A stretch of 64,000 bases of DNA, taken from assembly GCA_019322375.1 (NCBI GenBank), contig JAHWIP010000003.1, forward strand, positions 6,792-70,791, in the 5' to 3' direction. Every line of letters begins with the position of its first letter. Within the stretch, counting starts at the first letter, position 1. The position numbers and the translations under genes are program-made. Under the pieces are notes generated by a model. That model was not told where the DNA came from. It did no database searches and worked only from the letters and a program-made list of their open reading frames with translations. Shown here piece by piece: positions 1 through 64,000 of this stretch. The DNA comes from Candidatus Woesearchaeota archaeon. GTDB lineage: Archaea > Nanobdellota > Nanobdellia > Woesearchaeales > SM23-78.

Positions 1-25
1 GGATAGAGCTAAACAGGATAAGAAA

Positions 26-1891
26 TTGGATCTTATAAAAATATATGCCATAGGGGAGGACCTCCCTTTTTCATTCTCAGTCCCTGCGATAGATAGAAAA
101 CTTAAATTTGTAGAGTTCCCTTACACCAGCAAAGGGGTATTCGGAGTGTCTCTCTCGTTTCTATTTATCTTTGGCTTTTTCACTCTGATCTCGCTCATAA
201 TAAAGTTATCATCTTTTTTTATTTATTCATTTTTTTTCATAGGACTTATCCTGGTCCTTATCTCTTACATGTATCCTGTTCACATATTCTACACCCAGAG
301 AATGATGAGTTATAGAGAAGAGATGCTTAAATCAATTATGAGAATAGCAACCTTTATCTCAATGAACACCAGCATGGAATATGCAATTATTAATACAAGG
401 CGGCATTTGTGGGGCACTCTGAAAACCCAGTTCACAGATATAGTGAACAAACTCCAAAGAAGAGACTACAACACACTGGGTGATGCTTTTGAACACTACA
501 CTCCCATATGGAACGAGGTTAACCCTGATTTTGTAAAATCCCTTAGATTGATAGAGACCGCAGCCATGTCAAAAGAAGAGGACAGGATGAAAATCCTGGA
601 TGAAGTTCAGGAAACATTAATCATAAGCTATCACACAATGGGCAAGCGGTTTGCAGAAGACCTGTCATCAAAAGCAAAATCATTAGTAACCATAGGAGTT
701 CTTTTTCCTGTAATCTCTTTAATGCTTCTTCCATTAGTATCAGTGTTTCTTCCAGAAGTGGTCAGCACTCCCTTGGTAACCTTCTTCTATACTATCCTGT
801 TTCCTGTGTTGCTCTTGGTCATGGCTCTTAATTTTTCAGCTTTGAGAATACAAGTAGATACTATTCGTATATCAGACTCTCCCTTATACAAGAAACCTTC
901 TGCATGGCTGCTTCTTATAGGAGCAATAATAATCCTTGTTTTTTCAGCACCCACAATAGCCCACCTGCTAACAATTGACATGGCAATACCTGAGAGTGTT
1001 GAGAATGAATACAAATTTGTCTCAATAATTATTTGCCTGCTTTTAGGACTTGGAGTTGCCTTGGCAATTTTTGTTCTAAGCCAGATATATGTAAGGAAAT
1101 ATCATAAGCTATGGAAAGACGTGGATATGACCGAGAGAGACCTGCCTCATCTGTTACAATCCTTTTCAACCTATCTGACCCTGAACCGGTCTGTTGAGAG
1201 CATAATATCTGATATTGTTGATGATTACAAGATTCATGGGTTTTCAAAACACCCTGTTGTAAAATTTTTCTCAAATATTATTCTCCAGTTAAAAGTAAGC
1301 AAAAAGTCAGTTGCAAATCTTGCCAAGACTCTTTTACCCAAGATTTGCCCTTCAAGAAAAGTGAGCGGAACCCTGTCCCAGATAATCTCTTTCACAGACA
1401 TTTCCCAGGAGAGCGCTGCAAAAGCTGCCAAGATGATAAGAAAACAAACCATATCCATTTATCAGCTGGATGATTACATACAAACCATGCTGAGTGAGAC
1501 CATTTCCTTAATCAACATCACAGTATCCCTGCTTGCACCCATATTATGTGCAGCTGCTGTGCTAATGTCAATGGCAATTGTGAAGTCCCTGGTATTTGTA
1601 GAGAAAATACTCTCAGCCCTGGCCTTTGGAGCCAAGATAGATCTGGCCCTGGCAAAAGTGGAATTAATCATTCCCCCAACCATAATCGAAGTTGTAGTGG
1701 CAATCTACCTCTTGGAAATGATACTGGTGCTTTCCTTATTCTCATCAAACATAAAGTATGGTCATGACATGTTTCAATTTGTTAAAACCCTGCTCTCAAA
1801 CCTGATGGGCTTTCTTATCTTTGTGGTAATCCTGGTCCTGGGTTACTACTTTCTTGAAACCCTGGTGTTTGGCGAAATCTTTGCTACGTAG
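26..1891 (+). CDS. Polytopic membrane protein, FlaJ/TadC-like (T2SS-F family) platform protein for type IV pilus or archaellum assembly; the 5' end may lie upstream of the window
   Basis: 621-codon ORF whose frame is open back to position 2 (TTG at 26 is only the first start-like codon). Topology is TM cluster / ~120 aa soluble domain / TM cluster / ~130 aa soluble domain / TM cluster, as in FlaJ/TadC. It is followed on the same strand by ~10 pilin-like genes. Confidence 0.45.
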   Translation: MDLIKIYAIGEDLPFSFSVPAIDRKLKFVEFPYTSKGVFGVSLSFLFIFGFFTLISLIIKLSSFFIYSFFFIGLILVLISYMYPVHIFYTQRMMSYREEMLKSIMRIATFISMNTSMEYAIINTRRHLWGTLKTQFTDIVNKLQRRDYNTLGDAFEHYTPIWNEVNPDFVKSLRLIETAAMSKEEDRMKILDEVQETLIISYHTMGKRFAEDLSSKAKSLVTIGVLFPVISLMLLPLVSVFLPEVVSTPLVTFFYTILFPVLLLVMALNFSALRIQVDTIRISDSPLYKKPSAWLLLIGAIIILVFSAPTIAHLLTIDMAIPESVENEYKFVSIIICLLLGLGVALAIFVLSQIYVRKYHKLWKDVDMTERDLPHLLQSFSTYLTLNRSVESIISDIVDDYKIHGFSKHPVVKFFSNIILQLKVSKKSVANLAKTLLPKICPSRKVSGTLSQIISFTDISQESAAKAAKMIRKQTISIYQLDDYIQTMLSETISLINITVSLLAPILCAAAVLMSMAIVKSLVFVEKILSALAFGAKIDLALAKVELIIPPTIIEVVVAIYLLEMILVLSLFSSNIKYGHDMFQFVKTLLSNLMGFLIFVVILVLGYYFLETLVFGEIFAT

Positions 1892-1910
1892 CGATTAATG
1901 TGCATTTCTT

Positions 1911-2100
1911 CTGAGTTAGGGGTATCTATGTTGGAGCAAGGGTGGGTGAGGCCGATTCGCGAGGGCATCCCTTAGCTTAACAATCAGAGCGGAGTCGGGG
2001 GACGCCCCAGCCGGGGGAACGGAGCCCTAGGAAAAATAACTAGGCCCGAGCTGGCCCCACCCTTGCGAAGCAACGGCTTGGAGAAATCAGGGCTAATTAG
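1911..2100 (+). ncRNA. Candidate SRP RNA (structured GC-rich RNA)
   Basis: ~190-nt GC-rich island in an AT-rich intergenic region. An 11-bp closing helix pairs GCAAGGGUGGG (1936-1946) with CCCACCCUUGC (2056-2066). The internal CCAGCCGGGGGAACGGAGCC resembles the SRP helix-8 motif GGUCCGGAAGGAAGCAGCC, and the 3' GGCCCCACCC resembles the 4.5S 3' end. No tRNA T-loop consensus is present. Confidence 0.45.
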
Positions 2101-2161
2101 CTAAAAATTTATTTTATCTATACAGAATAATAAACAAAATATTTTTCTTTGATAATTCCAT

Positions 2162-2782
2162 TCATATTGTTTTTACAAGGTAGTCTTGCATTATTGTTTC
2201 TCCAGTATTGCCAACTAAGAAATTTTTTGGTAATCCACATCCACCGCCTTTTGCAAACTCTCCAGAATTCGGGTCAAACTCAACCAGATAACAATAATTT
2301 CTTCCAATTACTGGCACCATGTAGTACCATGGCTCTGTTCCACCATTATTTTTTATACCGAATTTAAGGATTGGCTCCTTAATTTCTTCAACTTCTTTAT
2401 CTATATTATCCCTTCCTAGAAGAATCACATTTCCTTGCACAATATCTCCTGCTTTTATCTTTAAATCTTGAAGTCCTTCTTCAGTTAAACCAGTCTCAGT
2501 TTCTATAGGCAGTATATTCTGATTTATTGTTTCTTCAACTTCATTTTTAGAAAGAACAGTTCCTATCTCATACCTACCACCTTCTACACGATTTTTTCCA
2601 ACCACCAGGTAATACCTATCCTGTCCATTTACATCAATTTTAAATAACCAACCACTTAAATACGAATAAGGCCCTTGTGGTATCTGGGTACTTAAAAGAG
2701 AGGAACTTGAAAGAAGGTACAATCCAATGATAGCACAAATCACTATTTCAATTCCAATTATTATCTTATGTGAAGTCTTCAT
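2162..2782 (-). CDS. Hypothetical secreted or membrane-anchored protein (N-terminal signal anchor)
   Basis: 206-aa ORF with an N-terminal hydrophobic segment (IIIGIEIVICAIIGLYLL); no recognisable domain. Confidence 0.45.
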   Translation of the reverse strand: MKTSHKIIIGIEIVICAIIGLYLLSSSSLLSTQIPQGPYSYLSGWLFKIDVNGQDRYYLVVGKNRVEGGRYEIGTVLSKNEVEETINQNILPIETETGLTEEGLQDLKIKAGDIVQGNVILLGRDNIDKEVEEIKEPILKFGIKNNGGTEPWYYMVPVIGRNYCYLVEFDPNSGEFAKGGGCGLPKNFLVGNTGETIMQDYLVKTI

Positions 2783-2922
2783 ATCTATTCTAATTTTACT
2801 GTTATCTCTATAAAAAACTTTTGTTTAAATTAGAATTATCCTGTGAACCAGCTTTGACTGGATTTATTTCTCAAGCCTCCTAAGCACAAAAGTTATAAAG
2901 GATAAAGCCAGAAATCTAGTGT

Positions 2923-3018
2923 ATGAATCGTACTTTGATTGAGATTATTGGCCTGGTGATAGCTGTGATTGCTATTGGCTTTGCTATTTACAAGGTTATC
3001 CAGGTGCTGGGTGGTTGA
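2923..3018 (+). CDS. Tiny 31-aa hydrophobic peptide (MNRTLIEIIGLVIAVIAIGFAIYKVIQVLGG)
   Basis: ATG at 2923, stop at 3016-3018 directly abutting the ATG at 3019; a single TM helix; below the ORF-track length cutoff. Confidence 0.25.
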   Translation: MNRTLIEIIGLVIAVIAIGFAIYKVIQVLGG

Positions 3019-3441
3019 ATGGAAACTGTTGAAATCATTGTGTTCATAGTATTTGCTTTTATGGTTGGCTTTTTAATACTGGGTGTTGTTACTGGCTGGG
3101 ATTTTGGAAAGTATAATGAGGGCTTGAAAAAAGTCTTTTCAGGTGGAGAAGGCGGGGATTTTAAGAAAACCAGTAAAGAAGAATTTGCAGCAGAGGTTTA
3201 TTCTTTTTTTCAGGAATGCAAGGATAAAGGAACCAATATATCCACTTCGTTTTATTTAAAAGAAGAAGGCTCTTTTTCAAAGCAGGAATTATTCCAGGTG
3301 TACAAGGGTTTTGGCTGGTGCAAGTCAATCCAGTCCTTGGAGAATGAGTGCGGCCAGAGAGAGGATGTGACTATGCAGGACCTCCAGCTGCCCAGAGTTG
3401 TGCGTCTGGAATGCAGAGACGAGCACTTAACCATATCTTAG
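3019..3441 (+). CDS. Pilin-like protein with an N-terminal TM helix (METVEIIVFIVFAFMVGFLILG), function unknown
   Basis: 140-aa ORF with N-terminal hydrophobic helix and Glu at +3/+5; member of a co-directional array behind the FlaJ-like gene. Confidence 0.5.
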   Translation: METVEIIVFIVFAFMVGFLILGVVTGWDFGKYNEGLKKVFSGGEGGDFKKTSKEEFAAEVYSFFQECKDKGTNISTSFYLKEEGSFSKQELFQVYKGFGWCKSIQSLENECGQREDVTMQDLQLPRVVRLECRDEHLTIS

Positions 3442-3480
3442 TCCATATTGGAATGAAATGTAGAGAGGAATTAAGATAAA

Positions 3481-3891
3481 ATGCAGGTAGCAGAAATTAT
3501 GATTTATGTGATAGTAGCCATTCTTGTCGGCTCTTTAATACTCCTGGCTATGAGGATTGATTATTCAAAGCAGCATTCTGGTTATCAAGAAGCTTTTGCT
3601 AATGAAGAAAAGCCTGTTTTTAAAGTAGAGTCAAAGGATTTTCCTTTGGAAGTTGCTAAGAGATGGGAGGAGTGCGGCTTGGGCACCATGAACAAGTCTT
3701 CTTCTGTTTATGTTCATGATGATGCTCTTATTAATGAGAGTTTTGTGATTACAGAACTAAAAAGGCTTGATAAATGCGATATTATTGATTGTTATAATAC
3801 AGAAAACAGATTTATACTCACAAACTTTCCTATAACCACACCAAAAATTATAAATATCCGTTGTTTTAATAATACTTTAATAATAGGATAG
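3481..3891 (+). CDS. Pilin-like protein with an N-terminal TM helix
   Basis: 136 aa; N-terminus MQVAEIMIYVIVAILVGSLILL has Glu at +5 like type IV pilins; same array. Confidence 0.5.
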   Translation: MQVAEIMIYVIVAILVGSLILLAMRIDYSKQHSGYQEAFANEEKPVFKVESKDFPLEVAKRWEECGLGTMNKSSSVYVHDDALINESFVITELKRLDKCDIIDCYNTENRFILTNFPITTPKIINIRCFNNTLIIG

Positions 3892-3901
3892 GAACTTTCA
3901 A

Positions 3902-4327
3902 ATGGAACTACCAATAAGAATAATGATAATATTGTTTGTTGCAATTGTTGTAGGTGTGATGATAATAGCTTTTTCAAGAAATATCCTGGAAAGGTCCAAG
4001 GAAAAATTGGACAATCCTCCTGGCTTGGATTTATCAGATGCTGAGGAGCAAAAGATTGTTGAATTAAACAATCTGGATAATTCGCAGTTAATAGAGATGG
4101 TAAGGGCTTGTTATGAGATGCATCATGCAAAGACTTTTAACAGAGAGCTCTGCTTTGTGGTGATAGCCAGCACTTCTTCATGGACCCAGGGTGGTGTGCA
4201 AGGCTATTTTCAGCAGCCAGACAACCTGATTAGTGCCAGTATTGAGTTTGTAGGAAACCCGGATTATGCATTAAAAATATACTATGAAGCCTCTCCTGAT
4301 ATTGAGCAAATCGAGATTTCAAGATAA
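3902..4327 (+). CDS. Pilin-like protein with an N-terminal TM helix
   Basis: 141 aa; N-terminus MELPIRIMIILFVAIVVGVMIIAF; same array. Confidence 0.5.
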   Translation: MELPIRIMIILFVAIVVGVMIIAFSRNILERSKEKLDNPPGLDLSDAEEQKIVELNNLDNSQLIEMVRACYEMHHAKTFNRELCFVVIASTSSWTQGGVQGYFQQPDNLISASIEFVGNPDYALKIYYEASPDIEQIEISR

Positions 4328-4440
4328 ATAATAGATAAAAATATATAAAAAACAGATAAAAATAACAAACTATATTAATAAGGATTATAATAAACTAATA
4401 ATATATAAGAATAATACATAATAAAAGAAGAGGTGATAAA

Positions 4441-5037
4441 ATGACATTAAAGGTTTCTAGAGGAAAAAAAGGCACAGACAAGCCAATTGAAATCTTTATT
4501 GCTTTATTCGTAATACTGGCAGTGGCAATGGTGCTGTTAAAGATGTTCTCCAGCCAGATAGAGTCTAAGAAGAGAGAAATGGAGGAACAACAGCTACAAG
4601 AGGCTGCAAGAGCAGCCATGGAAGACCTTAACACGTTCTGTGATTCTCAGTGCACGCATGCACACCGTTCATTAAAGGACAAAGTAACTTTTTGCACAAG
4701 CTACTATCGAGAGCACGTTGATATAAATAAAAACAATGTTGTTGATTACACAATGGCATTGGATAATATATACGGCTATTGCGAGGATAGGATTTACTGC
4801 GCTGTTTACAGGCCCTGCAGCAATCTTAACATGGAAAATTGCATTGAAATTCTATGTGATTATTTGGGTGTCAATGCTAATTTAAGAGTCTTTGACATAC
4901 AATACGGCCTTATACTGCCAGGAGATTGTTATGACGCAATAAGAACCTCTGCTGACCAGGATGACATTTTTAAAAAGGCAAATCACTGGTATACAAGCTT
5001 GCTGTCTTCATTTGGCGATCCACCAACCTGCCCTTAA
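4441..5037 (+). CDS. Pilin-like, Cys-rich extracellular protein
   Basis: 198 aa; class-III-like N-terminus KKG|TDKPIEIFIALFVILAVAMVLL with a good SD-like spacer upstream; 12 Cys in the ectodomain. Confidence 0.5.
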   Translation: MTLKVSRGKKGTDKPIEIFIALFVILAVAMVLLKMFSSQIESKKREMEEQQLQEAARAAMEDLNTFCDSQCTHAHRSLKDKVTFCTSYYREHVDINKNNVVDYTMALDNIYGYCEDRIYCAVYRPCSNLNMENCIEILCDYLGVNANLRVFDIQYGLILPGDCYDAIRTSADQDDIFKKANHWYTSLLSSFGDPPTCP

Positions 5038-5086
5038 TCATTATAATAAAGCAAGAAAAAAGCTATCTGTAGGAGCATGACTCAAG

Positions 5087-5353
5087 ATGGACCAGGCAGT
5101 TTGGGCAGTTTTTGGTATTATAGCAGTTCTTATTGGAATCGGGATTTTATTAAATGTGCTTGGAGAGAACAAGGATGAATCAAAGTATATTCTTTTTAAA
5201 CAATCCTTAGACTCACTAAAGAACCAGTGCGATTTTGTGTGCAACTCGCCTGCAGAAACTTATTTATCAATAATGGTTGAGCTGCCTTCTGGCATGCGCC
5301 TCTACACAGACCAGAACAGGATTTGCGCTCATCTGAATATTTATAAAAAATAA
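5087..5353 (+). CDS. Small pilin-like membrane protein
   Basis: 88 aa; N-terminal TM AVWAVFGIIAVLIGIGILL; Cys pairs. Confidence 0.4.
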   Translation: MDQAVWAVFGIIAVLIGIGILLNVLGENKDESKYILFKQSLDSLKNQCDFVCNSPAETYLSIMVELPSGMRLYTDQNRICAHLNIYKK

Positions 5354-5471
5354 TCTGATGAAACCAAGTGCGTGTTATGCAGTTGCCAGGTTGTAGTAAA
5401 AAACAATGAACTCAATCTCCAAACCCCGGCTGCTCTGAAAGCTTTTTCTTCTCATAAATATTCTTGCTTTT

Positions 5472-6119
5472 TTGAAAGAAAAGAAAATGAGATTGAAATC
5501 GAATGTAAGGGCTGATATCCTTGCTAATACTGTTTTATGGTTTGGAATCCTTATAGCAGCCATGATTTGCATGGCATGGCTAGTCAAGAATCTTCGCTCG
5601 CCTTATCTTCCAACAAAAGAACTGGATAATGAGCTTGACCAGTTGCAGCTGGATTTAAACAAGGCCTGCACAATGGATTATTTTTGGAAAAGATACTATC
5701 CCAAGGTTAACAAGGGCAAGCTGATATTCAATGACTTCCAGGTGTGCATGAATGCAGGAGAATGCAAAGTGCTTTTTTTTAAGCCAACCATGCCCAATGC
5801 ATCAGGGCACTTACTTGAAGGAAAAGATATCCTTCTGCCCAATGCAACAGAATGCGAGAATATTGAGCTTTGCCAAGCACTTTTTTTTACATCAGACAAT
5901 GAACCCCCTCTTATTGATTATATTGATGATGCTCAGGGCAGCAGGATAAGGATTAATAATGCTAATGTTTGTGAGCTTAAACCAAAACCAATAACAAGAT
6001 GCAGGCTGCTTACATGTTCATTAAATATAACAGAACATTTTTCCCTGGATAAAATTGTTTACCTTAACATAACAAGAGATAAAAGTGGTGTTTTCAGTGT
6101 TCAGCCAAAAGAATCCTAA
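5472..6119 (+). CDS. Pilin-like membrane-anchored protein
   Basis: 215 aa with an N-terminal TM (VLWFGILIAAMICMAWLV) and a Cys-rich ectodomain. Confidence 0.45.
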   Translation: MKEKKMRLKSNVRADILANTVLWFGILIAAMICMAWLVKNLRSPYLPTKELDNELDQLQLDLNKACTMDYFWKRYYPKVNKGKLIFNDFQVCMNAGECKVLFFKPTMPNASGHLLEGKDILLPNATECENIELCQALFFTSDNEPPLIDYIDDAQGSRIRINNANVCELKPKPITRCRLLTCSLNITEHFSLDKIVYLNITRDKSGVFSVQPKES

Positions 6120-6147
6120 GCAGAATAAGTCTGGAAAGAAAAAGCCT

Positions 6148-6597
6148 ATGCAAAAAAAATCCAGGCAAAACAAGGGCATATATTCCTTAGCCACTTCCTT
6201 CTTATTTATTATCATATTAATATTTGTGGTCATAGCTGTGGTTTTCTTTTTTAACCTGTTAAAAGCCAAGAGAATGCAGGCAAGTGATGAGCTAGTAAAA
6301 TATGTGCATATAAGGGATGCTAAGAACAAGATTCTTTCATCTGAGTGCTATACGCATATTATAGAAGAAGCAGATGCTGAGCAGGAGTGCTTTCTGCCTG
6401 AAGGCTTTATCAAGGGATATGTTATTGAGATGCTGGTTTATCCTAACTGCACAACCCAGCACAAGACATGGGAGCATATGCTTGTTGAAGATGAAGCAGG
6501 GGCTGGTGAAGAAGGAGAAATTTATCCTTACTTTGTGCCTGTTCAAGCCAATACCACAGGCAATATTTGCCCTGGAAAACTAAAGGTGATATATTAA
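6148..6597 (+). CDS. Pilin-like protein (class III signal peptide NKG|IYSLATSFLFIIILIFVVIAV)
   Basis: ATG at 6148 inside track ORF 6085-6597. The earlier part overlaps the preceding gene in another frame. [KR]G followed by a hydrophobic stretch. Confidence 0.45.
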   Translation: MQKKSRQNKGIYSLATSFLFIIILIFVVIAVVFFFNLLKAKRMQASDELVKYVHIRDAKNKILSSECYTHIIEEADAEQECFLPEGFIKGYVIEMLVYPNCTTQHKTWEHMLVEDEAGAGEEGEIYPYFVPVQANTTGNICPGKLKVIY

Positions 6598-6628
6598 AAG
6601 ACAGTATATTAAAAGGTGGTTCACTAAA

Positions 6629-8074
6629 ATGGGAGTTGTTGACAATATAATGGGAGCGGTTCTTGTTGTCCTTATACTATTGATTGCTGGCATTATTTAT
6701 CTGTCCCTTTTTGCACGCGAAGCATCACAGGATATTAGTGTGACCAGCACTGCTTTTTTTAATGGTATAAACACAAATAATTTTAACACTGTTCTTAAAA
6801 TAACAGAGGAGAATTCCCAAAAATCTTTGGGTGTTTTAATTTCAGAAATAACTTATTACAGGTCTTTGCCTGCGCAGTCAGATGACGGACCTAATGTAAC
6901 AGGGACTTTAAAGGATTTGCTGGATACTGCTTTTTCCACTAATGATTATTATTTCAAAGCAGAACCAGAACTAACACAGATTAGTCTGAACTTTGTTTTT
7001 GACGGCACACCCAGCTCTATGCTTAAGAGAAATGTATTAGCAAACAATCTGGTGAATATAATAGACTTTACCCAGGAAAAAATGGATAATAAAAGCAGAA
7101 GCGAGGGGCGTATTCCAAAAAACTCGGTTACAGCAGATGTATACATCATGGGTCCAAGAGGTGACAAATGCAATATCTTTGATGATTTAAACAGGGTTGA
7201 TATAAACTGCCATGGCATTCGCAGCAATGAGATATATTTAAGCGAGGACATGATGCAAGGACTTTTTGTGCCTGGTTTTCTGCTTGACTATGAAATGTAT
7301 CCTCCTTTTGGTTTTGAATGGATTGAGGAGGATGCTAACAGAGAAGACTCATACGTGGCTAATGAAGAAGATTATTATCAAGCTGACTGGGGTTTTGGAA
7401 CAGCTTATGTATCGCATAAACTAAGCAGTGCAGCTTATAGGAATCGTTTAAACCTTATTTTTCCTGTGAGTGATGAACTATCCACCAGCTCTATACCTGA
7501 TGATTGTTTTTACAAGACATTTATTCCTGACTGGGTTGTGTGCGCTCTTTGCGAGGATGAATGCCCTGTTGAAAGAGCTAACATATCCATTAGCAAGGCA
7601 ATAGAAGTGGCAACAGATTATAATCATGTGCTCATACCTGTTTATGGTTATGGAGGTGATTATGAAATAACCCATCCCCAGATTTATGATTGGAATGGCC
7701 TTGCAGGCACTTCAAGATATGTTGATGGTTTTGGAAGCCCTGGAAATACCTGGTGTGATGCTTCTGGGTGTGGTGGTTGTTCAGAACAACAAGGAGGCAT
7801 ATGCTTTCATCCTGATTGTGCAAGCATTCTGCAGGAGCACATGAACAGAATGGCTGATGAAACCAATGGAATATTCATTGACCTGACTGCTAGCCAGCAG
7901 GAATTTGCAGACACCATCTTTTCAACAATAAGCAATATCATGGACCAGTTCACAATAGAGATTGGGGTGAAAAATGAGAGCAGGGAAAGGGATGTGGTGG
8001 AAGTGAAACAGCCCCTGCCAGATGGAAATTCTCTTCCCTTGAAGTTATGGGTGTATAAGAATCAAAACATTTAA
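6629..8074 (+). CDS. Large pilin-like surface protein, unknown function
   Basis: 481 aa; N-terminal TM VVDNIMGAVLVVLILLIAGIIYL with SD AAAGGTGG upstream; Cys-containing ectodomain. Confidence 0.5.
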   Translation: MGVVDNIMGAVLVVLILLIAGIIYLSLFAREASQDISVTSTAFFNGINTNNFNTVLKITEENSQKSLGVLISEITYYRSLPAQSDDGPNVTGTLKDLLDTAFSTNDYYFKAEPELTQISLNFVFDGTPSSMLKRNVLANNLVNIIDFTQEKMDNKSRSEGRIPKNSVTADVYIMGPRGDKCNIFDDLNRVDINCHGIRSNEIYLSEDMMQGLFVPGFLLDYEMYPPFGFEWIEEDANREDSYVANEEDYYQADWGFGTAYVSHKLSSAAYRNRLNLIFPVSDELSTSSIPDDCFYKTFIPDWVVCALCEDECPVERANISISKAIEVATDYNHVLIPVYGYGGDYEITHPQIYDWNGLAGTSRYVDGFGSPGNTWCDASGCGGCSEQQGGICFHPDCASILQEHMNRMADETNGIFIDLTASQQEFADTIFSTISNIMDQFTIEIGVKNESRERDVVEVKQPLPDGNSLPLKLWVYKNQNI

Positions 8075-8127
8075 ATCAGAATAAATTAAATATATAGAAA
8101 GAAATAATATATAACGAGGTTGGTACT

Positions 8128-9744
8128 ATGAAACTTGATAAAAAAGCATTTGGTAAAAAAGCAAATGTACTTGCTGCTGTTTTAGTAATAATAGTTGTTG
8201 TTGCAGGAACTGTTGTGTTCTCTAATATTGTTGTTAAGAAGTACCCGACAGAAGATTCTCAGGAAAACTTTAACACCCAGGCAGATGCTACTCTTAGGGA
8301 AGCTATTTTCTCAGGCATTGCTGACTGGCTTGAGAACGGGTTTTCGCACAGAACTCCTTTCTGGTATAACAATGAGCCCCGTCCTGTTTCTTTTTCAGAA
8401 GCCCTGGATGCTCTGTACTACTATGTGAATAACAGTGTGAGCAAGAATGCAGATTTATTAACTGATGATGAATCTGATTTCTATGTGGCTCCAGGCGTGC
8501 GCGTGGTGTTTGATATACATAACTCTTTTGACCCTGAATCCCTGGACGGCTCTTTAGAGGATTTTGAGGTTGGCATACAAAAAGAGGATTTAGAGCAATT
8601 ACAAGACCTTTCATCTGAGTTTTCTTATCCTGTAAAAGCAGGCTTGTTCTTCACCACCTTTAACACTTGGATGGAGAGCAATGCTGATAATGTTACCCAG
8701 AACATGTTTGACAAGCTCCTGGAAAAACCATGCCAGTTAGTGACAGGGGTGTGCCTGTGTGATGAGCCTGGAGCAGAGTTTGACCCAGATGCTATAGATA
8801 ATATAAAGCTCAAGTACAGTGATGTTCAGGATGTGCTTGATGAAAGAGTGCAGGCCTTGGAAGATTTGTTTCCTGCTGACGAAAACATTGAGTGCGGATA
8901 CATAGTTGAGAAGCTGAACATAAACAATCATATGTATTCTGACTGGAGCAGAGAAGAAATCGGGCCTGAGCGTACTATAGAAGTTCCAGTGAGAGTAGAC
9001 CCTGATCCGTTTGGCTATGTTTTTAACTTTTTAGAATGGAATGAAACCACAACTTATCCTGAGGAAGAAGACTTGACTTATTTTAACCTAAGACCTCCTC
9101 TGCCTGTTGACACAGGAATACAAGGAGTTTATCCAGGCGATGCAGAGGTTATGAAGAGCTGTGAGGAAGCAATTGCAGACATCCCAGAAGACCCTGACAA
9201 GCCTGTAAAAGTTGGCATGCTTGCCATGAACAAAAAAGTTGCTTTGCTGGCAAAAATCTACTGTGCTCATCCAGAAATAAAAAAATATGGAGAAACAGGT
9301 TTTGAGCCTTTAACAGCAGAATTCAGAATAAGGGTATCCCTTGCTTTGGACTGTCCTTTGCCTAGCTATGATGTGGACAAGCATGTTGGTGAGCCAATAT
9401 ATCAGGAACCATTTATTAATTGCGAAATACCTCCGCCTCCTCTTCCTGAACCTGCTGAGATACCAGTTCCTTGCATGAGTCCTGAGGACTGCCCTGACCC
9501 ATGCGAGGAATGTAATTTAGCTACTGGCAGATGCGTGGATATTCCTAATTGCTGCTGCGGAGTAATTATGCCGTCTGGAATGAAGTGCTGTAGTTGTAAT
9601 AATATCTGCAGTGCTTGCTGTGGCAGGAATTGCCTGCCTGCTGGACGAGTGTGCTGCAAAGGCCAGGTGTGCGCATCAGGACAGATTTGCTGTGGCGGAG
9701 AGTTCTGCTCTTCAAGTGCTGCATGCAGTGCAGCAGTTAGCTAA
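8128..9744 (+). CDS. Large pilin-like surface protein with a C-terminal Cys-rich (CC-repeat) tail
   Basis: 538 aa; N-terminus GKKA|NVLAAVLVIIVVVAG. The last ~70 aa contain >20 Cys in CC, CxC and CxxC arrangements. Confidence 0.55.
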   Translation: MKLDKKAFGKKANVLAAVLVIIVVVAGTVVFSNIVVKKYPTEDSQENFNTQADATLREAIFSGIADWLENGFSHRTPFWYNNEPRPVSFSEALDALYYYVNNSVSKNADLLTDDESDFYVAPGVRVVFDIHNSFDPESLDGSLEDFEVGIQKEDLEQLQDLSSEFSYPVKAGLFFTTFNTWMESNADNVTQNMFDKLLEKPCQLVTGVCLCDEPGAEFDPDAIDNIKLKYSDVQDVLDERVQALEDLFPADENIECGYIVEKLNINNHMYSDWSREEIGPERTIEVPVRVDPDPFGYVFNFLEWNETTTYPEEEDLTYFNLRPPLPVDTGIQGVYPGDAEVMKSCEEAIADIPEDPDKPVKVGMLAMNKKVALLAKIYCAHPEIKKYGETGFEPLTAEFRIRVSLALDCPLPSYDVDKHVGEPIYQEPFINCEIPPPPLPEPAEIPVPCMSPEDCPDPCEECNLATGRCVDIPNCCCGVIMPSGMKCCSCNNICSACCGRNCLPAGRVCCKGQVCASGQICCGGEFCSSSAACSAAVS

Positions 9745-9845
9745 GGATACCCCAAACTTTAAAAAGAGAAACCAAATCTTAATTTATATAAATATAAAAG
9801 GTGATTTATGTGGTAGTAGAATTTAGTGAATTCAAAGGCAATAAA

Positions 9846-9965
9846 ATGATTGTTTTAAAGAGAAGCGATGAAGACCCTTTTCCATTCAGGTTTGGAAAGA
9901 ACAAAGCCAAACTCTTAGTAGAAAATTACGAAGCTGTTAAGAAGTTTGCTGAGGAAGAGGACTGA
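9846..9965 (+). CDS. Small 39-aa ORF (MIVLKRSDEDPFPFRFGKNKAKLLVENYEAVKKFAEEED) whose 3' end forms the left copy of a 27-bp direct repeat
   Basis: ATG 9846, TGA 9963-9965, TATA-like box upstream; its last 27 nt are duplicated at 11047-11073. Confidence 0.25.
   Translation: MIVLKRSDEDPFPFRFGKNKAKLLVENYEAVKKFAEEED
9939..9965. repeat. Left copy of a perfect 27-bp direct repeat AAGAAGTTTGCTGAGGAAGAGGACTGA
   Basis: Identical to 11047-11073; the pair flanks a 1.08-kb two-gene module. Confidence 0.7.
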
Positions 9966-10041
9966 TTTTTTAACTAATAACTATTTTATTTTTAGTTTTC
10001 TTTCATAAGCTTTATATAATTGTAATACTTTCCTATTCATT

Positions 10042-10485
10042 ATGGAGAAAATAGAAGAAATAATAATAAATACTTTACGAAATCCGAAATCAGCCAGGCA
10101 AATTAAATATTTAGCTCTTGATTTACTATCTAATGCATTGAATATAAATGTTTTGGCTGATTTAGCTAAAAAGCACAACATTGAAAATAGAATGGGTTAC
10201 TTAGCGGAGATTAGTGCTATTGCTGCTAAAAAAGAAGGGCTATCCTCTTACTCAAAATTGAATAAATTGAAAAATCAATTATCTAATGGAAAGCGTTCTT
10301 GGGCTTATTTAGAACCTACTTTGCCTGAATATGCTAAACGAATAATCGCTGATAACCCTCAAACTAAATATAATAGAAAATGGAAAGTATATTCTACTCT
10401 TAAACCCAAAGAAATTTGTGATTGGGTTAAACTTTATGGTTTAAAGAAAAATGCCCCCTCTTTATCAAGACAAGGAGCTTACTAA
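10042..10485 (+). CDS. Hypothetical protein, putative cognate partner (antitoxin-like) of the downstream nucleotidyltransferase
   Basis: 147 aa; overlaps the downstream NTase gene by ~35 nt (TA-like arrangement); lies inside the repeat-flanked insert. Confidence 0.4.
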   Translation: MEKIEEIIINTLRNPKSARQIKYLALDLLSNALNINVLADLAKKHNIENRMGYLAEISAIAAKKEGLSSYSKLNKLKNQLSNGKRSWAYLEPTLPEYAKRIIADNPQTKYNRKWKVYSTLKPKEICDWVKLYGLKKNAPSLSRQGAY

Positions 10486-11002
10486 GGAAAATGTTCTTTC
10501 TATTTTAAGAGAAATAGATTCTGATTTAGAAGGATTACAGAGAAAATTAAGATTATATTGTTTAGGAGGCACACAACTAGCTCTTATAGACCTTAGAACT
10601 GTTTCTAAAGATATCGATTTTATAGTGTCTCATAATGATTGGATGATGTTAAGCGGTCCAGTTGCAAGGATAGAGAATAAAAAGGAAATAAGGTTTGATG
10701 TATTTCCAGGAGGCGAACTTCCTAACTACACATACCAATCTTATACTTTCCATGCGAAGAAACTTCCTTTCTATTTTAATAACTTAGAGATTTATTCCAT
10801 AGATGATGCAGATTTTGTATTGACAAAAGCACTTTCTGGCAGAGGAATAGATTACGAAGATATTGATACCCTCCTTTCCGGGGGAATTGAAATTCCTAAA
10901 GAAGTTCTTGTTGAACGATTTAAGGGTGTAAAACCCATGAAAGGAAAAGAAAGGGAGATTAAAGATAAATTTGAAAAATTCCTTAATGAATTTTATAAAT
11001 AA
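10451..11002 (+). CDS. Pol-beta-superfamily nucleotidyltransferase (AbiEii/MNT-like)
   Basis: 183 aa; motif CLGGTQLALIDLRTVSKDIDFIV matches the hG[GS]...D.D NTase signature. Confidence 0.55.
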   Translation: MPPLYQDKELTKENVLSILREIDSDLEGLQRKLRLYCLGGTQLALIDLRTVSKDIDFIVSHNDWMMLSGPVARIENKKEIRFDVFPGGELPNYTYQSYTFHAKKLPFYFNNLEIYSIDDADFVLTKALSGRGIDYEDIDTLLSGGIEIPKEVLVERFKGVKPMKGKEREIKDKFEKFLNEFYK

Positions 11003-11046
11003 TAATTGTAAACTCTACATTATATTCATCCTTTTGAAAGTAAATC

Positions 11047-11073
11047 AAGAAGTTTGCTGAGGAAGAGGACTGA
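11047..11073. repeat. Right copy of the 27-bp direct repeat
   Basis: Exact duplicate of 9939-9965. It is not part of an ORF here, because an in-frame TAA precedes it. Confidence 0.7.
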
Positions 11074-11134
11074 GCCAATTTTTTAGTTTACCAGAACATT
11101 TATATATTTTCATTGTTTTCTTTACTATTCTAGA

Positions 11135-11875
11135 ATGAAAAGAAGAGATTTTATTAAGACAACAGGTTTGGGATTAGCAGGCCTTACTTTGAGTTTGAAT
11201 GAGGTAAATTGTTTTTCTCCTAAAGAACAAGAATTCTCTGTCCGTTTTGGAACAAATATACGTGGATATTTATGTATAGATGATTTTATAGCAGAAAAGA
11301 CCGGAACTGTCAAGGAATTAAAAGATTTTTACAAAAACACTTTTATCAAGTATCATCCCATTATAGAGGTGTGGGATAAGGATTTAGATGAGAATATTAT
11401 TGCAATGCTTGAAAATGACAAAGATATCTTACCAGTTCCATACAAACCACGTGATTTTCATGATTCTGATATAGAGAGACTTCATTATAAAATAAGTCCT
11501 GTTGTGAAGAAACTACGTTATTTTAAGCGTTTTAACATAGACAATATAACTCATGAGTTTGTATTTGAATTTATGTTTTCAGCAGGCAAGATTCTTGGCT
11601 TGCACGGATTTAGTATTGGGAAAGAAATAAAAGAAGACAGGGGTTTCAATGCCTTTTTCTTTTTAGGATATCATGATAAGGATGATTTTGGAGCAGGGGC
11701 TGGTACAACTTTGAGTGCTAGAACTTTTGGGATTAATTATAAACCAATTAAGGATTTAAATGATAACAAGATATTTAATTCACTTGCTAATCATGTAGAT
11801 ATGAGTGATAAAAGAAAGCGTTTGATTAAAGCGCTTGAAGGCCAGAAAGAAGTTCAGAAATATATGCATGGTTAG
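11135..11875 (+). CDS. Hypothetical exported protein with a twin-arginine-like signal (MKRRDFIKTTGLGLAGLTL)
   Basis: 246 aa; RRxFIK followed by a hydrophobic stretch resembles a Tat signal. Confidence 0.45.
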   Translation: MKRRDFIKTTGLGLAGLTLSLNEVNCFSPKEQEFSVRFGTNIRGYLCIDDFIAEKTGTVKELKDFYKNTFIKYHPIIEVWDKDLDENIIAMLENDKDILPVPYKPRDFHDSDIERLHYKISPVVKKLRYFKRFNIDNITHEFVFEFMFSAGKILGLHGFSIGKEIKEDRGFNAFFFLGYHDKDDFGAGAGTTLSARTFGINYKPIKDLNDNKIFNSLANHVDMSDKRKRLIKALEGQKEVQKYMHG

Positions 11876-11885
11876 AATAATATCT

Positions 11886-12875
11886 TCATATCTTCTTCAC
11901 TATCATGCCTTTAAAATCTTTGCTTAGCATTTCTTTGGCTTTTTTAGTCATGTCTGCTGTTGTTATGAATATTACCGGCAGTTTCCTGGCCTGTCCTTGC
12001 ACATAAGCACTGCTTAGGTCGCCGTCATTTATTTTCTTTTTCTTTTTTGCTTTGCAATAGTATTCCTGGCTTCCTATACGAGAAGGAACTGCCAGAGTTA
12101 GTTCTATGTCTGATTTTTTCCTTTTAATCTTGTACTCAAGCACCTGTATATCATTCTTTTTGCAATAACCCCAAACTTTTTTGAAGAAAGAATCTTTTTC
12201 TCTTTCCAAATCTTCAGATGGTATGCCTAGTTCTTGCTGGACTTCTTCTCTTGATTCTTTCTTTTCGTCTTTTTCCTCTTCCTTTGCCACAGCAACCCTC
12301 GCGAGCTTTGGGCGAGCGAGCAACAAATCTTTTTCTTTTTCAGTTTTTTCTTCAGTTTTTATTTCTTCTTGCTTTATTTCGGGTTTCTTTTCCTCAACTT
12401 TCTTAACAGGCACCTTTACCACTTTTCTCGCAGGCCTTATCTCACTTAGTATCATCTGCTCTGCTTCCTTTGTCGGCGTCATATACCATTTCCAATAGAT
12501 TTCTCTCTGCCCTTTAACTGTTACTTCCAATGGCTTTGCAAAATCCCTTATGCTTCTCAAACTAACTCTTACTAATGGGCTTAAATCCCTGTCTTTCAAA
12601 ATCTTTTTCTGCCTTAACAACTCTGCTGTTTTCCTGTCTTTTTCATTCAAATACTTCATTAAGTTCTGCAGCCTTACCTCTGTTCCTGGCGTGTAATAAG
12701 CAGGTGTGCTCCCAACTTTTGTATTGGTTACATTGACTTTGCCTGCTTCTTTTAACTCTGCGAGTATAGCTCCAAGAAGAATTGTATCTCCTGCCTTGAT
12801 AATCTTTTTCAGCTCATTAGGAATAAGAGGCCCTCTCATCTGCACAACTTTAAGAATGTCTTCTTTGTTAACCAT
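11886..12875 (-). CDS. Winged-helix DNA-binding protein (TFE-alpha-like N-terminus) with a K/E-rich linker and a C-terminal restriction-endonuclease-like (Mrr-cat-like) domain
   Basis: 329 aa; N-terminal wH-like segment; central EKK/EEK low-complexity region. The C-terminal part (YYCKAKKKKKINDGDL...VIFITTADMTKKAKEML) resembles an Mrr catalytic-domain pattern. The assignment is tentative. Confidence 0.4.
   Translation of the reverse strand: MVNKEDILKVVQMRGPLIPNELKKIIKAGDTILLGAILAELKEAGKVNVTNTKVGSTPAYYTPGTEVRLQNLMKYLNEKDRKTAELLRQKKILKDRDLSPLVRVSLRSIRDFAKPLEVTVKGQREIYWKWYMTPTKEAEQMILSEIRPARKVVKVPVKKVEEKKPEIKQEEIKTEEKTEKEKDLLLARPKLARVAVAKEEEKDEKKESREEVQQELGIPSEDLEREKDSFFKKVWGYCKKNDIQVLEYKIKRKKSDIELTLAVPSRIGSQEYYCKAKKKKKINDGDLSSAYVQGQARKLPVIFITTADMTKKAKEMLSKDFKGMIVKKI
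12296..12323 (-). repeat. Copy B of a 28-nt GC-rich motif (TTGCTCGCTCGCCCAAAGCTCGCGAGGG on the minus strand)
   Basis: Lies within the K/E linker of gene 11886-12875; see copies at 47995 and 61421. Confidence 0.55.
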
Positions 12876-12979
12876 TTTGTTATATTATTATCTTATATTA
12901 TCTTCTCCAAGTGAATAATTTTAGTATTAGAACTCTGTTTATATAAATTTATATTATTTACTTATAGAATCCAGGCAAA

Positions 12980-13717
12980 TCAGGGTCTCATCCATTTAAT
13001 CTCATAATAAGTAACATCGCCTTCGTCGTCTACTATGCCCATCATTAATCTCTTTTTGGTACTATGAGCCACCCTGTTCTTGGCTGCAAACTCATACCAT
13101 GTTAAGGTTTCTCCTTCATGTACTGGAAAGATTATCCATCTTGCATGGTCTTCTCCTGGCCTTATTCCTCTGTCATAAACCCTGAAATCAGCTCCAAACT
13201 TTAGCGCAGTCTTAATTATATACCCGCGATTCCTCATATCCTTAAACACACAATACCTTATCCAGAAGTTTGGCTCTACTGTTCTTGCTTTTTTTATGAA
13301 TTCCTCTGAGGTAATTGCTTTTTTTCTTTTTTCAGAAATGATTATCTTGCCTTTTTCAAGCAGATACAGTGCTTCTGGCAGTGAGAGCTGCACTTTGCCG
13401 TCTTCCATTACTTGTCCATAAGCACTTTTGCTAAACAGGTTTCTTGCTTCATCTGTTGACTCTGTTATCACTCTTTCCCTTGCAAACATGGCTTTGATTA
13501 CTTCTTTTGGCTTTTTTTCTGTTAGTTTTTCTTTTGGTTTTTCAGCTACTTTAACCTCTACTTTGGCTTTCTTCTTGCTTTCTTTCTTCTTAGCACTTTT
13601 CTTTTTTTTACTGGTTTTCTTCTTTGAAGAAATGCTCAAAGGTTTACCTTTGGCACTCAAAGGCTCTGCCTTTGATGGCTCAGAAGATTTATCTTCTGTT
13701 GTTTTTTTCTTTGCCAT
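12980..13717 (-). CDS. endA: tRNA-splicing endonuclease EndA with a lysine-rich N-terminal extension
   Basis: C-terminal catalytic domain has the KFGADFRVY signature and conserved H/K context. ATG at 13717; the track ORF extends to 13825 via unlikely leader residues. N-terminal run KKKTSKKKKSAKKKESKKKAK. Confidence 0.7.
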   Translation of the reverse strand: MAKKKTTEDKSSEPSKAEPLSAKGKPLSISSKKKTSKKKKSAKKKESKKKAKVEVKVAEKPKEKLTEKKPKEVIKAMFARERVITESTDEARNLFSKSAYGQVMEDGKVQLSLPEALYLLEKGKIIISEKRKKAITSEEFIKKARTVEPNFWIRYCVFKDMRNRGYIIKTALKFGADFRVYDRGIRPGEDHARWIIFPVHEGETLTWYEFAAKNRVAHSTKKRLMMGIVDDEGDVTYYEIKWMRP

Positions 13718-13837
13718 GCTTGTTCTTAGCACATATATTCTGTTTAAAAATTTTTGTAAATAAATATATCTTTCCATATAGAAAATAATTCTCTTTTGCA
13801 AAATGTTAAAAACCAAACAAAACACCTACTCTACACG

Positions 13838-14740
13838 ATGGAAATCACAATACTAGGCACCAGCTGCATGGTGCCAACCAAGGACAGGAATGTGCAAGGC
13901 ATTTACCTAGAGTATAAAGGAGAAGGCATCTTAATAGACTGCGGAGAAGGAACCCAGAGACAGATGAACATAGCAGGCATTAACCGCAACAAGATAAGAA
14001 AGATTTTGATAACACACTGGCACGGAGATCATGTATCTGGATTAATAGGCTTGCTGCAAACCATTAGCAACAATGAAAACCCTCAGAAAGTAACCTTGTT
14101 TGGGCCAAGAGAAACCAAGGAAAGAATCTTTCACTTATTAAAAGCAGTTAGTTTTGAACATAACAGATTAGAGCTTGATATAAAGGAATTAAACCCAAAA
14201 GGAGTTGAAAAAATCTTTCAAAACAAAGATTATTACATAGAATGCGCTTACATGGACCATAAAATGCCCTGCTTAGGCTATAGTTTTATAGAAAAAGATG
14301 TTCGAAAAATAAACATGGCAAAAGCAAAAAAATATGGCTTAAAACAAGGGCCAAACATAGGCAAACTGCAGAGAGGACAGACAATCACATTCAAAAGCAA
14401 AACCATAAAGCCAGACGATGTATCATTTATTCAGAAAGGCAAAAAGCTAAGTGTGATACTTGACACACTTCCATGCACAAATGCCTATGAGCTAGCCAAA
14501 GAAGCAGATATATTGATATCTGAGGCTGCTTACCTGGCAGAACTAGAAGAAAAAGGAGAGGAATACAAACACTTAACAACCAAAGATGCAGGATTAATAG
14601 CAACCAAAGCCAATGTAAAAAAACTAATAATAACCCATTTCTCCCAGAGATACAAGACAAACAAAGAATTACAAGAAGAAATAAAAACCTATTTCAAGAA
14701 CAGCAAAGCAGCGCATGACTTTATGAAGATTAAGCTTTAG
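13838..14740 (+). CDS. rnz: Ribonuclease Z (tRNA 3'-processing metallo-beta-lactamase)
   Basis: MEITILGTSCMVP...LIDCGEGTQRQM...ITHWHGDHVSGL (HxHxDH motif). ATG at 13838 preferred over the TTG at 13796. Confidence 0.8.
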   Translation: MEITILGTSCMVPTKDRNVQGIYLEYKGEGILIDCGEGTQRQMNIAGINRNKIRKILITHWHGDHVSGLIGLLQTISNNENPQKVTLFGPRETKERIFHLLKAVSFEHNRLELDIKELNPKGVEKIFQNKDYYIECAYMDHKMPCLGYSFIEKDVRKINMAKAKKYGLKQGPNIGKLQRGQTITFKSKTIKPDDVSFIQKGKKLSVILDTLPCTNAYELAKEADILISEAAYLAELEEKGEEYKHLTTKDAGLIATKANVKKLIITHFSQRYKTNKELQEEIKTYFKNSKAAHDFMKIKL

Positions 14741-14764
14741 AAATTATTGATTATTTATTTCTGA

Positions 14765-14983
14765 TTATTTATTATTCTTACTAGCCAGCTTAATATCCCC
14801 TGCTTTAACAGTCCTTCTTTTAGCATGCCTGCTCAGCTCAATAGCATCCCTGCTAATCTTATCACCAAGCTCCTCAAGAACATCACGTAAAGCTTCTTTA
14901 GACTCCTCGCTAACCCTGTAAGCACCAGCAGCCTTCATAAGCTTTTCCATAGCAGACAAGGACAAAATCTTTTTAGATGCCAT
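14765..14983 (-). CDS. Archaeal histone (HMf family)
   Basis: 72 aa; aligns along its length to HMfB (AGAYRVSEESKEALRDVLEELG...AIELSRHAKRRTVKAGDIKLA vs AGAERVSDDARITLAKILEEMG...AIKLARHAGRKTIKAEDIELA). Confidence 0.85.
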   Translation of the reverse strand: MASKKILSLSAMEKLMKAAGAYRVSEESKEALRDVLEELGDKISRDAIELSRHAKRRTVKAGDIKLASKNNK

Positions 14984-15039
14984 AAAAAAGGTTAATTTGG
15001 AGGTTTTTATAAAGTTATTGAAAAATATTTGTTAAGCTT

Positions 15040-15528
15040 TTATTTTTTCCTTAATCCAAAGAAATTAGACTTGTTTATTAAATATGCATAAACCCCTATG
15101 ATTAAAATCACTAGAATTAAAATGATTATTGGGTTAAAACTGACTCCCCATTTACCACTCATTAAATTAATTCCTAAATAAAAAAGCAAAAATATAATTA
15201 GTGAAGTCATTAAGGCCAGCAACAGGATTCTCCATTTTTGCGGGTGCTTATACCAAGCAACCAAGAGACATGCAAATATGAACCAAAAGATTATATCAAT
15301 CACCAAATTAAACCATGAAAAATTAAGAGGCTCAGGGCATTTTCCTCCCCAGCACATTGCAGAACCAACAGGATAAAAACCAAGCGGGATTCCCACAAGC
15401 ATTTGCGCGTCTAAAATACATGTCTGAGTTGAGCATTTATAAGCAGGGTAAACCATAAAAATCAGTATGAAAACAACCAGAATGATTAATTTAGAAATGT
15501 TTGGTTTAAAAAATTCTTTCCAATCCAT
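15040..15528 (-). CDS. Hypothetical integral membrane protein
   Basis: 4-5 TM helices and a CxxC-containing loop. ATG at 15528 (MDWKEFF...) preferred over the track start at 15630. Confidence 0.45.
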   Translation of the reverse strand: MDWKEFFKPNISKLIILVVFILIFMVYPAYKCSTQTCILDAQMLVGIPLGFYPVGSAMCWGGKCPEPLNFSWFNLVIDIIFWFIFACLLVAWYKHPQKWRILLLALMTSLIIFLLFYLGINLMSGKWGVSFNPIIILILVILIIGVYAYLINKSNFFGLRKK

Positions 15529-15659
15529 GTTTCTTATTGGAATACACAGATATAAATAATTATCGTAAAAATCAAAAATCTTCGATTTTTGGCCCCAAAA
15601 AAACAAAGTTTTTCTGGAAATCAAAAACAATTAAATAAGAAAACATATTAACCACTATC

Positions 15660-16067
15660 ATGGGCATTAGCCACAGCAGAAGAAAGAGCAAAGGCAGCAA
15701 AGCAGAGCGGGACTTAATCCATTTATTCTGGAGTAAAGGCTTTGCTGCTATGAGAGCAGCTGGCTCTGGTTCTACACAGCACCCAAGCCCTGATATTGTT
15801 GTTGGCAATGGTAAGAAATTTTTTGCTTTTGAGTGCAAATCCAGTCGAGATAAGTCAAAATACTTAACAAAAGATGAAATCACTCAATTGGATTTGTTTT
15901 CCAATAGTTTCGGAGCAAGGGCTTTTGTTGCAATAAAGTTTGATAATGAGCAATGGTATTTTTTAAGGTTGACTGATTTAAAGAAAACAGCCAAGAGTTA
16001 TGTTGTGACGCTTGAACTTGCAAAGAAGAAAGGGCTGGGGTTTGAGGATTTAGCAGGCAAAACATAA
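15660..16067 (+). CDS. hjc: Holliday junction resolvase Hjc
   Basis: SKAERDLIHLFWSKGFAAMRAAGSG...PDIVVGNGKKFFAFECKS matches the archaeal Hjc catalytic core (E...D...E.K). Confidence 0.8.
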   Translation: MGISHSRRKSKGSKAERDLIHLFWSKGFAAMRAAGSGSTQHPSPDIVVGNGKKFFAFECKSSRDKSKYLTKDEITQLDLFSNSFGARAFVAIKFDNEQWYFLRLTDLKKTAKSYVVTLELAKKKGLGFEDLAGKT

Positions 16068-16103
16068 AGTTATTTATACTAAACTTTATTTTCTGGATTA
16101 ATA

Positions 16104-16583
16104 ATGATAAAAACAGATAAAATAATTAAATTCATAGTTTCTATTGTTGTATGCCAACTAGCAGGCATAATCGGCTCATTTTTCACTGCTAGCTCTGTCT
16201 CTACATGGTATGTTGGCCTTGCAAAACCTTCTTTTAATCCTCCTAATTGGGTATTTGCACCTGTATGGACCGCCTTGTTCATATTAATGGGAATATCACT
16301 TTATTTTATATGGGAAAAGGGCTTTAAAGCAAAAGGAGTTAAAACAGGTTTATTATTATTTAGTGTACAGTTAATACTAAACATATTATGGTCAATTCTT
16401 TTCTTTGGATTACAAAATCCACTGATAGCATTCATAGAAATAGTAGTACTTTGGATAGCAATCCTGTTCACTATTTTGAAGTTCTACAAGGTTTCTAGAA
16501 CAGCAGCATACTTGTTAATACCATACATACTATGGGTAACATTTGCAGCAGTATTAAACCTGGCAATATTTATTCTGAATTAG
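16104..16583 (+). CDS. tspO: TspO/MBR family tryptophan-rich membrane protein
   Basis: 159 aa, 5 TM; motifs WYVGLAKPSFNPPNWVFAPVWTALFILMG and LLIPYILWVTFAAVLN. Confidence 0.75.
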   Translation: MIKTDKIIKFIVSIVVCQLAGIIGSFFTASSVSTWYVGLAKPSFNPPNWVFAPVWTALFILMGISLYFIWEKGFKAKGVKTGLLLFSVQLILNILWSILFFGLQNPLIAFIEIVVLWIAILFTILKFYKVSRTAAYLLIPYILWVTFAAVLNLAIFILN

Positions 16584-16625
16584 TAGACAAATAAAATATG
16601 CGCCGACCGGGAAACAACCAATTCT

Positions 16626-16805
16626 TCATTCCTTTATTTTCTCTATAATGAGAACTTTTTTTACTTTTGCCCCATAAAATAAGAAAAGTGTTTCAACATC
16701 GGGAATGATTGAAATAACTTCTCCTTTCAGATTATTAAGGAAATCCTCAAGCGAATCAGGTTCTTTAGCTAAGTTAATATTTAATTTGTGTACTTTATAT
16801 TTCAT
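16626..16805 (-). CDS. Small 59-aa hypothetical protein (MKYKVHKLNINLAKEPDSLEDFLNNLKGEVISIIPDVETLFLFYGAKVKKVLIIEKIKE)
   Basis: Translated manually (60 codons); lies between two GCCGACCGGG direct repeats; below the ORF-track cutoff. Confidence 0.3.
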   Translation of the reverse strand: MKYKVHKLNINLAKEPDSLEDFLNNLKGEVISIIPDVETLFLFYGAKVKKVLIIEKIKE

Positions 16806-16868
16806 CTAAATCTACCTCCCAATTTTTTTCCTTCTGCCAGGTAATTTTTATCATGAGCCGACCGGGCT

Positions 16869-17510
16869 TCACCTCAGCCTCATCTGCCTTAGCTTCAAAT
16901 ACTTCTTATCTGGTCTGAAGGCATAGGCTGTATGCTCATCAAAGTATCCACACATTATCCTGTTTAAGGGTATGCCTGTTCTTCTGCTCAGCATCAGGGC
17001 ATAGAAAAAGACCTGTGTAGAAGCATATTTTTCCTGCTCTGCTCTTGGCTTGTAATCCCAGACCCATACTTTGTCATTATCAATTCTTAGAACATCTATG
17101 TGTCCTGATAAAGGCTCTTTGCTCTGAAATAATTCCTCATGCTTCCTGCCCAGCTCATATGCTTTAAGCCAGATAGGAACCTCAACTCCTACAGTAGAGT
17201 TATCATAGCTTAGCATGAACACCTGAACATTGCTGTGGGCATTTGTGTATTTATTCCAGTCAAGCCCTTCTCTTGCCAGCATTGATACTTCGTGGTTGTC
17301 TATCTGCCTGGGCCTTATTCCTATATCAAACCTTAGCCTGCTTCCCCTGGGTCCTGCTAGAAAAGGCTCTTGAGGGCAGTTTTCAAAAACCCTGTTAAGG
17401 TAGGTGTGCAGAGGAGAGAGACCATTATCTCTGAGCAAGCCCAGCTTTGCCCTGTGCAGCCTGTAGTGATAATACCATCCATGGTCTAGAGAAACGTGTT
17501 GCAGCATCAT
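16869..17510 (-). CDS. Hypothetical protein, possible PD-(D/E)xK-like nuclease fold
   Basis: 213 aa with locally higher GC. The motif HIDVLRIDNDKVWVWDYKP has D..D.K spacing reminiscent of PD-(D/E)xK; weak. Confidence 0.4.
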   Translation of the reverse strand: MMLQHVSLDHGWYYHYRLHRAKLGLLRDNGLSPLHTYLNRVFENCPQEPFLAGPRGSRLRFDIGIRPRQIDNHEVSMLAREGLDWNKYTNAHSNVQVFMLSYDNSTVGVEVPIWLKAYELGRKHEELFQSKEPLSGHIDVLRIDNDKVWVWDYKPRAEQEKYASTQVFFYALMLSRRTGIPLNRIMCGYFDEHTAYAFRPDKKYLKLRQMRLR

Positions 17511-17554
17511 GATATATATGAAATTAATTAAAATAAAAATTTTTTGAAAAGAAT

Positions 17555-17764
17555 TTATCTTTTCTTCTTTCTAAGCATCCTCTCAATCTTGAGCTCTTCT
17601 GCTTCTATCTTTTTTTCCTCAGCAGCAATCTTCAACACAATCCTTTCAAGATTAAGGTCAATTTTGGCAATCCTTCTCTCCATTAAAACCAGAATCCTGA
17701 GGCTGTACACAATTGCTGCCAGTGTGCCAATAATGATTGCAAGTATCACAGTGTCCATTCCCAT
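17555..17764 (-). CDS. Small membrane/coiled-coil protein
   Basis: 69 aa; N-terminal TM then charged coiled coil. Preferred over the low-complexity opposite-strand ORF 17544-17810. Confidence 0.25.
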   Translation of the reverse strand: MGMDTVILAIIIGTLAAIVYSLRILVLMERRIAKIDLNLERIVLKIAAEEKKIEAEELKIERMLRKKKR

Positions 17765-17928
17765 TTTAAAATACCTCCACCTCTTTTTTATTAAATGTCT
17801 CTTGTTTTAACTTATCTTACGAGGTTTAAATATTTTTTCTTTTTTTGGCGTTACGTCCAGATGAATATCAAAACCTTTATATATTCCTGCCTCTTTATCT
17901 TCTTCATAAATGATTAAAGGTGGTATGA

Positions 17929-18195
17929 ATGCTTAAGATGAAAAGAATATCTGAAACCTTTGAAATGAGAGTTTTTACTGATACTGGTGATTATTTTGGT
18001 GATGTGGAAGAAGCTATTCTGACTCAGAACAAGGTGTTTGGCTGGAGAGTGAGAGCTACCAAGAACAGTTTCTTGAACAAAGTCCTGGGTAGTGCCAAAG
18101 GCGTTATTGTGCCTCACCAGCTGGTAAAAAGCATTGGCGACATAATGATTATTAACAAGTCAGCAGTGCCAAGCTATGGGCCAGAGGAAGAATAA
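17929..18195 (+). CDS. PRC-barrel-like small protein
   Basis: 88 aa; pattern FGDVEEAIL...GWRV...KGVIVPHQLVKSIGDIMIINK resembles archaeal PRC-barrel proteins. Confidence 0.35.
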   Translation: MLKMKRISETFEMRVFTDTGDYFGDVEEAILTQNKVFGWRVRATKNSFLNKVLGSAKGVIVPHQLVKSIGDIMIINKSAVPSYGPEEE

Positions 18196-18227
18196 ATTTT
18201 TTATTTATCTTATTTCTCTTGTTTTTT

Positions 18228-19388
18228 TTAAATTATGTGCTCTATTTCATGCACCTGCATTAGCTTGCTCTTAGTATAATTCTTTTCCAGTGCTTTCATC
18301 CTTTCGTATAGTGTTGTTAAGCAGATAAATTTCTGGTCTTCTTCTTTTTTCAAATGGTACTGCGGGGTGAATGGAAACTCTTCTAGAACTCTGAGATTGT
18401 TTTCAAGCCCATAGTAAAAAATAACCAGCTCTCCAATATTCCCTTCTAATGATGTCCATTTTTTTAAAGAAAATTCTAAGGTTGGCTTATAATCTTCAAG
18501 AAGCCGGATATAATTCTCTGGCCTGGCAATAACAGGCAGTTCTGTGCTTCCTTTTGGTTTTTGTTTCTGTGGAATTTTAAACAAGCGGTGGATTGTTTTT
18601 CCAGCCTGTCTTCTTGACTGGGGAATGCTTATTACTCTGTAAAGCAGTTTTGAGAATTGTTCCCAGTATAATTGTTTTTCTTTTGGCATTTTTTTCTTTG
18701 TTATGCCTGTTCTTTTGGCCATCTCTTTTTTTACAGGCTCTATTGTTTCCTCTGTTACTTCATCATAAAATCGGCTTGCTAGGTACCATAATTTTGCGCT
18801 TCCAGGTTTTTCTATATCAAAATCTTTTGCTATGTTTGCAGGTATAACCAGTTCTTCAAGTTTCATTTCTTTCATTTCTTTTGGAGAAATAATTTTTTCT
18901 ATTTCATTTGTCACTCTTAGATCTGTTGCATTTGAAACATATCCCAGCATATTGGTCATTAGGCATTTCCATTCAAGAAAAGGCGCTTTTTCTAATGTTT
19001 TTTTGCCTCTTCTTGTAACTTCTATTTCATAGGTTCTCATGACGTTCATTTCAACTCCTTGCTTCCAAAGGTCGGTCATGTGTTTTACAAATATGGACAT
19101 TTCATCAAATACATCCTGATATTTTGGGTTTATTACCTGCACATCTGTTACTAATCCAAAACTGATTCCATCCAGGCTAAAGTCTTTTGGTCTTATTGGT
19201 GATTCTTTTGGAAGGTGTTTATCATCATACCCTGTTTTTGCTTTTAGCTGTGCTGTGCCTAAATCTATTATTCCTTCTTTTATATCAGAAAGAACATCTC
19301 TGTCTGCCCTTACCCTTTCTTTGGTTGCTTTTTCCCCCATTTCCTCATAAGCTTGGGGTTTTACCAGAATTGCATGTTCTAAATTCAT
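18228..19388 (-). CDS. Hypothetical protein (386 aa)
   Basis: Long ORF, no recognisable motif. Confidence 0.45.
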   Translation of the reverse strand: MNLEHAILVKPQAYEEMGEKATKERVRADRDVLSDIKEGIIDLGTAQLKAKTGYDDKHLPKESPIRPKDFSLDGISFGLVTDVQVINPKYQDVFDEMSIFVKHMTDLWKQGVEMNVMRTYEIEVTRRGKKTLEKAPFLEWKCLMTNMLGYVSNATDLRVTNEIEKIISPKEMKEMKLEELVIPANIAKDFDIEKPGSAKLWYLASRFYDEVTEETIEPVKKEMAKRTGITKKKMPKEKQLYWEQFSKLLYRVISIPQSRRQAGKTIHRLFKIPQKQKPKGSTELPVIARPENYIRLLEDYKPTLEFSLKKWTSLEGNIGELVIFYYGLENNLRVLEEFPFTPQYHLKKEEDQKFICLTTLYERMKALEKNYTKSKLMQVHEIEHII

Positions 19389-19569
19389 TTTAACTACCTC
19401 TTCTTTGGTTAGGTCTAACCTTTTATCATATCCTCCTAATCATTTCTCAAAGTCTTTTAGGTAATACTGTAATTTTTATTAAACTATCTAATCTATTTAA
19501 ATTTTTGAGGTGATAAACTTCACCACACTATTCAAAAGCTTTTTAAACCAAGTCCTCTTTCTGAGCAGT

Positions 19570-20289
19570 ATGAACCAGCACTTCCTGGAACAAGCAGGAT
19601 TAACATCAACAGAAGCAAAAATATACCTGTGCCTGCTGGAAAAAGGCTCAATAAGAGCAGGAGAGATATCAACACACACAGGCATACACAGGAGAAGCGT
19701 GTATGACTCTGTTGAACGCCTGATACAAAAAGGCCTGGCATCGTATATAAAAACTAACAACAGAAGGTATTACAAGGCAGCTGACCCTGAGAAGCTGCTG
19801 GAACTGCTCAAAGAAAAACAAGACAACATAAAGCAGATAATGCCAGAGCTAGAACTCCTGAGAAAATATTCAGAAGAAAAAAAAGAAACTGTTTTTTTCA
19901 GGGGCAAACAAGCCATAAAAACAGTTTTTGACGACCAGATAAAAGCAGGCAAGGAAATACTGGTGTTTGGAGACGCAGTTAATGTAAACGAGATAATAAA
20001 ATACTATTTCCTGCACTTTGACAAGCAAAGAATAGACAAGAAGATAAGAGTAAAAATGCTTTTTGATGAGAGCGCAAGAAAAGAAAAATACCTGAAAAAA
20101 ATCCCCTTGGCAGAGATAAGATTCATAAAAAAAGGAAGCAAAGCATCCACATCAACAAACATATACGGCGATAAAGTGTCCATAATCATGTGGGAAAAGA
20201 ATCCCAAAGCTATATTAATAAAAGAAGCCTCCCTGGCCCAGAGCTTTAAAAGCTATTTTGAATTCATGTGGGGGTTTGCAAGGAAATGA
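19570..20289 (+). CDS. TrmB-family transcriptional regulator
   Basis: N-terminal HTH GLTSTEAKIYLCLLEKGSIRAGEISTHTGIHRRSVYDSVERLIQKGLA matches the TrmB wHTH. ATG at 19570. Confidence 0.65.
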   Translation: MNQHFLEQAGLTSTEAKIYLCLLEKGSIRAGEISTHTGIHRRSVYDSVERLIQKGLASYIKTNNRRYYKAADPEKLLELLKEKQDNIKQIMPELELLRKYSEEKKETVFFRGKQAIKTVFDDQIKAGKEILVFGDAVNVNEIIKYYFLHFDKQRIDKKIRVKMLFDESARKEKYLKKIPLAEIRFIKKGSKASTSTNIYGDKVSIIMWEKNPKAILIKEASLAQSFKSYFEFMWGFARK

Positions 20290-21788
20290 AAAAACCCAAA
20301 AACGGAAAAAAGAAATTTTCAAGAGAATACTTCTTTGTAATCCTGCTCTTCCTGATAATCCTGGGTGCAAGGCTCTTTATTACTTTAAATGAGCCAGGCT
20401 TTGAATATGATGCTTATGATGCTCTTAGGCAGGCAGAGCATATAAAACAAACAGGGCTTCCATTATTCCAGGACTCTCTTAGTTACTCTGGCAGAATCCT
20501 GGTCTTTCCTCCGTTTTTCTATTACTTGCTGGCTGGTTTTAGCTTTATCCTTCCTTTGACCCTTGTTGCCAAGCTAATACCCAGCATTGCATTCTCTGCT
20601 TTGGTCATAGTGATATATCTCATAGCAAAGCATATTACCAAGAACAGAACAGCTGCTTTTATTGCAGCATTGTTTTCAGGCTTTGTGCCTGTACTGTACA
20701 CCACTCTTAACCAGGTGTCTGTTTATTCATTAAGCCTTTTGCTCATCTTTCTTCTTAGCTATGCATTTCTACGCATAGAGGAAAAAGGCTTTGTAATTCT
20801 GAGCATAGTTTTAACAGCAGTACTATTACTAACCCACACCTCTATTTTTGTTCTGCTCATAAGCTTTCTGGTATATTTCCTTATCTTAAGGCTTGAAAAG
20901 CAAAAACTTAGCATAAAAGAAGTTGAGACAACCCTGTTCCTGTTTTTTCTAGCCCTTTGGTTAAATATTTTATTATATAAAAAAGCCTTTTTTTTACATG
21001 GGATAAGCTTTATACGGCAGAACATTCCTGCGCCCTTGTTATCTGCTTATTTTATGGATATAAGCTTTTTAGGGGTGATATATGCTGTTGGACTAATCCC
21101 TCTTCTGCTTGGAGTGTATGCTGTTTATCATGTTCTCTTTAAAACCAGGAGCAGAGCAGCAACCCTGTTCATCAGTTTTGCTCTTGTCTCTTTCATTATG
21201 CTCTGGCTTAAACTAATACCTTTTAGAGCAGGCTTATTGTTCCTAAGCCTAAACCTCATAATCCTTTCTGCTTATTCAATAAAGATAATTCTGGTCAGCA
21301 TAAGCAAAACAAGAATGCCCCGCTTGTCAATAATAGCAATAACCTTTATTATAATCCTTTTTGTGCTAACAACTGCAACTCCTTTTGTTTCCACCCTGAC
21401 CATCCACAGACCCCCTGCCGAGGATATTAAGGCTTTGGAATGGATTAAGGAGAACACACATGAAGATGATATTGTTCTTGGCAGAGTTGAAGAAGGCTTT
21501 TTAATTAATTATATAGCAGAAAGAAAGAATGTTGCTGATTCCAACTTCTTATTTATCAAGAATATTAATCAAAGATACGAGGATGTTAATCATTTGTTTA
21601 CTCTGAGACTAAAATCAGAAGCTGTCAGGCTTATTAACAAGTATGACATTGATTACATCTTTTTATCAACTCGGAGCATGGATGAATACAGCATGGCTGA
21701 GCTCTTTTATGCAGAGGAGGACTGCCTTGAACTGGTTTATGACAAGGATGCCCTTATATACGAGTTCCTGAGGTGCAATATAGAATGA
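20268..21788 (+). CDS. GT-C fold membrane glycosyltransferase (ArnT/PMT-like, ~12 TM)
   Basis: 506 aa polytopic; first extracytoplasmic loop EPGFEYDAYDALRQAEHIKQTGLPL resembles the ArnT/PMT DE...R-Y-A loop. No STT3 WWDYG motif. Confidence 0.5.
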   Translation: MGVCKEMKKPKNGKKKFSREYFFVILLFLIILGARLFITLNEPGFEYDAYDALRQAEHIKQTGLPLFQDSLSYSGRILVFPPFFYYLLAGFSFILPLTLVAKLIPSIAFSALVIVIYLIAKHITKNRTAAFIAALFSGFVPVLYTTLNQVSVYSLSLLLIFLLSYAFLRIEEKGFVILSIVLTAVLLLTHTSIFVLLISFLVYFLILRLEKQKLSIKEVETTLFLFFLALWLNILLYKKAFFLHGISFIRQNIPAPLLSAYFMDISFLGVIYAVGLIPLLLGVYAVYHVLFKTRSRAATLFISFALVSFIMLWLKLIPFRAGLLFLSLNLIILSAYSIKIILVSISKTRMPRLSIIAITFIIILFVLTTATPFVSTLTIHRPPAEDIKALEWIKENTHEDDIVLGRVEEGFLINYIAERKNVADSNFLFIKNINQRYEDVNHLFTLRLKSEAVRLINKYDIDYIFLSTRSMDEYSMAELFYAEEDCLELVYDKDALIYEFLRCNIE

Positions 21789-23254
21789 AAAAATCAGCTG
21801 ATAATAAAACCATTCAGACTGAAAGAACAATAAAGAACAAGCACAGGATATTAATCTTTGCATTAGTATTGCTGGTCATTGTATTGTCACTGGTAATCAT
21901 TATACGTCTTAAACAGCACCAGCCAATTTTCCCGGCAGGCGAGTCTTATTATAATCTTAGGATGGCGCAAGCCTTGAAATCTGATTTCTTGTTAACCAAG
22001 GACCCTGTCCAGGGAACCCTTTATGAACCCAACCCTTACCACTACTTGCTGGCCCTGCTGTTATTTTTATTCCCTGTTGAAATAGTATCCTTGTTCCTCC
22101 CATTAATCCTAGGAGTGGTTTGCGCAGCCCTTTTCTATAAATTACTCTTATTAATCAGGGTTAAGCAGAAGATGGCAGCTTTTTCCCTTATAATATTGTC
22201 AGTTACTCCTGCTTTTATCAGTTTGTTCACCGGGGTATACATGCCTGGCTTTGTAATCTTTGTGAGCCTGCTCATTCTTGTGCTTTCTCTTAATAAGAGG
22301 CATGCTTATCAGGCTCTGTGTGTTTTGTTATTCATACTCCTGGCTTTAACCAGCCTGACAGGTTTTGTTATAACCTTGCTAATACTATTATTTCTTTGCC
22401 TGGTTCTTAAGAGGAAAGTCAAAGTCTTTTATGTTCCTTTAATAATTTCAGGCCTGCTGATTGCTCTCTTAACCATTTTCTCAAATCATACTAATTATAC
22501 TCCCAGGATGCTTGGGTTTCATGGGTTTGCTTTTAAGAGCATATTATCGGTTCTGCAGGCAACTCTTGGGTTTGACTTGTTTCTTATTCTTTTGTTCTGC
22601 TCTGGCTTTGTCATTGTATGGATTAAGGCAAAGGAAAAAAAACTGTTTCACCTGCCAGTCCTGCTTTTTGTAATTCTCTCTTTTTTTAACATCATTGCAA
22701 GGGCTTATGCTAGTGTTATAATAACTGTTTACTGTGTTAGTGCAATAACTTATTTTTATAACAGGAAATGGGACTTAAAGGTTATCAGAACAGGCACTTT
22801 GCTCTTGGTATTCTGCAGCCTGGTATTCTCAGTTCTGAACCAGGTCAACATACTCTCAGCTGCTCAGCCAGATATAGAAATGGAAAAGGCTCTTTTATTT
22901 CTCAGAGATTTGGATGAGGGCAGGGTTTTAACTGTTGAAGAAAACGGCTTTTTAGTTGAGTTTTACTCTGGGAAAAAAGTACTGCTTGACTCAAATTCAT
23001 TCATGTATTCAGATTATCCTGTGTTAAAAAAAGATTCAGATGATTTATTCAGTGCTACAAGGCTTAAGGAAGCAGAGCCTTTGCTTGAAAAGCATGATTT
23101 GCATTATATATTGATAACCCCTGCTATGAAGGAAGAGTTATGGGAGGGCCGTGAGCAGGAACTCTGGTTCCTGGTCATGCACAGCGAGAGCTTTACCAAG
23201 AAGTATGATAAGCAGGATGTGGAGATATGGGAATACACATCAACACCTGTTTAG
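21773..23254 (+). CDS. GT-C fold membrane glycosyltransferase, paralog of the upstream gene
   Basis: 493 aa polytopic with a large C-terminal soluble domain; overlaps the previous gene by 16 nt (operon). Confidence 0.5.
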   Translation: MQYRMKKSADNKTIQTERTIKNKHRILIFALVLLVIVLSLVIIIRLKQHQPIFPAGESYYNLRMAQALKSDFLLTKDPVQGTLYEPNPYHYLLALLLFLFPVEIVSLFLPLILGVVCAALFYKLLLLIRVKQKMAAFSLIILSVTPAFISLFTGVYMPGFVIFVSLLILVLSLNKRHAYQALCVLLFILLALTSLTGFVITLLILLFLCLVLKRKVKVFYVPLIISGLLIALLTIFSNHTNYTPRMLGFHGFAFKSILSVLQATLGFDLFLILLFCSGFVIVWIKAKEKKLFHLPVLLFVILSFFNIIARAYASVIITVYCVSAITYFYNRKWDLKVIRTGTLLLVFCSLVFSVLNQVNILSAAQPDIEMEKALLFLRDLDEGRVLTVEENGFLVEFYSGKKVLLDSNSFMYSDYPVLKKDSDDLFSATRLKEAEPLLEKHDLHYILITPAMKEELWEGREQELWFLVMHSESFTKKYDKQDVEIWEYTSTPV

Positions 23255-23267
23255 AGGAGGATTGTTA

Positions 23268-24530
23268 ATGCTGGAATTCGGAGAGGTCCTGATATCTGTA
23301 ATTGCTTTTGTTAGTTTGTACACTGCTATTTTCTTTATAATTACTCTTCTTGAGCATAAAAACAACATCACCAGGCCAGAGCATCGCTTAAAAAATCCTT
23401 TTGTGTGCATAATTGTTCCTTGCTATAATGAAGAAGCAACTCTTGCAAAAACTCTTGACTCGCTTTTAAAACTTGATTATCCAAGAAATAAATTGGATAT
23501 ACTTGTTGTTGATGACGGCTCAACAGATAATACTTACAAAGTTGCAAAGAAGTATGTTTCAAAAGGCATAAGAGTATTTAGAAAAAAAAATGAAGGAAAA
23601 TACACTGCTCTTAACCTTGGGCTTTCAAAAACCAAAGCAGAGTTTGTAGGGGCGCTTGATGCTGATTCATTTGTCCATCCCAAAGCGCTTAAAAGAATAA
23701 TTGCTTATTTTGATAATCCAAAAGTAATGGCAGTAACCCCGTCTTTAAGAGTTTACAAGCCCAAAAAATTAATTCAAAAAATCCAGATGATTGAATATGC
23801 TTTTGGCATCTTTTTTAGAAAGATGTATTCGTTAATCGGGAGTGTGCATGTAACTCCAGGTCCTCTTTCAATTTACAGGAAAAGCTTTTTTGACAAGCAC
23901 GGCATTTACAAAAAAGCTCACTTAACAGAAGATATTGAAATGGCTCTTAGAATTCAGTCTCATAATTACCTTATTGAGAATGCAGTCAATGCATATGTTT
24001 TTACTGTCAGCCCCCAGAACTTCAGGGACCTTTATAACCAGCGAAAAAGGTGGTACAATGGTTTTTTAAAAAACATAATAGATTATAAGCACATGATGTT
24101 CTCAAAAAGGCATGGCAATCTGGGGATGTACACCCTTCCTCTTGCATTTATCTCGATAGGGCTTCTAATAGTTACCTTAAGTTATGTGGTTTACAAATTT
24201 GTAAAAGGAACATGGGATAATTATCTGTATGCAAGAGCAGTTGACTTTGACATTTTCAGATTTAATTTTGACTTTGACCTGTTCTTGGTAAACGTGAACA
24301 CAGCCATTATACTGGGATTAATAACAATATTAATAGGAGTGGTGCTCTTTATCCTCTCTGTCAAGTATTCAGAAGAAAAAAAGAAAATAGTTTTTTCATA
24401 CATAATATACACTCTTACGTATGCCTTTTTTTTTGGTTTTTGGTGGCTTGCTGTGATTTTTAATAATATAATCGGAAGAAAGGTTGTTTGGAAACCCAAA
24501 AAAGCAATTGATAAGAAATCAATTACCTGA
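23268..24530 (+). CDS. Family-2 glycosyltransferase (processive GT2, chitin/cellulose-synthase-like)
   Basis: VPCYNEE...VVDDGSTDNT...ALDADS...TED...QRKRWYNG (QxxRW motif). ATG at 23268 after GGAGGA; C-terminal TM helices. Confidence 0.7.
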   Translation: MLEFGEVLISVIAFVSLYTAIFFIITLLEHKNNITRPEHRLKNPFVCIIVPCYNEEATLAKTLDSLLKLDYPRNKLDILVVDDGSTDNTYKVAKKYVSKGIRVFRKKNEGKYTALNLGLSKTKAEFVGALDADSFVHPKALKRIIAYFDNPKVMAVTPSLRVYKPKKLIQKIQMIEYAFGIFFRKMYSLIGSVHVTPGPLSIYRKSFFDKHGIYKKAHLTEDIEMALRIQSHNYLIENAVNAYVFTVSPQNFRDLYNQRKRWYNGFLKNIIDYKHMMFSKRHGNLGMYTLPLAFISIGLLIVTLSYVVYKFVKGTWDNYLYARAVDFDIFRFNFDFDLFLVNVNTAIILGLITILIGVVLFILSVKYSEEKKKIVFSYIIYTLTYAFFFGFWWLAVIFNNIIGRKVVWKPKKAIDKKSIT

Positions 24531-24596
24531 CCTTACCTGATATTGCCTGACAGTTGGTGGCTGTTCAATAGAAAATATTTATAAAAAGAACCGGTT

Positions 24597-25319
24597 TTGT
24601 GTGTTAAGATGGCAAAGAAAAAACATCCCAGAAATATTGATTTACAAAAATATGTTCTGGTATTAGCACTTACAATAATTATCTTTGGCTCAGGAGTGGC
24701 GCTTGGTAACTGGGTTGCTTCAAAAAAATTCACAAGCGTGGAAAACCTGGGCCAGGAACTGAGAACAGACATTATTGCCCTTGAGCTCCAGCAGGACCTT
24801 ATAGAAGCTGACCCTTGCAGGGAAACAGGCCTGGGCCCTCTTTCACAGCAACTTTACACCCTGGGCACAAGGCTGGATTTTATGGAGAGCCGGCTTGGGA
24901 CTAATAACGAGGAGGTTATACGCTTAAAACAGTATTATTCATTAATTGAGATAAGGCACTGGCTTTTTATGAGAGAGATTAACCAGGGATGCAACCAGAG
25001 CAATGTGTTAATACTCTATTTTTATTCCAACCTGAACGACTGTTCTAAGTGCGAGGAGCAAGGATATGTTTTGTCTTATCTTCACAAAAAGCATCCTGAT
25101 GTTATGATTTACTCTTTTGACAAGAACATGAATAATCCTGCTCTTGACACTATCAAAGAAGAATTTAATATCCATCAAGCCCCTACTATTGTGATTAACA
25201 CTGATGCTTATCCTGGCTATCAGAGCAGGAACTTTATAGAAAGAATGATAAGCTATTACCAGGGAGAAGAAGAACGAGAAGAAGAAGCTGTTGAACAGCA
25301 GGAGCAGCAAGAACAATAG
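24597..25319 (+). CDS. Membrane-anchored thioredoxin-fold-like protein with an acidic/Gln-rich tail
   Basis: N-terminal TM; CSKC...APTIVIN pattern (CxxC plus cis-Pro-like motif). Confidence 0.4.
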   Translation: MCVKMAKKKHPRNIDLQKYVLVLALTIIIFGSGVALGNWVASKKFTSVENLGQELRTDIIALELQQDLIEADPCRETGLGPLSQQLYTLGTRLDFMESRLGTNNEEVIRLKQYYSLIEIRHWLFMREINQGCNQSNVLILYFYSNLNDCSKCEEQGYVLSYLHKKHPDVMIYSFDKNMNNPALDTIKEEFNIHQAPTIVINTDAYPGYQSRNFIERMISYYQGEEEREEEAVEQQEQQEQ

Positions 25320-25329
25320 AAACTTTTAT

Positions 25330-25815
25330 TCATTTTATGTTTATCAAGTCACCAATGGTTATATCCCCTGACAAACCCTTTTTCTTACTGCTGATTCCTG
25401 GATCATCAAGCTCAACTTCTTCTATCACTTTTATTCTTAAGAATTTCTCAAGCTTTCTGGCTAAAGGAATGCCTGGCTTTATTCTCCCAGACTCAAGCTT
25501 GTGAATAACACTCTCTTTTTCAGCAATCTTTTTAGCAAGCTCTTTTTGCTTTAACCCTAGTTTTTCCCTTTTTTTCTTAATTAATCCTGGGTAAGTAGAA
25601 GTGATAATCTGCACTGTTTCAGATTCTTTCTTAGGCTTGATATCCATGTGCTCAAACATGCCTTGTTTTTTCTTCTTGCTTTTCTTAACAGGCTCTTCCC
25701 TCTTAAGCCTGGCAATAATCCTGCCATAAGAAGAACATTTCTCGCAAACATTTAATCTGGAACCTTCTAATTCAATCCTATAAACACTTTCAGGAGAAGA
25801 ACACATGTCGCACAT
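25330..25815 (-). CDS. Archaeal multiprotein bridging factor 1 (aMBF1): zinc ribbon plus XRE-type HTH
   Basis: CDMC...CEKC zinc ribbon; HTH LIKKKREKLGLKQKELAKKIAEKESVIHKLESGRIKP. Confidence 0.7.
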   Translation of the reverse strand: MCDMCSSPESVYRIELEGSRLNVCEKCSSYGRIIARLKREEPVKKSKKKKQGMFEHMDIKPKKESETVQIITSTYPGLIKKKREKLGLKQKELAKKIAEKESVIHKLESGRIKPGIPLARKLEKFLRIKVIEEVELDDPGISSKKKGLSGDITIGDLINIK

Positions 25816-25877
25816 GCTATCACCCCACTTACAGGTATCATGGCTTGAGCCATATATAAAATTATTGGTAGTTAGTT

Positions 25878-26279
25878 CTATATATATTCAAGTAATTTAT
25901 TAATTTGGTGTTTATAAACATGGTTGTTCGGTAGCTTTCCAAACATTTCTTCTAAAGCATCTAACGAAACCCATTTTAATGCACTAATTTCATCTTTTTT
26001 TCTACTTTCTTTTCCTCTGCTTACTTTAGCATGATAATCAAATCTTTCAAGAATATCTCCTTTGGAGCCTGAATGAAAATAATGATCAAGTAATTTAACA
26101 ATTTCAATTAAATATCCTGTTTCTTCCTTTATACCTCTTTTAATTCCTTCTTCTGGTGTTTCCGCAGGTTTAATTGTTTCTGATGGAATTTTCCATTTTT
26201 TAGAATCTATTTCTTTAACTAATAGATATTCTCCTTTATTATTTTCAACAAAGGCACTGCTTATTATGACTTTATTCAT
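25878..26279 (-). CDS. Nudix hydrolase
   Basis: Nudix box IPSETIKPAETPEEGIKRGIKEETGY (Gx5Ex7REUxEExGU). Confidence 0.65.
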   Translation of the reverse strand: MNKVIISSAFVENNKGEYLLVKEIDSKKWKIPSETIKPAETPEEGIKRGIKEETGYLIEIVKLLDHYFHSGSKGDILERFDYHAKVSRGKESRKKDEISALKWVSLDALEEMFGKLPNNHVYKHQINKLLEYI

Positions 26280-26359
26280 AAAAACCTAAGAACAAGGCGC
26301 CATATTTAAATTTTACTATTATGAAGTAATAAATTAATTTGTTATTGAATACAACGTAT

Positions 26360-27526
26360 TCATACTTTTTCAACCACCACAACCTCATACCTCTGCTTGC
26401 CAGCCCAGAGTTCATATTCTTTTATTAATTTGAAGGCCTTGGTTATCATTTGTTTGAGCAGGCTGGTGTTTTCTGTTAACAAAACCATTAATCCTTGCTT
26501 TTTCATCACAAACTCTGCTTGGTAAAACAATTCTTTGTAAAGCTTGGTTATGAATGATTTAGATGTGTGCTTGCTTGGGCATGGTATTCTTGAGGCAATA
26601 ATATCAACACTTGCCTTGTCTAGCTTGGTGTCAAGCCATTCAACATCCATTTTAGAGAATCCAATGATTTTATCAACTCCTGCAAGCTTTGAGTTCTTTT
26701 TAGAAGCCTCAACATTTCTTAGCATTGAATCCAGGCCTAATATATTTAACTTTGTTTTTGTATCTGCTTTTGAATCAAGTTTTTTAAAAAAACCATCCCA
26801 GTTATTTTTTTTGTATGGCTTTAGTTTTTTAAAAGCAAAATCCTTTGAATAATAATTAACACTTAGCTTGGAGGCATAAAGAGCAGCTTCTATGCACACA
26901 AGCCCTGACTTGCAAATAACATCAACCAACTTCTTTTTGCCATCAAACCCTGCAATCCTTGAAATGGCATAGCTAAGATTAGCATTAACAATTCCTGGTG
27001 CAGAAAAGATTTTGTACTGGCGCTTGCTTAAATCCCTGCCAATCAGGTCAACTCCAAGATAAGCCTTGTTATTGTTTATAAAAACATAAAAAATAGTATC
27101 AGGCGATTCCATTTTAGCCTTAGGAGCAAAGCCAAGCTCTTTTTTCACTCTTAAAATGATTTTTTCTCCCAAGTCCTGCTCAACAGTGCTGCTCCCAAAT
27201 CTGTGCCTGCCCATGCGCTTGCACTCAACCTTAAAAGTGGTGTTTTTATCAAACCACTCCTTAAACTTGATTTTATTTATTTCTTTCTCAAACTTTGATA
27301 ATAAGTCTTTAGACTCTTTAAACTCAAAGTTTGCAAATAATAATAAAACTCTTTCAATGCTCTGGGCAAAGTAGCAGAACTTAAACAAATCCTGAAAGGA
27401 TTTGCAATTAAAAATAACAGCGCAATCCTCTGCTTTTACTTCTTTACCTTTGACCTTTATAAGTTCATCTAGTTCTAAGAGAGCAATCCTTTCTAAGCCT
27501 TTGTCAGTGATGGTGAAGGCTTGCAT
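26360..27526 (-). CDS. THUMP-domain RNA (tRNA m2G-type) methyltransferase
   Basis: N-terminal ferredoxin-like/THUMP region, then an MTase region with a D-containing motif and VLLTEN. Confidence 0.5.
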   Translation of the reverse strand: MQAFTITDKGLERIALLELDELIKVKGKEVKAEDCAVIFNCKSFQDLFKFCYFAQSIERVLLLFANFEFKESKDLLSKFEKEINKIKFKEWFDKNTTFKVECKRMGRHRFGSSTVEQDLGEKIILRVKKELGFAPKAKMESPDTIFYVFINNNKAYLGVDLIGRDLSKRQYKIFSAPGIVNANLSYAISRIAGFDGKKKLVDVICKSGLVCIEAALYASKLSVNYYSKDFAFKKLKPYKKNNWDGFFKKLDSKADTKTKLNILGLDSMLRNVEASKKNSKLAGVDKIIGFSKMDVEWLDTKLDKASVDIIASRIPCPSKHTSKSFITKLYKELFYQAEFVMKKQGLMVLLTENTSLLKQMITKAFKLIKEYELWAGKQRYEVVVVEKV

Positions 27527-27568
27527 GGTAAAAAAGAGAAAATCTGATGTTTATAAAAAGTTTGTTTA

Positions 27569-28780
27569 TTAGAGTAATTCTTCAGGAAAAGGATATTGCT
27601 CTTTTTCCCATATCTCTTTTCCATCACTAGATTTATAATAGTAATTAGCCAAGTAGTTCTCAGTAAAACAAACTACTAATTTATTAAACCAATAAAGATT
27701 GCAGGCTTCTGTTTTTTCTATTTTAAAGCAAACCAAGCCGTCATCCAAAACAACCTTTTCGATCTCTTCTTCAGGACATTCTTCATATTGGTATATACGT
27801 TTTAATACATTAAAGAGAAATAGTTTTTGCATTTGTTCAGGATTCTCTTCAAATAGTGTACTATTTCGGATAATTCTTTTCTCTCCTGTTTCTTCATTAG
27901 TTTTTAATAATAAATACTGGATATACTCTCCATTACAGAAGTAAGCATGTTCTTTATTAATTTCAATAGAAAACTCAGAGCCAGGGAAATAATTGTGTGT
28001 GGTTTGGTTAACTTTAAAGCAATCTTCAGAAGGATTTCCAAGATAACTGATTAATTCTGGATAAACCGACTCCTTGCAATCTCCTTCGCAGCCTTTGAGT
28101 TGCTCACTAATCTTAAAATCAAAAATTAATTGTTCAAAGGTTTTCTTTATATCATTAATTTGATTTGTATCTAATTCATATCCTACAAGCTTCCATCTAA
28201 CCAGATTTCCACAATGTCCTCCATAATCCTCATAATACATTAATTCATCATTATTATTAAAACATATCATAAAAGTCGGTTTATCTAATTCCAGAATAGA
28301 AAAACAGTTTATACCATTAATTGGAACTTTTGAAAAATGAATATCTAGCTTTGGTTGAAGCTTGTTCTTCAATATGTTAATGATTCTATCAATAGATAGT
28401 GGTGTAGTACGTAAACTAATTTCGTCAGATAAATTAACGTTTTCATATAAAGGTTCACACTCTTCATGGCTTTTACACGAATATTTTTCTTCATCTTTAT
28501 ATCCTTCGCGTCCATAAAAACCATCTATTTTATGAAATTCTACTAACCGACCATCTTCAAATCTTCCAGACATATTTTTTTCTATTGTTCCTCCTGACCA
28601 TGAGCATCTATAAAATTGTGTGAATTGATAATCACCTGGGATTCCAACAGATTCCAGTTTATCGTAGAATTCTTTATTCTCACCAACCAAATTAGAAGCA
28701 TCTTCTGGTGGCTTAGAACCACATCCAGTAATCAAGAAAAGAAGGCATATTATTAAGATTCCATTTAATATTTTGTGCAT
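27569..28780 (-). CDS. Secreted lipoprotein-like hypothetical protein (lipobox LITGCGS), Cys-rich
   Basis: 403 aa; signal peptide with a Cys immediately after it. Confidence 0.5.
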   Translation of the reverse strand: MHKILNGILIICLLFLITGCGSKPPEDASNLVGENKEFYDKLESVGIPGDYQFTQFYRCSWSGGTIEKNMSGRFEDGRLVEFHKIDGFYGREGYKDEEKYSCKSHEECEPLYENVNLSDEISLRTTPLSIDRIINILKNKLQPKLDIHFSKVPINGINCFSILELDKPTFMICFNNNDELMYYEDYGGHCGNLVRWKLVGYELDTNQINDIKKTFEQLIFDFKISEQLKGCEGDCKESVYPELISYLGNPSEDCFKVNQTTHNYFPGSEFSIEINKEHAYFCNGEYIQYLLLKTNEETGEKRIIRNSTLFEENPEQMQKLFLFNVLKRIYQYEECPEEEIEKVVLDDGLVCFKIEKTEACNLYWFNKLVVCFTENYLANYYYKSSDGKEIWEKEQYPFPEELL

Positions 28781-28820
28781 ATTACATATTTATTTTCTTT
28801 TTTTAAATTATTTTCTATTA

Positions 28821-29609
28821 TTACTCCCCCAACCCCATCTCTTTTAGCACATAATCCTGCATGCTTCTGCTCTTCTTGTTTATACTTGAAAAATATTTTT
28901 CTCCTAGAAGAAGTCCTGCCACTCTTTCATACTCTTTGCTGGCTTTGCTTTTTGGATGGCTGTGAGTAACAGGATACTTTTTCTTTTGGGCTTTTCTCAC
29001 GCTTTTATCATAAGGTATTGCTCCGATAACAGGAATATTCAGGAGTTTTTCAACTTCATTAACTTTTAATTCGTGCTTATCCTCTTTGACTTTGTTAACA
29101 ACAACTCCAAGAATGGTTTTTCCAAGCTCCTGCGCTACCTGGATTGTTTTCTGGGCATCAAGCACAGAGCTGAGCTCAGGATTAATTATAATTAATACTT
29201 CATCACTTGCTTCTATTGCACTAATCGCTTCTCTGCTAAGCCCTGCTCCGCTGTCTAATAAGATAATATCTGCTTCTCCTTCAAGGTCTCTGATAGTGTT
29301 TTTTAGTTTTTCAAACTTTAATCTTTTTAAGTCATGCACATTGCTTATAGTGGGAACAAGCCTTAAGCCTGATTCATGAGTGTATATTGCTTGTTTTAGA
29401 GAAGCTTCATCTCTTAACACACTCATCAAAGTCTTTCTTAGAACAGGAGCTCCTAAATGGATATTAACATTAGGGGTTGTAAGATTAGCGTCCACTAATA
29501 ATGTTTTTTTATGCTTGCCCATGGCATGAGCCAGGCTAATGGCGCTGGTAGTCTTGCCTACTCCTCCTTTGCCACTAACAATGCAGATGTAACGGCTCAA
29601 AAAAAACAC
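28821..29609 (-). CDS. MinD/ParA-family P-loop ATPase
   Basis: Deviant Walker A VSGKGGVGKTT; Walker B LLDSGAG. Confidence 0.7.
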   Translation of the reverse strand: MFFLSRYICIVSGKGGVGKTTSAISLAHAMGKHKKTLLVDANLTTPNVNIHLGAPVLRKTLMSVLRDEASLKQAIYTHESGLRLVPTISNVHDLKRLKFEKLKNTIRDLEGEADIILLDSGAGLSREAISAIEASDEVLIIINPELSSVLDAQKTIQVAQELGKTILGVVVNKVKEDKHELKVNEVEKLLNIPVIGAIPYDKSVRKAQKKKYPVTHSHPKSKASKEYERVAGLLLGEKYFSSINKKSRSMQDYVLKEMGLGE

Positions 29610-29623
29610 CTCTTTTTTTATGG

Positions 29624-30079
29624 TTACTCATTAACCTTGTTCTCAACCCATTCATGAAACTCTTTTATCATGTTATAGTAATCTGTTGCTATATCTATAT
29701 CCACTGTGACTTCTTTATCATCAATTATTGTTCTCAGAGTGACGTGCCGTCTGAATTCCTGCTCTTTTTTAGGATTAGTTTTAATAATCTTTCTTAGTAA
29801 AAAGTAGAGCTCCATGTTCTTCTGAACAATATCATCTGTAAAGAGCTGTTTTACAAGATTGCCTTTTTCCAAAGGGGTCTTGGGTATGTGCTCTTCTAGT
29901 CTCATTTTTTTATCAACAGCCAGTTTTAACAAGCAGTCTATCAAGCAGTTATAAGCATCTATCATTCTGCCAATAGTATTCATAAGCACATCCACTGTTC
30001 TTGTGTATTTCAAACTAACATATATCTGGTGGTCTACTCTTTTCAGCTCATCAAGGGCTTCTTGTAAAGATTCTTTCAT
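29624..30079 (-). CDS. Hypothetical helical protein, paralog of 30051-30545
   Basis: Shared N-terminal pattern (VDHQIYVSLKYTRTVDVLMNTI vs ADHMLFMTYPLVKDPKLLLAII); in an operon with the MinD-like gene. Confidence 0.45.
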   Translation of the reverse strand: MKESLQEALDELKRVDHQIYVSLKYTRTVDVLMNTIGRMIDAYNCLIDCLLKLAVDKKMRLEEHIPKTPLEKGNLVKQLFTDDIVQKNMELYFLLRKIIKTNPKKEQEFRRHVTLRTIIDDKEVTVDIDIATDYYNMIKEFHEWVENKVNE

Positions 30080-30545
30080 GCTGGCTCACGATTTTGTTTA
30101 TATTATCCACAAAAACCTTGGTTTCAAAAATATATTTTTTTACCAGGTTAATATCAATGGTTTTTAAGCTGTAGCTAGGAGAGCAGATAACAAACTTGTC
30201 TTTTCTTGCGAATTCAACAGGGCTTTTTTTATGCTCAGAGATTATTGTTCTTACATCATTTATCAGCTTGGCATGGCTTGGGCTGAGCTTGTACCTGGGC
30301 ACCATCTTGCTCTTAAAAATATCAAACCTGGAAGGGAAGGTATCATGATAAGGAGGAATCCTCTTAAACAGTCTTTCATGCTGCAATAAAGCACTCATGC
30401 CAAAATCAAGGCTTGCAAATATATTTTCAATAATAGCCAGCAATAACTTAGGGTCTTTTACCAGGGGATAAGTCATAAAAAGCATGTGGTCAGCTACTTT
30501 TATCTTTTGTAGAGCCTTATCTCTCAGAATCTGGAATTCTTCCAT
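30051..30545 (-). CDS. Hypothetical helical protein, paralog of 29624-30079
   Basis: 164 aa; overlaps the downstream paralog by 29 nt. Confidence 0.45.
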   Translation of the reverse strand: MEEFQILRDKALQKIKVADHMLFMTYPLVKDPKLLLAIIENIFASLDFGMSALLQHERLFKRIPPYHDTFPSRFDIFKSKMVPRYKLSPSHAKLINDVRTIISEHKKSPVEFARKDKFVICSPSYSLKTIDINLVKKYIFETKVFVDNINKIVSQHERIFTRSP

Positions 30546-30634
30546 GCTAATTCATTTCACCCTCAAGAATATTAAGCACAGAAAGTATATAAATCTTTGT
30601 GTTGGGAAGTATTTCTTTGTGTTAAGAACTAGTT

Positions 30635-30976
30635 TTACTCCTTCTTCAACTTTAAAATAGCTTCTGCAAGGTCTCCTTTGCATTCCTCAATAGCAGCTTT
30701 AGCATCCTTTTCAGAAGCATCTGTCTGCTCCATCACAGTTTTGACATCATCATCACTAATATCAGGTGTAGAATCAAGTTCTCTGATCTCTTCTTCACCA
30801 ACAACCTGGTAAGTCTGTTGCCCCATCATGTTAACCTTGGACACACTAGGGTTAGAAATAACAATCTCTTTGTCCTCAAGCTTAATAATAACTTCTTTAG
30901 CATCTATTTCCTGCTGCTGAATACCCATACGTTTCATGGCCTGCTTCATTTGTCTAGGATTCATACCCGGGATCAT
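30635..30976 (-). CDS. nac: Nascent polypeptide-associated complex alpha subunit (NAC domain plus C-terminal UBA)
   Basis: MIPGMNPRQMKQAMKRMGI...VIIKLEDKEIVISNPSV...; UBA-like SEKDAKAAIEECKGDLAEAILKL. Confidence 0.75.
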   Translation of the reverse strand: MIPGMNPRQMKQAMKRMGIQQQEIDAKEVIIKLEDKEIVISNPSVSKVNMMGQQTYQVVGEEEIRELDSTPDISDDDVKTVMEQTDASEKDAKAAIEECKGDLAEAILKLKKE

Positions 30977-30992
30977 TTAAACACCTCTTAAT

Positions 30993-31160
30993 CTAAAAGC
31001 CTCCACCTTGAAGATGAAGAATAATAACAATAATAACAACAAGAATTACAAGAACAATTACATGCTCTGGCTTGAACTCAATCTTAGACTTATAATCATC
31101 AAAATACCTGGTAATACCTGCTCCTGAGCTAGGCATCTGAATCTTGTCTTGTTTTCCCAT
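30993..31160 (-). CDS. Sec61-beta (archaeal SecG/Sbh1) translocon subunit, 55 aa, missed by the ORF track
   Basis: Manually translated MGKQDKIQMPSSGAGITRYFDDYKSKIEFKPEHVIVLVILVVIIVIILHLQGGGF. Matches the archaeal Sec61-beta pattern SAGLIRYxDE...KIxVKPEHV plus a C-terminal TM. Confidence 0.7.
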   Translation of the reverse strand: MGKQDKIQMPSSGAGITRYFDDYKSKIEFKPEHVIVLVILVVIIVIILHLQGGGF

Positions 31161-31195
31161 AGTTTTAAGGAGTTAAAAGGTGTTTAAAAAGGTTA

Positions 31196-31633
31196 TTATT
31201 TAAACAGATGTTCTTTTATTTTTTCAATCCTTTTTTGGTTGCATTCTATTATTTCTAATTCACACATATTTATGAATTCATTTATGGTTTCAAGGTTTGG
31301 AGGCTTTGGCTTTTTTAGATAGTACTGTGTGTTAATTCTGTTTTCTTTTAAGCCTTCAAGGAAATCTGTGAATCTTTTGAGTCTTTCATAGTGTTGTGTT
31401 AGAAGAATACTGCATGAATGTATTTCGCTTTTGATCCCATACCTAATGAGTAAAGCAGATAACGCATTGTAGCATGCATAATAAGAGATTATTACCTTCC
31501 AAATAGGATTTTGTCTTTCTATGTTTTCCTGGTCTAATTTTGCTCTTTTAAGGTATGAATCTGAAAGGTTTTTGTTTGGATGAATTAGTTTTATTCCTTT
31601 TGGTTGTTTTAAGCACCATTTTAATTGTTCCAT
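31196..31633 (-). CDS. HEPN-domain protein (toxin-like partner of the upstream MNT)
   Basis: YYACYNALSALLIRYGIKSEIHSCSILLTQHYE resembles the HEPN helix with an R...H motif; 13-nt overlap with the MNT gene. Confidence 0.5.
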   Translation of the reverse strand: MEQLKWCLKQPKGIKLIHPNKNLSDSYLKRAKLDQENIERQNPIWKVIISYYACYNALSALLIRYGIKSEIHSCSILLTQHYERLKRFTDFLEGLKENRINTQYYLKKPKPPNLETINEFINMCELEIIECNQKRIEKIKEHLFK

Positions 31634-32199
31634 TCCAGCACCATTTTTGCGAATTCATTATAATTACCAAACAAGACATGGTTTTTTATTACCTCAACTG
31701 CTAATGTATTCTTGTTTTTATAGAGTTTCCTGAATTCGTTTAAGGTGATGAAATGAGCATGTGCTTTATTAATCTTGCCAAGAATTTTTCGTATTTTTTG
31801 ACTTTTTTTCGCAAAAATTACTAAATCCAAGTCTGAATCTTTTATATTGGTTTTTAAGGCGTGACTCCCGAATATTACAAAATCTGCTTCTTTATGAAGT
31901 TCAGTTAAGATTGGTTTTAATAAAGGGTTTTTCTCTAGGAATTCCAGAGCTCTGTATGTTTCTGTCATTGTAAGGACAAATTCTGTGTTAAGGTTCTTTT
32001 TTAGGAAGTATTGTTTTATTTTTCCTTTAATTTCATAATCAAGAATGTTGTTTTCAACCAGCCCGCTTAGTTCTTTGCTGATTATTTTAATATCTGTCTT
32101 TGTAATCCTTTCTAGTTCTCTCATATAAGCTTCTTTTTTTTCTTTTTCAATAAGAGCCTGCATTATTTTAAAAATATTATTGTTGAATTTATTCATCAT
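31621..32199 (-). CDS. Minimal nucleotidyltransferase (MNT) with an N-terminal wHTH; HEPN/MNT module
   Basis: VIFGSHALKTNIKDSDLDLVIF (GSx9-13DxD). Confidence 0.6.
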   Translation of the reverse strand: MMNKFNNNIFKIMQALIEKEKKEAYMRELERITKTDIKIISKELSGLVENNILDYEIKGKIKQYFLKKNLNTEFVLTMTETYRALEFLEKNPLLKPILTELHKEADFVIFGSHALKTNIKDSDLDLVIFAKKSQKIRKILGKINKAHAHFITLNEFRKLYKNKNTLAVEVIKNHVLFGNYNEFAKMVLEWNN

Positions 32200-32266
32200 A
32201 TGTTGAAATAATTCAACAAAGTTTATAAATTTTGCTGAAAATTGATGCGTAATTTAGAAAACTTAA

Positions 32267-32626
32267 GGTAGAGCAGTTATAAGCCGCCTTTTGTCAGCCT
32301 CCACGTCTTGCATGGGCAGGCTGTGCTTAACATTCTACTAAGCGTCTCAAAGGACTTGCACCAGTGAGGACTCGCCGTTTCACCCATTCCCATGGCTTAA
32401 AGCGGTCGGGTTGTTAACTCGCGCCCTGTTGCCAGAGTGCTTCATTACCCTCATTCCTATCCATAGGTGGTCTCGTTTCTGAGCCGTTGCCCTGGCTTTC
32501 ACCAGCTAGCTTCCACTAGTCACTTTTCATGGTGGGCGGACTTTCCTAAGCAGAACAAGTCAAAACCGCGCCTTTGAAAGCGCAGGAAATGATAGGTCCT
32601 ACCTGCTGTTAAGCCACTGCCCTACC
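32267..32626 (-). ncRNA. rnpB: RNase P RNA
   Basis: On the minus strand: CR-I GGAAAGUCCG, CR-II GGGUGAAACGGCG, CR-IV-like GACAAAAGGCGGCUUAUA. The P1 helix pairs 5' GGUAGGGCAG (32617-32626) with 3' CUGCUCUACC (32267-32276). GC-rich, no ORF. Confidence 0.7.
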
Positions 32627-32754
32627 TGTGCATAAGAGGGTTTTAAGGGTTTAAAAAGCTTATCTTTTTTCGCCTCTATAGTAACATTTAAATACTAATA
32701 ATTTCAAGGATAAGAGATAGGATTTAATACTTAAAAAAATAGAGGTGATTATCC

Positions 32755-33042
32755 ATGGATAAAAAAGCCCAGGGTCTGAGTATGAATGTTATTATAATAG
32801 CAGCAATAGCTCTTTTAGTGCTTATCATTCTTGCTGTTCTTATCCTGAGAGCAGGTAAAGGAGTGACTGAAGGTACAGGGTGCAGAGGTGTTGGAGGAAT
32901 TTGTTATTCTAGCTGCACAGACTTGATTGAGGACAGAGGCGGAATGTGGGTTAAGAATCTTCCTAACAGCGGAAAGAATGGTGGCTGTTCAATAGACCAG
33001 GTTTGCTGTGTTGAACTATTAGAAACACCTGAGGATTACTAA
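32755..33042 (+). CDS. Small pilin-like Cys-rich protein (class III signal peptide KAQG|LSMNVIIIAAIALLVLIIL)
   Basis: 95 aa; SD AGGTGA upstream; 8 Cys ending in the VCC motif. Paralog of the next two genes. Confidence 0.55.
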   Translation: MDKKAQGLSMNVIIIAAIALLVLIILAVLILRAGKGVTEGTGCRGVGGICYSSCTDLIEDRGGMWVKNLPNSGKNGGCSIDQVCCVELLETPEDY

Positions 33043-33044
33043 AA

Positions 33045-33335
33045 ATGAAGTTCTTGAATAATAAGAAAGGAGTCCAGCTAACCCTTTCTACAGTGGTTAT
33101 TGCAGTGCTTGTAATCATTGTGCTCATAGTGTTGATAGTGATTTTTACCCAGGGAACAGGCTTGTTCAACATAGGAATAACCAGCTGCGCTGATAGGGGA
33201 GGTAATTGTAATTACGAATCAGCAGATCAATGCGTTGATACTGGCGGCAGTGTTTACAGGTTTGGCAAGTGCACCGACGGGGTTTGCTGTATTCCTAAGG
33301 ACAAGCTTTCAGGGCAAGATGATAATCAAGACTAA
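33045..33335 (+). CDS. Small pilin-like Cys-rich protein (KKG|VQLTLSTVVIAVLVIIVL)
   Basis: 96 aa; Cys pattern C..C....C....G..C..GVCC shared with its neighbours. Confidence 0.55.
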   Translation: MKFLNNKKGVQLTLSTVVIAVLVIIVLIVLIVIFTQGTGLFNIGITSCADRGGNCNYESADQCVDTGGSVYRFGKCTDGVCCIPKDKLSGQDDNQD

Positions 33336-35157
33336 TAAGAAGAGGGCTGAGCTCACTATAACCCAAGTAGTACTCATGGTTCTGGGTGTAGTTGTTCTTA
33401 TTGTGCTGCTTTTTGTTTTGAAAATAATACCCACAGGAATTAGAAGTCTTACGAGCTGCTCTGACTGGGGGCAGTGCAGGCCAGGAAATGTTTGCGCACC
33501 AAATGAATACATAAAATTTGAAGCAAAGGATGACTGTCCTGCAAACCATGTGTGCTGCGTGCCTACAACCACAAGGCCAGGACCTCTTCAGGATTTTAAT
33601 GAAAAAGAGCTTGAATACCTGAGAAATGCTATTATCATAAAGCTTAACAATGACCCTACGCCTATAAGCGATGTAGCAAGCCTTAACTTAAAAGTTGATA
33701 CTAATTATACATTTCGTATAAGTATTAATGATAAGCTCACCAAGGATAAAAAAACAAGTGAAAAGCTTGGCCCTTGCGCTGTTTATGTGGTTGACACAAG
33801 AGAAGCAGGCAAGAAATATTTATTAACAAATAAAGGCTGGGACTTGATTCTTTCTGACAAAGAGATTGATTTGAGCGGCATAGAGCTGGCTGAGTGCACT
33901 GAAGAAAGCATTAGGTTAAAAAAATATTCTCCTTCACTAAATGATGTTTACAAGGACTTGGTGCTGTATGTTATTCTTTTGGATAAGGAAGTTGTTGATG
34001 CACTTGAAGTATTAGAAACACACGACCCTGGCTTTGTTAAACTAACTGCTCCTGGGTTTGGCAGTGGAATTAATCTCCCTGATAGGGGGATGGCAGCTTT
34101 TTATAATCTCACAACAATGTACAGCAATGTTGACCACTGGCTTGCTTACAGAGCCATAAGACTTAATGTTGAGCCAGTAGTCCAGATTAGTGGTATGAGC
34201 GGAATATGGGTTGACAAGGACCCAATAACCATATCCTGCCCTGATGTTACCTGCATCAGGTTTGGCTTAAAACTAGTGAAACTAAAAGACAATGATTATT
34301 TACAGTTGGTAGAAGAGTGCAAGAAGCCAGAAGGCTTTAAGTACACTCTTGATTATGTTGCAGGAACAACAACAAAAACAACAGGCATACCATTGAACAT
34401 TAATATTGGAGGTTTCAGGATTCCTCCTCAAAGACAAAAACTCCAGTACATTGTAAGCCAAAAACCAATAACTGTTGTTAATAATAAAGCAGATGTTTTG
34501 ATTGACAGGGCTACCATGCTAAAAACCTTTTACTCAGGAGACCACGAGTTATTAATCGAGGACACTACTTATCTTTGCGTAGAAGCCACCAAGGATGACG
34601 GCTCAAAGGTTCATGGGCTCTCAGAGCAGCCTATTAAAGTGGATGTTTTTCCGCCCATGGTTGACCCTGACAAGGATGTGCAGTTATTTTATCCAGACCC
34701 AGTGATCTCATCAGACATATCAACCCCTTATTATTACAGGAAGTACCCTAAGATTGTTGTTTCTGGATGCTATGATTATGGCCAGAGCGGATGCACTAAT
34801 TATGATTACTATATTCATTCAGGAGAATTTGTTAATCTAAGGTCTCTGACAGCAGAGTGGGAGATAGGAATTGCTTCTTTGATACTAACAGAGGGCTTGA
34901 ATGCCCTGCTCACTTATTTTGCAGAAAAAGATGCTGTCAACACTATATGCCCGTTTATAACCAGCCATTCTTACACAAGAAACACCCGCAATGAGATAAG
35001 AATCCCAAGGCAAGGGCAGGGCATAATATGCATCAGGGTTAGTGACAAAGTAGGCAACAAAGACATTATCTGGAAGGTGCTCTGGACACCTGAAGAGATG
35101 TTCAAGAAAATTATTGCAGAAGGAGTGGCAGAGGCAGAAGAAGCAGTGACTGGATAG
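33319..35157 (+). CDS. Large pilin-like protein (KKRA|ELTITQVVLMVLGVVVLIVL) with an N-terminal Cys-knot-like module
   Basis: ATG at 33319 inside track ORF 33235-35157; the first 28 codons overlap the previous gene. Same C...HVCC module, then ~520 aa of unknown ectodomain. Confidence 0.55.
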   Translation: MIIKTNKKRAELTITQVVLMVLGVVVLIVLLFVLKIIPTGIRSLTSCSDWGQCRPGNVCAPNEYIKFEAKDDCPANHVCCVPTTTRPGPLQDFNEKELEYLRNAIIIKLNNDPTPISDVASLNLKVDTNYTFRISINDKLTKDKKTSEKLGPCAVYVVDTREAGKKYLLTNKGWDLILSDKEIDLSGIELAECTEESIRLKKYSPSLNDVYKDLVLYVILLDKEVVDALEVLETHDPGFVKLTAPGFGSGINLPDRGMAAFYNLTTMYSNVDHWLAYRAIRLNVEPVVQISGMSGIWVDKDPITISCPDVTCIRFGLKLVKLKDNDYLQLVEECKKPEGFKYTLDYVAGTTTKTTGIPLNINIGGFRIPPQRQKLQYIVSQKPITVVNNKADVLIDRATMLKTFYSGDHELLIEDTTYLCVEATKDDGSKVHGLSEQPIKVDVFPPMVDPDKDVQLFYPDPVISSDISTPYYYRKYPKIVVSGCYDYGQSGCTNYDYYIHSGEFVNLRSLTAEWEIGIASLILTEGLNALLTYFAEKDAVNTICPFITSHSYTRNTRNEIRIPRQGQGIICIRVSDKVGNKDIIWKVLWTPEEMFKKIIAEGVAEAEEAVTG

Positions 35158-35229
35158 CAAGTTAACTTAACATCTCCCTTCTTAATAAAACCGAAAGTTT
35201 ATTATAATTCTGTTATGATAGATTAGGAT

Positions 35230-35334
35230 ATGAAAAAAGGAGATTTGTCAACACTGGCAACTGTTATAATTATATTATTAACTCTTGTGTTTATAATCTT
35301 TATTTTCGGAAGAATCTATGGGTGGTGGGGTTGA
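35230..35334 (+). CDS. Tiny 34-aa pilin-like ORF (MKKGDLSTLATVIIILLTLVFIIFIFGRIYGWWG)
   Basis: KKG|DLSTL plus a hydrophobic helix only; below the ORF-track cutoff. Confidence 0.3.
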   Translation: MKKGDLSTLATVIIILLTLVFIIFIFGRIYGWWG

Positions 35335-35339
35335 AAAGG

Positions 35340-36299
35340 ATGAGCAGGATTAATAAAAAAGCAGGATTAAGCACATTACAAACAATTATCATTATCCTGC
35401 TCATATTTGTTGTTCTATTAATCTTTTACCAGGACTTAAGAGCAACTCTGTTAAAAAAATCTAACAGAGAGATATGCAGGGCTACTGCTCTTGCCCAGTC
35501 TGTTGCTGTGTGGGCGCCTGAAGGAGAGAATTTGGTTAGTCTTGAATGCAAGACTTACAAGGTTGTGTTTTTTGAAGACCATGTTGAGATTAATGATGAA
35601 ATAATTGAGGTGTATGACCCCAGGAAAAAAGATGTTGTTAAAAAGTTTAATGGCTTAACAGAGGACATTGTTAACTGGGTGATTGCAGAGGAGCTCAGAT
35701 GGTGCTGGTGGCAGTTTCTTGAAGGAAAAAAAAGCTTGTTAAACATGAAGAACTTTTTTGGCTCAGCAGAAAGAACCTGTTTTTTATGCACTGAAATAAC
35801 TTTTGATGAATCAGTTAAGACTGATGAATTCAAAAACTTCTTTAAGTACACCAAGGAAAAAACAATGCCTAATTCTGAAATGACTTATTACCAGTACTAT
35901 GCTGAGGAGCCCAGGAAGTGCATCTGGAGGTATGAAGAGATTATTGATGCAGATAATTGCTGGGAAGCCTATGCACAGGGCATCTCGCCTAATATAATAA
36001 CCAGCACTGTACAGCATTTTAAAGAGGCATTTAGCCATTGCTCAGGCATAATACCTGCTCTTTCAACTTACTGGTCTTCTGTAACGCATTATAGTGTTGT
36101 TAAAAACATAACCTTTGAGAAAGATAAAAAGTATGCTGTGACTTTTGTAAGGGAAGGAGCAACCTCAAGGCATCTTGAGCTAGAAAAATTAGTAAAAGGA
36201 GAGACTGATTGTTTTTTTGAAACTTATTTTTCATATGTAATCCCTTCTGATGAACTAGGAAAGCACTGCGGCCCTGTGAGAAGAGGCTCTATGAAATAA
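35340..36299 (+). CDS. Pilin-like protein (KKAG|LSTLQTIIIILLIFVVLLIF), paralog of 36301-37197
   Basis: ATG at 35340. Shared ectodomain pattern C....C...CWW..F..G...F.G...C..C..ITFDE with the next gene. Confidence 0.55.
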   Translation: MSRINKKAGLSTLQTIIIILLIFVVLLIFYQDLRATLLKKSNREICRATALAQSVAVWAPEGENLVSLECKTYKVVFFEDHVEINDEIIEVYDPRKKDVVKKFNGLTEDIVNWVIAEELRWCWWQFLEGKKSLLNMKNFFGSAERTCFLCTEITFDESVKTDEFKNFFKYTKEKTMPNSEMTYYQYYAEEPRKCIWRYEEIIDADNCWEAYAQGISPNIITSTVQHFKEAFSHCSGIIPALSTYWSSVTHYSVVKNITFEKDKKYAVTFVREGATSRHLELEKLVKGETDCFFETYFSYVIPSDELGKHCGPVRRGSMK

Positions 36300-36300
36300 A

Positions 36301-37197
36301 ATGAACAAGAAAGCCATTGTGTTTGACAAACTCATGACAGCTGTTCTGATAATCATTGTGCTGGCTGTTTTTATTTTTTTCCTGGTAAAGATAAAAATCC
36401 ATGCCTTAAAAATTGTTGAGGATTCTGAGTGCAAAGCAAGCATTATCAGCCATGCAACTCTTTTAAGGGTGACTGGAGAAGACACAACACCAGACATTCA
36501 CTGCCCTACCAAATATTATACTCTTCCAAAAGAAAGCAATGAAGAAATAAAGCATTATATTGCTGATTCATTAAAGACCTGCTGGGGAACCTGGGGCAAA
36601 GGAGAGCTTCAGTTATTTAACCAGCAAGGCTATTACTGCCATGTGTGCTCTGTGATTGATTTTGATGATAAAACAAAAAAAATACAAGGCCTGAACAATT
36701 ACCTGATTAATACGCCAACAGATAAAGATACCCCTCTCACATACATGGACTACCTCACAGGTTATGCATCTGAAAAAGCAGACCCTGCATTAATACAAGA
36801 GGTTCAGGAAAAAGGTTTTTCAGACACCATACACACTTCAAAGCCTTATGCAGTCATGTTTGTTTATGCCAAAGGAAAAACAGGTGTTAAAGCATTTCTT
36901 GATGGCATGGATGCTCTTGGCCTGGGAACAACAGGAGGAGGAATCACTACAGGGCTTGCACTGGGCTCAGCAGCAGGCATAGGGCTGGCAGCAGCAGGAG
37001 TGGCAAGTGGTGGAGCAGCAATTGTTATAGCAGGAGCAGTCACAGCTGCTGGCGGAGTGATAGGCTATATAACAGCAGATGATACTCACTGGATAGCCCT
37101 TACATTGTTCACAGAATACAATGCTGAAACCCTGAAAAGCATTGGGTGCGAGATAGCCCCTGCAAAGCAGGACAGAAAAACTGATGAAACTGGTTAA
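36301..37197 (+). CDS. Pilin-like protein with a shared Cys module and a C-terminal Gly/Ala-rich glycine-zipper hydrophobic segment
   Basis: 298 aa; the stop of the previous gene overlaps its ATG (TAAAATG); GLGTTGGGITTGLALGSAAGIGLAAAGVASGGAAIVIAGAVTAAGGVIGYI. Confidence 0.55.
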   Translation: MNKKAIVFDKLMTAVLIIIVLAVFIFFLVKIKIHALKIVEDSECKASIISHATLLRVTGEDTTPDIHCPTKYYTLPKESNEEIKHYIADSLKTCWGTWGKGELQLFNQQGYYCHVCSVIDFDDKTKKIQGLNNYLINTPTDKDTPLTYMDYLTGYASEKADPALIQEVQEKGFSDTIHTSKPYAVMFVYAKGKTGVKAFLDGMDALGLGTTGGGITTGLALGSAAGIGLAAAGVASGGAAIVIAGAVTAAGGVIGYITADDTHWIALTLFTEYNAETLKSIGCEIAPAKQDRKTDETG

Positions 37198-37280
37198 AAA
37201 ACTTAATTTGGTGATTTAGTTAAAGCGAAAGCATTAAAAAACACAAAAGCATAAAAAATCTTGAAACAAGAGGTTTTAAC

Positions 37281-37442
37281 ATGAGTTATGGCATGAACCG
37301 TATGAACAAGAAAGCCCAGGAAACAATGAGTCCTGAAGGCGGCACACTAAGAATAATATGGTTTGTGATTGTCTTATTAGTACTTATTATTATTGTTTAT
37401 TTTGTTGCAACAAATTTTAAACTAATCAAACTGCCATTTTGA
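37281..37442 (+). CDS. Small 53-aa pilin-like ORF (…NKKAQETMSPEGGTLRIIWFVIVLLVLIIIVYFVATNF…)
   Basis: Manually translated 54 codons; charged N-region then a hydrophobic helix; below the ORF-track cutoff. Confidence 0.3.
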   Translation: MSYGMNRMNKKAQETMSPEGGTLRIIWFVIVLLVLIIIVYFVATNFKLIKLPF

Positions 37443-37451
37443 GGTTAAGAA

Positions 37452-38285
37452 ATGAAGCTGATAAATGCTATTGGTGCCATTGTTTTAGGATTGTTTGTAT
37501 TAATTATACTAATCCTGATATTTGTTCCAAACACATTCAAAATTGTTAATAATATCTTTCTTATTATTGGCCAACAATTAGGCTTTAACCCAGCAGTTCC
37601 TGGAGGTGAAGACTATGGCTTTGGAGGGCTTTATGGAAGCACACCATCAACTATTCCAACTGATGCTGAGCCAGAGCGTATTAAAAAAGTCAAAACAAAG
37701 CCAGGCATTCCTGTTGATGAAAAATATTTTGGAGAGCTCTACTCTTATTCCAGGGAAGGAGCACTTGTTGACACCATTGTACTGCACCACACAGGGGATA
37801 ATAAAGCTTCGCAAACATTCAATACTCTGAAAAAAAGAGAGCTTTCAGTGCATTATGTTGTTGACAAGGACGGCACAATATATTACTTGATAGATGAGAG
37901 CACAAAAGGCGCTCATTGCGGTTGCTGCCCGCCAAGCAACCCGACTTGTTGCAAAGCAGGAGAAAACTGTCCTGTTTGCCTGAATGAAGAATTAAGAGAA
38001 ATGAATGCCAAATCAATAGGCATTGAAATTGTTAACACAGGATATGCAGATGATTACTACACTAATGAGCAATATGTTTCAATAGATAAACTGATAAATG
38101 ATATTGCAAGCAGATGGACTGCTATTGCTGTTGATAATGAGCATGTGCTTGGGCATTACCAGATTACACTGGGTAAGTGGGATCCTTCACCTGTTTTTAA
38201 ATGGGCAAGAATACAAGGATTGTCAGGCCACTTAATGCTTGCAGACATAGGAAAAAAAGCACCCTCTGAATACGGCTATACATGA
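37452..38285 (+). CDS. Membrane-anchored N-acetylmuramoyl-L-alanine amidase (Amidase_2 / T7-lysozyme / PGRP fold) with a Cys-rich insertion
   Basis: TIVLHHTGD (Zn His), SVHYVVDKDGTIYYLIDE...AHCG, NAKSIGIEIVNTG, VLGHYQITLGKWDPSP. These align with T7 lysozyme AIFVHCSAT / VGYHFIIKRDGTV / NHNSIGVCLVGG / AHHEVAPKACPSFD. A CCPPSNPTCCKAGENCPVC insert is present. N-terminal TM. Confidence 0.7.
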   Translation: MKLINAIGAIVLGLFVLIILILIFVPNTFKIVNNIFLIIGQQLGFNPAVPGGEDYGFGGLYGSTPSTIPTDAEPERIKKVKTKPGIPVDEKYFGELYSYSREGALVDTIVLHHTGDNKASQTFNTLKKRELSVHYVVDKDGTIYYLIDESTKGAHCGCCPPSNPTCCKAGENCPVCLNEELREMNAKSIGIEIVNTGYADDYYTNEQYVSIDKLINDIASRWTAIAVDNEHVLGHYQITLGKWDPSPVFKWARIQGLSGHLMLADIGKKAPSEYGYT

Positions 38286-38352
38286 GTTTGTGACAGAGCA
38301 TTAAAATACACTGAGACACATTAAAATAATAGCAAAGTTTATATACAAAGAT

Positions 38353-39081
38353 TTGCAAGAATTATATGAGATGAAACCCTTGTTTTCAAAGAATAAAAAA
38401 AAGAAAGGCTTGTCAACCCTTGGAACCATTATAGGACTAATACTTTTACTAGCAGTCCTGGCAATCTTTCTTCCGGTTATTCTTCGCGCAGGCAAAACAA
38501 CTGATGAAGTCCCCAAAGACATAATGGACCCTGTCAAGGCATGCCATGGAAAAGAGAGTGGTGAGGAATGTTATCTTGGCGGAATAGCTGGTTTTTGCAG
38601 GGATTTCAGGTGTGTTATAGAGACTTCAGCAAAAAACATGAAAGAATCAATAACTATTTTCAAGACAACTTTCAAGGACAGCATTGAGAATTGCCAGAAA
38701 GATGTAGCCCAGTGCCCTGAGGCAACAAAGGCTCTGGACTTAATGATTGGTTATTTCACAGATGCAGGGCTTGTTGTTCATAGATTAGCCTCAGACAGAG
38801 CAGAGTTCAGGCTATACCAGGAAAAAAACTTTTTAGGTATTGGAGGGCATAAAGCCTCTTTTGTTTTTTACGGCGATACTTGTGTAATAGAGAAGAAAGG
38901 GGATAATGATGTTCCTACATCGGGCAAAAACTTTAAGCTTGGGATCAAAAAAGAAAGCAAAGGTTTTGTAGTATATGACCTTGAAAAAACTGCTGCTGAA
39001 CTAGGCACTTTTATATCTTTCAGGCATCAAACCCAGAATGATGCAACCACCCCGGTCTGTGTTTATTACACTACAGATTAG
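38353..39081 (+). CDS. Pilin-like protein (KKKG|LSTLGTIIGLILLLAVLAIF)
   Basis: 242 aa; textbook class III signal peptide. Confidence 0.55.
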   Translation: MQELYEMKPLFSKNKKKKGLSTLGTIIGLILLLAVLAIFLPVILRAGKTTDEVPKDIMDPVKACHGKESGEECYLGGIAGFCRDFRCVIETSAKNMKESITIFKTTFKDSIENCQKDVAQCPEATKALDLMIGYFTDAGLVVHRLASDRAEFRLYQEKNFLGIGGHKASFVFYGDTCVIEKKGDNDVPTSGKNFKLGIKKESKGFVVYDLEKTAAELGTFISFRHQTQNDATTPVCVYYTTD

Positions 39082-39154
39082 CAATGCTAAAATAAATTTT
39101 ATTATCATAAAATATTTAATTATTAAAAAAAATTGATTGCAAAGGTGAACTATT

Positions 39155-39808
39155 TTGTTAACAAAATCAAGAAAAGGACTTTCCCTTTTAGGAATGCTTG
39201 GTGGTGTAATCATAGTAGTTGTACTGGTTATTGTTCTAATCAATATTTTCATTAACAGAGGAGCCAAGCCTCTGGAGAACATCACTGGAGAGATAATTAC
39301 CTGCGGAGGACTTGCAGGTGTTATTGGCGGGGGAGAAGGGGTTTGTATAAGCAAAAGCACTCTTTGCGACGGCCCAAAGCTTCCTAATCCTGAGTGCAAG
39401 GCTAGCAATCCTGACAAGCCTTATTGCTGTTTTAAACAAGCAGAGGGTGCTGAAGGCCCTCCTGGTTCTGGCCCGACGGCTTGTGTTAAGGATGTTGACC
39501 CCTGGGAACCTGTAATTGTTGAAGACGATTATGTTTGCGCTTCTAGTAAGGAGGCGTGCGAGCAGACTATGAATTTTGTTAATGTTCTGAATGAATGTGC
39601 TCAATTTAGTGAAGGTTGTGAATGCAAGGATGAAGTAGAAGGAATTGAGCACCCTTGTGAAGGCAATCTTAAATGGGCTCTTTTTGGCCTTGATAAATCT
39701 GAGCCTAAACATGAAGTTGTTATGAAATGCTATCCTGCTGTTAAGGAATGCGAGGATTCAAATGAATGTGAGCGTTGTGTTCCAAACCATTTTGAATGTG
39801 CAGAATAA
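39155..39808 (+). CDS. Pilin-like Cys-rich protein (SRKG|LSLLGMLGGVIIVVVLVIVL)
   Basis: 217 aa; ~20 Cys in the ectodomain. Confidence 0.55.
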   Translation: MLTKSRKGLSLLGMLGGVIIVVVLVIVLINIFINRGAKPLENITGEIITCGGLAGVIGGGEGVCISKSTLCDGPKLPNPECKASNPDKPYCCFKQAEGAEGPPGSGPTACVKDVDPWEPVIVEDDYVCASSKEACEQTMNFVNVLNECAQFSEGCECKDEVEGIEHPCEGNLKWALFGLDKSEPKHEVVMKCYPAVKECEDSNECERCVPNHFECAE

Positions 39809-39872
39809 TAACTCTGTTAATTCTTCCCCACCGAAACAAATTTATACTTATTAAGCAAGTTTCTTATGTATT

Positions 39873-41027
39873 ATGGCTTGGATGAATAAAAAAGGCGGTG
39901 AAAGACAGATTGGACTTAGCGAACTTACGCTTTATGTGTTTGTCATTCTGCTTATAGTTGTCTTATTTATTGTTAGCTATAGGTTTATCGGAGCTTTTCT
40001 CAGAGGAGGAGTTGATAAAGACACTGAGTCTAATTTTGTGTCACTGGCAGAGAACCTTGAGTTAATGATTGAGAAAGACGCAGGGTTTGAATACCAGACC
40101 ATGATTTTTTATATGAAAGAAAAGCATTTTGTGTTTGGCTTTACATCCAAGCAGGCTCTTTCCTCTTCTCCAGCAAAGCATTTTATGCCTGAGAAATGCA
40201 ATGAGCACTCATGCCTTTGCCTGTATAAAGAACCTGATGATGTAGCAGATGACAAGCCTGTCAAGTGCATATCTTTTGGGCACAAGGTTATTTTTCATGG
40301 CTATGACTTAAAAAAAGTGTCTGCTGCTCAGCTGGTTTATCCTGACCTAGGAGCAGAGCTGGGTGCGCGTGAGCAAGGAGAATCTTATTATTTATCTGAT
40401 TATCCTGAAACTATTTCTTTTTATATAGAAGGCTTGTTTATTGGCCCTTCACTAGACAATCCTCATGACCTTTACCTGGAAAAAATAGTTGCTAATAACA
40501 GGGTGCATGTTTTTGTGACTCCTGGCCTTAAGCAGGAAATGATAGAGACAAGGATTGAACTGTTATCTCCCTGCCCTTTTGATTCTGATGAAGAATGCAT
40601 GGGCAAGAGAAGAAACTCTGTTCTGGGCAGTAATGATTATTGTTTTTATGATGAGAGCCAGGCTAAGTGCTTGTTAAAAAAAGATGTGGATGCCTGTTCT
40701 TTCTCAGACAGAATTACACAGCCCTGTCTTTGCGGCTCTACATTTATAGACCCAGACACCAGGACAGAAGAAACCTATTGTTATCAAAAATCTGATAAAA
40801 GGATTTTTGTCCTTCCATTTGACTGCGATTCAGAGGAATTAAGAGAAAAAAAATGCCTTGCTTACTGCAGGGCAATCACTGATACAGAGGACTGCGACAC
40901 AAGAGAACAGGATTACTGTGATAAAGACCCTTGCGAGTTTGCTTCTAAAGAAAAGCCGTGCGAAGTGCGCCCATTAGGCAAAAAAACTTATTGTGCTTCT
41001 TACTCAAGGGATTACAGCATGGATTAA
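39873..41027 (+). CDS. Pilin-like Cys-rich protein (G|LSELTLYVFVILLIVVLFIV; Glu at +3)
   Basis: 384 aa; many Cys in the C-terminal half. Confidence 0.55.
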   Translation: MAWMNKKGGERQIGLSELTLYVFVILLIVVLFIVSYRFIGAFLRGGVDKDTESNFVSLAENLELMIEKDAGFEYQTMIFYMKEKHFVFGFTSKQALSSSPAKHFMPEKCNEHSCLCLYKEPDDVADDKPVKCISFGHKVIFHGYDLKKVSAAQLVYPDLGAELGAREQGESYYLSDYPETISFYIEGLFIGPSLDNPHDLYLEKIVANNRVHVFVTPGLKQEMIETRIELLSPCPFDSDEECMGKRRNSVLGSNDYCFYDESQAKCLLKKDVDACSFSDRITQPCLCGSTFIDPDTRTEETYCYQKSDKRIFVLPFDCDSEELREKKCLAYCRAITDTEDCDTREQDYCDKDPCEFASKEKPCEVRPLGKKTYCASYSRDYSMD

Positions 41028-41113
41028 TAATAGTTGCTTGGATTAATAATAATTATTAGTAATTGTTCTAAAAACCTAAATCTTTTTAAACTCGTTTATC
41101 AACAATTTAAGTT

Positions 41114-41596
41114 ATGAGTTTTTATGATTTTAATAACAAGAAAGCCAGGAGCATGATTGCAACTTCTTTTTATGTATTATTTGGCTTGATGCTGGGAGCC
41201 TTTTTTGTGATAGCTGTTCTTGGAAGAGTTAAGGATGCTGTTGGTGATTCTGCTTATCATAAAAAGTTTTATTCCAGGGACCTGGCCTTGCTTGTTGATG
41301 CCTTGCATGCCAGCAATGGAAAGTTTGTTGTTGATTATGATGTTAATCTTCCAGACAACATGCTCCTGGACTTTGGTCTTGAGCCTGGAGCAGTCATCTT
41401 AACAGACCGCTCTGACACACTCATGGATAACAGGCATAAAACTGCTTTTTTGTTTGGGCATAATGATTATGTAAAAATAATTCCTGTCACAATTGACAAG
41501 AACATGCTTAAATTGTTAGTGGTGGCTGATAACAACACCATTACATTTGAAGAGAAAGGGATGGATGATTTAAGTACAAATGATAAAGAGGAGTGA
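41114..41596 (+). CDS. Pilin-like membrane-anchored protein
   Basis: 160 aa; KKARSMIATSFYVLFGLMLGAFFVIAVLG. Confidence 0.45.
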   Translation: MSFYDFNNKKARSMIATSFYVLFGLMLGAFFVIAVLGRVKDAVGDSAYHKKFYSRDLALLVDALHASNGKFVVDYDVNLPDNMLLDFGLEPGAVILTDRSDTLMDNRHKTAFLFGHNDYVKIIPVTIDKNMLKLLVVADNNTITFEEKGMDDLSTNDKEE

Positions 41597-41629
41597 TTTA
41601 AGTATAAATGATTTAAGCAAAGAATAAGG

Positions 41630-42169
41630 ATGAGAATAATAAAAAAGAGGCTGAGCCTGAATAACAAAAAGGGGTTGGGAACTGAGGAGTGGCTTGAACT
41701 TCTGCCTTACATAGTGTTAACAGTGGTTGTAATGGTGGCTATTTTTGCCCTGATAAACCTTTTTGTTAATATTTCTGTTGATGTTAAGCCTGTTCAAAGG
41801 GAAGTTCTTTTCTACAGGCTGATGTATGCTCCTAACTCAATTATGTATATGGATAATCTTACTGGCAGGGTTCACCCTGGTGTTATTAGCTGGGATAATT
41901 TTACCAACCAGACCCTTGACAAATCTATTGCTTATGATTATGAAAGGCATATATCTGCAAAATTGATATTATATAACCTGGAAAAAGAGCCAATCAAAAC
42001 AGCTTATCTTAATGGGCTGTGGTTTAACCGCTTAGAGCCTTTGGCCAGGAGCAGGATTAAGGGTGCAGGCAGTGCAGAGCTCTACACCAAGAAAATCCCT
42101 GTTGTTTACAGGAGAAATGATGTGAACAGGGCAGGCTATCTTAAAGTTGAGATTATCATTCCAAACTAA
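41630..42169 (+). CDS. Pilin-like protein (KKG|LGTEEWLELLPYIVLTVVVMVAIFALINL; Glu at +4/+5)
   Basis: 179 aa; class III signal plus Glu5, like bacterial T4 pilins. Confidence 0.55.
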   Translation: MRIIKKRLSLNNKKGLGTEEWLELLPYIVLTVVVMVAIFALINLFVNISVDVKPVQREVLFYRLMYAPNSIMYMDNLTGRVHPGVISWDNFTNQTLDKSIAYDYERHISAKLILYNLEKEPIKTAYLNGLWFNRLEPLARSRIKGAGSAELYTKKIPVVYRRNDVNRAGYLKVEIIIPN

Positions 42170-42184
42170 CAGCGAGTGATTTGA

Positions 42185-42853
42185 ATGAGCAGTTTGATTA
42201 ATTCAAGAAAAGGCATGAAAACCATTGTGACAATATTATCAGTTGTCTTGTTAGTATTCATATTCATAATATTTATTTTTCTTTTCAGGCTTGGCGCCAG
42301 GAACAAGGCAGAAAGCATAGAATCAGATTTTTCCTCTGTAAGAACAGAGTTTTTGCTTAAAACCTTTTTAAGAACACCAGCTGTTATTAGTGATGATTAC
42401 CCTGTTGAAGACTTGTTCCCTGGCATAGGAGAAGGCATTACCAATGCAGACCTGGTATCATGGACATGTAGTAAGGATAAAGACAGGAATTACAAGACCT
42501 TGAAAAACTCAATAAACACTTTTTTTGATGAGGCATATGAAGATGACTGGGAAGCATGGATAATCTATTCTAATCCTAAAGTAAAAAAGAAGGGCTTTGG
42601 GCACAAGAGTTATCTTGAAGGGATTGAGAAAAGCATAAACCGCTTGCTAACAGCAGGACAGCTGGCTTTGCTAGCAGCCAAATCATCAGACCCAGCCAGC
42701 AGGGGATTAATCTTCAAGCTTTTTATAACTCCTTATCGTGAAGCAGGCTTTGGCTCCCAGGTGGTTCCTTGCCCAGACGGAGAACTAGCCCAGATAATGC
42801 TTTACTCCCACACAGCATTTATTGAAATAAAACACCTGAAAGGCTTAACATAA
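42185..42853 (+). CDS. Pilin-like protein (SRKG|MKTIVTILSVVLLVFIFIIFIF)
   Basis: 222 aa. Confidence 0.5.
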   Translation: MSSLINSRKGMKTIVTILSVVLLVFIFIIFIFLFRLGARNKAESIESDFSSVRTEFLLKTFLRTPAVISDDYPVEDLFPGIGEGITNADLVSWTCSKDKDRNYKTLKNSINTFFDEAYEDDWEAWIIYSNPKVKKKGFGHKSYLEGIEKSINRLLTAGQLALLAAKSSDPASRGLIFKLFITPYREAGFGSQVVPCPDGELAQIMLYSHTAFIEIKHLKGLT

Positions 42854-42865
42854 GATAAAATAAAA

Positions 42866-45800
42866 ATGGATAAAGTAAAACTGAGATTAAAAAACAGAAA
42901 AGCACAGGTTTACCCGCTTTTTGTAGTGGTCTTTACAATAGTGGCCTTGACAACAGCCCTTATTGGCTTGAGCAATGCAAAAGAGGTTACTGATTTATCT
43001 GGCAGGGAAATGCTTATCGGCACCAAGCAATCAGCTGTTTTTGCATCTCTTCAAGACGCAGATGCTGTTAGTTTATTCATAGAGCAGGCAGCAGAATTTG
43101 CAGGCCAGCAAGCCCTGGATAAAATAAGAAAATCATGCTTTTTTGGAGTTGATGAGGAACAAGAAGTTGATGAGTGGGAGTCTCCATGCGGCAAGTTTGT
43201 TTATCCTCTTTGGAGCACTAATGAAAATCTTTGCCTTCCTGATTGTGAAACAGCTTTTGTCAATGCCTTTAACAAGGATTTTTTAAGCCGAACAAACAAG
43301 TATTATGAGTTCACAAACATAGAGCTGCCTATTTCTTATAACATGAGCCTGGAAATACATGACAATCATTTTTTTGTTCATGGAACCTCTGACACAGAAC
43401 TAAGGATTAATGTGGTTGATATTCAGAGCAGGATTAAGTCTCCCCTGGCAATAGCCCAGACTTATGAGGAAGGCAGGCTTATCTGGCCTGTTGATTACTC
43501 TGACCACACAATCACCTCTTGCTTTGGTGAAAGAGATGTTGTTGGGGGGAGCAAATACCATCCTGCTGTTGATATCCGGGCTCCAAAAGGAACACCAGTG
43601 CTGGCAGCTGCTTTAGGAAAAGTGATTCTTACTGACCCTTGCTGGGGAAGAATTGTTATTAATCATGGCTCTGGCTTAAGCACAGAGTATCTTCACTTGG
43701 AAAAAATTGATGTTAAGGTTAATGATGATGTGGTGCAGGGACAAAGAATAGGAACTTCTGGCAGCAATGGCTGTGACACAAGAGAGTTTGTTCCGCACCT
43801 GCATTTTGGGGTTATATATCAAGGTGTTCAGTCACCCATGCATTATAAAGGGCAGGAAATAGTTTTGAGCAACAACCATATCCAGCCCATGTGCTTGATT
43901 GAAAAAGGGTATGCTGCTAAGCCAGAAAGCAACTGCAACCAGCTTGTGAACACAGACTTAGACAAGATTTGTGAATTGTATAATCTGCCAGAAGAATTTT
44001 TTGAATCATCAGAATCATCAAAGCCATCAGAGCCATCAGAACCAGACCAAGACACTTCTTCTGAAGAAAGTGCTGATGCAGAGAATGCTGGTGCAGAAAG
44101 TGTTAATGCAGAAAGCACTGAGCTGGATTATTCTCTGGCACAGGCTCCTGGCAGCTATGCTTTTAAACCATCTTTTACCTTGAGGGTTAACAAGAAAATA
44201 GAAAACCCTATTGAGCCAGTAACAGAGTGGTTTGAGAACACCTGGAACGAGTGCGAGGATGACCCTTGGAAATGTTTAAGAGAAAAAATGAGTGAGTTTA
44301 ATGAGCAGGACTATGATTACAAGCTCATGTTTGCTGACAGGTGCGAGGAAGGCTATCACTTGTTCTATGACATACTGGAGTTTTTTGAGGACTGCTTTTC
44401 AAACCAGAAGTATGGGTGCTCATGCGAGTTTAATTTATCAGATGCTTTTTCAATAACTGACTTGCGAATAGTTTTTGACACACAAGCAAACACAGCCTCT
44501 CTTTTTTCCAAGCAGGGAGATAAGCCTGGTGATGAATATGAATTAATTGATTCATACCAGTTCTATTATGGAAGCATAACCAAGCCAGCCCCTGCTTCTC
44601 CTTATAGGTATTATGTGTATCAGCTTGATTATGATGATTATGGGGAGCTGGAAAATGCAGAGCTTATGCAAATGAAGTCATTGCTTGATGTATTTGATGT
44701 TGTGCCTTTTTTTGATTACAAAGAACTAAGACTGGCAAAGCCAGGAGAGGCTGAGCAAGGATATTTTGTGAACACAGAAACAATTCAGTGCAAGTACAAG
44801 AAGAACAAGTTCAGGCTGTGTGCAAAGCCAGCACAGGAAAGAGAAGACTTGTTCCCTATAAGGTTTGCTTTTCACTTAAAAGACAAGCCTCCTGAGCCTG
44901 TTAAAAAAGGAGATGTGGAAATTATAGAGGTGGAGGAGAGTTCTGAGTCAGATGTTGACAAGGTAATGCAGGCAGCAGGCTTTCTAGGAACCATATTCCC
45001 TCCTCTAGGCTACTTGTTCACAGCAATTAATATTCTCAGTGTGTTGGAAGACTTTAAACCAAGAAAGTTCGAGGTAATAGTTGATGTTCCTCTTGACAAG
45101 GATGGCAAACCCCTGGATGTTGCTGGCTATGAAGTTTATTGCAGTGATTACCTGACAAACATCCTGCCAGTGGATGTTTTGGATAAATATAATCCAAGTC
45201 ATTTTGTTGTGATGGCTAATGATGAGATGAATAAAAAAGTAAGCCAGCTAGACCAGTATGTTAAGAAGAACCCTTACACAGACTTTCTGAATCTTGAGAG
45301 CTGTGATGTGCCTGTGAGCAAGTTCACAGGAGAAACCATTCTTGTGCCTGGAATCAAAGGGGTTGTTAAGGACGGTAAAATGGTTTTCAACCTTCATAAA
45401 TGCGGGGACTTGGCAATAATTATAGATAAACTAATAAGAAAAGACTACTGTGTATCACTAATACCTGTTGACAAGAATGGCAACAAGATAATGGAGCATG
45501 CTGTGAGCAACTGCGCGCAAACCAATTCACTGCTTGACCTGGTTATTAGTGAGATGATAGAGGAACAGCTAGGAGAATTTATTCCTGCAAGCCTTATACC
45601 TGATAATTTAAAGCCTTATATCAAGCTGCCTGACACAAGCGATATTGTTAATGCAGTAACAGGGGAAGGCAGTTTTGACATGATAGACATTGTTAATCTT
45701 GACAAGCTGGACGCAGACATAAAAAATTATCTTGAGGAATTCGTGGTTGGAACTATTAATGAAGACATAATAGGCACTTCTGTTGTTAATTCTATTGATG

Positions 45801-46639
45801 ACTTAAAGCTCTGGGAAAAACAAACAGTGCTTAACACCCTGTCAAACCAGATAAAAAATGATGATGCAAAAACCTTGTTTGATGCCTTTGTAACAGGAGA
45901 AGGTGTTGCTGAGTCTGCCAAGCGCATGGCTTATGAAAAAGGAGTAGGATATATAGACCAGACAAAAACACCTGAGATACTTAAGGAGATAGCCAAAGGA
46001 GAAGACCCTAAAAGCCTTGCATACCAGGAACTGGTAAAAGCAGCTGAGAAAGAGCTCAGCACTGACGAGAAAAAACAGGCTCTGCTGGAGATAGCCAGGA
46101 GCAGCAGTGGAAGAGAGGTAAAAGATAAGATAATAGAAAAAGCCCTTGAAAAAGGATGCGGCGAGTCATATGGAATAAGTGCAGAGCAGGCAATCAACTG
46201 CCTTGACAATGAAGAGGTAGAAAATATTTATCACAAAGTTCTGACAGACTACAGCACACCAGACAAGGTAAAACAGTTTTTGCTTGACAAGGCAATTGAC
46301 AAGTTTGATGAAAAAACACCAGACGTGCTAAAAGAGATTGTTCTGAAAAGAGACTTTAAAGGAGCAGCAAAGGACATGCTTGAGAAAGAGCTTGACAAGC
46401 TTCCAGACGCTGTTAAGAAAGAGTTTATTACTGATATACTTGAAGGCAGGCTTCCAGATGTTGAGTACTTGCAGCAGGAACTAGTGAAAATGATACCAGC
46501 AGTAAACAATGAATATGTGAATGCCCTGCTAAAAGACGGCAATGTTAAAAACCTGATAGAATCAACCCTTAAATCAGAGATAGAAAAACAACTAGGCTCA
46601 TTCTTCTCAGATGAATGCGTGGCAATTAATAAGGATTGA
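42866..46639 (+). CDS. Giant (1257-aa) pilin-like protein carrying a LytM/M23 metallo-endopeptidase domain
   Basis: N-terminus NRKAQVYPLFVVVFTIVALTTALIGL. M23 motifs HPAVDIRAPKGTPVLAAALGKVIL...IVINHGSGLSTEYLHL...GQRIGTSGSNG...PHLHFGVIY (HxxxD ... HxH). S/E-rich linker repeats at ~43990-44110; long alpha-helical K/E-rich C-terminal region. Confidence 0.75.
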   Translation: MDKVKLRLKNRKAQVYPLFVVVFTIVALTTALIGLSNAKEVTDLSGREMLIGTKQSAVFASLQDADAVSLFIEQAAEFAGQQALDKIRKSCFFGVDEEQEVDEWESPCGKFVYPLWSTNENLCLPDCETAFVNAFNKDFLSRTNKYYEFTNIELPISYNMSLEIHDNHFFVHGTSDTELRINVVDIQSRIKSPLAIAQTYEEGRLIWPVDYSDHTITSCFGERDVVGGSKYHPAVDIRAPKGTPVLAAALGKVILTDPCWGRIVINHGSGLSTEYLHLEKIDVKVNDDVVQGQRIGTSGSNGCDTREFVPHLHFGVIYQGVQSPMHYKGQEIVLSNNHIQPMCLIEKGYAAKPESNCNQLVNTDLDKICELYNLPEEFFESSESSKPSEPSEPDQDTSSEESADAENAGAESVNAESTELDYSLAQAPGSYAFKPSFTLRVNKKIENPIEPVTEWFENTWNECEDDPWKCLREKMSEFNEQDYDYKLMFADRCEEGYHLFYDILEFFEDCFSNQKYGCSCEFNLSDAFSITDLRIVFDTQANTASLFSKQGDKPGDEYELIDSYQFYYGSITKPAPASPYRYYVYQLDYDDYGELENAELMQMKSLLDVFDVVPFFDYKELRLAKPGEAEQGYFVNTETIQCKYKKNKFRLCAKPAQEREDLFPIRFAFHLKDKPPEPVKKGDVEIIEVEESSESDVDKVMQAAGFLGTIFPPLGYLFTAINILSVLEDFKPRKFEVIVDVPLDKDGKPLDVAGYEVYCSDYLTNILPVDVLDKYNPSHFVVMANDEMNKKVSQLDQYVKKNPYTDFLNLESCDVPVSKFTGETILVPGIKGVVKDGKMVFNLHKCGDLAIIIDKLIRKDYCVSLIPVDKNGNKIMEHAVSNCAQTNSLLDLVISEMIEEQLGEFIPASLIPDNLKPYIKLPDTSDIVNAVTGEGSFDMIDIVNLDKLDADIKNYLEEFVVGTINEDIIGTSVVNSIDDLKLWEKQTVLNTLSNQIKNDDAKTLFDAFVTGEGVAESAKRMAYEKGVGYIDQTKTPEILKEIAKGEDPKSLAYQELVKAAEKELSTDEKKQALLEIARSSSGREVKDKIIEKALEKGCGESYGISAEQAINCLDNEEVENIYHKVLTDYSTPDKVKQFLLDKAIDKFDEKTPDVLKEIVLKRDFKGAAKDMLEKELDKLPDAVKKEFITDILEGRLPDVEYLQQELVKMIPAVNNEYVNALLKDGNVKNLIESTLKSEIEKQLGSFFSDECVAINKD

Positions 46640-46755
46640 TAAAGCTAATTCTTGCAACAAAAAGCCCATCCTGTGAATTATCCGGCTCTACTATGGAAAA
46701 GTTTTTAAAAAACCCCTCAGTTGTTCTTTTGAAAGAGTTATTAGGGTGGTATTTA

Positions 46756-48078
46756 ATGATTAACATGCCTTTAGAACAGATTAAGAGCAGGATTTCTGAA
46801 AAAACAGGCTTGTCAGATGAGGAGCTGGATGACAAGATTAAGGCTAAGCTTAAGCAGTTGTCAGGGCTTATTTCTGAGCAAGGAGCTGCTCATATAATTG
46901 CTAATGAGCTTGGTGTGAAGCTGTTTGAGATTGGTGAAAAGCTCCAGATAAAAAATGTGTTGACTGGCATGCGCAATGTTGATGTTGTTGGCAAGATACT
47001 GCAGAAATACGAGCTTAGAGAGTTTCAGACAGAAAAGCATTCTGGAAAGGTTTCTAACATGCTCATAGGTGATGAGACAGGTGTTATTCGTGTTGTTATG
47101 TGGCACAAGCAGGCAGAGAATATTAATAGTGTTAAAGAAGGAGATGTGGTCAAGATAAGAGGTGGCTATGTAAGGGATAACCAGGGCAGAAAAGAAATTC
47201 ATCTGAGCGAGCTCTCAAAATTCATTATTAATCCTCCTGGTGTTGAAGTAGAAGCAAAGCCTTATGAGCGCCCTGTTGCTGTTAGAAAGAGCATTGCTGA
47301 TATAAAAGAAGATGATGCTAGTGTTGAAATCTTAGCCACTATTGTGCAGGTGTTTGATATAAACTTTTTTGAGGTGTGCCCGCAGTGCAGCAAGAGGATA
47401 AGGCTTGGGGACCAAGGCTTTTTATGCCCGACCCACAGTATTGTGGAGCCGGATTATAATTATGTATTAAACCTTTACCTTGATGATGGAAGTGATAATA
47501 TAAGAGCTGTTTTCTGGAGGCAGCAGGCAGAGCAACTATTAGATATGGACAAATCCAAGGTAATGGTTTTTAAAGATGACCCTGCCAAGTTTGAGCCAAT
47601 AAAAACAGAGCTCCTGGGAAATATTATTTTGGTGAGTGGAAGAGCTAATAAGAATCAGAACTTTGACAGGATTGAGCTGGTTGCTAATAAGATTGACAAA
47701 AGCCCTGACCCTGATGAAGAGATAAAGAAGTTAAAACAAGAAGCAGACAAAGCAGTTGCGCAGGATGAAGGTGGGGATGAAGAGCAACAGAAATCGAAGA
47801 TTTCTGAGGGTTCCTACGGAACCGAAGAGGAAATAAAGCAGGAAGTAGCTGGTGGGGATGAAGAGGAAGAGATTAAGCAAGAGGAAGTAAAGGCAGAGGA
47901 AATTAAGGAAGAAGAACCTGTTGAAGAGGAAGTAAAAGAAGAAAAAATAGAAGAAGAGCCTATTAAAAAGAAAACAAAAGAAAAAGAAGATTCATTGCTC
48001 GCTCGCCAAGGCTCGCGAGAAAGCCAGGATGACTTAGAAAACCTTGACCTGGATAAAGAGTTAGAGGATATTGAGTGA
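46756..48078 (+). CDS. rpa: Replication protein A (RPA/SSB) with OB folds, zinc ribbon and acidic C-terminal tail
   Basis: N-terminus MPLEQIKSRISEKTGLSDEELDDKI...GAAHIIANELGV; OB GDETGVIRVVMWHK...GDVVKIRGGYVRDNQGRKEIHLSE; zinc ribbon CPQC...CPTH. ATG at 46756 after GGTGG. Confidence 0.7.
   Translation: MINMPLEQIKSRISEKTGLSDEELDDKIKAKLKQLSGLISEQGAAHIIANELGVKLFEIGEKLQIKNVLTGMRNVDVVGKILQKYELREFQTEKHSGKVSNMLIGDETGVIRVVMWHKQAENINSVKEGDVVKIRGGYVRDNQGRKEIHLSELSKFIINPPGVEVEAKPYERPVAVRKSIADIKEDDASVEILATIVQVFDINFFEVCPQCSKRIRLGDQGFLCPTHSIVEPDYNYVLNLYLDDGSDNIRAVFWRQQAEQLLDMDKSKVMVFKDDPAKFEPIKTELLGNIILVSGRANKNQNFDRIELVANKIDKSPDPDEEIKKLKQEADKAVAQDEGGDEEQQKSKISEGSYGTEEEIKQEVAGGDEEEEIKQEEVKAEEIKEEEPVEEEVKEEKIEEEPIKKKTKEKEDSLLARQGSRESQDDLENLDLDKELEDIE
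47995..48022 (+). repeat. Copy A of the 28-nt GC-rich motif (TTGCTCGCTCGCCAAGGCTCGCGAGAAA)
   Basis: Lies within the acidic tail of the RPA gene, sense orientation. Confidence 0.55.
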
Positions 48079-48091
48079 ATTAAAAATGTAC

Positions 48092-50200
48092 TTATCTTAC
48101 AACCCTGTCAAGACCAGCTTTTATAAAGGGCTCTTTTAATTTGTTTAATGCTTTTAATTCAATCTGTCTTATTCTTTCCCTGGTAACTTTGAATTCTATA
48201 CCAACTTCGTCCAAGGTATGGAAATTATACTTACCAATTCCAAAGCGCATGTAAAGAATTTTAATTTTTCTTTTACGGTCAGGATCCTTTTTAAAAGTGT
48301 CATGGATAACTTTTCTGACCTGATAACCTACTAATGATTGTGCAGCAGCATGTTCAGTATCAGCTTTTGGATCCTCAACAAGCTCACCTATTTCAACCTC
48401 TACTTCTTCTCCTATTGTTGTTGATAGTGAGATTGGTTTTTCAGCCCATTTTTTATACTTCTCAACTCTTTCCTCAGCAACATTCATTTCTTTAGCAACT
48501 TCTTCTGTTGTTGGCTCTCTGCCTAACCTGCCAAATAATTTCCTGGCAATTCCCAAGTACTTGTTTATTTTTTCCACTGAATGCACAGGAGTCCTGATAG
48601 TCCTTGCCTGGTCTGCTATAGCCCTTGTTATTGACTGTTTAATCCACCAAGTAGCATATGTTGAAAATTTATACCCTCTTCTGTATTCCCAGCTGTCTAT
48701 TGCTCTTAGAGCTCCCATGTTTCCCTCCTGAATCAGGTCAGTAAATTCCATACCCCTGTGCTGGTATTTTTTTGCTATACTCACAACCAGTTTTGTATTT
48801 GAACTTGCAAGCTCATTTTTGTTAGATATAAGCTCATCATGAAGCTTTTCTATTTCAGGGCTAACAGGGTCAAGATGAGGAAATATTGATTTGTAAGTTT
48901 CATAAGTTTTTTTCCAGTATTTTTTTTTGAATTTAAGTTTGCTAAGAAGCTTTTTCAGTGCAAAATCTCCTTTTTCTTTGGCATTATGAAAGTTCTCTAT
49001 AAATTCTATTTTTTCCCGAGCAGTCTTCTCATAACCTTTCCAAAGTCGTACTATTTCATCCGGGTGATTTATTTTAATAGCCTTTTCTATATCTTTTACA
49101 ACATAATCAACCAGGCATTCTGGCTTCTTATTGTCGCCTTGCAGGGAGCGCTCTTCAGACAATCCATTGTACAAGAAATTCCTGCTCTCAATTGTTTTGA
49201 ACTCATTAAACAGTTCTGTTAAGTATTTTGTTACAAACAAGTATTTTCCTAGAAAAGATTTTAGGGCTTTCTCCCTTCTTTTCTCAGCCTTTTCAAACTT
49301 TTTTTTGAAGACGTTCACATCTTCACAACAAATAATATCTTCAAGGTCTTTTCCCTTGTTTTCAAGGGTTTCATCCAAGCTTTCACCATGTTTTTTATTC
49401 AAGGCTTCCTGGGCTTCCAGGGCTTCATTAATATCCTTTCTTATTTTATTTAAGATATATTTTTTCTCAATAATATGCTTGAATATTTCTTCTCTTTTCT
49501 GCTCTATTTTTTTTCCAAAAGCATATTCCTGCTCTCTTGTTAGCAAGGCGTGCTTGCCCATGGAACTTAAAATAAAACTTGTTTCACTGCCAATATATGT
49601 CTTTCTCAAGTCTACTTTATCCTCCTCAAGGTCAGAGTACTCTTTTATCAAGAACTTATAATTATCATTAAAAATCTTATTTTTGTTTTCCAGAGCAGTT
49701 CTGTGCATGTCAAGAAGCAAGTTATAATAGAACTTTCTAACATCTGCCCTGTCATATTTTTTTCCATAGTCTAACTTAACAGGGTCGACATACCTGCTTA
49801 GTATAATGTCATGTTTTTTCATGTATGGGTCTCCGAATTCTTTTGGAGTCTTGGTTTCAATCTCTCTTTTTTTTTGCATCAGGTATGCCATAAATCCCCT
49901 TAACGAGATATAACTGTCTCTGTTTATATAGTCCAGGCAGAAAAAAGGATTTTTCTTAGCAAGCTTGATAAGAGCGCTGTTTTCAATATGAAATACTTTA
50001 GCAAGGTCAGCTGTTCTGAGCCTTTGGGAGTATCCAACTTCTTGTTTTAGAACAGAACCTTTTTGTATCAGGTCAAGAAAGAATTTTGAATCCATCTCTA
50101 TGTTTTCCCAGACAGAGGCTCCGAATTTTTCTTTGATTTGAGCAGGGCGCAGGTATATACCTTTGCTCTCTTCTAGAAAAGCATGGGCTGCTTCTTGCAT
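48092..50200 (-). CDS. Bacterial-type sigma-70 family factor with group-1 (RpoD-like) architecture
   Basis: Region 1.2 [15 protein letters not shown]; ~230-aa insert; region 2 [52 protein letters not shown]; region 3 and [21 protein letters not shown]; region 4.2 [18 protein letters not shown]. Confidence 0.8.
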
Positions 50201-50266
50201 TTTACTTTTTCACATAATTTAAAATATGTTTTAAATATATTTAAAATAATATATTCATATTTATTT

Positions 50267-52492
50267 TTAAACAATTTGGTATTCTTGCCTTACCTTCTTG
50301 TTTTTTTCAATGATAGGGATGAGCTGCTCTACAGCGCTTTTATGAAAAGCCTTTAAGTAGGTGTCTGTTGATGTCATTTTTAAGAAAGGAAAATCAGGGT
50401 CTGTGCTCATTCTGCTAAGCTGTTTGGGCTGAATCCTCATGCCAGTTGCTTCATATATATAATTTGAAGCTTGATGCACTCCAATTGTTTCTTTCTTGTC
50501 TTTTTTTATTAGTTCTATTTTTTCATCAAAGAACTTGGTAATAAAGATTTCTTCAAAACCGTTTTTTACAAGATAAACAGGCATGGTATTGCCTAGTTTT
50601 TCTATGTAGCTTATTTTCTTTTCAGGGTTATTGAACTCGTATCTTCTGAGATTCTTGATTAGTTTGGTTTCTATATGCTGGAACCGGGTTACACTTGTCC
50701 TTGCAAAGTTCTCTCTTATTATCTCAACCAGAAGTTTGTGCCCCCTAATTTTCTGAAGAATTTCAATTGCTTCAGCTCCCTTGTAAGTTTCGCTTGGTCT
50801 TTGATTAAAGAGACCTGCTTCTGCAAGCCTTCTGAAAACCAAAAGATTTCTTCCAGTGATTTCTGAAAGTTCTGACCCAGGGTACAGCCTTAAAGGATAA
50901 ATCTCTAGCATGTCTGGCCTGGTTTCAAGCCTTAAATCACCAATGCCTTCAAAAATCTGGGCAAGAGTCCTGCTGTTTTTAGATATAAGATTGTCATCTT
51001 CTTCAAAATACATTTCATCCAGCATGTCTATGAAACGCTTCATACCAAACTCTTTGAACTGCTCTGCTCTGTGCTTTGCAATAGCATACCCACAGTCCCT
51101 GCGAAATTCTGCTTTGAGGTGAGCCAAAAGATTTCTATCATCCTCAATTCTTTTTTCCTTATTTATGTAAATAACAGCACCATCTTCCTCTGTTTCCATA
51201 TATTTAGCAAAAGGGCCGGAAACTGATGGTTCTGCCAGCTCAATTTTAGTTTTTTTGTCTAATCTTTTTTCAACCCAGTCTGTTGCTTCTTTAAGAAAAT
51301 TTCTTAGCTTTGCTTCTTCTTTTTTTTCCTGCTCTCTCTTTATGTTTGTATAGATTCCGCGAGCAATATTTTTTATATGACTTTTTAGTTCTAAAAGCTC
51401 CTCAGTCCCTTTTTGTATGCGCTGCTTGTCAAATCCAAGATCTGGCTTTAATGATTCTACTTCTATAAACCCATATGTGCGTGCTGCAAAACCCAGAGCC
51501 ATTTCTTCCAGCTTGACAATTCCTCCTTCGCCCAGGGTTCTTCCAACCACAAGATGAATTCCACGCACATCCTTTTCTATTGTTTTATGCGGAAGATAAT
51601 ATATATGCCCTCTAATAGGACCGCATTTTTCTAGGGCATCCTTGATTTCATAAACAATTGCTTCTTTTGGAATAGGGGTTTCTATCTCTATATCATTCAT
51701 TTTTACTCTAAAAGCAGGGCTGAGCTGGAGTGCAAACTTTTGTTTAATCAAATCAGCAAGCTTGTCTGTTTCAATTGTGATTTTTCCTTTTTTAGAACCC
51801 AAAGGCTTCATAATGATTTCTGTGCCATGTTTTTTTTGGTCAGTTATTCTTTCTTCACTATAACTAACCTTTCCCCATAAGCCCTGATTAATTATTTTTT
51901 CTAAAGAACCATACTCTTCCTCAACATCCTCTATAAGCAGACTGGTGTTTAACTCAGGTATGGTGTGAGGGGATTCTCTTTTATCAAGAACTCTTTTGAC
52001 AATCCGCTCAATATATTTATCTTTTTGCTTCTCATTAAGATTCATCTCTTCAAACTTAGGGCTGGTTAAGATGGAGTGCTGAATGGTTTTTCTTACAAAC
52101 ACCTCTTTGGTATGATATTTTTTTCCTTTTCCTTTTTTTACTGTGCTCATTTGATAGCCAAAACAAAGGTATCTTATGAACTCCTTGCCTACTCCTGCAT
52201 CACCTATTTTTAGTCTTCCAGTGCGGGTTCTGGGGTTAAGCTTCTTAATATTAGTGCCATAAGTATTGAAGTGCTTAAGGTCTTCAAGATTCATGCCTTC
52301 CCCATTATCTCTTATGAGAAGACTTTTATTTTTATCATCAATTATTATTTCCACAAGAGGAGCATCTGCATCCCAGGCATTATCAATGCCCTGTATTATT
52401 GCTTCATAAGGGCTTAGAAATAGGGATTTGCCAAGATTCTCATGAAACTCTTTTGAGATTCCTCTCCTTACTTTAACAGTTTTCTTTGTCAT
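50267..52492 (-). CDS. GHKL-superfamily ATPase (Hsp90/MutL/MORC-like Bergerat fold) with a large C-terminal extension
   Basis: N-box EAIIQGIDNAWDADA; G1 LIRDNGEGMNLEDL; G2-like GTNIKK...IGDAGVGKEF. ATG at 52492 (GTG at 52498 also possible). Directly upstream of and co-directional with the sigma-70 gene. Confidence 0.55.
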   Translation of the reverse strand: MTKKTVKVRRGISKEFHENLGKSLFLSPYEAIIQGIDNAWDADAPLVEIIIDDKNKSLLIRDNGEGMNLEDLKHFNTYGTNIKKLNPRTRTGRLKIGDAGVGKEFIRYLCFGYQMSTVKKGKGKKYHTKEVFVRKTIQHSILTSPKFEEMNLNEKQKDKYIERIVKRVLDKRESPHTIPELNTSLLIEDVEEEYGSLEKIINQGLWGKVSYSEERITDQKKHGTEIIMKPLGSKKGKITIETDKLADLIKQKFALQLSPAFRVKMNDIEIETPIPKEAIVYEIKDALEKCGPIRGHIYYLPHKTIEKDVRGIHLVVGRTLGEGGIVKLEEMALGFAARTYGFIEVESLKPDLGFDKQRIQKGTEELLELKSHIKNIARGIYTNIKREQEKKEEAKLRNFLKEATDWVEKRLDKKTKIELAEPSVSGPFAKYMETEEDGAVIYINKEKRIEDDRNLLAHLKAEFRRDCGYAIAKHRAEQFKEFGMKRFIDMLDEMYFEEDDNLISKNSRTLAQIFEGIGDLRLETRPDMLEIYPLRLYPGSELSEITGRNLLVFRRLAEAGLFNQRPSETYKGAEAIEILQKIRGHKLLVEIIRENFARTSVTRFQHIETKLIKNLRRYEFNNPEKKISYIEKLGNTMPVYLVKNGFEEIFITKFFDEKIELIKKDKKETIGVHQASNYIYEATGMRIQPKQLSRMSTDPDFPFLKMTSTDTYLKAFHKSAVEQLIPIIEKNKKVRQEYQIV

Positions 52493-52676
52493 CAACACCC
52501 CCCGCGCCCCTCTGTTTTGCTACTGAATAATAGATATTTTATTTAAACCTTTCTATTTTAGAGACACAGATTTGACAGATAATAATTGCAAGCCATGTTT
52601 ATATACTTTACTCAGGGATGTCCAGTGCCTATTTTAGAAAATTTTTTAAACTACTGTTCTTATACCATATACTAGA

Positions 52677-53210
52677 ATGCCTAAAAAAAAGGATTCAAGC
52701 CCTGTTTTTGAAATATTCGTTGTTCTGGCCATAGTAGCTATTGTGGCTGTTACAGGACAGGTGCTGTTGCGTTATGAAAACACAGGCAGTTCTGCCAATG
52801 CTATTACTGGCTTTGCAGTTGCTGAGTATGAAGAGGAAATGGTTGAAGAAGAATTTCTTGATGTGGGTGTAGATGATATAAAGGTTAATCCTCCAAGCCC
52901 GTTAATAGGAGAGCCGTTTGAAATCAGGGTGATAGTTGCTAACAAAGGCTTTGTGGAGATAAACACTCCTTTTTATGTGCAGGCAAAACTAATACCTAAT
53001 GCAGAGAATGTTAAGCCCACGCTTCTCAACAGCGTGATAACCCAGATATTAAAGCCAGGAGAAACCTCAACAGCTGTTTTCAGGATAGCAACAGTAACAA
53101 AGGAAGGTCCTATGAAGATAATAGCAACAGCTGATTCTACTGCCAAACTAGGAGATGATAATCCTTCAAATGACCAAAGAAGCAAAACAATTATATTAAC
53201 CAATCAATAG
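52677..53210 (+). CDS. Membrane-anchored protein with a CARDB-like beta-sandwich (adhesion-type) domain
   Basis: N-terminal TM; GEPFEIRVIVANKG...DDNPSNDQ resembles CARDB; weak. Confidence 0.4.
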   Translation: MPKKKDSSPVFEIFVVLAIVAIVAVTGQVLLRYENTGSSANAITGFAVAEYEEEMVEEEFLDVGVDDIKVNPPSPLIGEPFEIRVIVANKGFVEINTPFYVQAKLIPNAENVKPTLLNSVITQILKPGETSTAVFRIATVTKEGPMKIIATADSTAKLGDDNPSNDQRSKTIILTNQ

Positions 53211-53223
53211 ATTATTTCTTAAA

Positions 53224-53682
53224 ATGATGTATATAACCCATATGGCAGTTGCATTATTTGCAGGGCTTTTAAAAGTAAAAATAATCCCTTTGCCCATAAA
53301 CAAATATGTTTTTCTATCAATCGTGGTGGTATCAGCTCTTCTGCCAGACATAGATTATGACTCATTCATAGCCAGGAAACTAAAACTAAGATTTGTGCGT
53401 TTCTTTTTTGCACACAGAGGCTTTTTCCACAGCATCCTGCCCATGGTATTCTTTATGATACTAGCCTTTTTAATCACAGGCAATCCTTACTACTCCTTAG
53501 CTGTTCTGATAGGCTTTGGCTCCCACCTGGCCTTTGACAGCATAACCATGAAAGGAATAGCATGGTTCTGGCCAAGCAAACTAAGAGCAAAAGGCCCCTT
53601 AAAAACAGGAGGAATAGTAGATTGGATACTGCTGTTAGTATTTATACTAATGGATGCAGTGATGGTGGTGGTTGTTTTCTGA
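53224..53682 (+). CDS. Membrane-bound metal-dependent hydrolase, YdjM/DUF457 family
   Basis: HRGFFHS and GFGSHLAFD motifs typical of YdjM-like proteins; 4 TM. Confidence 0.6.
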   Translation: MMYITHMAVALFAGLLKVKIIPLPINKYVFLSIVVVSALLPDIDYDSFIARKLKLRFVRFFFAHRGFFHSILPMVFFMILAFLITGNPYYSLAVLIGFGSHLAFDSITMKGIAWFWPSKLRAKGPLKTGGIVDWILLLVFILMDAVMVVVVF

Positions 53683-53739
53683 ATTGGTTATTTTGAAGAG
53701 AAAGAGTTAATAAAAAAAGAAATAATTTATAATTTTAAC

Positions 53740-54135
53740 TTAATAAAGATAGTCCGGAGTTCCCCAGTACCCTCCGCAGCCTTTACAAGCAGATTCTGAG
53801 CTACATGCACGGTTATACTTGCAGCATCCAGGAGTTTTTCTTGAAGTTGCATAACAAAAACATGTCACCCGACCACAATGAGGATCTCCCCCGCCAGATT
53901 CCATTGGCTTTCCCACCACGTTTTCTTCTTCCATTACTTCAGAAAGCATGTCATATTCCTCATCAGTAAGCCCAGACACAACATATGCCTTTTGTAATTC
54001 AGGTTCAGATGTTGTTGTAATTGTGGCTGCCTCTTCCCCTCTATTCATAAACATAACTACTATTGCCACTATGGCTACTATTGCTACCATTGCTATTAGT
54101 GCGAATAAGTAGTTGCCTTTGTCTTTTTCTGCCAT
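53740..54135 (-). CDS. Small membrane-anchored Cys-rich protein
   Basis: 131 aa; TM ALIAMVAIVAIVAIVVMFM; C-terminal CGRVTCFC...CC...C...CKGCGG. Confidence 0.4.
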   Translation of the reverse strand: MAEKDKGNYLFALIAMVAIVAIVAIVVMFMNRGEEAATITTTSEPELQKAYVVSGLTDEEYDMLSEVMEEENVVGKPMESGGGDPHCGRVTCFCYATSRKTPGCCKYNRACSSESACKGCGGYWGTPDYLY

Positions 54136-54264
54136 TTATTCACCTCGTTTTGTTGAATATAAGCTCTTTATTTTTGTTTTTTGGTTTGGGTTTATAAAAA
54201 GCTTTCGCAGGAATAAGCCACAAATTAGTTACTACTTTAGAATGGATAACATATTTAAATGTAG

Positions 54265-57200
54265 ATGTTTTCCTGGGCTTGTATGGCACAATCATCCATG
54301 TTTATTGGCAAGTTTGAATTTGAAGGGCCAGGCTCACACCTAACCATGACTCTTTGGCAGGGTAACAAGGCTTACCAGTTCTCAACTAATTTCATAGGGG
54401 TTTATCCTAATGACCAGACCAAGCTTAAGAAGAAAAAAACCATTTGGCCTGCAAGCAGGGAAAAAAAGATTTCTCTTGAAAAAATACTTGTGGAACAGGG
54501 CTTGGAAAAATCAGATTCTTTTGATATAAAACAGGGAGAATACGCCTTTGATATAATAGACAAAAGAATTGTGCAGCTTTTTCTGGATAAAAGAGATTAT
54601 GACAAGCTTCCGGAAGAAGCAACCAATGAGCTGATCACCTGCCACACTCAAAGCATGAAATGGGATTTTGGAATCATGCAAAAAGCAGAGATAGAGTCCT
54701 GGTTGTTAAAGATACTAAAGGAAAAGAGCAAGTTAGACCAGGAAATTGATTCCTTGTACAAGGCAATGCTCAGGACCAATAAGAAACAATTAACAGGTTC
54801 ATTAGATGATATAACGAGTTTTATTAAAAAAGATTATCATAAAGATGACTTTGATAAAAAAATTATTCCTTTGCTTTTTGAAAGCATTGGGTACAGATTT
54901 AAACAACAAGAAGATAAAAATTTATTGATTCACCTATTTCAGCAGACCAGGTATTCTTTTAAGCACAAGCATCATTATATTAATGCACAGAAAAAAGTGT
55001 TTGAGCCTTTAGACATAGAGATTGATTACCCTAAATTAACAGACAAGAAAAATGATGCTTATTATAAAAAGATATTAAAAAAGCCTTTTGGCAGAAGATT
55101 TCTTGAAAACAGCAAGCAGGTGCTTGGTGAAAAAGGCATAGATGCAATATTTTCCAAAGATAAGGAGATATACATCCTTAAATCAGAGCAGGAAGAATTG
55201 TTTAATACCTTTAAGAGACTGCTGAGCCATAAAGCAGAGTATCCTGATGTAGAGGACTATGTGGAGAGCATAAAATACCAGCTGGAAGACTTGTTCTGCA
55301 GAGTACAATACTTTAATCTTCACAGCAAGACACGCAAAGACCTTAGGAAGCTGGTTAAGGAAAAACTAGAAGAAATAGGGGGCGAAGAGAGAGACAAAGA
55401 TAATTTGAATTATGATAAAAAGATTTTTGAACGTGCACAAAGACTCAGGCAAAAAAAGCAGGACTTGGAGAGCAGGATTAAGCAGATAAAAAGCTCCAAC
55501 ACCCTGAAGTATGACTTTGACTACCAGAGAACAATGCTCTTTCTTGACATAATGCACAGGCATCCTGAAGTAAAAGGAGATGATAAGCTTAAAAAAAAGC
55601 TTAGAAAAAAGATTTATTTTGAAGGAATAAAACCAAAAGGAATGATTAATGAGCATGAATGGCTTGACCAGACACCCAGTGTTTTCCTGGACATAGAAAA
55701 ATTTCAGTATGGAACACCAGAAGAGGTTATTAATGCAATTATATCTTCTGTAAGAAGAGTAGATGGAGAATACATAGGGCGGATAGATACTGATATTGAT
55801 TCAGGAGAAAAAAATATTCTTGGTTTTCAAATAAAACACCACCATAATAATATGAACCTGATGCTATCCTCTGCTGATTTTATTAATCCAGAAAGATGCT
55901 ATACTTACTTTACCCAGGGCGACTATGATTTTAAGCATTTAAGCAAAACCAGGCTTTTTAGGACTGGCAAGGAAAAAGTGATTGTTCCAAGGCAAAAGGT
56001 GCATGAGGAGTTTATCAGGCGTTATGACATACCAGGCGTATCTATTAACACAGTCACGCTTGCAAAAATAATTTGGCCTCACCTGCTTAATCACAGATTA
56101 GCAACTCTTGTCAACAAATTATATCAAAAAGAAGGAACAGAAAAAGTATTTGAAAAATCATTTGACTATGAAGAATTAAGAGAACAAGCAGGGTTGGCCA
56201 AAAAAGGAGATAAAGAAAAAGCTTATGACATACTATATTATGGAGGGGATGATGTTGATAAACCATTCAAAGCCTGGCTTCATCCAAAAGCCAGATACAT
56301 CTTTAAAGACCTGCTGGAAGTGTGCAACACCTTTGGCATAACACCTGACCAGGCAAGCTCTAATGCTAACACAGCAGCCCATCTTTTTGAAAAAAGATTT
56401 TATGAAAAATCCGGAGGCATACTCTCTCCAGGCATCTTTAGGCAGAAACACCAGGAATTGGCCAAGGAGTTCAGAAACAAATATACTGAGTACAGAACCA
56501 AACATTTGCTAGAGCAAGGCCTGAAAATAGATTTTGAAAGAGGAGTCCAGGACAATGTCAGCCAGCTCTACTTTTCTCCAGAACTGTTCATATGCAAAGT
56601 GCTTTACCCTGATTTTCCAGGAGTAAAAGCCTTTGTTGACAGAACCATGCGCATGAAAAACCCTGAAAGAAAGGTCAGCAGGCTGCAGTATGTAAAACCC
56701 TTTGTGGTAAGCATGCTAACAGATTTATACGGAATTCATAAGATACAAGACGAGATAAAAGTGCTTGAGAAAGAAAAAGCTGAACTTCTTGAGGAAATAA
56801 GAGGAATGCCTGAAAGCCAGGAAAAACAGTCGGAAAAAGAACAAAAAATAAAGGCTTTTGGAGGGAAATGGGAAAAAATCATTGACAAATTAATAAGCAT
56901 GAATAATAAGAAGTATTTCTTTGGACAACTATTCGGAGTTAAATGCGAAAAAGTAGAGGAAAGAGTACAGCAGGCATACAAAACAATAGCAGATGTAATC
57001 AATGAGAATGATATTCATCCCTTGCAAATAAAAGGCAACTTTATCTATGCAAAAGAAAATCTTCCTGACAAGGTGCTGAGAAAAGCAGGCTTGTTCAGGA
57101 TGAGGAATATGCGAATATTTAATATGCAGAAAAATGAACTCACTTTTCATGCAGAAGACCAGTACGCAGGCTACCCGCCCAGGCTTGACCGCCCGGGTTT

Positions 57201-57738
57201 TCATTACAGCATGTTCCAGACAAGAATAATCAAAGAAGCCCTGGACAGGCTTTTGCAAAAAAAAGAAGACTATCTTGGAGTCCTTAATATTATAAACACA
57301 AGCTCAACCAAATTATCTGCAGACCTGCCAACAGCCCTTGTTAATCCTAAATTAGAAAAAAACCAGGCATTTATACAGGACTTGTTAAAATACAATAGAA
57401 CCAAGAACCGCTATGTGGGCAATGATGAAAAAGGAAAAAGAGAATTTACAGAGCACAACAAAAAATTCTACAGGCCAGATCCCAAGTACTTTATGAGAAA
57501 GTTCTATGGAAAAACAAGCAAAGACATAGATGTTCATGCTCCTATAGCCAAGCTCTTTGGAGGAATAATAAACCTGGGAGAAGACAATTCCAGTGATACA
57601 AAAAAAGAATTTTGGCGTCAAAGACAGATGTACAGGCAGCTAATATCTGAGACTATGCTGAGCAGGCAGGAATTAAAGCAGATTTTAAACCAAGAGCTTG
57701 CAGTGCATGAACCAGGCGGACAGTTTATTATTATGTAA
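54265..57738 (+). CDS. Large (1157-aa) soluble hypothetical protein; possible DEDD-exonuclease / divergent family-B-polymerase-like motif series (speculative)
   Basis: Ordered motifs VFLDIE (Exo I-like), QGDYDFKHL (Exo II-like), YYGGDDVD (Exo III-like), DNVSQLYFSPE (like DxxSLYPS), KPFVVSMLTDLYG (like KxxxNSxYG). No clear YGDTDS motif, no TM. Confidence 0.5.
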   Translation: MFSWACMAQSSMFIGKFEFEGPGSHLTMTLWQGNKAYQFSTNFIGVYPNDQTKLKKKKTIWPASREKKISLEKILVEQGLEKSDSFDIKQGEYAFDIIDKRIVQLFLDKRDYDKLPEEATNELITCHTQSMKWDFGIMQKAEIESWLLKILKEKSKLDQEIDSLYKAMLRTNKKQLTGSLDDITSFIKKDYHKDDFDKKIIPLLFESIGYRFKQQEDKNLLIHLFQQTRYSFKHKHHYINAQKKVFEPLDIEIDYPKLTDKKNDAYYKKILKKPFGRRFLENSKQVLGEKGIDAIFSKDKEIYILKSEQEELFNTFKRLLSHKAEYPDVEDYVESIKYQLEDLFCRVQYFNLHSKTRKDLRKLVKEKLEEIGGEERDKDNLNYDKKIFERAQRLRQKKQDLESRIKQIKSSNTLKYDFDYQRTMLFLDIMHRHPEVKGDDKLKKKLRKKIYFEGIKPKGMINEHEWLDQTPSVFLDIEKFQYGTPEEVINAIISSVRRVDGEYIGRIDTDIDSGEKNILGFQIKHHHNNMNLMLSSADFINPERCYTYFTQGDYDFKHLSKTRLFRTGKEKVIVPRQKVHEEFIRRYDIPGVSINTVTLAKIIWPHLLNHRLATLVNKLYQKEGTEKVFEKSFDYEELREQAGLAKKGDKEKAYDILYYGGDDVDKPFKAWLHPKARYIFKDLLEVCNTFGITPDQASSNANTAAHLFEKRFYEKSGGILSPGIFRQKHQELAKEFRNKYTEYRTKHLLEQGLKIDFERGVQDNVSQLYFSPELFICKVLYPDFPGVKAFVDRTMRMKNPERKVSRLQYVKPFVVSMLTDLYGIHKIQDEIKVLEKEKAELLEEIRGMPESQEKQSEKEQKIKAFGGKWEKIIDKLISMNNKKYFFGQLFGVKCEKVEERVQQAYKTIADVINENDIHPLQIKGNFIYAKENLPDKVLRKAGLFRMRNMRIFNMQKNELTFHAEDQYAGYPPRLDRPGFHYSMFQTRIIKEALDRLLQKKEDYLGVLNIINTSSTKLSADLPTALVNPKLEKNQAFIQDLLKYNRTKNRYVGNDEKGKREFTEHNKKFYRPDPKYFMRKFYGKTSKDIDVHAPIAKLFGGIINLGEDNSSDTKKEFWRQRQMYRQLISETMLSRQELKQILNQELAVHEPGGQFIIM

Positions 57739-57767
57739 AAGAAATAAAAATAATAACCCAGAAATTT

Positions 57768-58808
57768 TTATGTAAACATCATGCTAAGCATATAAATCTT
57801 GTTAAGAATCTCAACCTTGTTAAGAACAATGGTTTCTACTAATGCGCCGATAATGAATATAATAATCGCTATTATGAACAAGGTGTAATTATTAGCAAAC
57901 ACTTTTTTCAGTCTTTTCTGCTGAAACAAGTTTCCAATAAAATGAATCATGCTGGTAATTACTATAACACAGATTAAGCTGAAGATTAAAGGGCTTGTTA
58001 TTCCAAATCCATACCCAAGGATTAGTTTTAAAAACACAATCAGGGCAAAGCCGCAGATAAGATAAAAAATAAAATTTCTAATATCCTTTCTCTCCTTAAT
58101 AATCTCATCAGATATAATGCCCCCAGAAATAGCAGCCAATATATAGGCTCCGCCTTCAAGTATTAAATGAGGCAGGGTAATGATAAATATCAAGAATAAG
58201 TACCCCCAAGGGCTGACACCAGCAGCACTGCCAGCTGCAAAAGCCCTGTACCCAAACAAAGCACCCCAGCTGCTGGCATTCCAGGTTATAAAAAAGATAG
58301 CTCCGTCACCAGCAACAATAGCCAGTAAAAAGCAGGCAAGCAAAACCCACCAGTTATTAGCCAGGATGCTCACAAAAGTGTCGAAAATATAAGCCCTTCC
58401 CCTAAGAGCAGGGTCAACAAACAACTGCTCCTTAAAGATGTTAAAAGTGTTGACTCCGAGCTGAGGAAGGATAAAGGAATAAAAAGTATAAGTCAGATAA
58501 ATGCCAAAGAAAATAGCAAAATAAACCCTTATAGCCTGGTTGTTCTTAAAAAAATGCTTAACAGAAGCAAAATTCTTTAAAGAAAGCCTTTTCTCAGTCT
58601 CCTCTTCTTTTTCCTCCTTCTTAAACATTTTCTGCAGATAAGGAAGAATAAGCAGAGAAGTAAAAATAACACTAACAATGCCAGAATTAGCCCCAAACAA
58701 CAACCTGGCAGCAATAATCCCAACAGTAGAATAGATAACAGCAATAAGAAAAGCATAACCAACCCTTTTCTCAAGCCAGTTCTCAGGGAATAAGTGTTCT
58801 AGGACCAT
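57768..58808 (-). CDS. SpoIIM/DUF95-family integral membrane protein
   Basis: 346 aa, ~8 TM, LPHLILEGGAYILA motif typical of the DUF95/SpoIIM family. Confidence 0.45.
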   Translation of the reverse strand: MVLEHLFPENWLEKRVGYAFLIAVIYSTVGIIAARLLFGANSGIVSVIFTSLLILPYLQKMFKKEEKEEETEKRLSLKNFASVKHFFKNNQAIRVYFAIFFGIYLTYTFYSFILPQLGVNTFNIFKEQLFVDPALRGRAYIFDTFVSILANNWWVLLACFLLAIVAGDGAIFFITWNASSWGALFGYRAFAAGSAAGVSPWGYLFLIFIITLPHLILEGGAYILAAISGGIISDEIIKERKDIRNFIFYLICGFALIVFLKLILGYGFGITSPLIFSLICVIVITSMIHFIGNLFQQKRLKKVFANNYTLFIIAIIIFIIGALVETIVLNKVEILNKIYMLSMMFT

Positions 58809-58922
58809 AAAATAATTTTTTGATTATGTTATATAAAAAGTTTTAGGTTGGTGAGGTTCAGGTTGGGGAAAGAAATAATAAAAAATTTTGTTGGCATTGG
58901 GGGGTGTTTCTCTAGAAAAATC

Positions 58923-61412
58923 TTACTTTTCAAAGATTAGATTGCAGTTTGATTCTACAATTAAAGCAGCAGCTTTTTGCAGAGAGCTAATCCTGTTCTG
59001 GTTGGCATCAAGTATTACTCCTTCTGAAGAGCTAAGCAGATTTCGTATTTCATTATAATTAATCATATTAATATTAGCCAATCTTTGTAGCTGTGCCAAA
59101 TTGTTTATTATAATCATCCTTCCACAATCTCCCTCAAATCTTATATTGTAGGTGCTGAATGGAGATGACACAAGGTTAATCATTCCACTGAAAAGAGGGA
59201 CTGCTCTCTGGTTTTCTGTTCCCATTAGAGAAGCTGATACATCAAAAGCACTAGCAGCCATGTAAGAAGGATGATTATTACCATAACTCACAAGAGGATC
59301 TCCTATCAACTCCATTTGAGAGGGTATGTTTGGGTTAATTTCTCCGTAAGGCCAGGCTATAGTAATGAAATAATCTCTTGAATCCTGGAGTGCAAATCTT
59401 ATCACATCTCCTATCTTATGTCCTTGATTAAAGTAAGGCATAATCCAACTAGCCCAACCGGATCCTGTTCCTAAAAGATCCACGCTGCCATATACATTTG
59501 TTGATAATGATCTAAGAGTGCTGTCAAGATTATTATCATAATTAACATGTTTGATTGTGCTGCATGCATGCAAGTACCATAAAGATGGCTTATGAGGTCT
59601 CCTGCTCAGAATTGAATCTGCATTAACATGGGGTTCAGTTGCACTTAAATAATTTGGACCTCCATGGCCCTTGAGTATTACAAATTCACTATTTTTTGCC
59701 AAATCAAGAATTAAATCCAACGGAGGATTATTAATCAAACTGTTGGTGTCAGTTGGATCTCCATAAGAATCAACCTTGCTTGCACCATACATTTTATTGA
59801 GGTTTTCTATAATTGATTTTGAATCCCAACACCTATATCCTATTGAGCAATTCGCAGTCCAAGTTATGTCCCAGTCAGAAGAAAAAACAGCTTTCTTACT
59901 TATTTGTATAAGATTGTTTTCTTTTAGCCAGCCAAGATTTAATAGTATTGAAGCACTGGTTAAATCATAACCTGTTATTCTTCCAACACCCATGTCAGGA
60001 ATAAAATATTTATCTTGGTCTCCAATATCACTAGAGCTCCAAGCACTGTTTCTATCAGCATACAAAATATCAGCACTGAATTGCTGTAAGAAAGGGTTGT
60101 CACTCATATTTATGATTTCAATCGGCATCCTGTAAGTATATGGAATTTTAAGTCTGTCAGCAACTATGGTCATGTACTTGAATTCCTGGTTATTATTGTA
60201 AGGTCTTAACAAGTTAAGTTGTCTATCAATATCATTATCAAAGCTGAAAGTACTGCCTGCTGCATCACCCTCTACAGATATCAAAGCAGTATTTCGGTAT
60301 AATACATAGAGAACTCCAAGTTTTGAGTAATCTGAAGTTACTTTAGGAATAACAGTAACAATCTTTTCACTGGAAATACCTTGGTTTAGTTTTATTTCTG
60401 CATTCCTAATATCAGGAACTTGCTCTATGTTGCTGGAATAAGAGTAAAGATATCTTCTTGTATAATCATTGTTACCAAAATAAATTATTTTTCTTGAAGG
60501 TATTTTTTCAATATATCTACTAACATCCAGCACAGAGTCCAGAAACAAACCATTGTTTTTACCAGCCCAAGCAGACGCATAAGGCTTTAACTCTTCATTG
60601 TCTGAGAAGGAGATTAGTCGAAATGGGGATACTAGCATTTCATTAACTGTAGATTTCTGATATTCAATGCCTTCATTTGTTAGATAACGTTCAATATTAT
60701 TGAAATTTTCATTATCTTCATAAACAATTTTTACCAAGACATCTTTTGTAAGGGCTTTTAAGAACAGTATTATCTCGTATTCCCGACCTTCAGTATATAT
60801 TATCACAGGAACCTTATCATTATTAACAGCAAGAGGAGCGATTTTTAGCAAGGTATCTGTGTTTTTTACTATGAACACGTATGATAAAGTGTCACAATCC
60901 TCATCTATTTGTCCATCACAGTCATTATCCTTTCCATCACACACTTCAGGAACACAAGCAGATATACATTGGTTGTTTTGGCATGTTTGGCTGCTTTGGC
61001 ATGTTCCGCAACTTCCTCCGCAGCCGTCGTTACCGCATTCTTTGTCAGCACAGTTAGGGGTGCAAGCAGATACACACTGGCCATTCTGGCAGCCATTTTC
61101 ACAGCTATAAGATGTACTTCTAATCCTATTTCTTCTACAATAATACTCTGTAAGATCCTTACTGCCAGTGCACCCATCAGTTTTAGTCGTAGAACCTGCT
61201 CTGGTAGTTCCTCTCTCATAATAATCCCTGCCCCCATCAGAATCAGTGCATGTTGTTCTACCCCCTCTCCTGGCTTCACCAATAATATTGCCTTGTTCAT
61301 CAACCAATAGAACTGTTGCATTAGCAGCCATCATAAAGCCAATTAATGCTACCAGGGCTACCATCAGCACCAGGCCAATCATTGCACGATTAGGATTAAT
61401 GGTTTTTTTCAA
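58923..61412 (-). CDS. Secreted/membrane-anchored protein with LDLa/EGF-like Cys-rich repeats and a C-terminal clan-CD (gingipain/caspase-like) cysteine peptidase-like domain
   Basis: TTG start at 61412 (the next in-frame ATG at 61382 gives MIGLVLMVALVALIGF signal anchor). CxxGxC repeats and CDGKDNDCDGQIDEDC. Candidate catalytic dyad in VILKGHGGPNYL and WYLHACSTIKH. Confidence 0.45.
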   Translation of the reverse strand: MKKTINPNRAMIGLVLMVALVALIGFMMAANATVLLVDEQGNIIGEARRGGRTTCTDSDGGRDYYERGTTRAGSTTKTDGCTGSKDLTEYYCRRNRIRSTSYSCENGCQNGQCVSACTPNCADKECGNDGCGGSCGTCQSSQTCQNNQCISACVPEVCDGKDNDCDGQIDEDCDTLSYVFIVKNTDTLLKIAPLAVNNDKVPVIIYTEGREYEIILFLKALTKDVLVKIVYEDNENFNNIERYLTNEGIEYQKSTVNEMLVSPFRLISFSDNEELKPYASAWAGKNNGLFLDSVLDVSRYIEKIPSRKIIYFGNNDYTRRYLYSYSSNIEQVPDIRNAEIKLNQGISSEKIVTVIPKVTSDYSKLGVLYVLYRNTALISVEGDAAGSTFSFDNDIDRQLNLLRPYNNNQEFKYMTIVADRLKIPYTYRMPIEIINMSDNPFLQQFSADILYADRNSAWSSSDIGDQDKYFIPDMGVGRITGYDLTSASILLNLGWLKENNLIQISKKAVFSSDWDITWTANCSIGYRCWDSKSIIENLNKMYGASKVDSYGDPTDTNSLINNPPLDLILDLAKNSEFVILKGHGGPNYLSATEPHVNADSILSRRPHKPSLWYLHACSTIKHVNYDNNLDSTLRSLSTNVYGSVDLLGTGSGWASWIMPYFNQGHKIGDVIRFALQDSRDYFITIAWPYGEINPNIPSQMELIGDPLVSYGNNHPSYMAASAFDVSASLMGTENQRAVPLFSGMINLVSSPFSTYNIRFEGDCGRMIIINNLAQLQRLANINMINYNEIRNLLSSSEGVILDANQNRISSLQKAAALIVESNCNLIFEK

Positions 61413-61420
61413 TTTCTTTT

Positions 61421-61448
61421 TTTCTCGCGAACATAGTGAGCGAGCAAA
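61421..61448 (-). repeat. Copy C of the 28-nt GC-rich motif (TTTGCTCGCTCACTATGTTCGCGAGAAA on the minus strand)
   Basis: Immediately 5' of the TTG start of the peptidase-like gene, sense orientation. Confidence 0.55.
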
Positions 61449-61699
61449 TAATTATTTTTAACTTAATTTTTAATTCAATTCTTGTTTTAATCTTATAAAA
61501 ATTTTCCGAAAATCTGCACTGGACACACTGGACATGGGGACGTAGGATATATAAAGGACTCTGGCTTCTCTATATGTAAGGTAAGCACGTAATTCTTACC
61601 TTTTCTTTCCTTTTTTGGAAAGAAAACCTCCGGCTCTCCGGCGCCTTGACAGCGCCTAAATAAGAGAGCTATGAAACAGGCAAATCTTTGATTTGACGG

Positions 61700-61724
61700 T
61701 TCAAAGAAAGTTTGTTTCTTTGAA
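61700..61724. promoter_or_regulatory. Perfect inverted repeat TTCAAAGAAA-gtttgt-TTCTTTGAA overlapping an A/T-rich TATA-like box upstream of 61757
   Basis: Arms of 9-10 bp with a 6-nt spacer, ~30 nt upstream of the SD AAGGAGG/ATG 61757; a candidate operator. Confidence 0.35.
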
Positions 61725-61756
61725 ATAAAATGCGATAAGCAAAGGAGGCGGTGAAT

Positions 61757-62029
61757 ATGGAAAAAAAGACAGCATCAGGCAACTTGCCTGTAAAGAAATT
61801 TAAGGCAGGAGCTATTTCTGCAACAATTTGGGAAAACCAAGCCCAGAATAAACAAGGAGAGGAAGTAACCTATAACAGTGTCAGCTTTGACAGGACTTAT
61901 AAGGATGCTAATGGTGAATGGCAAAAGACTAATTCTTTAAGAACATCTGATTTGCCCAAAGCAGCCCTTGTTCTTAACAAAGCTTACGAGTTTCTGGCCC
62001 TTAACAGGCCAGAAGCTGCTGAGGCTTAA
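61757..62029 (+). CDS. Small hypothetical protein upstream of radA, possibly with an OB-fold
   Basis: ATG 61757 with SD AAGGAGG 8 nt upstream (track start is GTG 61751); 90 aa, no firm family. Confidence 0.45.
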   Translation: MEKKTASGNLPVKKFKAGAISATIWENQAQNKQGEEVTYNSVSFDRTYKDANGEWQKTNSLRTSDLPKAALVLNKAYEFLALNRPEAAEA

Positions 62030-62046
62030 TAATTGAGGTGATATTC

Positions 62047-63063
62047 ATGCAGAAGTTACAATCTGTTAAAAAAGTGGAAAGATTTAAAATGAAAAAAGAA
62101 GTTCCAAGGTTAATGCCTTCTAAAAAGCGAGAAAAAGAGACTGAAATCCAGGATTTGCCTGGCATAGGAGCAGCAACAGCTGAAAAATTAAAACTATCTG
62201 GTTTTGACAGCCTTATGAGTATAGCAGTGGCTACTCCTGGAGAAATAATAAATGTTGCAGGAGTAACAGAGGCAACTGCTAGAAAAGTTATTAAGTCTGC
62301 CAGGGACAGCCTGGACATGGGTTTTCAGTCAGGTATTGATTTAATGAAGAAAAGAGAGGGTGTTCAAAAGATTAGTACTGGAAGTAAGAATTTTGATACT
62401 TTGTTAGCTGGAGGCATGGAAACAGGTGCTATTACAGAATGTTTTGGTCCTTATGGCAGTGGTAAGACCCAGATAGGGCATGTTCTTGCTGTTCAAACTG
62501 TTGCTAATGACCCTGATGCAGTAGCGGTTTATATTGACACAGAAAACACTTTCAGGCCTAATAGGATTAAGCAGTTTGCAGAGGCTCTTGGTTTAAAACC
62601 AGAAAATGTTCTTAAAAATATTAAGGTTGCAAGGGCTTTTAACTCAGACCATCAAATGCTTCTTGTTGAAAAAGCAGAAGAACTGCTAAAACAAGGATTA
62701 AAAGTTAAATTAGTAGTTGTTGACTCATTAACAGCTCATTTTAGAGCAGAGTTTGTTGGCAGAGGAACTCTTGCTGAAAGGCAGCAAAAGCTTAACAAGC
62801 ACATGCACGCCCTTTCAAAGCTTGCAGACGTGCACAATCTTGCTGTTTATGTGACTAACCAAGTAATGGCAAAGCCAGACATGTTCTTTGGAGACCCAAC
62901 AGAAGCAATAGGAGGACATATAGTAGCTCATAACAGCACATACAGGATTTACCTGAGAAGAGGCAGAAAAGGAACAAGAGTAGGCAAGCTGGTAGATGCT
63001 CCTGACTTGGCAGATGATGAGTGTATATTTAAGATTACTGAGAAAGGCATTGAGGATGCATAA
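62047..63063 (+). CDS. radA: RadA recombinase (Rad51/Dmc1 family) with an N-terminal HhH domain
   Basis: HhH LPGIGAATAEKLKLSGFDSLMSIAVATPGEI; Walker A GPYGSGKTQ; DTENTFRPNRI; VVDSLTAHFRAEF; GGHIVAHNSTYRIYLRRG. ATG 62047 after GAGGTG. Confidence 0.85.
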   Translation: MQKLQSVKKVERFKMKKEVPRLMPSKKREKETEIQDLPGIGAATAEKLKLSGFDSLMSIAVATPGEIINVAGVTEATARKVIKSARDSLDMGFQSGIDLMKKREGVQKISTGSKNFDTLLAGGMETGAITECFGPYGSGKTQIGHVLAVQTVANDPDAVAVYIDTENTFRPNRIKQFAEALGLKPENVLKNIKVARAFNSDHQMLLVEKAEELLKQGLKVKLVVVDSLTAHFRAEFVGRGTLAERQQKLNKHMHALSKLADVHNLAVYVTNQVMAKPDMFFGDPTEAIGGHIVAHNSTYRIYLRRGRKGTRVGKLVDAPDLADDECIFKITEKGIEDA

Positions 63064-63092
63064 ATTTTTTTCTTCTCTTTTTTTAAATAACT

Positions 63093-63100
63093 TTATAAAT
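63093..63100 (+). promoter_or_regulatory. TATA-box-like element (TTTATAAA) for the TRAM gene
   Basis: ~46 nt upstream of ATG 63146, with SD AGGAGGG at 63131-63137. Confidence 0.3.
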
Positions 63101-63145
63101 AATCAAAAGTTCTATTGTATTAAATACATAAGGAGGGTTAGATAA

Positions 63146-63658
63146 ATGTTTGGAAGAAGACGTTTTGCCCCTGTTAGGGAGGGCGATGAGTTGGATGTAA
63201 AGATAGAGGCTGTTGGTGAGAAAGGCGATGGCATTGCTAAAAAGCAAGGCTTTGTTTTGTTTGTGCCTAACACCAAGGAAGGCGATGAGGTGAGAGTTAA
63301 GGTTACCCGTGTTCTTAGGAATGCTGGGTTTGCAGAGGTTATTGGTGGTGCAAAAGCTACTCCTGTTGAAGAGAAGCCAGCTGAGGAAGAAAAAGCAGAG
63401 GAAGAAGTTGCAGTGCTTGAAAAAGAATCTGAAGAAATGGACTCAGAGTCTTTTGGTGAAGAAACTCCGGAAGAGCCTGTTAAGGAAGAGCCAGTGGTAG
63501 AAGAAGAGCCTATAGAGGAACCAGCAGAAGAACCTGTGGTAGAAGAAGAGCCTGTAGTTGAAGAAGAGCCTATAGCAGAACCTGAAGCAGAGGAAATAGC
63601 AGAGAAACCAGAGCCGCCTGAAGAAGAGAAACCTAAAAAAAAGGGGAAAAAGAAGTAA
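63146..63658 (+). CDS. Stand-alone TRAM-domain protein with an acidic E/P/V-repeat C-terminal tail
   Basis: GDELDVKIEAVGEKGDGIAKKQGFVLFVPNTKEGDEVRVKVTRVLRNAGFAEVI is the TRAM OB fold; tandem EEEPV/I repeats encoded by imperfect ~18-42-nt DNA repeats (63486-63590). Confidence 0.7.
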   Translation: MFGRRRFAPVREGDELDVKIEAVGEKGDGIAKKQGFVLFVPNTKEGDEVRVKVTRVLRNAGFAEVIGGAKATPVEEKPAEEEKAEEEVAVLEKESEEMDSESFGEETPEEPVKEEPVVEEEPIEEPAEEPVVEEEPVVEEEPIAEPEAEEIAEKPEPPEEEKPKKKGKKK

Positions 63659-63704
63659 CTCAATAAAAAGTTTTTAATATTATTCTTTTTTTCTATTATT
63701 TCTT

Positions 63705-64000
63705 ATGAGGTTATTCATAGCAATAGATTTGCCTGAAGAAGTAAAGCAGGTTATTGAAGAGATAAAAAAGCCTATCAAGGATATAAAAGGAGTCAAGCCT
63801 GTTAGAAAACAAAACCTTCATCTGACCATGAAGTTTCTTGGAGAAATAGAAGATGATAAGGTTAAGAAAATAGTTGAAGCCCTTGGTAAAGTCGAGTTTA
63901 AACCCTTTAACTTGTCCCTTGGCAAATTAGGGTTTTTTCCTAATGAAAAAAGAATAAGAGTACTATGGATAGATGCAGTGCCTGCAGAACCATTAAAAAT
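63705..64000 (+). CDS. RNA 2',3'-cyclic phosphodiesterase / 2'-5' RNA ligase (ThpR/LigT, 2H family), 3'-truncated by the window end
   Basis: MRLFIAIDLPEE...NLHLTMKFLGE (first HxT/S motif); continues past position 64000. Confidence 0.55.
   Translation, partial: MRLFIAIDLPEEVKQVIEEIKKPIKDIKGVKPVRKQNLHLTMKFLGEIEDDKVKKIVEALGKVEFKPFNLSLGKLGFFPNEKRIRVLWIDAVPAEPLK

What the first reader, a model, noticed from the sequence alone, without database searches (positions are those of the whole stretch)
42866..46639. 1257-aa pilin-like giant protein with an intact M23/LytM metallopeptidase catalytic core
The protein has a class-III-like N-terminus (RKAQVYPLFVVVFTIVALTTAL). It carries complete M23 motifs: HPAVD (HxxxD), the glycine-rich strand and PHLHFGV (HxH). 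An S/E/P-rich flexible linker is encoded by short tandem DNA repeats (43990-44110). A ~750-aa K/E-rich helical C-terminal region follows. An M23 domain fused to a pilin-like anchor at this scale is unusual. M23 enzymes cleave peptidoglycan cross-bridges, for example lysostaphin and LytM.
Basis: partly seen in the sequence, partly recalled or inferred. Interest (0 to 1): 0.8.

Follow-up and report, generated by a model that had tools for sequence, protein, structure and literature searches.

The report
Archaeal pilin-anchored bacterial cell-wall cutter
A tiny symbiotic-type archaeon, which has no bacterial-type cell wall of its own, encodes a giant surface protein carrying an intact bacterial cell-wall-cutting enzyme at the end of a conserved 14-gene pilus-like operon, which points to a device for attacking or docking onto bacteria; the general idea is already published, but this modular architecture and operon were not described in the four papers I checked.

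Summary
The ORF (42866-46639, 1257 aa) is real. It carries a genuine Peptidase_M23 domain (Pfam E=1.8e-21) whose zinc and catalytic residues (H232, D236, H277, H311, H313) are invariant in all 10 aligned relatives. The window is archaeal: it holds an archaeal RNase P RNA and RadA, and the protein is deposited as [quoted passage not shown].

It belongs to a rare family (18 proteins at E<1e-30 among 1.84 billion representatives). The frame is constant: N-domain, enzyme cassette, Cys-rich middle domain, β domain, helical C-terminus. The cassette varies: M23, M23+Amidase_2, M23+SLT, SLT alone, Amidase_2 alone, or none. The operon's stand-alone Amidase_2 gene is the closest relative of the domain fused there in one relative.

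The gene ends a conserved chromosomal 14-gene operon (32755-46639). Nearly every product of that operon starts with N-K-K-[G/A] before a hydrophobic helix, matching EppA-type archaeal prepilin cleavage sites.

Most likely it is a prepilin-type, surface- or filament-displayed murein endopeptidase aimed at bacterial cell walls. Large murein hydrolases in Woesearchaeota are already published, so this is a new variant of a known kind. Only the last ~370 aa are helical, not ~750.

The parts
32686..32693 (+). TATA-like box (TTTAAATA), ~62 bp upstream of the first operon gene; a GAGGTGA Shine-Dalgarno lies at ~32743
   Evidence: Read directly from the sequence. A functional promoter is inferred, not tested.
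32755..33042 (+). Operon gene 1: 95-aa pilin-like protein (MDKKA|QGLSMNVIIIAAIALLVL...)
   Evidence: ORF. Orthologues sit at the same position in L001, L006, L011 and L012. No curated pilin model matches.
33045..33335 (+). Operon gene 2: 96-aa pilin-like protein (NNKKG|VQLTLSTVVIAV...)
   Evidence: paralogous to gene 1 and to the N-terminus of gene 3. Weak Flp1_like hit, E=0.018.
33319..35157 (+). Operon gene 3: ~612-aa Cys-rich protein with a class III-like N-terminus (NKKRA|ELTITQVV...). The mechanical ORF starts at 33235; the likely start is the ATG at 33319.
   Evidence: (48% identity to L001 742-2562).
35322..36299 (+). Operon gene 4: 325 aa, NKKA|GLSTLQTIIII; paralogue of gene 5
36301..37197 (+). 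Operon gene 5: 298 aa, MNKKA|IVFDKLMTAVLIII
37281..37442 (+). Operon gene 6: 53-aa protein (MNKKA|QETM...hydrophobic helix). A 35-55-aa gene sits at this position in every syntenic locus.
37452..38285 (+). Operon gene 7: membrane-anchored N-acetylmuramoyl-L-alanine amidase (Amidase_2). It has a plain N-terminal helix without the KK[GA] site.
   Evidence: Pfam PF01510 E=4.3e-25. Its best relative in the fetched loci is the Amidase_2 domain fused inside giant protein P0005 (48% over 190 aa). Amidase_2 genes occupy the same position in L005 and L012.
38353..39081 (+). Operon gene 8: 242 aa, KKKKG|LSTLGTIIGL
39155..39808 (+). Operon gene 9: 217 aa, 18 Cys, SRKG|LSLLGMLGG
39873..41027 (+). Operon gene 10: 384 aa, 20 Cys, MNKKG|GERQIGLSELTL
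   Evidence: 37% identity to L001 and L003 orthologues.
41114..41596 (+). Operon gene 11: 160 aa, NNKKA|RSMIATSFYVLF
   Evidence: 53-55% identity to orthologues.
41630..42169 (+). Operon gene 12: 179 aa, NNKKG|LGTEEWLELLPYIVLT (conserved acidic residues at +4/+5)
   Evidence: (61-64% identity).
42185..42853 (+). Operon gene 13: 222 aa, NSRKG|MKTIVTILSVV
42866..46639 (+). Operon gene 14: the 1257-aa giant M23 protein (the finding)
42866..42982 (+). Giant protein aa 1-39: basic leader ending in N-R-K-A, putative cleavage before Gln14, then a hydrophobic helix
   Evidence: The site matches EppA-type processed sites (PMC4371748). Cleavage itself is inferred.
42983..43480 (+). Giant protein aa 40-205: conserved N-domain (IGxKQ helix, 4 Cys) with no known fold
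   Evidence: Conserved in all family members and recognisable in distant relatives. No PDB match. Model confidence is low.
43481..43870 (+). Giant protein aa 206-335: Peptidase_M23 domain with H232, D236, H277, H311 and H313
   Evidence: The AF2 core has pLDDT 82-90.
43991..44146 (+). Giant protein aa 376-427: acidic S/E/P linker encoded by 9-bp and 15-bp tandem repeats. This is the slot where relatives carry Amidase_2 or SLT.
44147..44905 (+). Giant protein aa 428-680: Cys-rich 'middle domain' (GxYSxxPxF...CxC...KxFRxCA...IKFALxLxD) that accompanies murein hydrolases
   Evidence: AF2 pLDDT ~66-88.
45065..45532 (+). Giant protein aa 734-889: beta-rich domain
45533..46636 (+). Giant protein aa 890-1257: K/E/D-rich all-helical C-terminal domain
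   Evidence: AF2 helices with pLDDT 75-88; composition. No fold or family match.
26..1891 (+). 621-aa polytopic membrane protein, probably the PilC/FlaJ-type platform of a type IV pilus-like machine. This is context, not part of the operon.
   Evidence: 12 hydrophobic segments. Homologue P0100 is immediately preceded by a T2SSE ATPase (PF00437) in L019. No Pfam match of its own.

Best explanation
The gene encodes an active-type M23 zinc endopeptidase mounted on a large extracellular frame. A DPANN archaeon (Woesearchaeota/Nanoarchaeota) displays it on its surface through a prepilin-type (class III) N-terminus.

Proposed mechanism:
(1) The basic leader ending in N-R-K-A is removed by an archaeal prepilin peptidase before Gln14. 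The hydrophobic helix then holds the protein in the membrane or, more specifically, in a type IV pilus-like filament or tip complex built from the other 12 class III-like products of the same 14-gene operon.
(2) The M23 head cuts peptide cross-links of bacterial murein. The operon's membrane-anchored Amidase_2 strips stem peptides from the glycan. Relatives add or substitute a lytic transglycosylase.
(3) The Cys-rich middle domain, the beta domain and the helical C-terminus serve as the constant carrier or targeting frame.
(4) The archaeon has no murein, so the enzymes can be displayed without harming the cell. They would act on a bacterial partner or prey at the contact site, for attachment, penetration or feeding.

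Shown: the domain identities, intact catalytic residues, archaeal host, operon conservation, cassette swapping and the shared N-terminal site. Inferred: signal cleavage, filament or tip location, enzymatic activity, and a bacterium as the target.
For: M23 identity and intact catalytic set.

Archaeal host: RNaseP_arch 121 bits; RadA, NAC, RPA and Hjc-type genes; NCBI source name 'Candidatus Woesearchaeota archaeon'; the family occurs only in Woesearchaeota/Nanoarchaeia MAGs among GTDB species representatives.

Murein as the shared substrate: the same frame carries M23, Amidase_2 and/or SLT. The operon's stand-alone Amidase_2 is 48% identical to the domain fused in P0005. The same operon position holds Amidase_2 or a weakly GH73-like protein in relatives. 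The middle domain co-occurs in 51 distant relatives with SLT (17), M23 (12), Amidase_2 (6), 3D, NlpC/P60 and VanY.

Prepilin-type display: N-K-K-[G/A] lies directly before the helix in 82 of 96 operon proteins against 38.2 expected. The site is identical in type to EppA-processed pilins, with +1 Gln (PMC4371748). Two ~95-aa pilin-like genes head the operon. A platform-like gene lies in the window, and its homologue is adjacent to a T2SSE ATPase.

Chromosomal and vertical inheritance: the same gene order between RNase P/RPA/CARDB/YdjM/RadA appears in six loci at 38-56% identity.

Literature agreeing with a bacterial target: PMC8204110, PMC9723730, PMC12352652.
Against: No curated pilin or class III model matches any operon protein. 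The giant protein fails my recollection of the strict FlaFind pattern. The AF2 model of aa 1-376 is poor (pLDDT 51.5), so no pilin fold is shown. No prepilin peptidase or ATPase is in the operon or the window, and the pilin-like cluster next to the platform gene is not paralogous to this operon.

The enzyme head sits close to the N-terminal anchor, which is awkward for reaching a bacterial sacculus unless the anchor is at a filament tip. No recognised cell-wall-binding domain is present. No activity, expression or host data exist. I could not check whether this genome itself lacks murein synthesis genes.
Confidence: 0.55

Rival explanations
1. It is a membrane-tethered scavenging ectoenzyme. 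The N-terminal helix is an ordinary uncleaved signal anchor. The M23, Amidase_2 and SLT activities simply digest murein debris from dead bacteria to harvest amino acids and amino sugars for a metabolically poor archaeon. No filament and no living host are involved.
For: There is a single N-terminal hydrophobic helix. The operon's Amidase_2 has a plain anchor without the KK[GA] site. No pilin profile matches. Nutritional use of peptidoglycan by Pacearchaeota has been proposed (PMC11537232).
Against: The N-K-K-[G/A]|Q site is conserved far beyond what the positive-inside rule needs: 82 of 96 against 38 expected, with position-specific N, K, K, G/A. The gene is locked into a 14-gene operon headed by two small pilin-like genes. 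A ~830-aa conserved non-enzymatic frame is hard to justify for simple scavenging.
Confidence: 0.22
2. It is a secreted or shed antibacterial weapon, a bacteriocin-like murein hydrolase analogous to halobacterial Woldo or zoocin A. It would kill competing bacteria at a distance and would not belong to a contact apparatus.
For: Archaeal M23 hydrolases that kill bacteria have been shown experimentally in Halobacteria (PMC12352652). Swappable catalytic cassettes resemble the domain shuffling of weaponised hydrolases.
Against: There is no recognisable cell-wall-binding domain such as those seen in weaponised hydrolases. The distribution is a strongly conserved, syntenic core-genome operon, not the patchy pattern typical of bacteriocins. 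The hydrophobic N-terminal helix predicts retention rather than release.
Confidence: 0.1
3. It acts on the archaeon's own envelope, on its own proteins, or on an archaeal host's pseudomurein or S-layer. In this reading M23 is a general metalloprotease or a maturation enzyme for the operon's pilin-like proteins.
For: All cultured DPANN have archaeal hosts (background stated in PMC8204110 and PMC11537232). Woesearchaeota have been linked with methanogens (my own knowledge).
Against: Amidase_2, SLT and the weakly GH73-like protein all target bonds specific to bacterial murein (MurNAc-L-Ala; beta-1,4 MurNAc-GlcNAc), and they interchange with or accompany M23 on the same frame. Archaeal hydrolases of this kind are almost absent from pseudomurein-producing lineages (PMC12352652). 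The nearest solved M23 relatives are murein DD-endopeptidases of Gram-negative bacteria.
Confidence: 0.06
4. It is part of an integrated virus or other mobile element. In this reading it is a virion- or conjugation-associated lysin, like phage tape-measure or tail lysins or PrgK/CwlT-type conjugation hydrolases.
For: Machine-associated giant proteins with M23 or SLT domains are typical of phage tails and conjugation systems. Solved phage proteins appear among the M23 matches: Gp16 9m7n, internal protein 9k2v, hub 8kea.
Against: The frame has no relative in 50,697 phage records, 72,556 plasmids or IMG/VR contigs. No significant structural match exists in the viral library. The operon keeps a fixed chromosomal position between housekeeping genes in six loci at 38-56% identity. 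No integrase or capsid genes are nearby.
Confidence: 0.04

Closest known systems
[quoted passage not shown] 2021, PMC8204110; also Vigneron et al. 2022, PMC9723730)
   Same: Same lineages, same size class (about 1000-3000 aa), extracellular, and carrying bacterial murein-degrading domains. They are proposed to bind or degrade bacterial walls. SLT-bearing proteins (P0006, P0008-P0010, P0021, P0061, P0062) share this protein's frame or its middle domain.
   Different: This member carries M23 and no SLT. In the passages I searched, those papers describe neither the constant frame with a cassette slot, nor the class III-type N-terminus, nor the 14-gene operon. I did not test whether this protein falls into fam00969.
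Halobacterial M23 peptidoglycan hydrolases Woldo/Danwoldo and zoocin A (Strock et al. 2025, PMC12352652)
   Same: An archaeal protein with a bacterial-type M23 domain, presumed to act on bacterial murein.
   Different: Those are small modular enzymes (M23 plus PG_binding_1 repeats) with a patchy distribution. This one has no known wall-binding domain, is about 1257 aa, has a prepilin-type N-terminus and sits in a conserved operon.
Archaeal class III signal-peptide proteins: EppA-processed Epd pilins of Methanococcus maripaludis, and the Sulfolobus bindosome sugar-binding proteins (PMC4371748)
   Same: A basic leader ending in K/R-G/A, +1 Gln as in KG|QV and RA|QI, followed by a hydrophobic helix. 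The bindosome shows that large non-pilin proteins can use this route.
   Different: No profile-level homology. The QxSxE-type downstream motif is absent. Processing is untested. No enzyme-carrying class III protein of this size came up in what I read.
Machine-associated murein hydrolases of bacteria: PrgK (pCF10), TraG (pIP501), CwlT (ICEBs1), VirB1, FlgJ; and modular or tip-located type IV pilus proteins (Streptococcus sanguinis PilB/PilC, PilY1). All of these are from my own knowledge.
   Same: An N-terminal membrane or pilin-type anchor plus one to three murein hydrolase domains (M23/LytM, SLT, amidase/CHAP), encoded inside the operon of a surface machine. Bulky pilin-like proteins are placed at filament tips.
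   Different: Those enzymes open the producer's own wall for machine assembly. Here the producer has no murein, so the target must be another cell. There is no sequence relationship outside the catalytic domains.
Murein DD-endopeptidases of Gram-negative bacteria with solved structures (6jmx Campylobacter M23 peptidase, ShyA 6ue4, DipM 7qrl)
   Same: These are the best sequence-profile matches to the M23 head (E=3.5e-19 to 2.4e-15), with all motifs aligned.
   Different: Only the ~110-aa catalytic domain is shared. Lysostaphin and LytM glycyl-glycine endopeptidases are more distant (E=6e-9 to 7e-4), so cross-link specificity is a guess.

Membership tests
Peptidase family M23 (Pfam PF01551 / MEROPS M23) | Profile match above the curated gathering score | tested here: met
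   76.5 bits against a 28.7 cut-off, E=1.8e-21, aa 231-321 covering profile positions 2-92 of 96.
Peptidase family M23 (Pfam PF01551 / MEROPS M23) | HxxxD and HxH zinc-binding/catalytic motifs plus the third catalytic His | tested here: met
   H232-P-A-V-D236, H277 (YLHL) and H311-L-H313 are invariant in 10 of 10 family members. They align with the same residues of 6jmx.
Peptidase family M23 (Pfam PF01551 / MEROPS M23) | Zinc-dependent cleavage of murein peptide bonds | not testable with these tools
   Needs a zymogram or muropeptide analysis of the recombinant domain.
Archaeal type IV pilin-like (class III signal peptide) proteins | Short basic leader ending in [KR]-[GA], directly followed by a ~20-residue hydrophobic H-domain near the N-terminus | tested here: met
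   The giant protein reads ...KNRKA|QVYPLFVVVFTIVALTTAL. 82 of 96 operon proteins in 9 loci carry the site against 38.2 expected from shuffled leaders, with consensus N-K-K-[G/A]. The site type equals the processed sites KG|QV and RA|QI (PMC4371748).
Archaeal type IV pilin-like (class III signal peptide) proteins | Match to curated pilin or class III signal models, or to the strict FlaFind pattern | tested here: not met
   No Pfam or NCBIfam pilin model matches at E<=0.01 for any protein of this operon. The best is Flp1_like at E=0.018, below its cut-off. The giant protein fails the FlaFind-type regular expression as I recalled it, although three operon proteins (genes 3, 8 and 9) pass it.
Archaeal type IV pilin-like (class III signal peptide) proteins | Cleavage by an A24-family prepilin peptidase (PibD/FlaK/EppA) | not testable with these tools
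   No A24 peptidase among the window's membrane proteins. The rest of the genome was not available.
Archaeal type IV pilin-like (class III signal peptide) proteins | Pilin fold (long N-terminal helix packed on a beta-sheet) and incorporation into a filament | tested here: inconclusive
   The AF2 model of aa 1-376 has pLDDT 51.5, and aa 40-205 are below 60. The predicted elements are helices 53-62, 65-91 and 127-150 plus two strands, which is not diagnostic.
Archaeal type IV pilin-like (class III signal peptide) proteins | Genomic association with a type IV pilus ATPase and platform protein | tested here: inconclusive
   None is in the operon. A platform-like 621-aa protein lies 31 kb away at 26-1891, and its homologue is adjacent to a T2SSE ATPase. 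Its own pilin-like cluster is not paralogous to this operon.
Large extracellular murein hydrolases of Woesearchaeota/Pacearchaeota (Castelle 2021 fam00969) | Large DPANN-specific extracellular protein carrying a murein lytic transglycosylase (SLT) domain | tested here: not met
   This protein has no SLT domain. It is, however, homologous along its whole frame to SLT-bearing proteins P0006, P0008-P0010 and P0021. Membership of fam00969 itself was not tested.
Modular peptidoglycan hydrolase in the sense of Strock et al. 2025 (catalytic plus known wall-binding domain) | Presence of a recognised cell-wall-binding domain (PG_binding_1, LysM, SH3b and similar) | tested here: not met
   No such Pfam domain was found in the protein or in the post-slot region of 10 relatives.

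The most novel reading that the evidence does not exclude
The 14-gene operon builds a type IV pilus-like filament. Its tip subunit is this giant prepilin-type protein, which carries interchangeable murein-hydrolase cassettes (M23, amidase, lytic transglycosylase). This would be an archaeal 'enzymatic drill' that lets a DPANN archaeon pierce the wall of a living bacterium. It would be the first defined cross-domain (archaeon-to-bacterium) attachment or attack apparatus. The Cys-rich middle domain would be a new murein-targeting or docking module.
Probability: 0.3. Interest if true: 0.8.

Novelty: new variant of a known kind. Interest (0 to 1): 0.5.

Why it matters
All cultivated DPANN archaea live on other archaea. 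Whether some live on or prey on bacteria is an open question, supported so far only by scattered annotations of murein hydrolase domains.

This locus turns that hint into a defined, testable system:
- a conserved frame protein whose enzyme payload is swapped between relatives among three different murein-cleaving chemistries;
- a companion amidase that is fused in one lineage and separate in another;
- a fixed set of 12 prepilin-like partner proteins.

It gives concrete constructs for biochemistry (the M23 head, the amidase, the Cys-rich middle domain) and a marker operon for finding bacteria-associated Woesearchaeota in metagenomes and enrichments. If the filament-tip model holds, it would be a new way of delivering wall-degrading enzymes.

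Tried and rejected
2. The N-terminal domain model was too poor (pLDDT 51.5) to test for a pilin fold.
3. Pfam LPD14 (polyvalent-protein domain, E=0.15) looked interesting, but it occurs in only 1 of 10 relatives, so I rejected it as chance.
4. A word-indexed search with the middle-domain profile A7 returned nothing. Taxa came instead from exact cluster look-ups.
5. I tried to read beyond the window start to find the pilus ATPase. Only a 1.7-kb Logan contig was retrieved, so I used a homologue's context instead.
6. I rejected viral, plasmid or mobile origin: no matches in phages, plasmids or IMG/VR.
7. The second hydrophobic patch (aa ~697-721) was considered as a second transmembrane segment. 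It is below threshold, poorly conserved and of low model confidence, so I do not call it a TM helix.
8. The GH73-like assignment of the 229-240-aa genes in relatives stays weak: Pfam E=4e-4 to 2e-2, below the cut-off; PDB profile E=0.004 to 0.02.
9. I found no paralogy between the pilin-like cluster at 3019-9744 and this operon.

Full report
1. THE OBSERVATION

The ORF at 42866-46639 (+) exists as described: ATG start, 1257 codons. Its N-terminus, MDKVKLRLKNRKAQVYPLFVVVFTIVALTTAL, contains the protein's only strong hydrophobic helix (aa 13-39).

Pfam places a Peptidase_M23 domain at aa 231-321, with E=1.8e-21 and 76.5 bits against a cut-off of 28.7. A profile of the family aligns this region to solved M23 enzymes: 6jmx at E=3.5e-19, DipM, and ShyA. 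HxxxD, the YxHL histidine and HxH are all in register.

The acidic linker (aa 376-427) is 52% S+E+P with net charge -15. It is encoded by two short tandem arrays:
- 9 bp x4.7 at 44003-44044, read as ESS/ESS/KPS/EPS/EPD;
- 15 bp x3.4 at 44065-44115, read as ESADA/ENAGA/ESVNA.

One element of the description is wrong. The region after the linker is not a ~750-aa helical tail. According to an AlphaFold2 model (mean pLDDT 64.9), composition and domain-wise homology, it consists of:
- a ~250-aa Cys-rich alpha/beta domain (aa 428-680);
- a ~50-aa low-confidence hinge;
- a ~155-aa beta-rich domain (aa 734-889);
- only then a ~368-aa K/E/D-rich helical domain (aa 890-1257).

2. WHOSE GENE IT IS

The window is archaeal. 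Evidence:
- It holds an archaeal RNase P RNA at 32269-32573 (-), 121 bits.
- It encodes RadA, NAC, an RPA-type OB-fold protein, an Hjc-like resolvase and a tRNA-splicing-endonuclease-like protein.
- The protein is identical to an NCBI entry named 'M23 family metallopeptidase [Candidatus Woesearchaeota archaeon]' on a 71-kb contig.

Archaea of this group are not known to make murein, so a murein endopeptidase here is not a housekeeping enzyme. I could not check the rest of the genome for murein synthesis genes.

3. THE FAMILY AND ITS ARCHITECTURE

Only nine full-length relatives (39-56% identity) turned up among 5.8 billion clustered proteins. All named ones come from Woesearchaeota or Nanoarchaeota. 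An exhaustive HMMER search with the post-linker profile found 18 proteins at E<1e-30 among 1.84 billion representatives. A scan of GTDB species representatives found the family in about seven Woesearchaeota/Nanoarchaeia MAGs; one of them is labelled Methanosarcinales, which is probably a labelling or binning issue.

The alignment is conserved end to end, with many invariant cysteines. H232, D236, H277, H311 and H313 are invariant.

The family shows a constant frame with a variable payload. The frame is: leader and helix, N-domain, [cassette], middle domain, beta domain, helical domain. The cassettes seen are:
- M23 alone: this protein, P0002-4, P0007, P0022, P0023, P0025, L011;
- M23+Amidase_2: P0005;
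- M23+SLT: P0006, P0008-10, L012;
- SLT alone: P0021;
- Amidase_2 alone: P0026, L015;
- nothing: P0028, P0030;
- one 2846-aa member (P0087) with M23+Amidase_2 plus about 1000 extra residues.

4. THE OPERON

The gene is the last of a tight same-strand cluster with gaps of -17 to 164 bp. The cluster starts at 32755 with two ~95-aa pilin-like genes that the ORF listing at 60 aa had hidden behind a longer overlapping frame. A TATA-like TTTAAATA and a GAGGTGA ribosome-binding site precede the first gene.

The same 13-14 genes occur in the same order in L001, L003, L005, L006, L011 and L012, and partly in L007 and L015. They are always flanked by RPA, a CARDB protein, YdjM and RadA. This is therefore a vertically inherited chromosomal operon. 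The frame has no relative in phage, plasmid or IMG/VR collections and no significant viral structural neighbour.

Gene 7 (37452-38285) is a membrane-anchored Amidase_2, E=4.3e-25. Its closest relative in the fetched loci is the Amidase_2 domain fused inside the giant protein of L003: 48% identity over 190 aa. This is a fusion/fission pair that ties the amidase functionally to the giant protein.

At the same operon position:
- L005 and L012 also have Amidase_2;
- L001, L003 and L006 have an unrelated 229-240-aa protein with weak but consistent Glucosaminidase (GH73) hits, a conserved FFxQES motif, and weak matches to phage wall hydrolases.

In seven of the eight loci compared I identified at least one further murein hydrolase beside the M23 or amidase head of the giant protein, firmly in five and only weakly (GH73-like) in L001 and L006. 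L011 is the exception: its giant carries only M23 and the 314-aa gene at the amidase position has no Pfam hit. L005 and L012 have three. L015 and L007 could not be judged because too little upstream sequence was held.

5. THE N-TERMINUS

Of 96 operon proteins from nine loci that begin with a hydrophobic helix, 82 carry [KR][GA] within 14 residues upstream. Shuffled leaders give 38.2 expected. The aligned site reads N(-3) K(-2) K(-1) [G/A](0) | Q/M/E.

The giant protein has RKA|QVY. Its family consensus is KKA|QVY, and distant relatives have KKG|QVF or RKG|QVF. These are the same as the experimentally established sites of EppA-processed Methanococcus pilins (KG|QV, KG|QL, KG|QI, RA|QI), in which +1 Gln is required. 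The same review notes that large non-pilin proteins, the Sulfolobus bindosome sugar-binding proteins, also use class III signals (PMC4371748).

Evidence against membership of known pilin families:
- No Pfam or NCBIfam pilin model matches any operon protein.
- The model of aa 1-376 is confident only in the M23 core.
- There is no A24 peptidase in the window.

A type IV pilus-like machine probably exists in the genome. The 621-aa polytopic protein at 26-1891 is widely conserved in DPANN, and in L019 its homologue is immediately preceded by a T2SSE ATPase. It is followed in the window by another cluster of proteins with N-terminal helices (3019-9744), but that cluster is not paralogous to this operon.

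6. THE MIDDLE DOMAIN

Profile positions 2-255 of the post-slot region (aa ~428-680) recur in about 50 further representative proteins of 285-1800 aa. Of the 51 scanned:
- 17 carry SLT;
- 12 carry M23;
- 6 carry Amidase_2;
- 3 carry the 3D domain;
- 2 carry NlpC/P60;
- 2 carry VanY;
- 1 carries Lysozyme_like;
- 4 carry fn3.

Most of these begin with the same N[KR]K[GA]|Q-type N-terminus and an IGxKQ helix. Every one that has a source name is from Nanoarchaeota, Woesearchaeota or 'archaeon'.

7. HOW IT MOST LIKELY WORKS

Shown:
- an active-type M23 head;
- an archaeal host;
- a conserved operon of proteins sharing a prepilin-type site;
- interchange and fusion among three murein-specific enzyme types.

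Inferred:
- The leader is cleaved before Gln14.
- The helix anchors the protein in the membrane or in a pilus-like filament. A protein this bulky could only sit at a tip, as bacterial modular or minor pilins do (my own knowledge).
- The M23 head, with the amidase (and SLT or a GH73-like enzyme in relatives), locally dismantles the sacculus of a bacterial partner or prey.
- The remaining ~830 aa serve as carrier or targeting frame.

The nearest solved M23 relatives are DD-endopeptidases of Gram-negative bacteria, not lysostaphin-type glycyl-glycine enzymes. This hints at mDAP-type cross-links as the substrate, but that is weak evidence.

My confidence by step:
- M23 is catalytically competent: about 0.9.
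- The substrate is bacterial murein: about 0.75.
- Processing is class III-type: about 0.6.
- The protein sits at a filament tip: about 0.3-0.35.

Rivals, ranked in the rival section, are:
- a plain membrane-tethered scavenging enzyme;
- a shed bacteriocin-like weapon;
- action on the archaeon's own or an archaeal host's envelope;
- a viral or mobile-element lysin.

8. COMPARISON WITH WHAT IS KNOWN, AND NOVELTY

The general claim that Woesearchaeota and Pacearchaeota encode large extracellular murein-degrading proteins, and may therefore interact with bacteria, is published:
- Castelle et al. 2021, fam00969, proteins up to 3000 aa (PMC8204110);
- Vigneron et al. 2022 (PMC9723730);
- Strock et al. 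2025, who also list M23 homologues in four Nanoarchaeia genomes and show that halobacterial M23 enzymes kill bacteria (PMC12352652).

The protein itself is already annotated as an M23 peptidase.

In the passages I searched of those papers, the following were not described:
- the constant frame with a cassette slot;
- the amidase fusion/fission;
- the conserved 14-gene prepilin-like operon;
- the shared N-K-K-[G/A]|Q site;
- the Cys-rich hydrolase-associated middle domain.

I therefore file it as a new variant of a known kind, with moderate interest (0.5). The interest would be higher (about 0.8) if the filament-tip 'drill' model proved true, which I put at about 0.3.

9. PASSING OBSERVATIONS

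A sigma-70-like gene and a GHKL-ATPase gene (48092-52498, -) are inserted between RPA and CARDB relative to all relatives. The sigma-like protein matches PADLOC MzaA at E=1e-51. Other items are listed separately.

Noticed in passing
window 48092-52498 (-): A 702-aa protein with bacterial sigma-70 regions 1.2, 2, 3 and 4 also matches PADLOC MzaA (E=9.7e-52). Beside it is a 743-aa HATPase_c_3 (GHKL) protein with weak REase_II hits. The pair has lower GC (0.35-0.36 against ~0.40) and is inserted between RPA and CARDB, which are adjacent in five related loci. Sigma-70 genes in Woesearchaeota are published as unexplained (PMC8204110). This context suggests an Mza-like defence island, not a transcription factor.
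   Followed up: partly
window 26-1891 (+) and 3019-9744 (+): A 621-aa polytopic membrane protein has no Pfam hit but is conserved across Woesearchaeota and Diapherotrites. Its homologue is directly preceded by a T2SSE ATPase (L019). It is followed in the window by eight genes for Cys-rich proteins with N-terminal hydrophobic helices, some with KKG/KKA sites. This is probably a type IV pilus-like locus whose ATPase lies just off the window edge.
   Followed up: partly
L001 4790-5512, L003 4819-5508, L006 4904-5614: At the operon position held by Amidase_2 in the window, these relatives have an unrelated 229-240-aa membrane-anchored protein. It has a conserved FFxQES motif, weak Glucosaminidase/SLT_4 Pfam hits (E=4e-4 to 2e-2) and weak matches to phage wall hydrolases. 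It may be an unrecognised lysozyme-like murein glycosidase.
   Followed up: partly
window 58923-61412 (-): An 829-aa Cys-rich protein has a Peptidase_C25 (gingipain-like) match (E=1e-7) and a class III-like N-terminus (NRA|MIGLVLMVALVAL). This is another large surface enzyme using the same kind of N-terminus.
   Followed up: no
window 54265-57738 (+): A 1157-aa protein has no Pfam or PADLOC match. It lies in a region between YdjM and RadA that differs in gene content in every related locus.
   Followed up: no
window 44954-45028 (giant protein aa ~697-721): A moderately hydrophobic stretch (AAGFLGTIFPPLGYLFTAINILSVL) sits between the middle and beta domains. It is just under the transmembrane threshold, its sequence is poorly conserved among relatives, and its model confidence is low. 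Its role is unknown; it could be a flexible hinge or a membrane-interacting segment.
   Followed up: partly
window 41630-42169 (+) and its orthologues: After the predicted cleavage site, this conserved 171-184-aa operon protein (179 aa in the window) has G|LGTEEWLE(L/Q)(L/I)PYI(V/I)LT, with acidic residues at +4/+5. This recalls the Glu5 of bacterial type IV pilins.
   Followed up: no
locus L012 (CAYGYA010000038.1): A contig carrying the complete operon and a 1428-aa M23+SLT giant protein is deposited as 'uncultured Methanosarcinales archaeon'. Given the synteny with Woesearchaeal loci, this is probably a taxonomic mislabel or a binning error.
   Followed up: no

What the first reader, a model, noticed from the sequence alone, without database searches (positions are those of the whole stretch)
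48092..52498. Complete bacterial-type group-1-like sigma-70 factor in an archaeal genome, co-transcribed with a large GHKL ATPase
The 702-aa product has regions 1.2, 2.1-2.4 (…[28 protein letters not shown]), 3 and 4.2 ([18 protein letters not shown]), plus a ~230-aa non-conserved insert as in RpoD. Archaea initiate transcription with TBP/TFB and have no use for sigma on their own RNAP. Its composition and codon style match the surrounding archaeal genes. The upstream gene on the same strand, with a 66-bp AT-rich gap, is a 741-aa GHKL ATPase (Bergerat N-box plus DNGEGM G1 box). Small GHKL proteins such as SpoIIAB and RsbW are classical anti-sigma factors. Two explanations are possible: horizontal acquisition from bacteria with a non-canonical role, or an effector used to manipulate a bacterial partner's RNAP. 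The adjacent murein hydrolases make the second idea worth testing.
Basis: partly seen in the sequence, partly recalled or inferred. Interest (0 to 1): 0.8.

Follow-up and report, generated by a model that had tools for sequence, protein, structure and literature searches.

The report
Archaeal sigma-70 paired with MORC-like ATPase
A tiny DPANN archaeon (Woesearchaeota) natively encodes a bacterial RpoD-like sigma factor whose gene sits beside a MORC/MutL-type ATPase gene in several distant lineages; sigma genes in these archaea were already reported, but this dedicated partner was not, and it gives a testable handle on what a sigma does in a cell without bacterial RNA polymerase.

Summary
On the minus strand, a 702-aa sigma-70 (48092-50200; regions 1.2, 2, 3, 4 and an RpoD-like spacer) follows a 741/743-aa GHKL ATPase (50267-52498). 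The contig is archaeal (RNase P RNA, RadA, RPA) and shows no compositional break, so this is not a chimera.

Sigma-70 genes in Woesearchaeota are already published (Castelle 2021), and those authors found no anti-sigma.

What appears new is the pairing. The GHKL and sigma genes are adjacent in 7 of 10 sampled GHKL clusters, down to about 22% identity. The pairs occur in unrelated archaeal neighbourhoods and in three arrangements, behind an archaeal BRE/TATA promoter.

The long sigmas keep nearly all RpoD residues for core binding and for -10 and -35 recognition. Region 1.1 is replaced by an orphan 205-aa domain.

Best reading, which is inferred: a native sigma plus ATP-gated partner that acts on promoter-like DNA. 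The closest analogue is MzaA-MzaB, but membership tests failed. The RNA polymerase partner remains unknown.

The parts
52516..52560 (-). Archaeal-type promoter of the module. It has an A-rich BRE-like stretch, a TATA box TTTAAATA (52540-52547), and a conserved roughly 21-nt element TATCTATTATTCAGTAGCAAA (52516-52536) around the expected transcription start.
   Evidence: Sequence read. The element is 87-95% identical over 45-85 bp in L001, L002, L003, L006 and L008, although the L008 GHKL protein is only 28% identical. A recognisable version is present in L007 and L015. TTTAAAT lies 26-55 nt upstream of the GHKL start in 11 of 13 loci, 7 nt upstream in L012, and is absent in L010. TTTAAATA occurs only 12 times in the whole 64-kb window, and the downstream element occurs once. 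No TTGACA-like -35 sits at proper spacing.
50267..52498 (-). GHKL ATPase gene. The ORF is 743 aa from GTG 52498. The likely true start is ATG 52492, giving 741 aa.
   Evidence: AlphaFold2 model with 41 family sequences: pLDDT 87.1, pTM 0.74.
51863..52498 (-). Bergerat-fold ATP-binding domain (aa 1-212). Motif I is AIIQGIDNAWDADA, with Gln36 (52391-52393) where the family and MutL have the catalytic Glu. Motif II is D64-N-G-E-G-M. Motif III is G99-D-A-G-V-G.
   Evidence: Family alignment columns. The profile alignment to MutL puts the family Glu on the Glu of KELVENS. Gln occurs in the window clade, P0126, P0135 and P0166. Glu occurs in most others.
51890..52090 (-). Helical insertion of 67 aa (aa 137-203) inside the ATPase domain. 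It is specific to GHKLs that sit next to an N-domain-bearing sigma, and is a candidate sigma-contact surface (inferred).
   Evidence: Present in the window protein, P0002, P0003 and P0124-P0127. Occupancy is below 20% in the other 34 aligned family members. Modelled as helices with pLDDT 92-95.
51419..51862 (-). Transducer-like second domain of the ATPase module (aa 213-360).
50912..51418 (-). Long helix of about 50 residues (aa 359-413) and a mixed alpha/beta middle region (aa 416-529). This may be a dimerisation or coiled-coil element (inferred).
   Evidence: Secondary structure of the model.
50270..50911 (-). C-terminal region (aa 530-743) with two winged-helix-like units (about aa 537-600 and 671-740). 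Probably DNA binding (inferred).
50201..50266 (-). AT-rich spacer of 66 bp between the GHKL stop and the sigma start. It contains a second TTTAAATA (50238-50245), 38-45 nt upstream of the sigma ATG, which may be an internal archaeal promoter.
   Evidence: In relatives the spacer is 10-23 bp, 2 bp, or a 4-bp overlap, so co-transcription is the ancestral state.
48092..50200 (-). Sigma-70 family gene, 702 aa.
49586..50200 (-). Orphan N-terminal domain (aa 1-205) that replaces sigma region 1.1. It has an invariant YSQRL...YISLRGF signature.
   Evidence: No Pfam, PDB or PHROG match. It is 55-59% identical in the P0005/L001 orthologues, 37% in L008, and detectable in L007, L015 and L009 with E values from 6e-17 to 7e-7. 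It is as conserved as the sigma core.
48836..49585 (-). Region 1.2 (aa 206-240) and the RpoD-like non-conserved region (aa 241-455).
48095..48835 (-). Regions 2, 3 and 4 (aa 456-702), with the RpoD residues for core binding, -10, extended -10 and -35 recognition intact.

Best explanation
This is a native, vertically maintained two-gene module of Woesearchaeales/Nanoarchaeia (DPANN archaea). It is transcribed from an archaeal BRE/TATA promoter.

Gene 2 is an RpoD-derived sigma. It keeps its promoter-recognition and polymerase-docking surfaces. Its auto-inhibitory region 1.1 has been exchanged for a lineage-specific 205-aa domain.

Gene 1 is its dedicated partner. It is a MORC/MutL/Hsp90-class GHKL ATPase that should dimerise on ATP binding. 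It carries two MerR-like winged helices. In this lineage Gln replaces the catalytic Glu, so it probably binds ATP but hydrolyses it slowly or not at all.

Proposed mechanism (inferred). The sigma supplies sequence-specific recognition and opening of -35/-10-like AT-rich DNA. The ATPase acts as an ATP-gated clamp or switch that holds, positions or releases the sigma. The contact may run through the clade-specific ATPase insertion (aa 137-203) and the sigma N-domain. Together they would modulate transcription or DNA transactions inside the archaeon. The ATPase would then fill the regulatory role that Castelle et al. could not assign to any anti-sigma.

Shown: nativeness, the conserved linkage, the fold classes, and residue retention. 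Inferred: physical interaction, DNA targeting, and which RNA polymerase, if any, is engaged.
For: 1. Native and archaeal. RNase P_arch, RadA and RPA are in the window. Composition and codon usage match the rest of the window. The same pair sits between archaeal genes in independent assemblies.

2. Linkage beyond synteny. An exhaustive HMMER search defines a GHKL family of 181 cluster representatives at E<=1e-10. Of 10 sampled 50%-identity clusters, 7 have a sigma-family gene immediately adjacent:
- window/P0003 clade;
- P0124 (L015);
- P0125 (L008);
- P0126 (L007, flanked by IleRS, Trm1 and EF-1beta);
- P0127 (L009);
- P0129 (L016/17, 4-bp overlap, 391-aa sigma);
- P0135 (L013, head-to-head, 567-aa sigma, flanked by GatB, TruD and Adk).
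In 123 kb of fetched archaeal loci, the only sigma-70 HMM hits are these adjacent genes.

3. Functional constraint on the sigma. The window, P0005, L007 and L013 sigmas keep D403, Q406, E407, N409, Y425, F427, Y430, W433, W434, Q437, R441, H455, E458, R584, E585, R586, R588 and Q589 (E. coli numbering), with single exceptions. Each is closer to bacterial RpoD (0.43-0.54) than to the other archaeal lineages (0.37-0.43) (motifs also visible). The N-domain is as conserved as the core.

5. Co-variation. The 137-203 insertion is found only in GHKLs paired with an N-domain sigma.

6. Archaeal promoter conserved in front of the module.

7. Precedent. The validated MZA system also pairs a long sigma-70 protein with a MutL-like GHKL.
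Against: - No interaction was tested.
- The insertion/N-domain co-occurrence comes from one clade, so it amounts to a single evolutionary event.
- Three sampled GHKL clusters lack a sigma neighbour (L012, L018; L010/11 is uninformative). So the ATPase family does not strictly need a sigma.
- The catalytic Glu-to-Gln change is not universal among sigma-linked members. P0124, P0125 and P0127 keep Glu.
- Retention of the sigma residues that dock on the bacterial beta-prime clamp helices is not explained by an RNA-polymerase-independent role. The archaeon is not known to have a bacterial core enzyme.
- No sigma-70-type promoter sits upstream of the module. Promoter-like sites are only mildly above shuffles near the pair (53 against 36.5+/-5.9) and not elsewhere (50 against 44+/-7; 52 against 42+/-7). 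Most of those near the pair lie inside annotated ORFs.
- The module is rare. There was one GTDB hit and one JGI metagenome hit with the pattern scans.
Confidence: 0.45

Rival explanations
1. Trans-kingdom effector. The sigma, with the ATPase as chaperone or co-effector, is delivered into bacterial prey or hosts. There it docks on the bacterial core RNA polymerase and redirects or blocks transcription.
For: Near-complete retention of RpoD residues for bacterial core binding and for -10 and -35 recognition in four deep archaeal lineages is most simply explained by continued use of a bacterial polymerase and bacterial promoters. Loss of region 1.1 would remove auto-inhibition (established sigma70 biology, from my own knowledge). 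Some Woesearchaeota have been proposed to attack bacteria with murein-degrading enzymes and pore-forming toxins (PMC9723730; PMC12352652). The window has an M23-peptidase protein 1.4 kb away.
Against: By inspection of the translations, neither protein begins with a hydrophobic signal-like or transmembrane segment; no predictor was run. No secretion-system gene was found near any pair. The peptidoglycan-hydrolase neighbour is not conserved outside the window's close relatives. A 700-aa cytoplasmic protein needs a transfer route that is undocumented for these organisms. Neighbourhoods are housekeeping genes, not toxin or effector islands.
Confidence: 0.12
2. Hybrid initiation factor. The sigma docks on the archaeon's own RNA polymerase through the clamp coiled-coil, the site shared by NusG/Spt5 in all domains. 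It acts as an alternative or auxiliary initiation or regulatory factor, and the ATPase controls its availability.
For: Region 2.2 docking residues are conserved. In bacteria, sigma region 2 and NusG bind the same clamp helices, and Spt5 binds the homologous archaeal element (established knowledge; not tested here). Castelle et al. raise transcription regulation alongside TBP, TFB and TFE as a possibility. The module is expressed from an archaeal promoter.
Against: Region 4 normally needs the bacterial beta-flap tip, and no archaeal equivalent interaction is known. No enrichment or conserved placement of -35/-10 promoters was seen in the window. The module is rare and patchy, which is unlike a core transcription component.
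Confidence: 0.15
3. Reduced MZA-like defence or surveillance module. The sigma-like protein and the MutL/MORC-like ATPase sense foreign DNA or infection, as MzaA and MzaB are presumed to do. Effectors would be encoded elsewhere or lost.
For: NCBIfam MzaA scores 279 bits over aa 191-691 and PADLOC MzaA scores 174 bits. Five of 41 GHKL family members weakly match PADLOC MzaB, and others match TmtA and GHKL-type restriction enzymes. Bacterial N-terminal relatives sit next to Dcm methylases. Two divergent GHKL-sigma variants lie behind the same promoter in one sample, which is reminiscent of variable defence loci.
Confidence: 0.13
4. Classical anti-sigma pair. The GHKL protein is a SpoIIAB/RsbW-like serine kinase that sequesters the sigma.
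For: Shared GHKL superfamily and gene adjacency.
Confidence: 0.04
5. Artefact or relic. Either an assembly chimera or bacterial contamination, or a recently transferred bacterial gene that is decaying without function.
For: The sigma core is 55-56% identical to Aminicenantes and Acidobacteriota RpoD.
Against: No compositional or codon break. The same pair is flanked by archaeal genes in at least five independent assemblies. An archaeal promoter precedes it. The ORFs are intact. Orthologues have diverged to 53%, about 43% and about 39% (sigma core) with functional residues kept. Top bacterial hits form a flat plateau at 264-273 bits with no close donor. Published work excluded mis-binning.
Confidence: 0.02

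Closest known systems
Bacterial primary (group 1) sigma factor RpoD/SigA
   Same: Regions 1.2, 2, 3 and 4 and an RpoD-type spacer are present. The core is 52-56% identical to bacterial RpoD, and region 2 is 65% identical to E. coli. Residues for core binding and for -10, extended -10 and -35 recognition are intact.
   Different: Region 1.1 is missing and an orphan 205-aa domain takes its place. All RpoD equivalog models score below cutoff (339 against 555). The host is an archaeon with no known bacterial core polymerase. The gene is driven by a TATA/BRE promoter and coupled to a GHKL ATPase gene.
Sigma-70 family 'fam00359' of DPANN archaea (Castelle et al. 2021, PMC8204110)
   Same: The same phenomenon: sigma-70 genes prevalent in Woesearchaeota, with mis-binning excluded. 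The window protein is almost certainly a member.
   Different: That study reported no anti-sigma or other controlling partner. Here a conserved adjacent MORC-class ATPase, a conserved sigma N-domain and a conserved promoter are documented.
MzaA-MzaB of the MZA (mzaABCDE) anti-phage system
   Same: MZA is the only described system that pairs a roughly 700-aa sigma-70 family protein carrying an N-terminal extension with a MutL-like HATPase_c_3 ATPase.
MORC / paraMORC / MutL-NTD / Hsp90 GHKL-plus-transducer ATPases
   Different: The catalytic Glu is Gln in this lineage. There is a 67-aa clade-specific insertion and a C-terminal pair of MerR-like winged helices. There is no CW, S5-linked nuclease or methylase partner; the partner is a sigma factor.
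BbrUII/HgiDII-type GHKL restriction enzymes
   Same: Best NCBIfam and PADLOC hits of the ATPase N-terminus (52 bits; REase_II in 37 of 41 family members).
   Different: Only about 120-190 N-terminal residues match, and the score is far below cutoff (52 against 550). There is no adjacent Dcm methylase, unlike the bacterial relatives. No nuclease fold was detected.
SpoIIAB / RsbW anti-sigma kinases
   Same: GHKL superfamily, with the gene next to a sigma gene.

Membership tests
Sigma-70 family (Pfam regions 2, 3, 4) | Regions 2, 3 and 4 detected above Pfam gathering scores | tested here: met
   r2 73.9, r3 71.5 and r4 51.2 bits against cutoffs of 24-25
Group 1 (primary, RpoD/SigA) sigma | Region 1.2 plus an RpoD-like core, closer to RpoD than to group 2 | tested here: met
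   r1.2 24.8 bits (cutoff 22). PDB RpoD/SigA about 240 bits against RpoS about 166.
Group 1 (primary, RpoD/SigA) sigma | Region 1.1 (PF03979) at the N-terminus | tested here: not met
   No PF03979 hit. The bacterial hits carry it, while P0004 and P0005 do not. The N-terminal 205 aa have no Pfam or PDB match.
Group 1 (primary, RpoD/SigA) sigma | Passes a curated RpoD equivalog model | tested here: not met
   Best is PRK05658 at 339 bits against cutoff 555. TIGR02393 scores 283 against 354.
Group 1 (primary, RpoD/SigA) sigma | Acts as the housekeeping initiation factor of a bacterial core RNA polymerase | not testable with these tools
   Only 64 kb of the genome is available, and no bacterial rpoB or rpoC gene was found in it.
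MZA defence system (mzaABCDE) | MzaA equivalog | tested here: not met
   NF041931 scores 279 bits against cutoff 800, and RpoD scores higher. PADLOC MzaA matches only aa 464-689.
MZA defence system (mzaABCDE) | MzaB-type GHKL ATPase | tested here: not met
   The window GHKL has no MzaB hit at E<=0.01 in PADLOC or at E<=0.001, and none at E<=0.01 in NCBIfam. Only 5 of 41 family members hit MzaB weakly, with a best E of 1.5e-5.
[not shown]
   No PADLOC or Pfam hits of these kinds in the neighbours, nor in the related loci.
MORC/paraMORC-MutL-Hsp90 class GHKL ATPases | HATPase_c_3-type Bergerat domain with motifs I-III | tested here: met
   PF13589 scores 45.4 bits against cutoff 25. N40, D64xGxG and G99xxGxG are present.
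MORC/paraMORC-MutL-Hsp90 class GHKL ATPases | Contiguous transducer (second) domain forming one ATPase module | tested here: met
   [not shown]
MORC/paraMORC-MutL-Hsp90 class GHKL ATPases | Catalytic Glu in motif I (general base for ATP hydrolysis) | tested here: not met
   Gln36 in the window protein, P0002, P0003, P0126 and P0135. Glu in most family members.
MORC/paraMORC-MutL-Hsp90 class GHKL ATPases | ATP-dependent dimerisation | not testable with these tools
   No multimer prediction or biochemistry was available.
SpoIIAB/RsbW anti-sigma kinases | Small single-domain histidine-kinase-like HATPase_c fold | tested here: not met
   [not shown]
SpoIIAB/RsbW anti-sigma kinases | Partner-switching STAS antagonist gene nearby | tested here: not met
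   No STAS domain among the neighbours scanned.
BbrUII/HgiDII GHKL restriction enzymes | Full-length equivalog match and an adjacent cytosine methyltransferase | tested here: not met
   52 bits against cutoff 550, N-terminal only. There is no methylase next to any archaeal locus, but there is one in the bacterial plasmid relatives.

The most novel reading that the evidence does not exclude
The sigma is an inter-domain weapon or manipulator. A DPANN archaeon keeps a fully competent bacterial RpoD-type sigma, with region 1.1 removed so that it is constitutively active. It transfers this sigma into bacterial partners or prey to capture their core RNA polymerase. The MORC-like ATPase would hold it inactive or unfolded in the archaeal cell, or travel with it. 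This would explain why docking and promoter-recognition residues stay RpoD-like over deep archaeal divergence. It would be the first transcription-factor effector exchanged between the two prokaryotic domains.
Probability: 0.12. Interest if true: 0.95.

Novelty: new variant of a known kind. Interest (0 to 1): 0.62.

Why it matters
Archaea start transcription with TBP, TFB and TFE. A bacterial sigma kept under purifying selection in archaea is therefore an unexplained exception, and one already noted in the literature without a mechanism or a regulator.

This analysis changes the picture in three ways:
- The sigma genes sampled here come as a conserved module with a MORC/MutL-class ATPase.
- The sigma has swapped its auto-inhibitory region for a new domain.
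- A matching insertion exists in the ATPase.

These results turn a curiosity into defined experiments: pull-downs, ATP dependence, DNA binding, and tests of which RNA polymerase is bound.

Depending on the answer, the module could be one of three things:
- a hybrid bacterial/archaeal transcription control;
- an RNA-polymerase-independent reuse of a sigma as a DNA-melting specificity subunit for a MORC-like clamp;
- a cross-domain effector.

It also offers a simpler two-gene relative for understanding the unexplained MzaA-MzaB pair of the MZA anti-phage system.

Tried and rejected
1. Chimera or contamination. Rejected by composition and codon tests and by independent contigs.

2. SpoIIAB-type anti-sigma homology. 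Rejected by fold and profile comparisons.

3. Membership in MZA. Rejected by model cutoffs and missing partner genes.

4. Viral or mobile origin. There were no relatives of the GHKL or the sigma N-domain in IMG/VR. Only generic PHROG hits were found. Plasmid relatives share only the GHKL N-terminus, in restriction-modification contexts.

5. Homology between the sigma N-domain and the GHKL C-terminal winged helices. hhalign gave probability 0.07, so this was rejected.

6. Identity of the sigma N-domain. No Pfam or PDB match was found. There was only a faint HTH_3 hit in the L007 homologue at E 0.008. My impression of an excisionase/MerR-like helix-turn-helix is unverified.

7. Sigma-70-type promoter upstream of the module, or promoter enrichment in the window. 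No convincing site was found. The excess near the pair has z of about 2.8, against about 0.9 and 1.3 elsewhere, and most of those sites lie inside annotated ORFs.

8. Wide locus sampling with family alignments failed because no stretch was conserved enough. The genome and metagenome pattern scans returned only the known lineage.

9. The first structure prediction with 3 sequences was unusable, at pLDDT 37.5. It was repeated with 41 sequences. The afdb50 library was unavailable.

10. The first literature search for 'Mza' returned only noise.

11. The unknown divergent neighbours of the sigma-less GHKLs (L012 445 aa, L018 390 aa) share only a weak 64-aa N-terminal similarity at E 0.007. This is too weak to use.

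Full report
OBSERVATION

Both genes exist as described, on the minus strand.

The 702-aa product of 48092-50200 has Pfam Sigma70 regions 1.2, 2, 3 and 4, all above their gathering scores. The RpoD model PRK05658 aligns to it in one stretch from aa 210 to 692, so the roughly 228-aa spacer between regions 1.2 and 2 is RpoD-like. Solved RpoD/SigA chains score about 240 bits against about 166 for RpoS.

It is not a complete group-1 sigma. Region 1.1 (PF03979) is present in essentially all the bacterial hits but absent here. All curated RpoD models score below cutoff.

The upstream ORF (50267-52498) is 743 aa from a GTG. It is 741 aa from the ATG at 52492, which follows a GGGGGGTG run and matches the NCBI protein. 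It has a HATPase_c_3 domain. The gap to the sigma gene is 66 bp.

HOST AND CONTINUITY

The window carries an archaeal RNase P RNA, RadA and an RPA-like protein. NCBI assigns both target proteins to a Candidatus Woesearchaeota archaeon contig of 71 kb.

GC content is flat across the region. The tetranucleotide profile of the pair correlates 0.944 with the rest of the window (4.4-kb chunks range 0.918-0.978). Codon usage correlates 0.91 and 0.90, among the best in the window.

PRIOR KNOWLEDGE

Castelle et al. 2021 (PMC8204110) already reported sigma-70 genes as prevalent in Woesearchaeota. They excluded mis-binning, found no anti-sigma factors, and called the control mechanism unclear. The bare observation of 'a sigma in an archaeon' is therefore not new.

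THE PAIR IS A CONSERVED MODULE

Word-based searches found only a handful of close relatives. In those, the order CARDB / GHKL / sigma / RPA is conserved, with 10-16 bp between the two genes. That alone could be inherited synteny.

An exhaustive HMMER search with the GHKL profile defined a wider family: 1416 cluster representatives at E<=1e-3, 181 at <=1e-10 and 58 at <=1e-30. Most are 600-750 aa. The named members are Woesearchaeota or Nanoarchaeia.

I looked up the contigs of ten 50%-identity clusters. Seven have a sigma-family gene immediately adjacent:
- The window/P0003 clade.
- P0124 (L015), with a 2-bp gap.
- P0125 (L008).
- P0126 (L007). It has a 713-aa sigma after 16 bp, and is flanked by IleRS, Trm1 and EF-1beta.
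- P0127 (L009).
- P0129 (L016/17). It has a shorter 391-aa sigma with a 4-bp overlap.
- P0135 (L013). It has a 567-aa four-region sigma placed head-to-head, and is flanked by GatB, TruD and adenylate kinase.

The GHKL proteins in these loci are only 22-29% identical to the window's.

Two clusters (L012, L018) have no sigma. Instead they have unknown divergent neighbours. One cluster (L010/11) is a tandem GHKL duplication at a contig end.

In 123 kb of fetched archaeal DNA, the only sigma-70 HMM hits are the genes adjacent to a GHKL gene. Linkage in three arrangements and in unrelated neighbourhoods indicates a functional connection.

THE SIGMA

The N-terminal 205 aa form an orphan domain, with no Pfam, PDB or PHROG match. 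Its signature is YSQRL...YISLRGF. The domain is 55-59% identical in the nearest orthologues and 37% in L008. It is detectable in L007, L015 and L009. It is as conserved as the sigma core.

I aligned the archaeal sigmas with E. coli sigma70. The residue roles below are from my own knowledge.

The four long archaeal sigmas keep the following residues, with single exceptions:
- D403, Q406, E407 and N409, which dock on the beta-prime clamp helices.
- Y425, F427, Y430, W433, W434, Q437 and R441, for -10 recognition and melting.
- H455 and E458, for the extended -10.
- R584, E585, R586, R588 and Q589, for the -35.

Each archaeal lineage is closer to bacterial RpoD (0.43-0.54 identity over regions 2-4) than to the other archaeal lineages (0.37-0.43). 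This pattern is expected if all are held near the RpoD functional optimum.

Bacterial best hits form a flat plateau at 264-273 bits with no close donor. The short L016 sigma lacks most of these residues.

THE ATPASE

With 41 family sequences, AlphaFold2 gave a confident model (pLDDT 87.1, pTM 0.74).

Motif I reads AIIQGIDN where the family and MutL have E-x-x-x-N. This puts Gln at the general-base Glu position. The same change occurs in the window clade, P0126 and P0135 (all sigma-linked) and in P0166. P0124, P0125 and P0127 keep Glu. In MutL and Hsp90, loss of this Glu permits ATP binding but blocks hydrolysis (my own knowledge). This lineage's protein is therefore probably a slow or non-hydrolysing ATP switch.

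A 67-aa helical insertion (aa 137-203, pLDDT 92-95) occurs in exactly the seven aligned GHKLs whose neighbour carries the sigma N-domain. It is absent from the other 34 members. This suggests co-evolving contact surfaces, although it represents one clade and therefore one event.

EXPRESSION SIGNALS

Upstream of the GHKL start lies an A-rich BRE-like stretch, then TTTAAATA, then a roughly 21-nt element.

This 45-bp block is 87-95% identical between loci whose proteins are 28-55% identical. It is recognisable in L007 and L015. TTTAAAT lies 26-55 nt upstream of the GHKL start in 11 of 13 loci; it is 7 nt upstream in L012 and absent in L010. TTTAAATA occurs only 12 times in the whole window.

The module is therefore read by the archaeal machinery. 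No properly spaced -35/-10 pair precedes it. Sigma-70-like sites in the window are at most mildly above shuffles, and most of those near the pair lie inside annotated ORFs.

COMPARISON WITH KNOWN SYSTEMS

The nearest functional analogue is the MzaA-MzaB pair of the validated MZA anti-phage system, which combines a sigma-70 family protein with a MutL-like GHKL. Membership fails for several reasons:
- MzaA scores 279 bits against a cutoff of 800, and below RpoD.
- The window GHKL does not match MzaB.
- Gene order is reversed.
- The neighbours are housekeeping genes.

The weak similarity to BbrUII/HgiDII restriction enzymes covers only the GHKL N-terminus. The bacterial relatives sit beside Dcm methylases, which the archaeal loci lack. 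No viral relatives were found.

MECHANISM

Shown: a native, archaeally transcribed, deeply conserved pair of an RpoD-derived sigma and a MORC-class ATPase.

Inferred:
- The ATPase is the sigma's dedicated ATP-gated partner, acting as a holder, clamp or release switch.
- The sigma contributes recognition and opening of -35/-10-like DNA.
- Loss of region 1.1, which auto-inhibits DNA binding by free sigma70 (my own knowledge), would allow this without a core enzyme.
- Contact may run through the ATPase insertion and the sigma N-domain.

Unresolved: why the polymerase-docking residues are retained. Three options remain.
- The archaeal polymerase's clamp coiled-coil. This is the site that NusG/Spt5 uses in all domains and that sigma region 2 uses in bacteria (my own knowledge).
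- A bacterial polymerase in a partner or prey cell. Predatory Woesearchaeota have been proposed, but there is no export signal or conserved lytic-gene linkage.
- A mimic within the ATPase itself.

VERDICT

Its SpoIIAB analogy and murein-hydrolase link are not supported, and its headline is already published. The conserved sigma-MORC-like module, the replacement N-domain and the matching ATPase insertion were not mentioned in any paper my full-text searches returned. I rate it a new variant of known kinds, of moderate-to-high interest.

Noticed in passing
L008:1-85 versus L004:1-85 (same sample, ERZ23498458); window 52516-52560: Two GHKL-sigma variants share a 95%-identical 85-bp promoter and start region. 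After that, DNA similarity drops below detection (blastn, E<=1e-3). Both contigs begin at the same base, which suggests an assembly-graph branch. They could be strain alleles or paralogues behind one promoter. The sigma-like ORF in L008 stops at 338 aa, so it has only the N-domain and region 1.2.
   Followed up: partly
window 42866-46639 (+): A 1257-aa protein begins with a hydrophobic stretch (judged by eye from the translation) and has a peptidase M23 domain at aa 231-321. Its stop overlaps the start of the RPA-like gene. Archaeal M23 peptidoglycan hydrolases that target bacteria have been described (PMC12352652). The proximity to the sigma pair is not conserved in L007 or L013.
   Followed up: partly
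window 32269-32573 (-): Archaeal RNase P RNA (RF00373, 121 bits, full length). It is useful as a taxonomic anchor. ARAGORN found no tRNA genes anywhere in the 64 kb.
   Followed up: yes
window 54265-57738 (+): A 1157-aa ORF with no Pfam or PADLOC match lies 1.8 kb from the pair on the opposite strand. Many other large ORFs in the window also have no family (26-1891, 6629-8074, 8128-9744, 33235-35157).
   Followed up: no
window 58923-61412 (-) and 57768-58808 (-): An 829-aa protein has a weak peptidase C25 (gingipain-like) match and a MopE-type metal-binding motif. Next to it is a SpoIIM-like membrane protein. These are further bacterial-flavoured envelope genes.
   Followed up: no
L010:242-4167 and L011: Tandem duplication of two GHKL family genes (589 aa and 719 aa, with overlapping stop and start) in a Nanoarchaeia-like contig. 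The contig ends directly after the second gene, so any partner gene is unknown.
   Followed up: no
L012:6549-7886 (-) and L018:2429-3601 (-): GHKL family members without a sigma have divergently transcribed unknown proteins (445 and 390 aa). Their first roughly 65 residues are weakly similar to each other (31% identity, E 0.007) and look helix-turn-helix-like. They could be alternative DNA-binding partners.
   Followed up: partly
L006:2190-4390: In the only GTDB genome hit (MAG DAOWFR010000042, titled Methanobacteriota archaeon), the GHKL gene is split into two overlapping ORFs of 426 and 315 aa. This is either a frameshift or an assembly error. The record's phylum label also disagrees with the Woesearchaeota labels on the relatives.
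   Followed up: no
window 53740-54135 (-): A 131-aa protein has an N-terminal hydrophobic segment and a Cys-rich C-terminus (CGRVTCFC...CCKYNRAC...CKGCGG). It has no family match.
   Followed up: no
window 49131-49661 (+): A 176-aa ORF lies antisense to the sigma gene. It is rich in Ser, Leu and Phe. It is most likely a mechanical by-product of the Lys/Glu-rich sense frame and not a gene.
   Followed up: no
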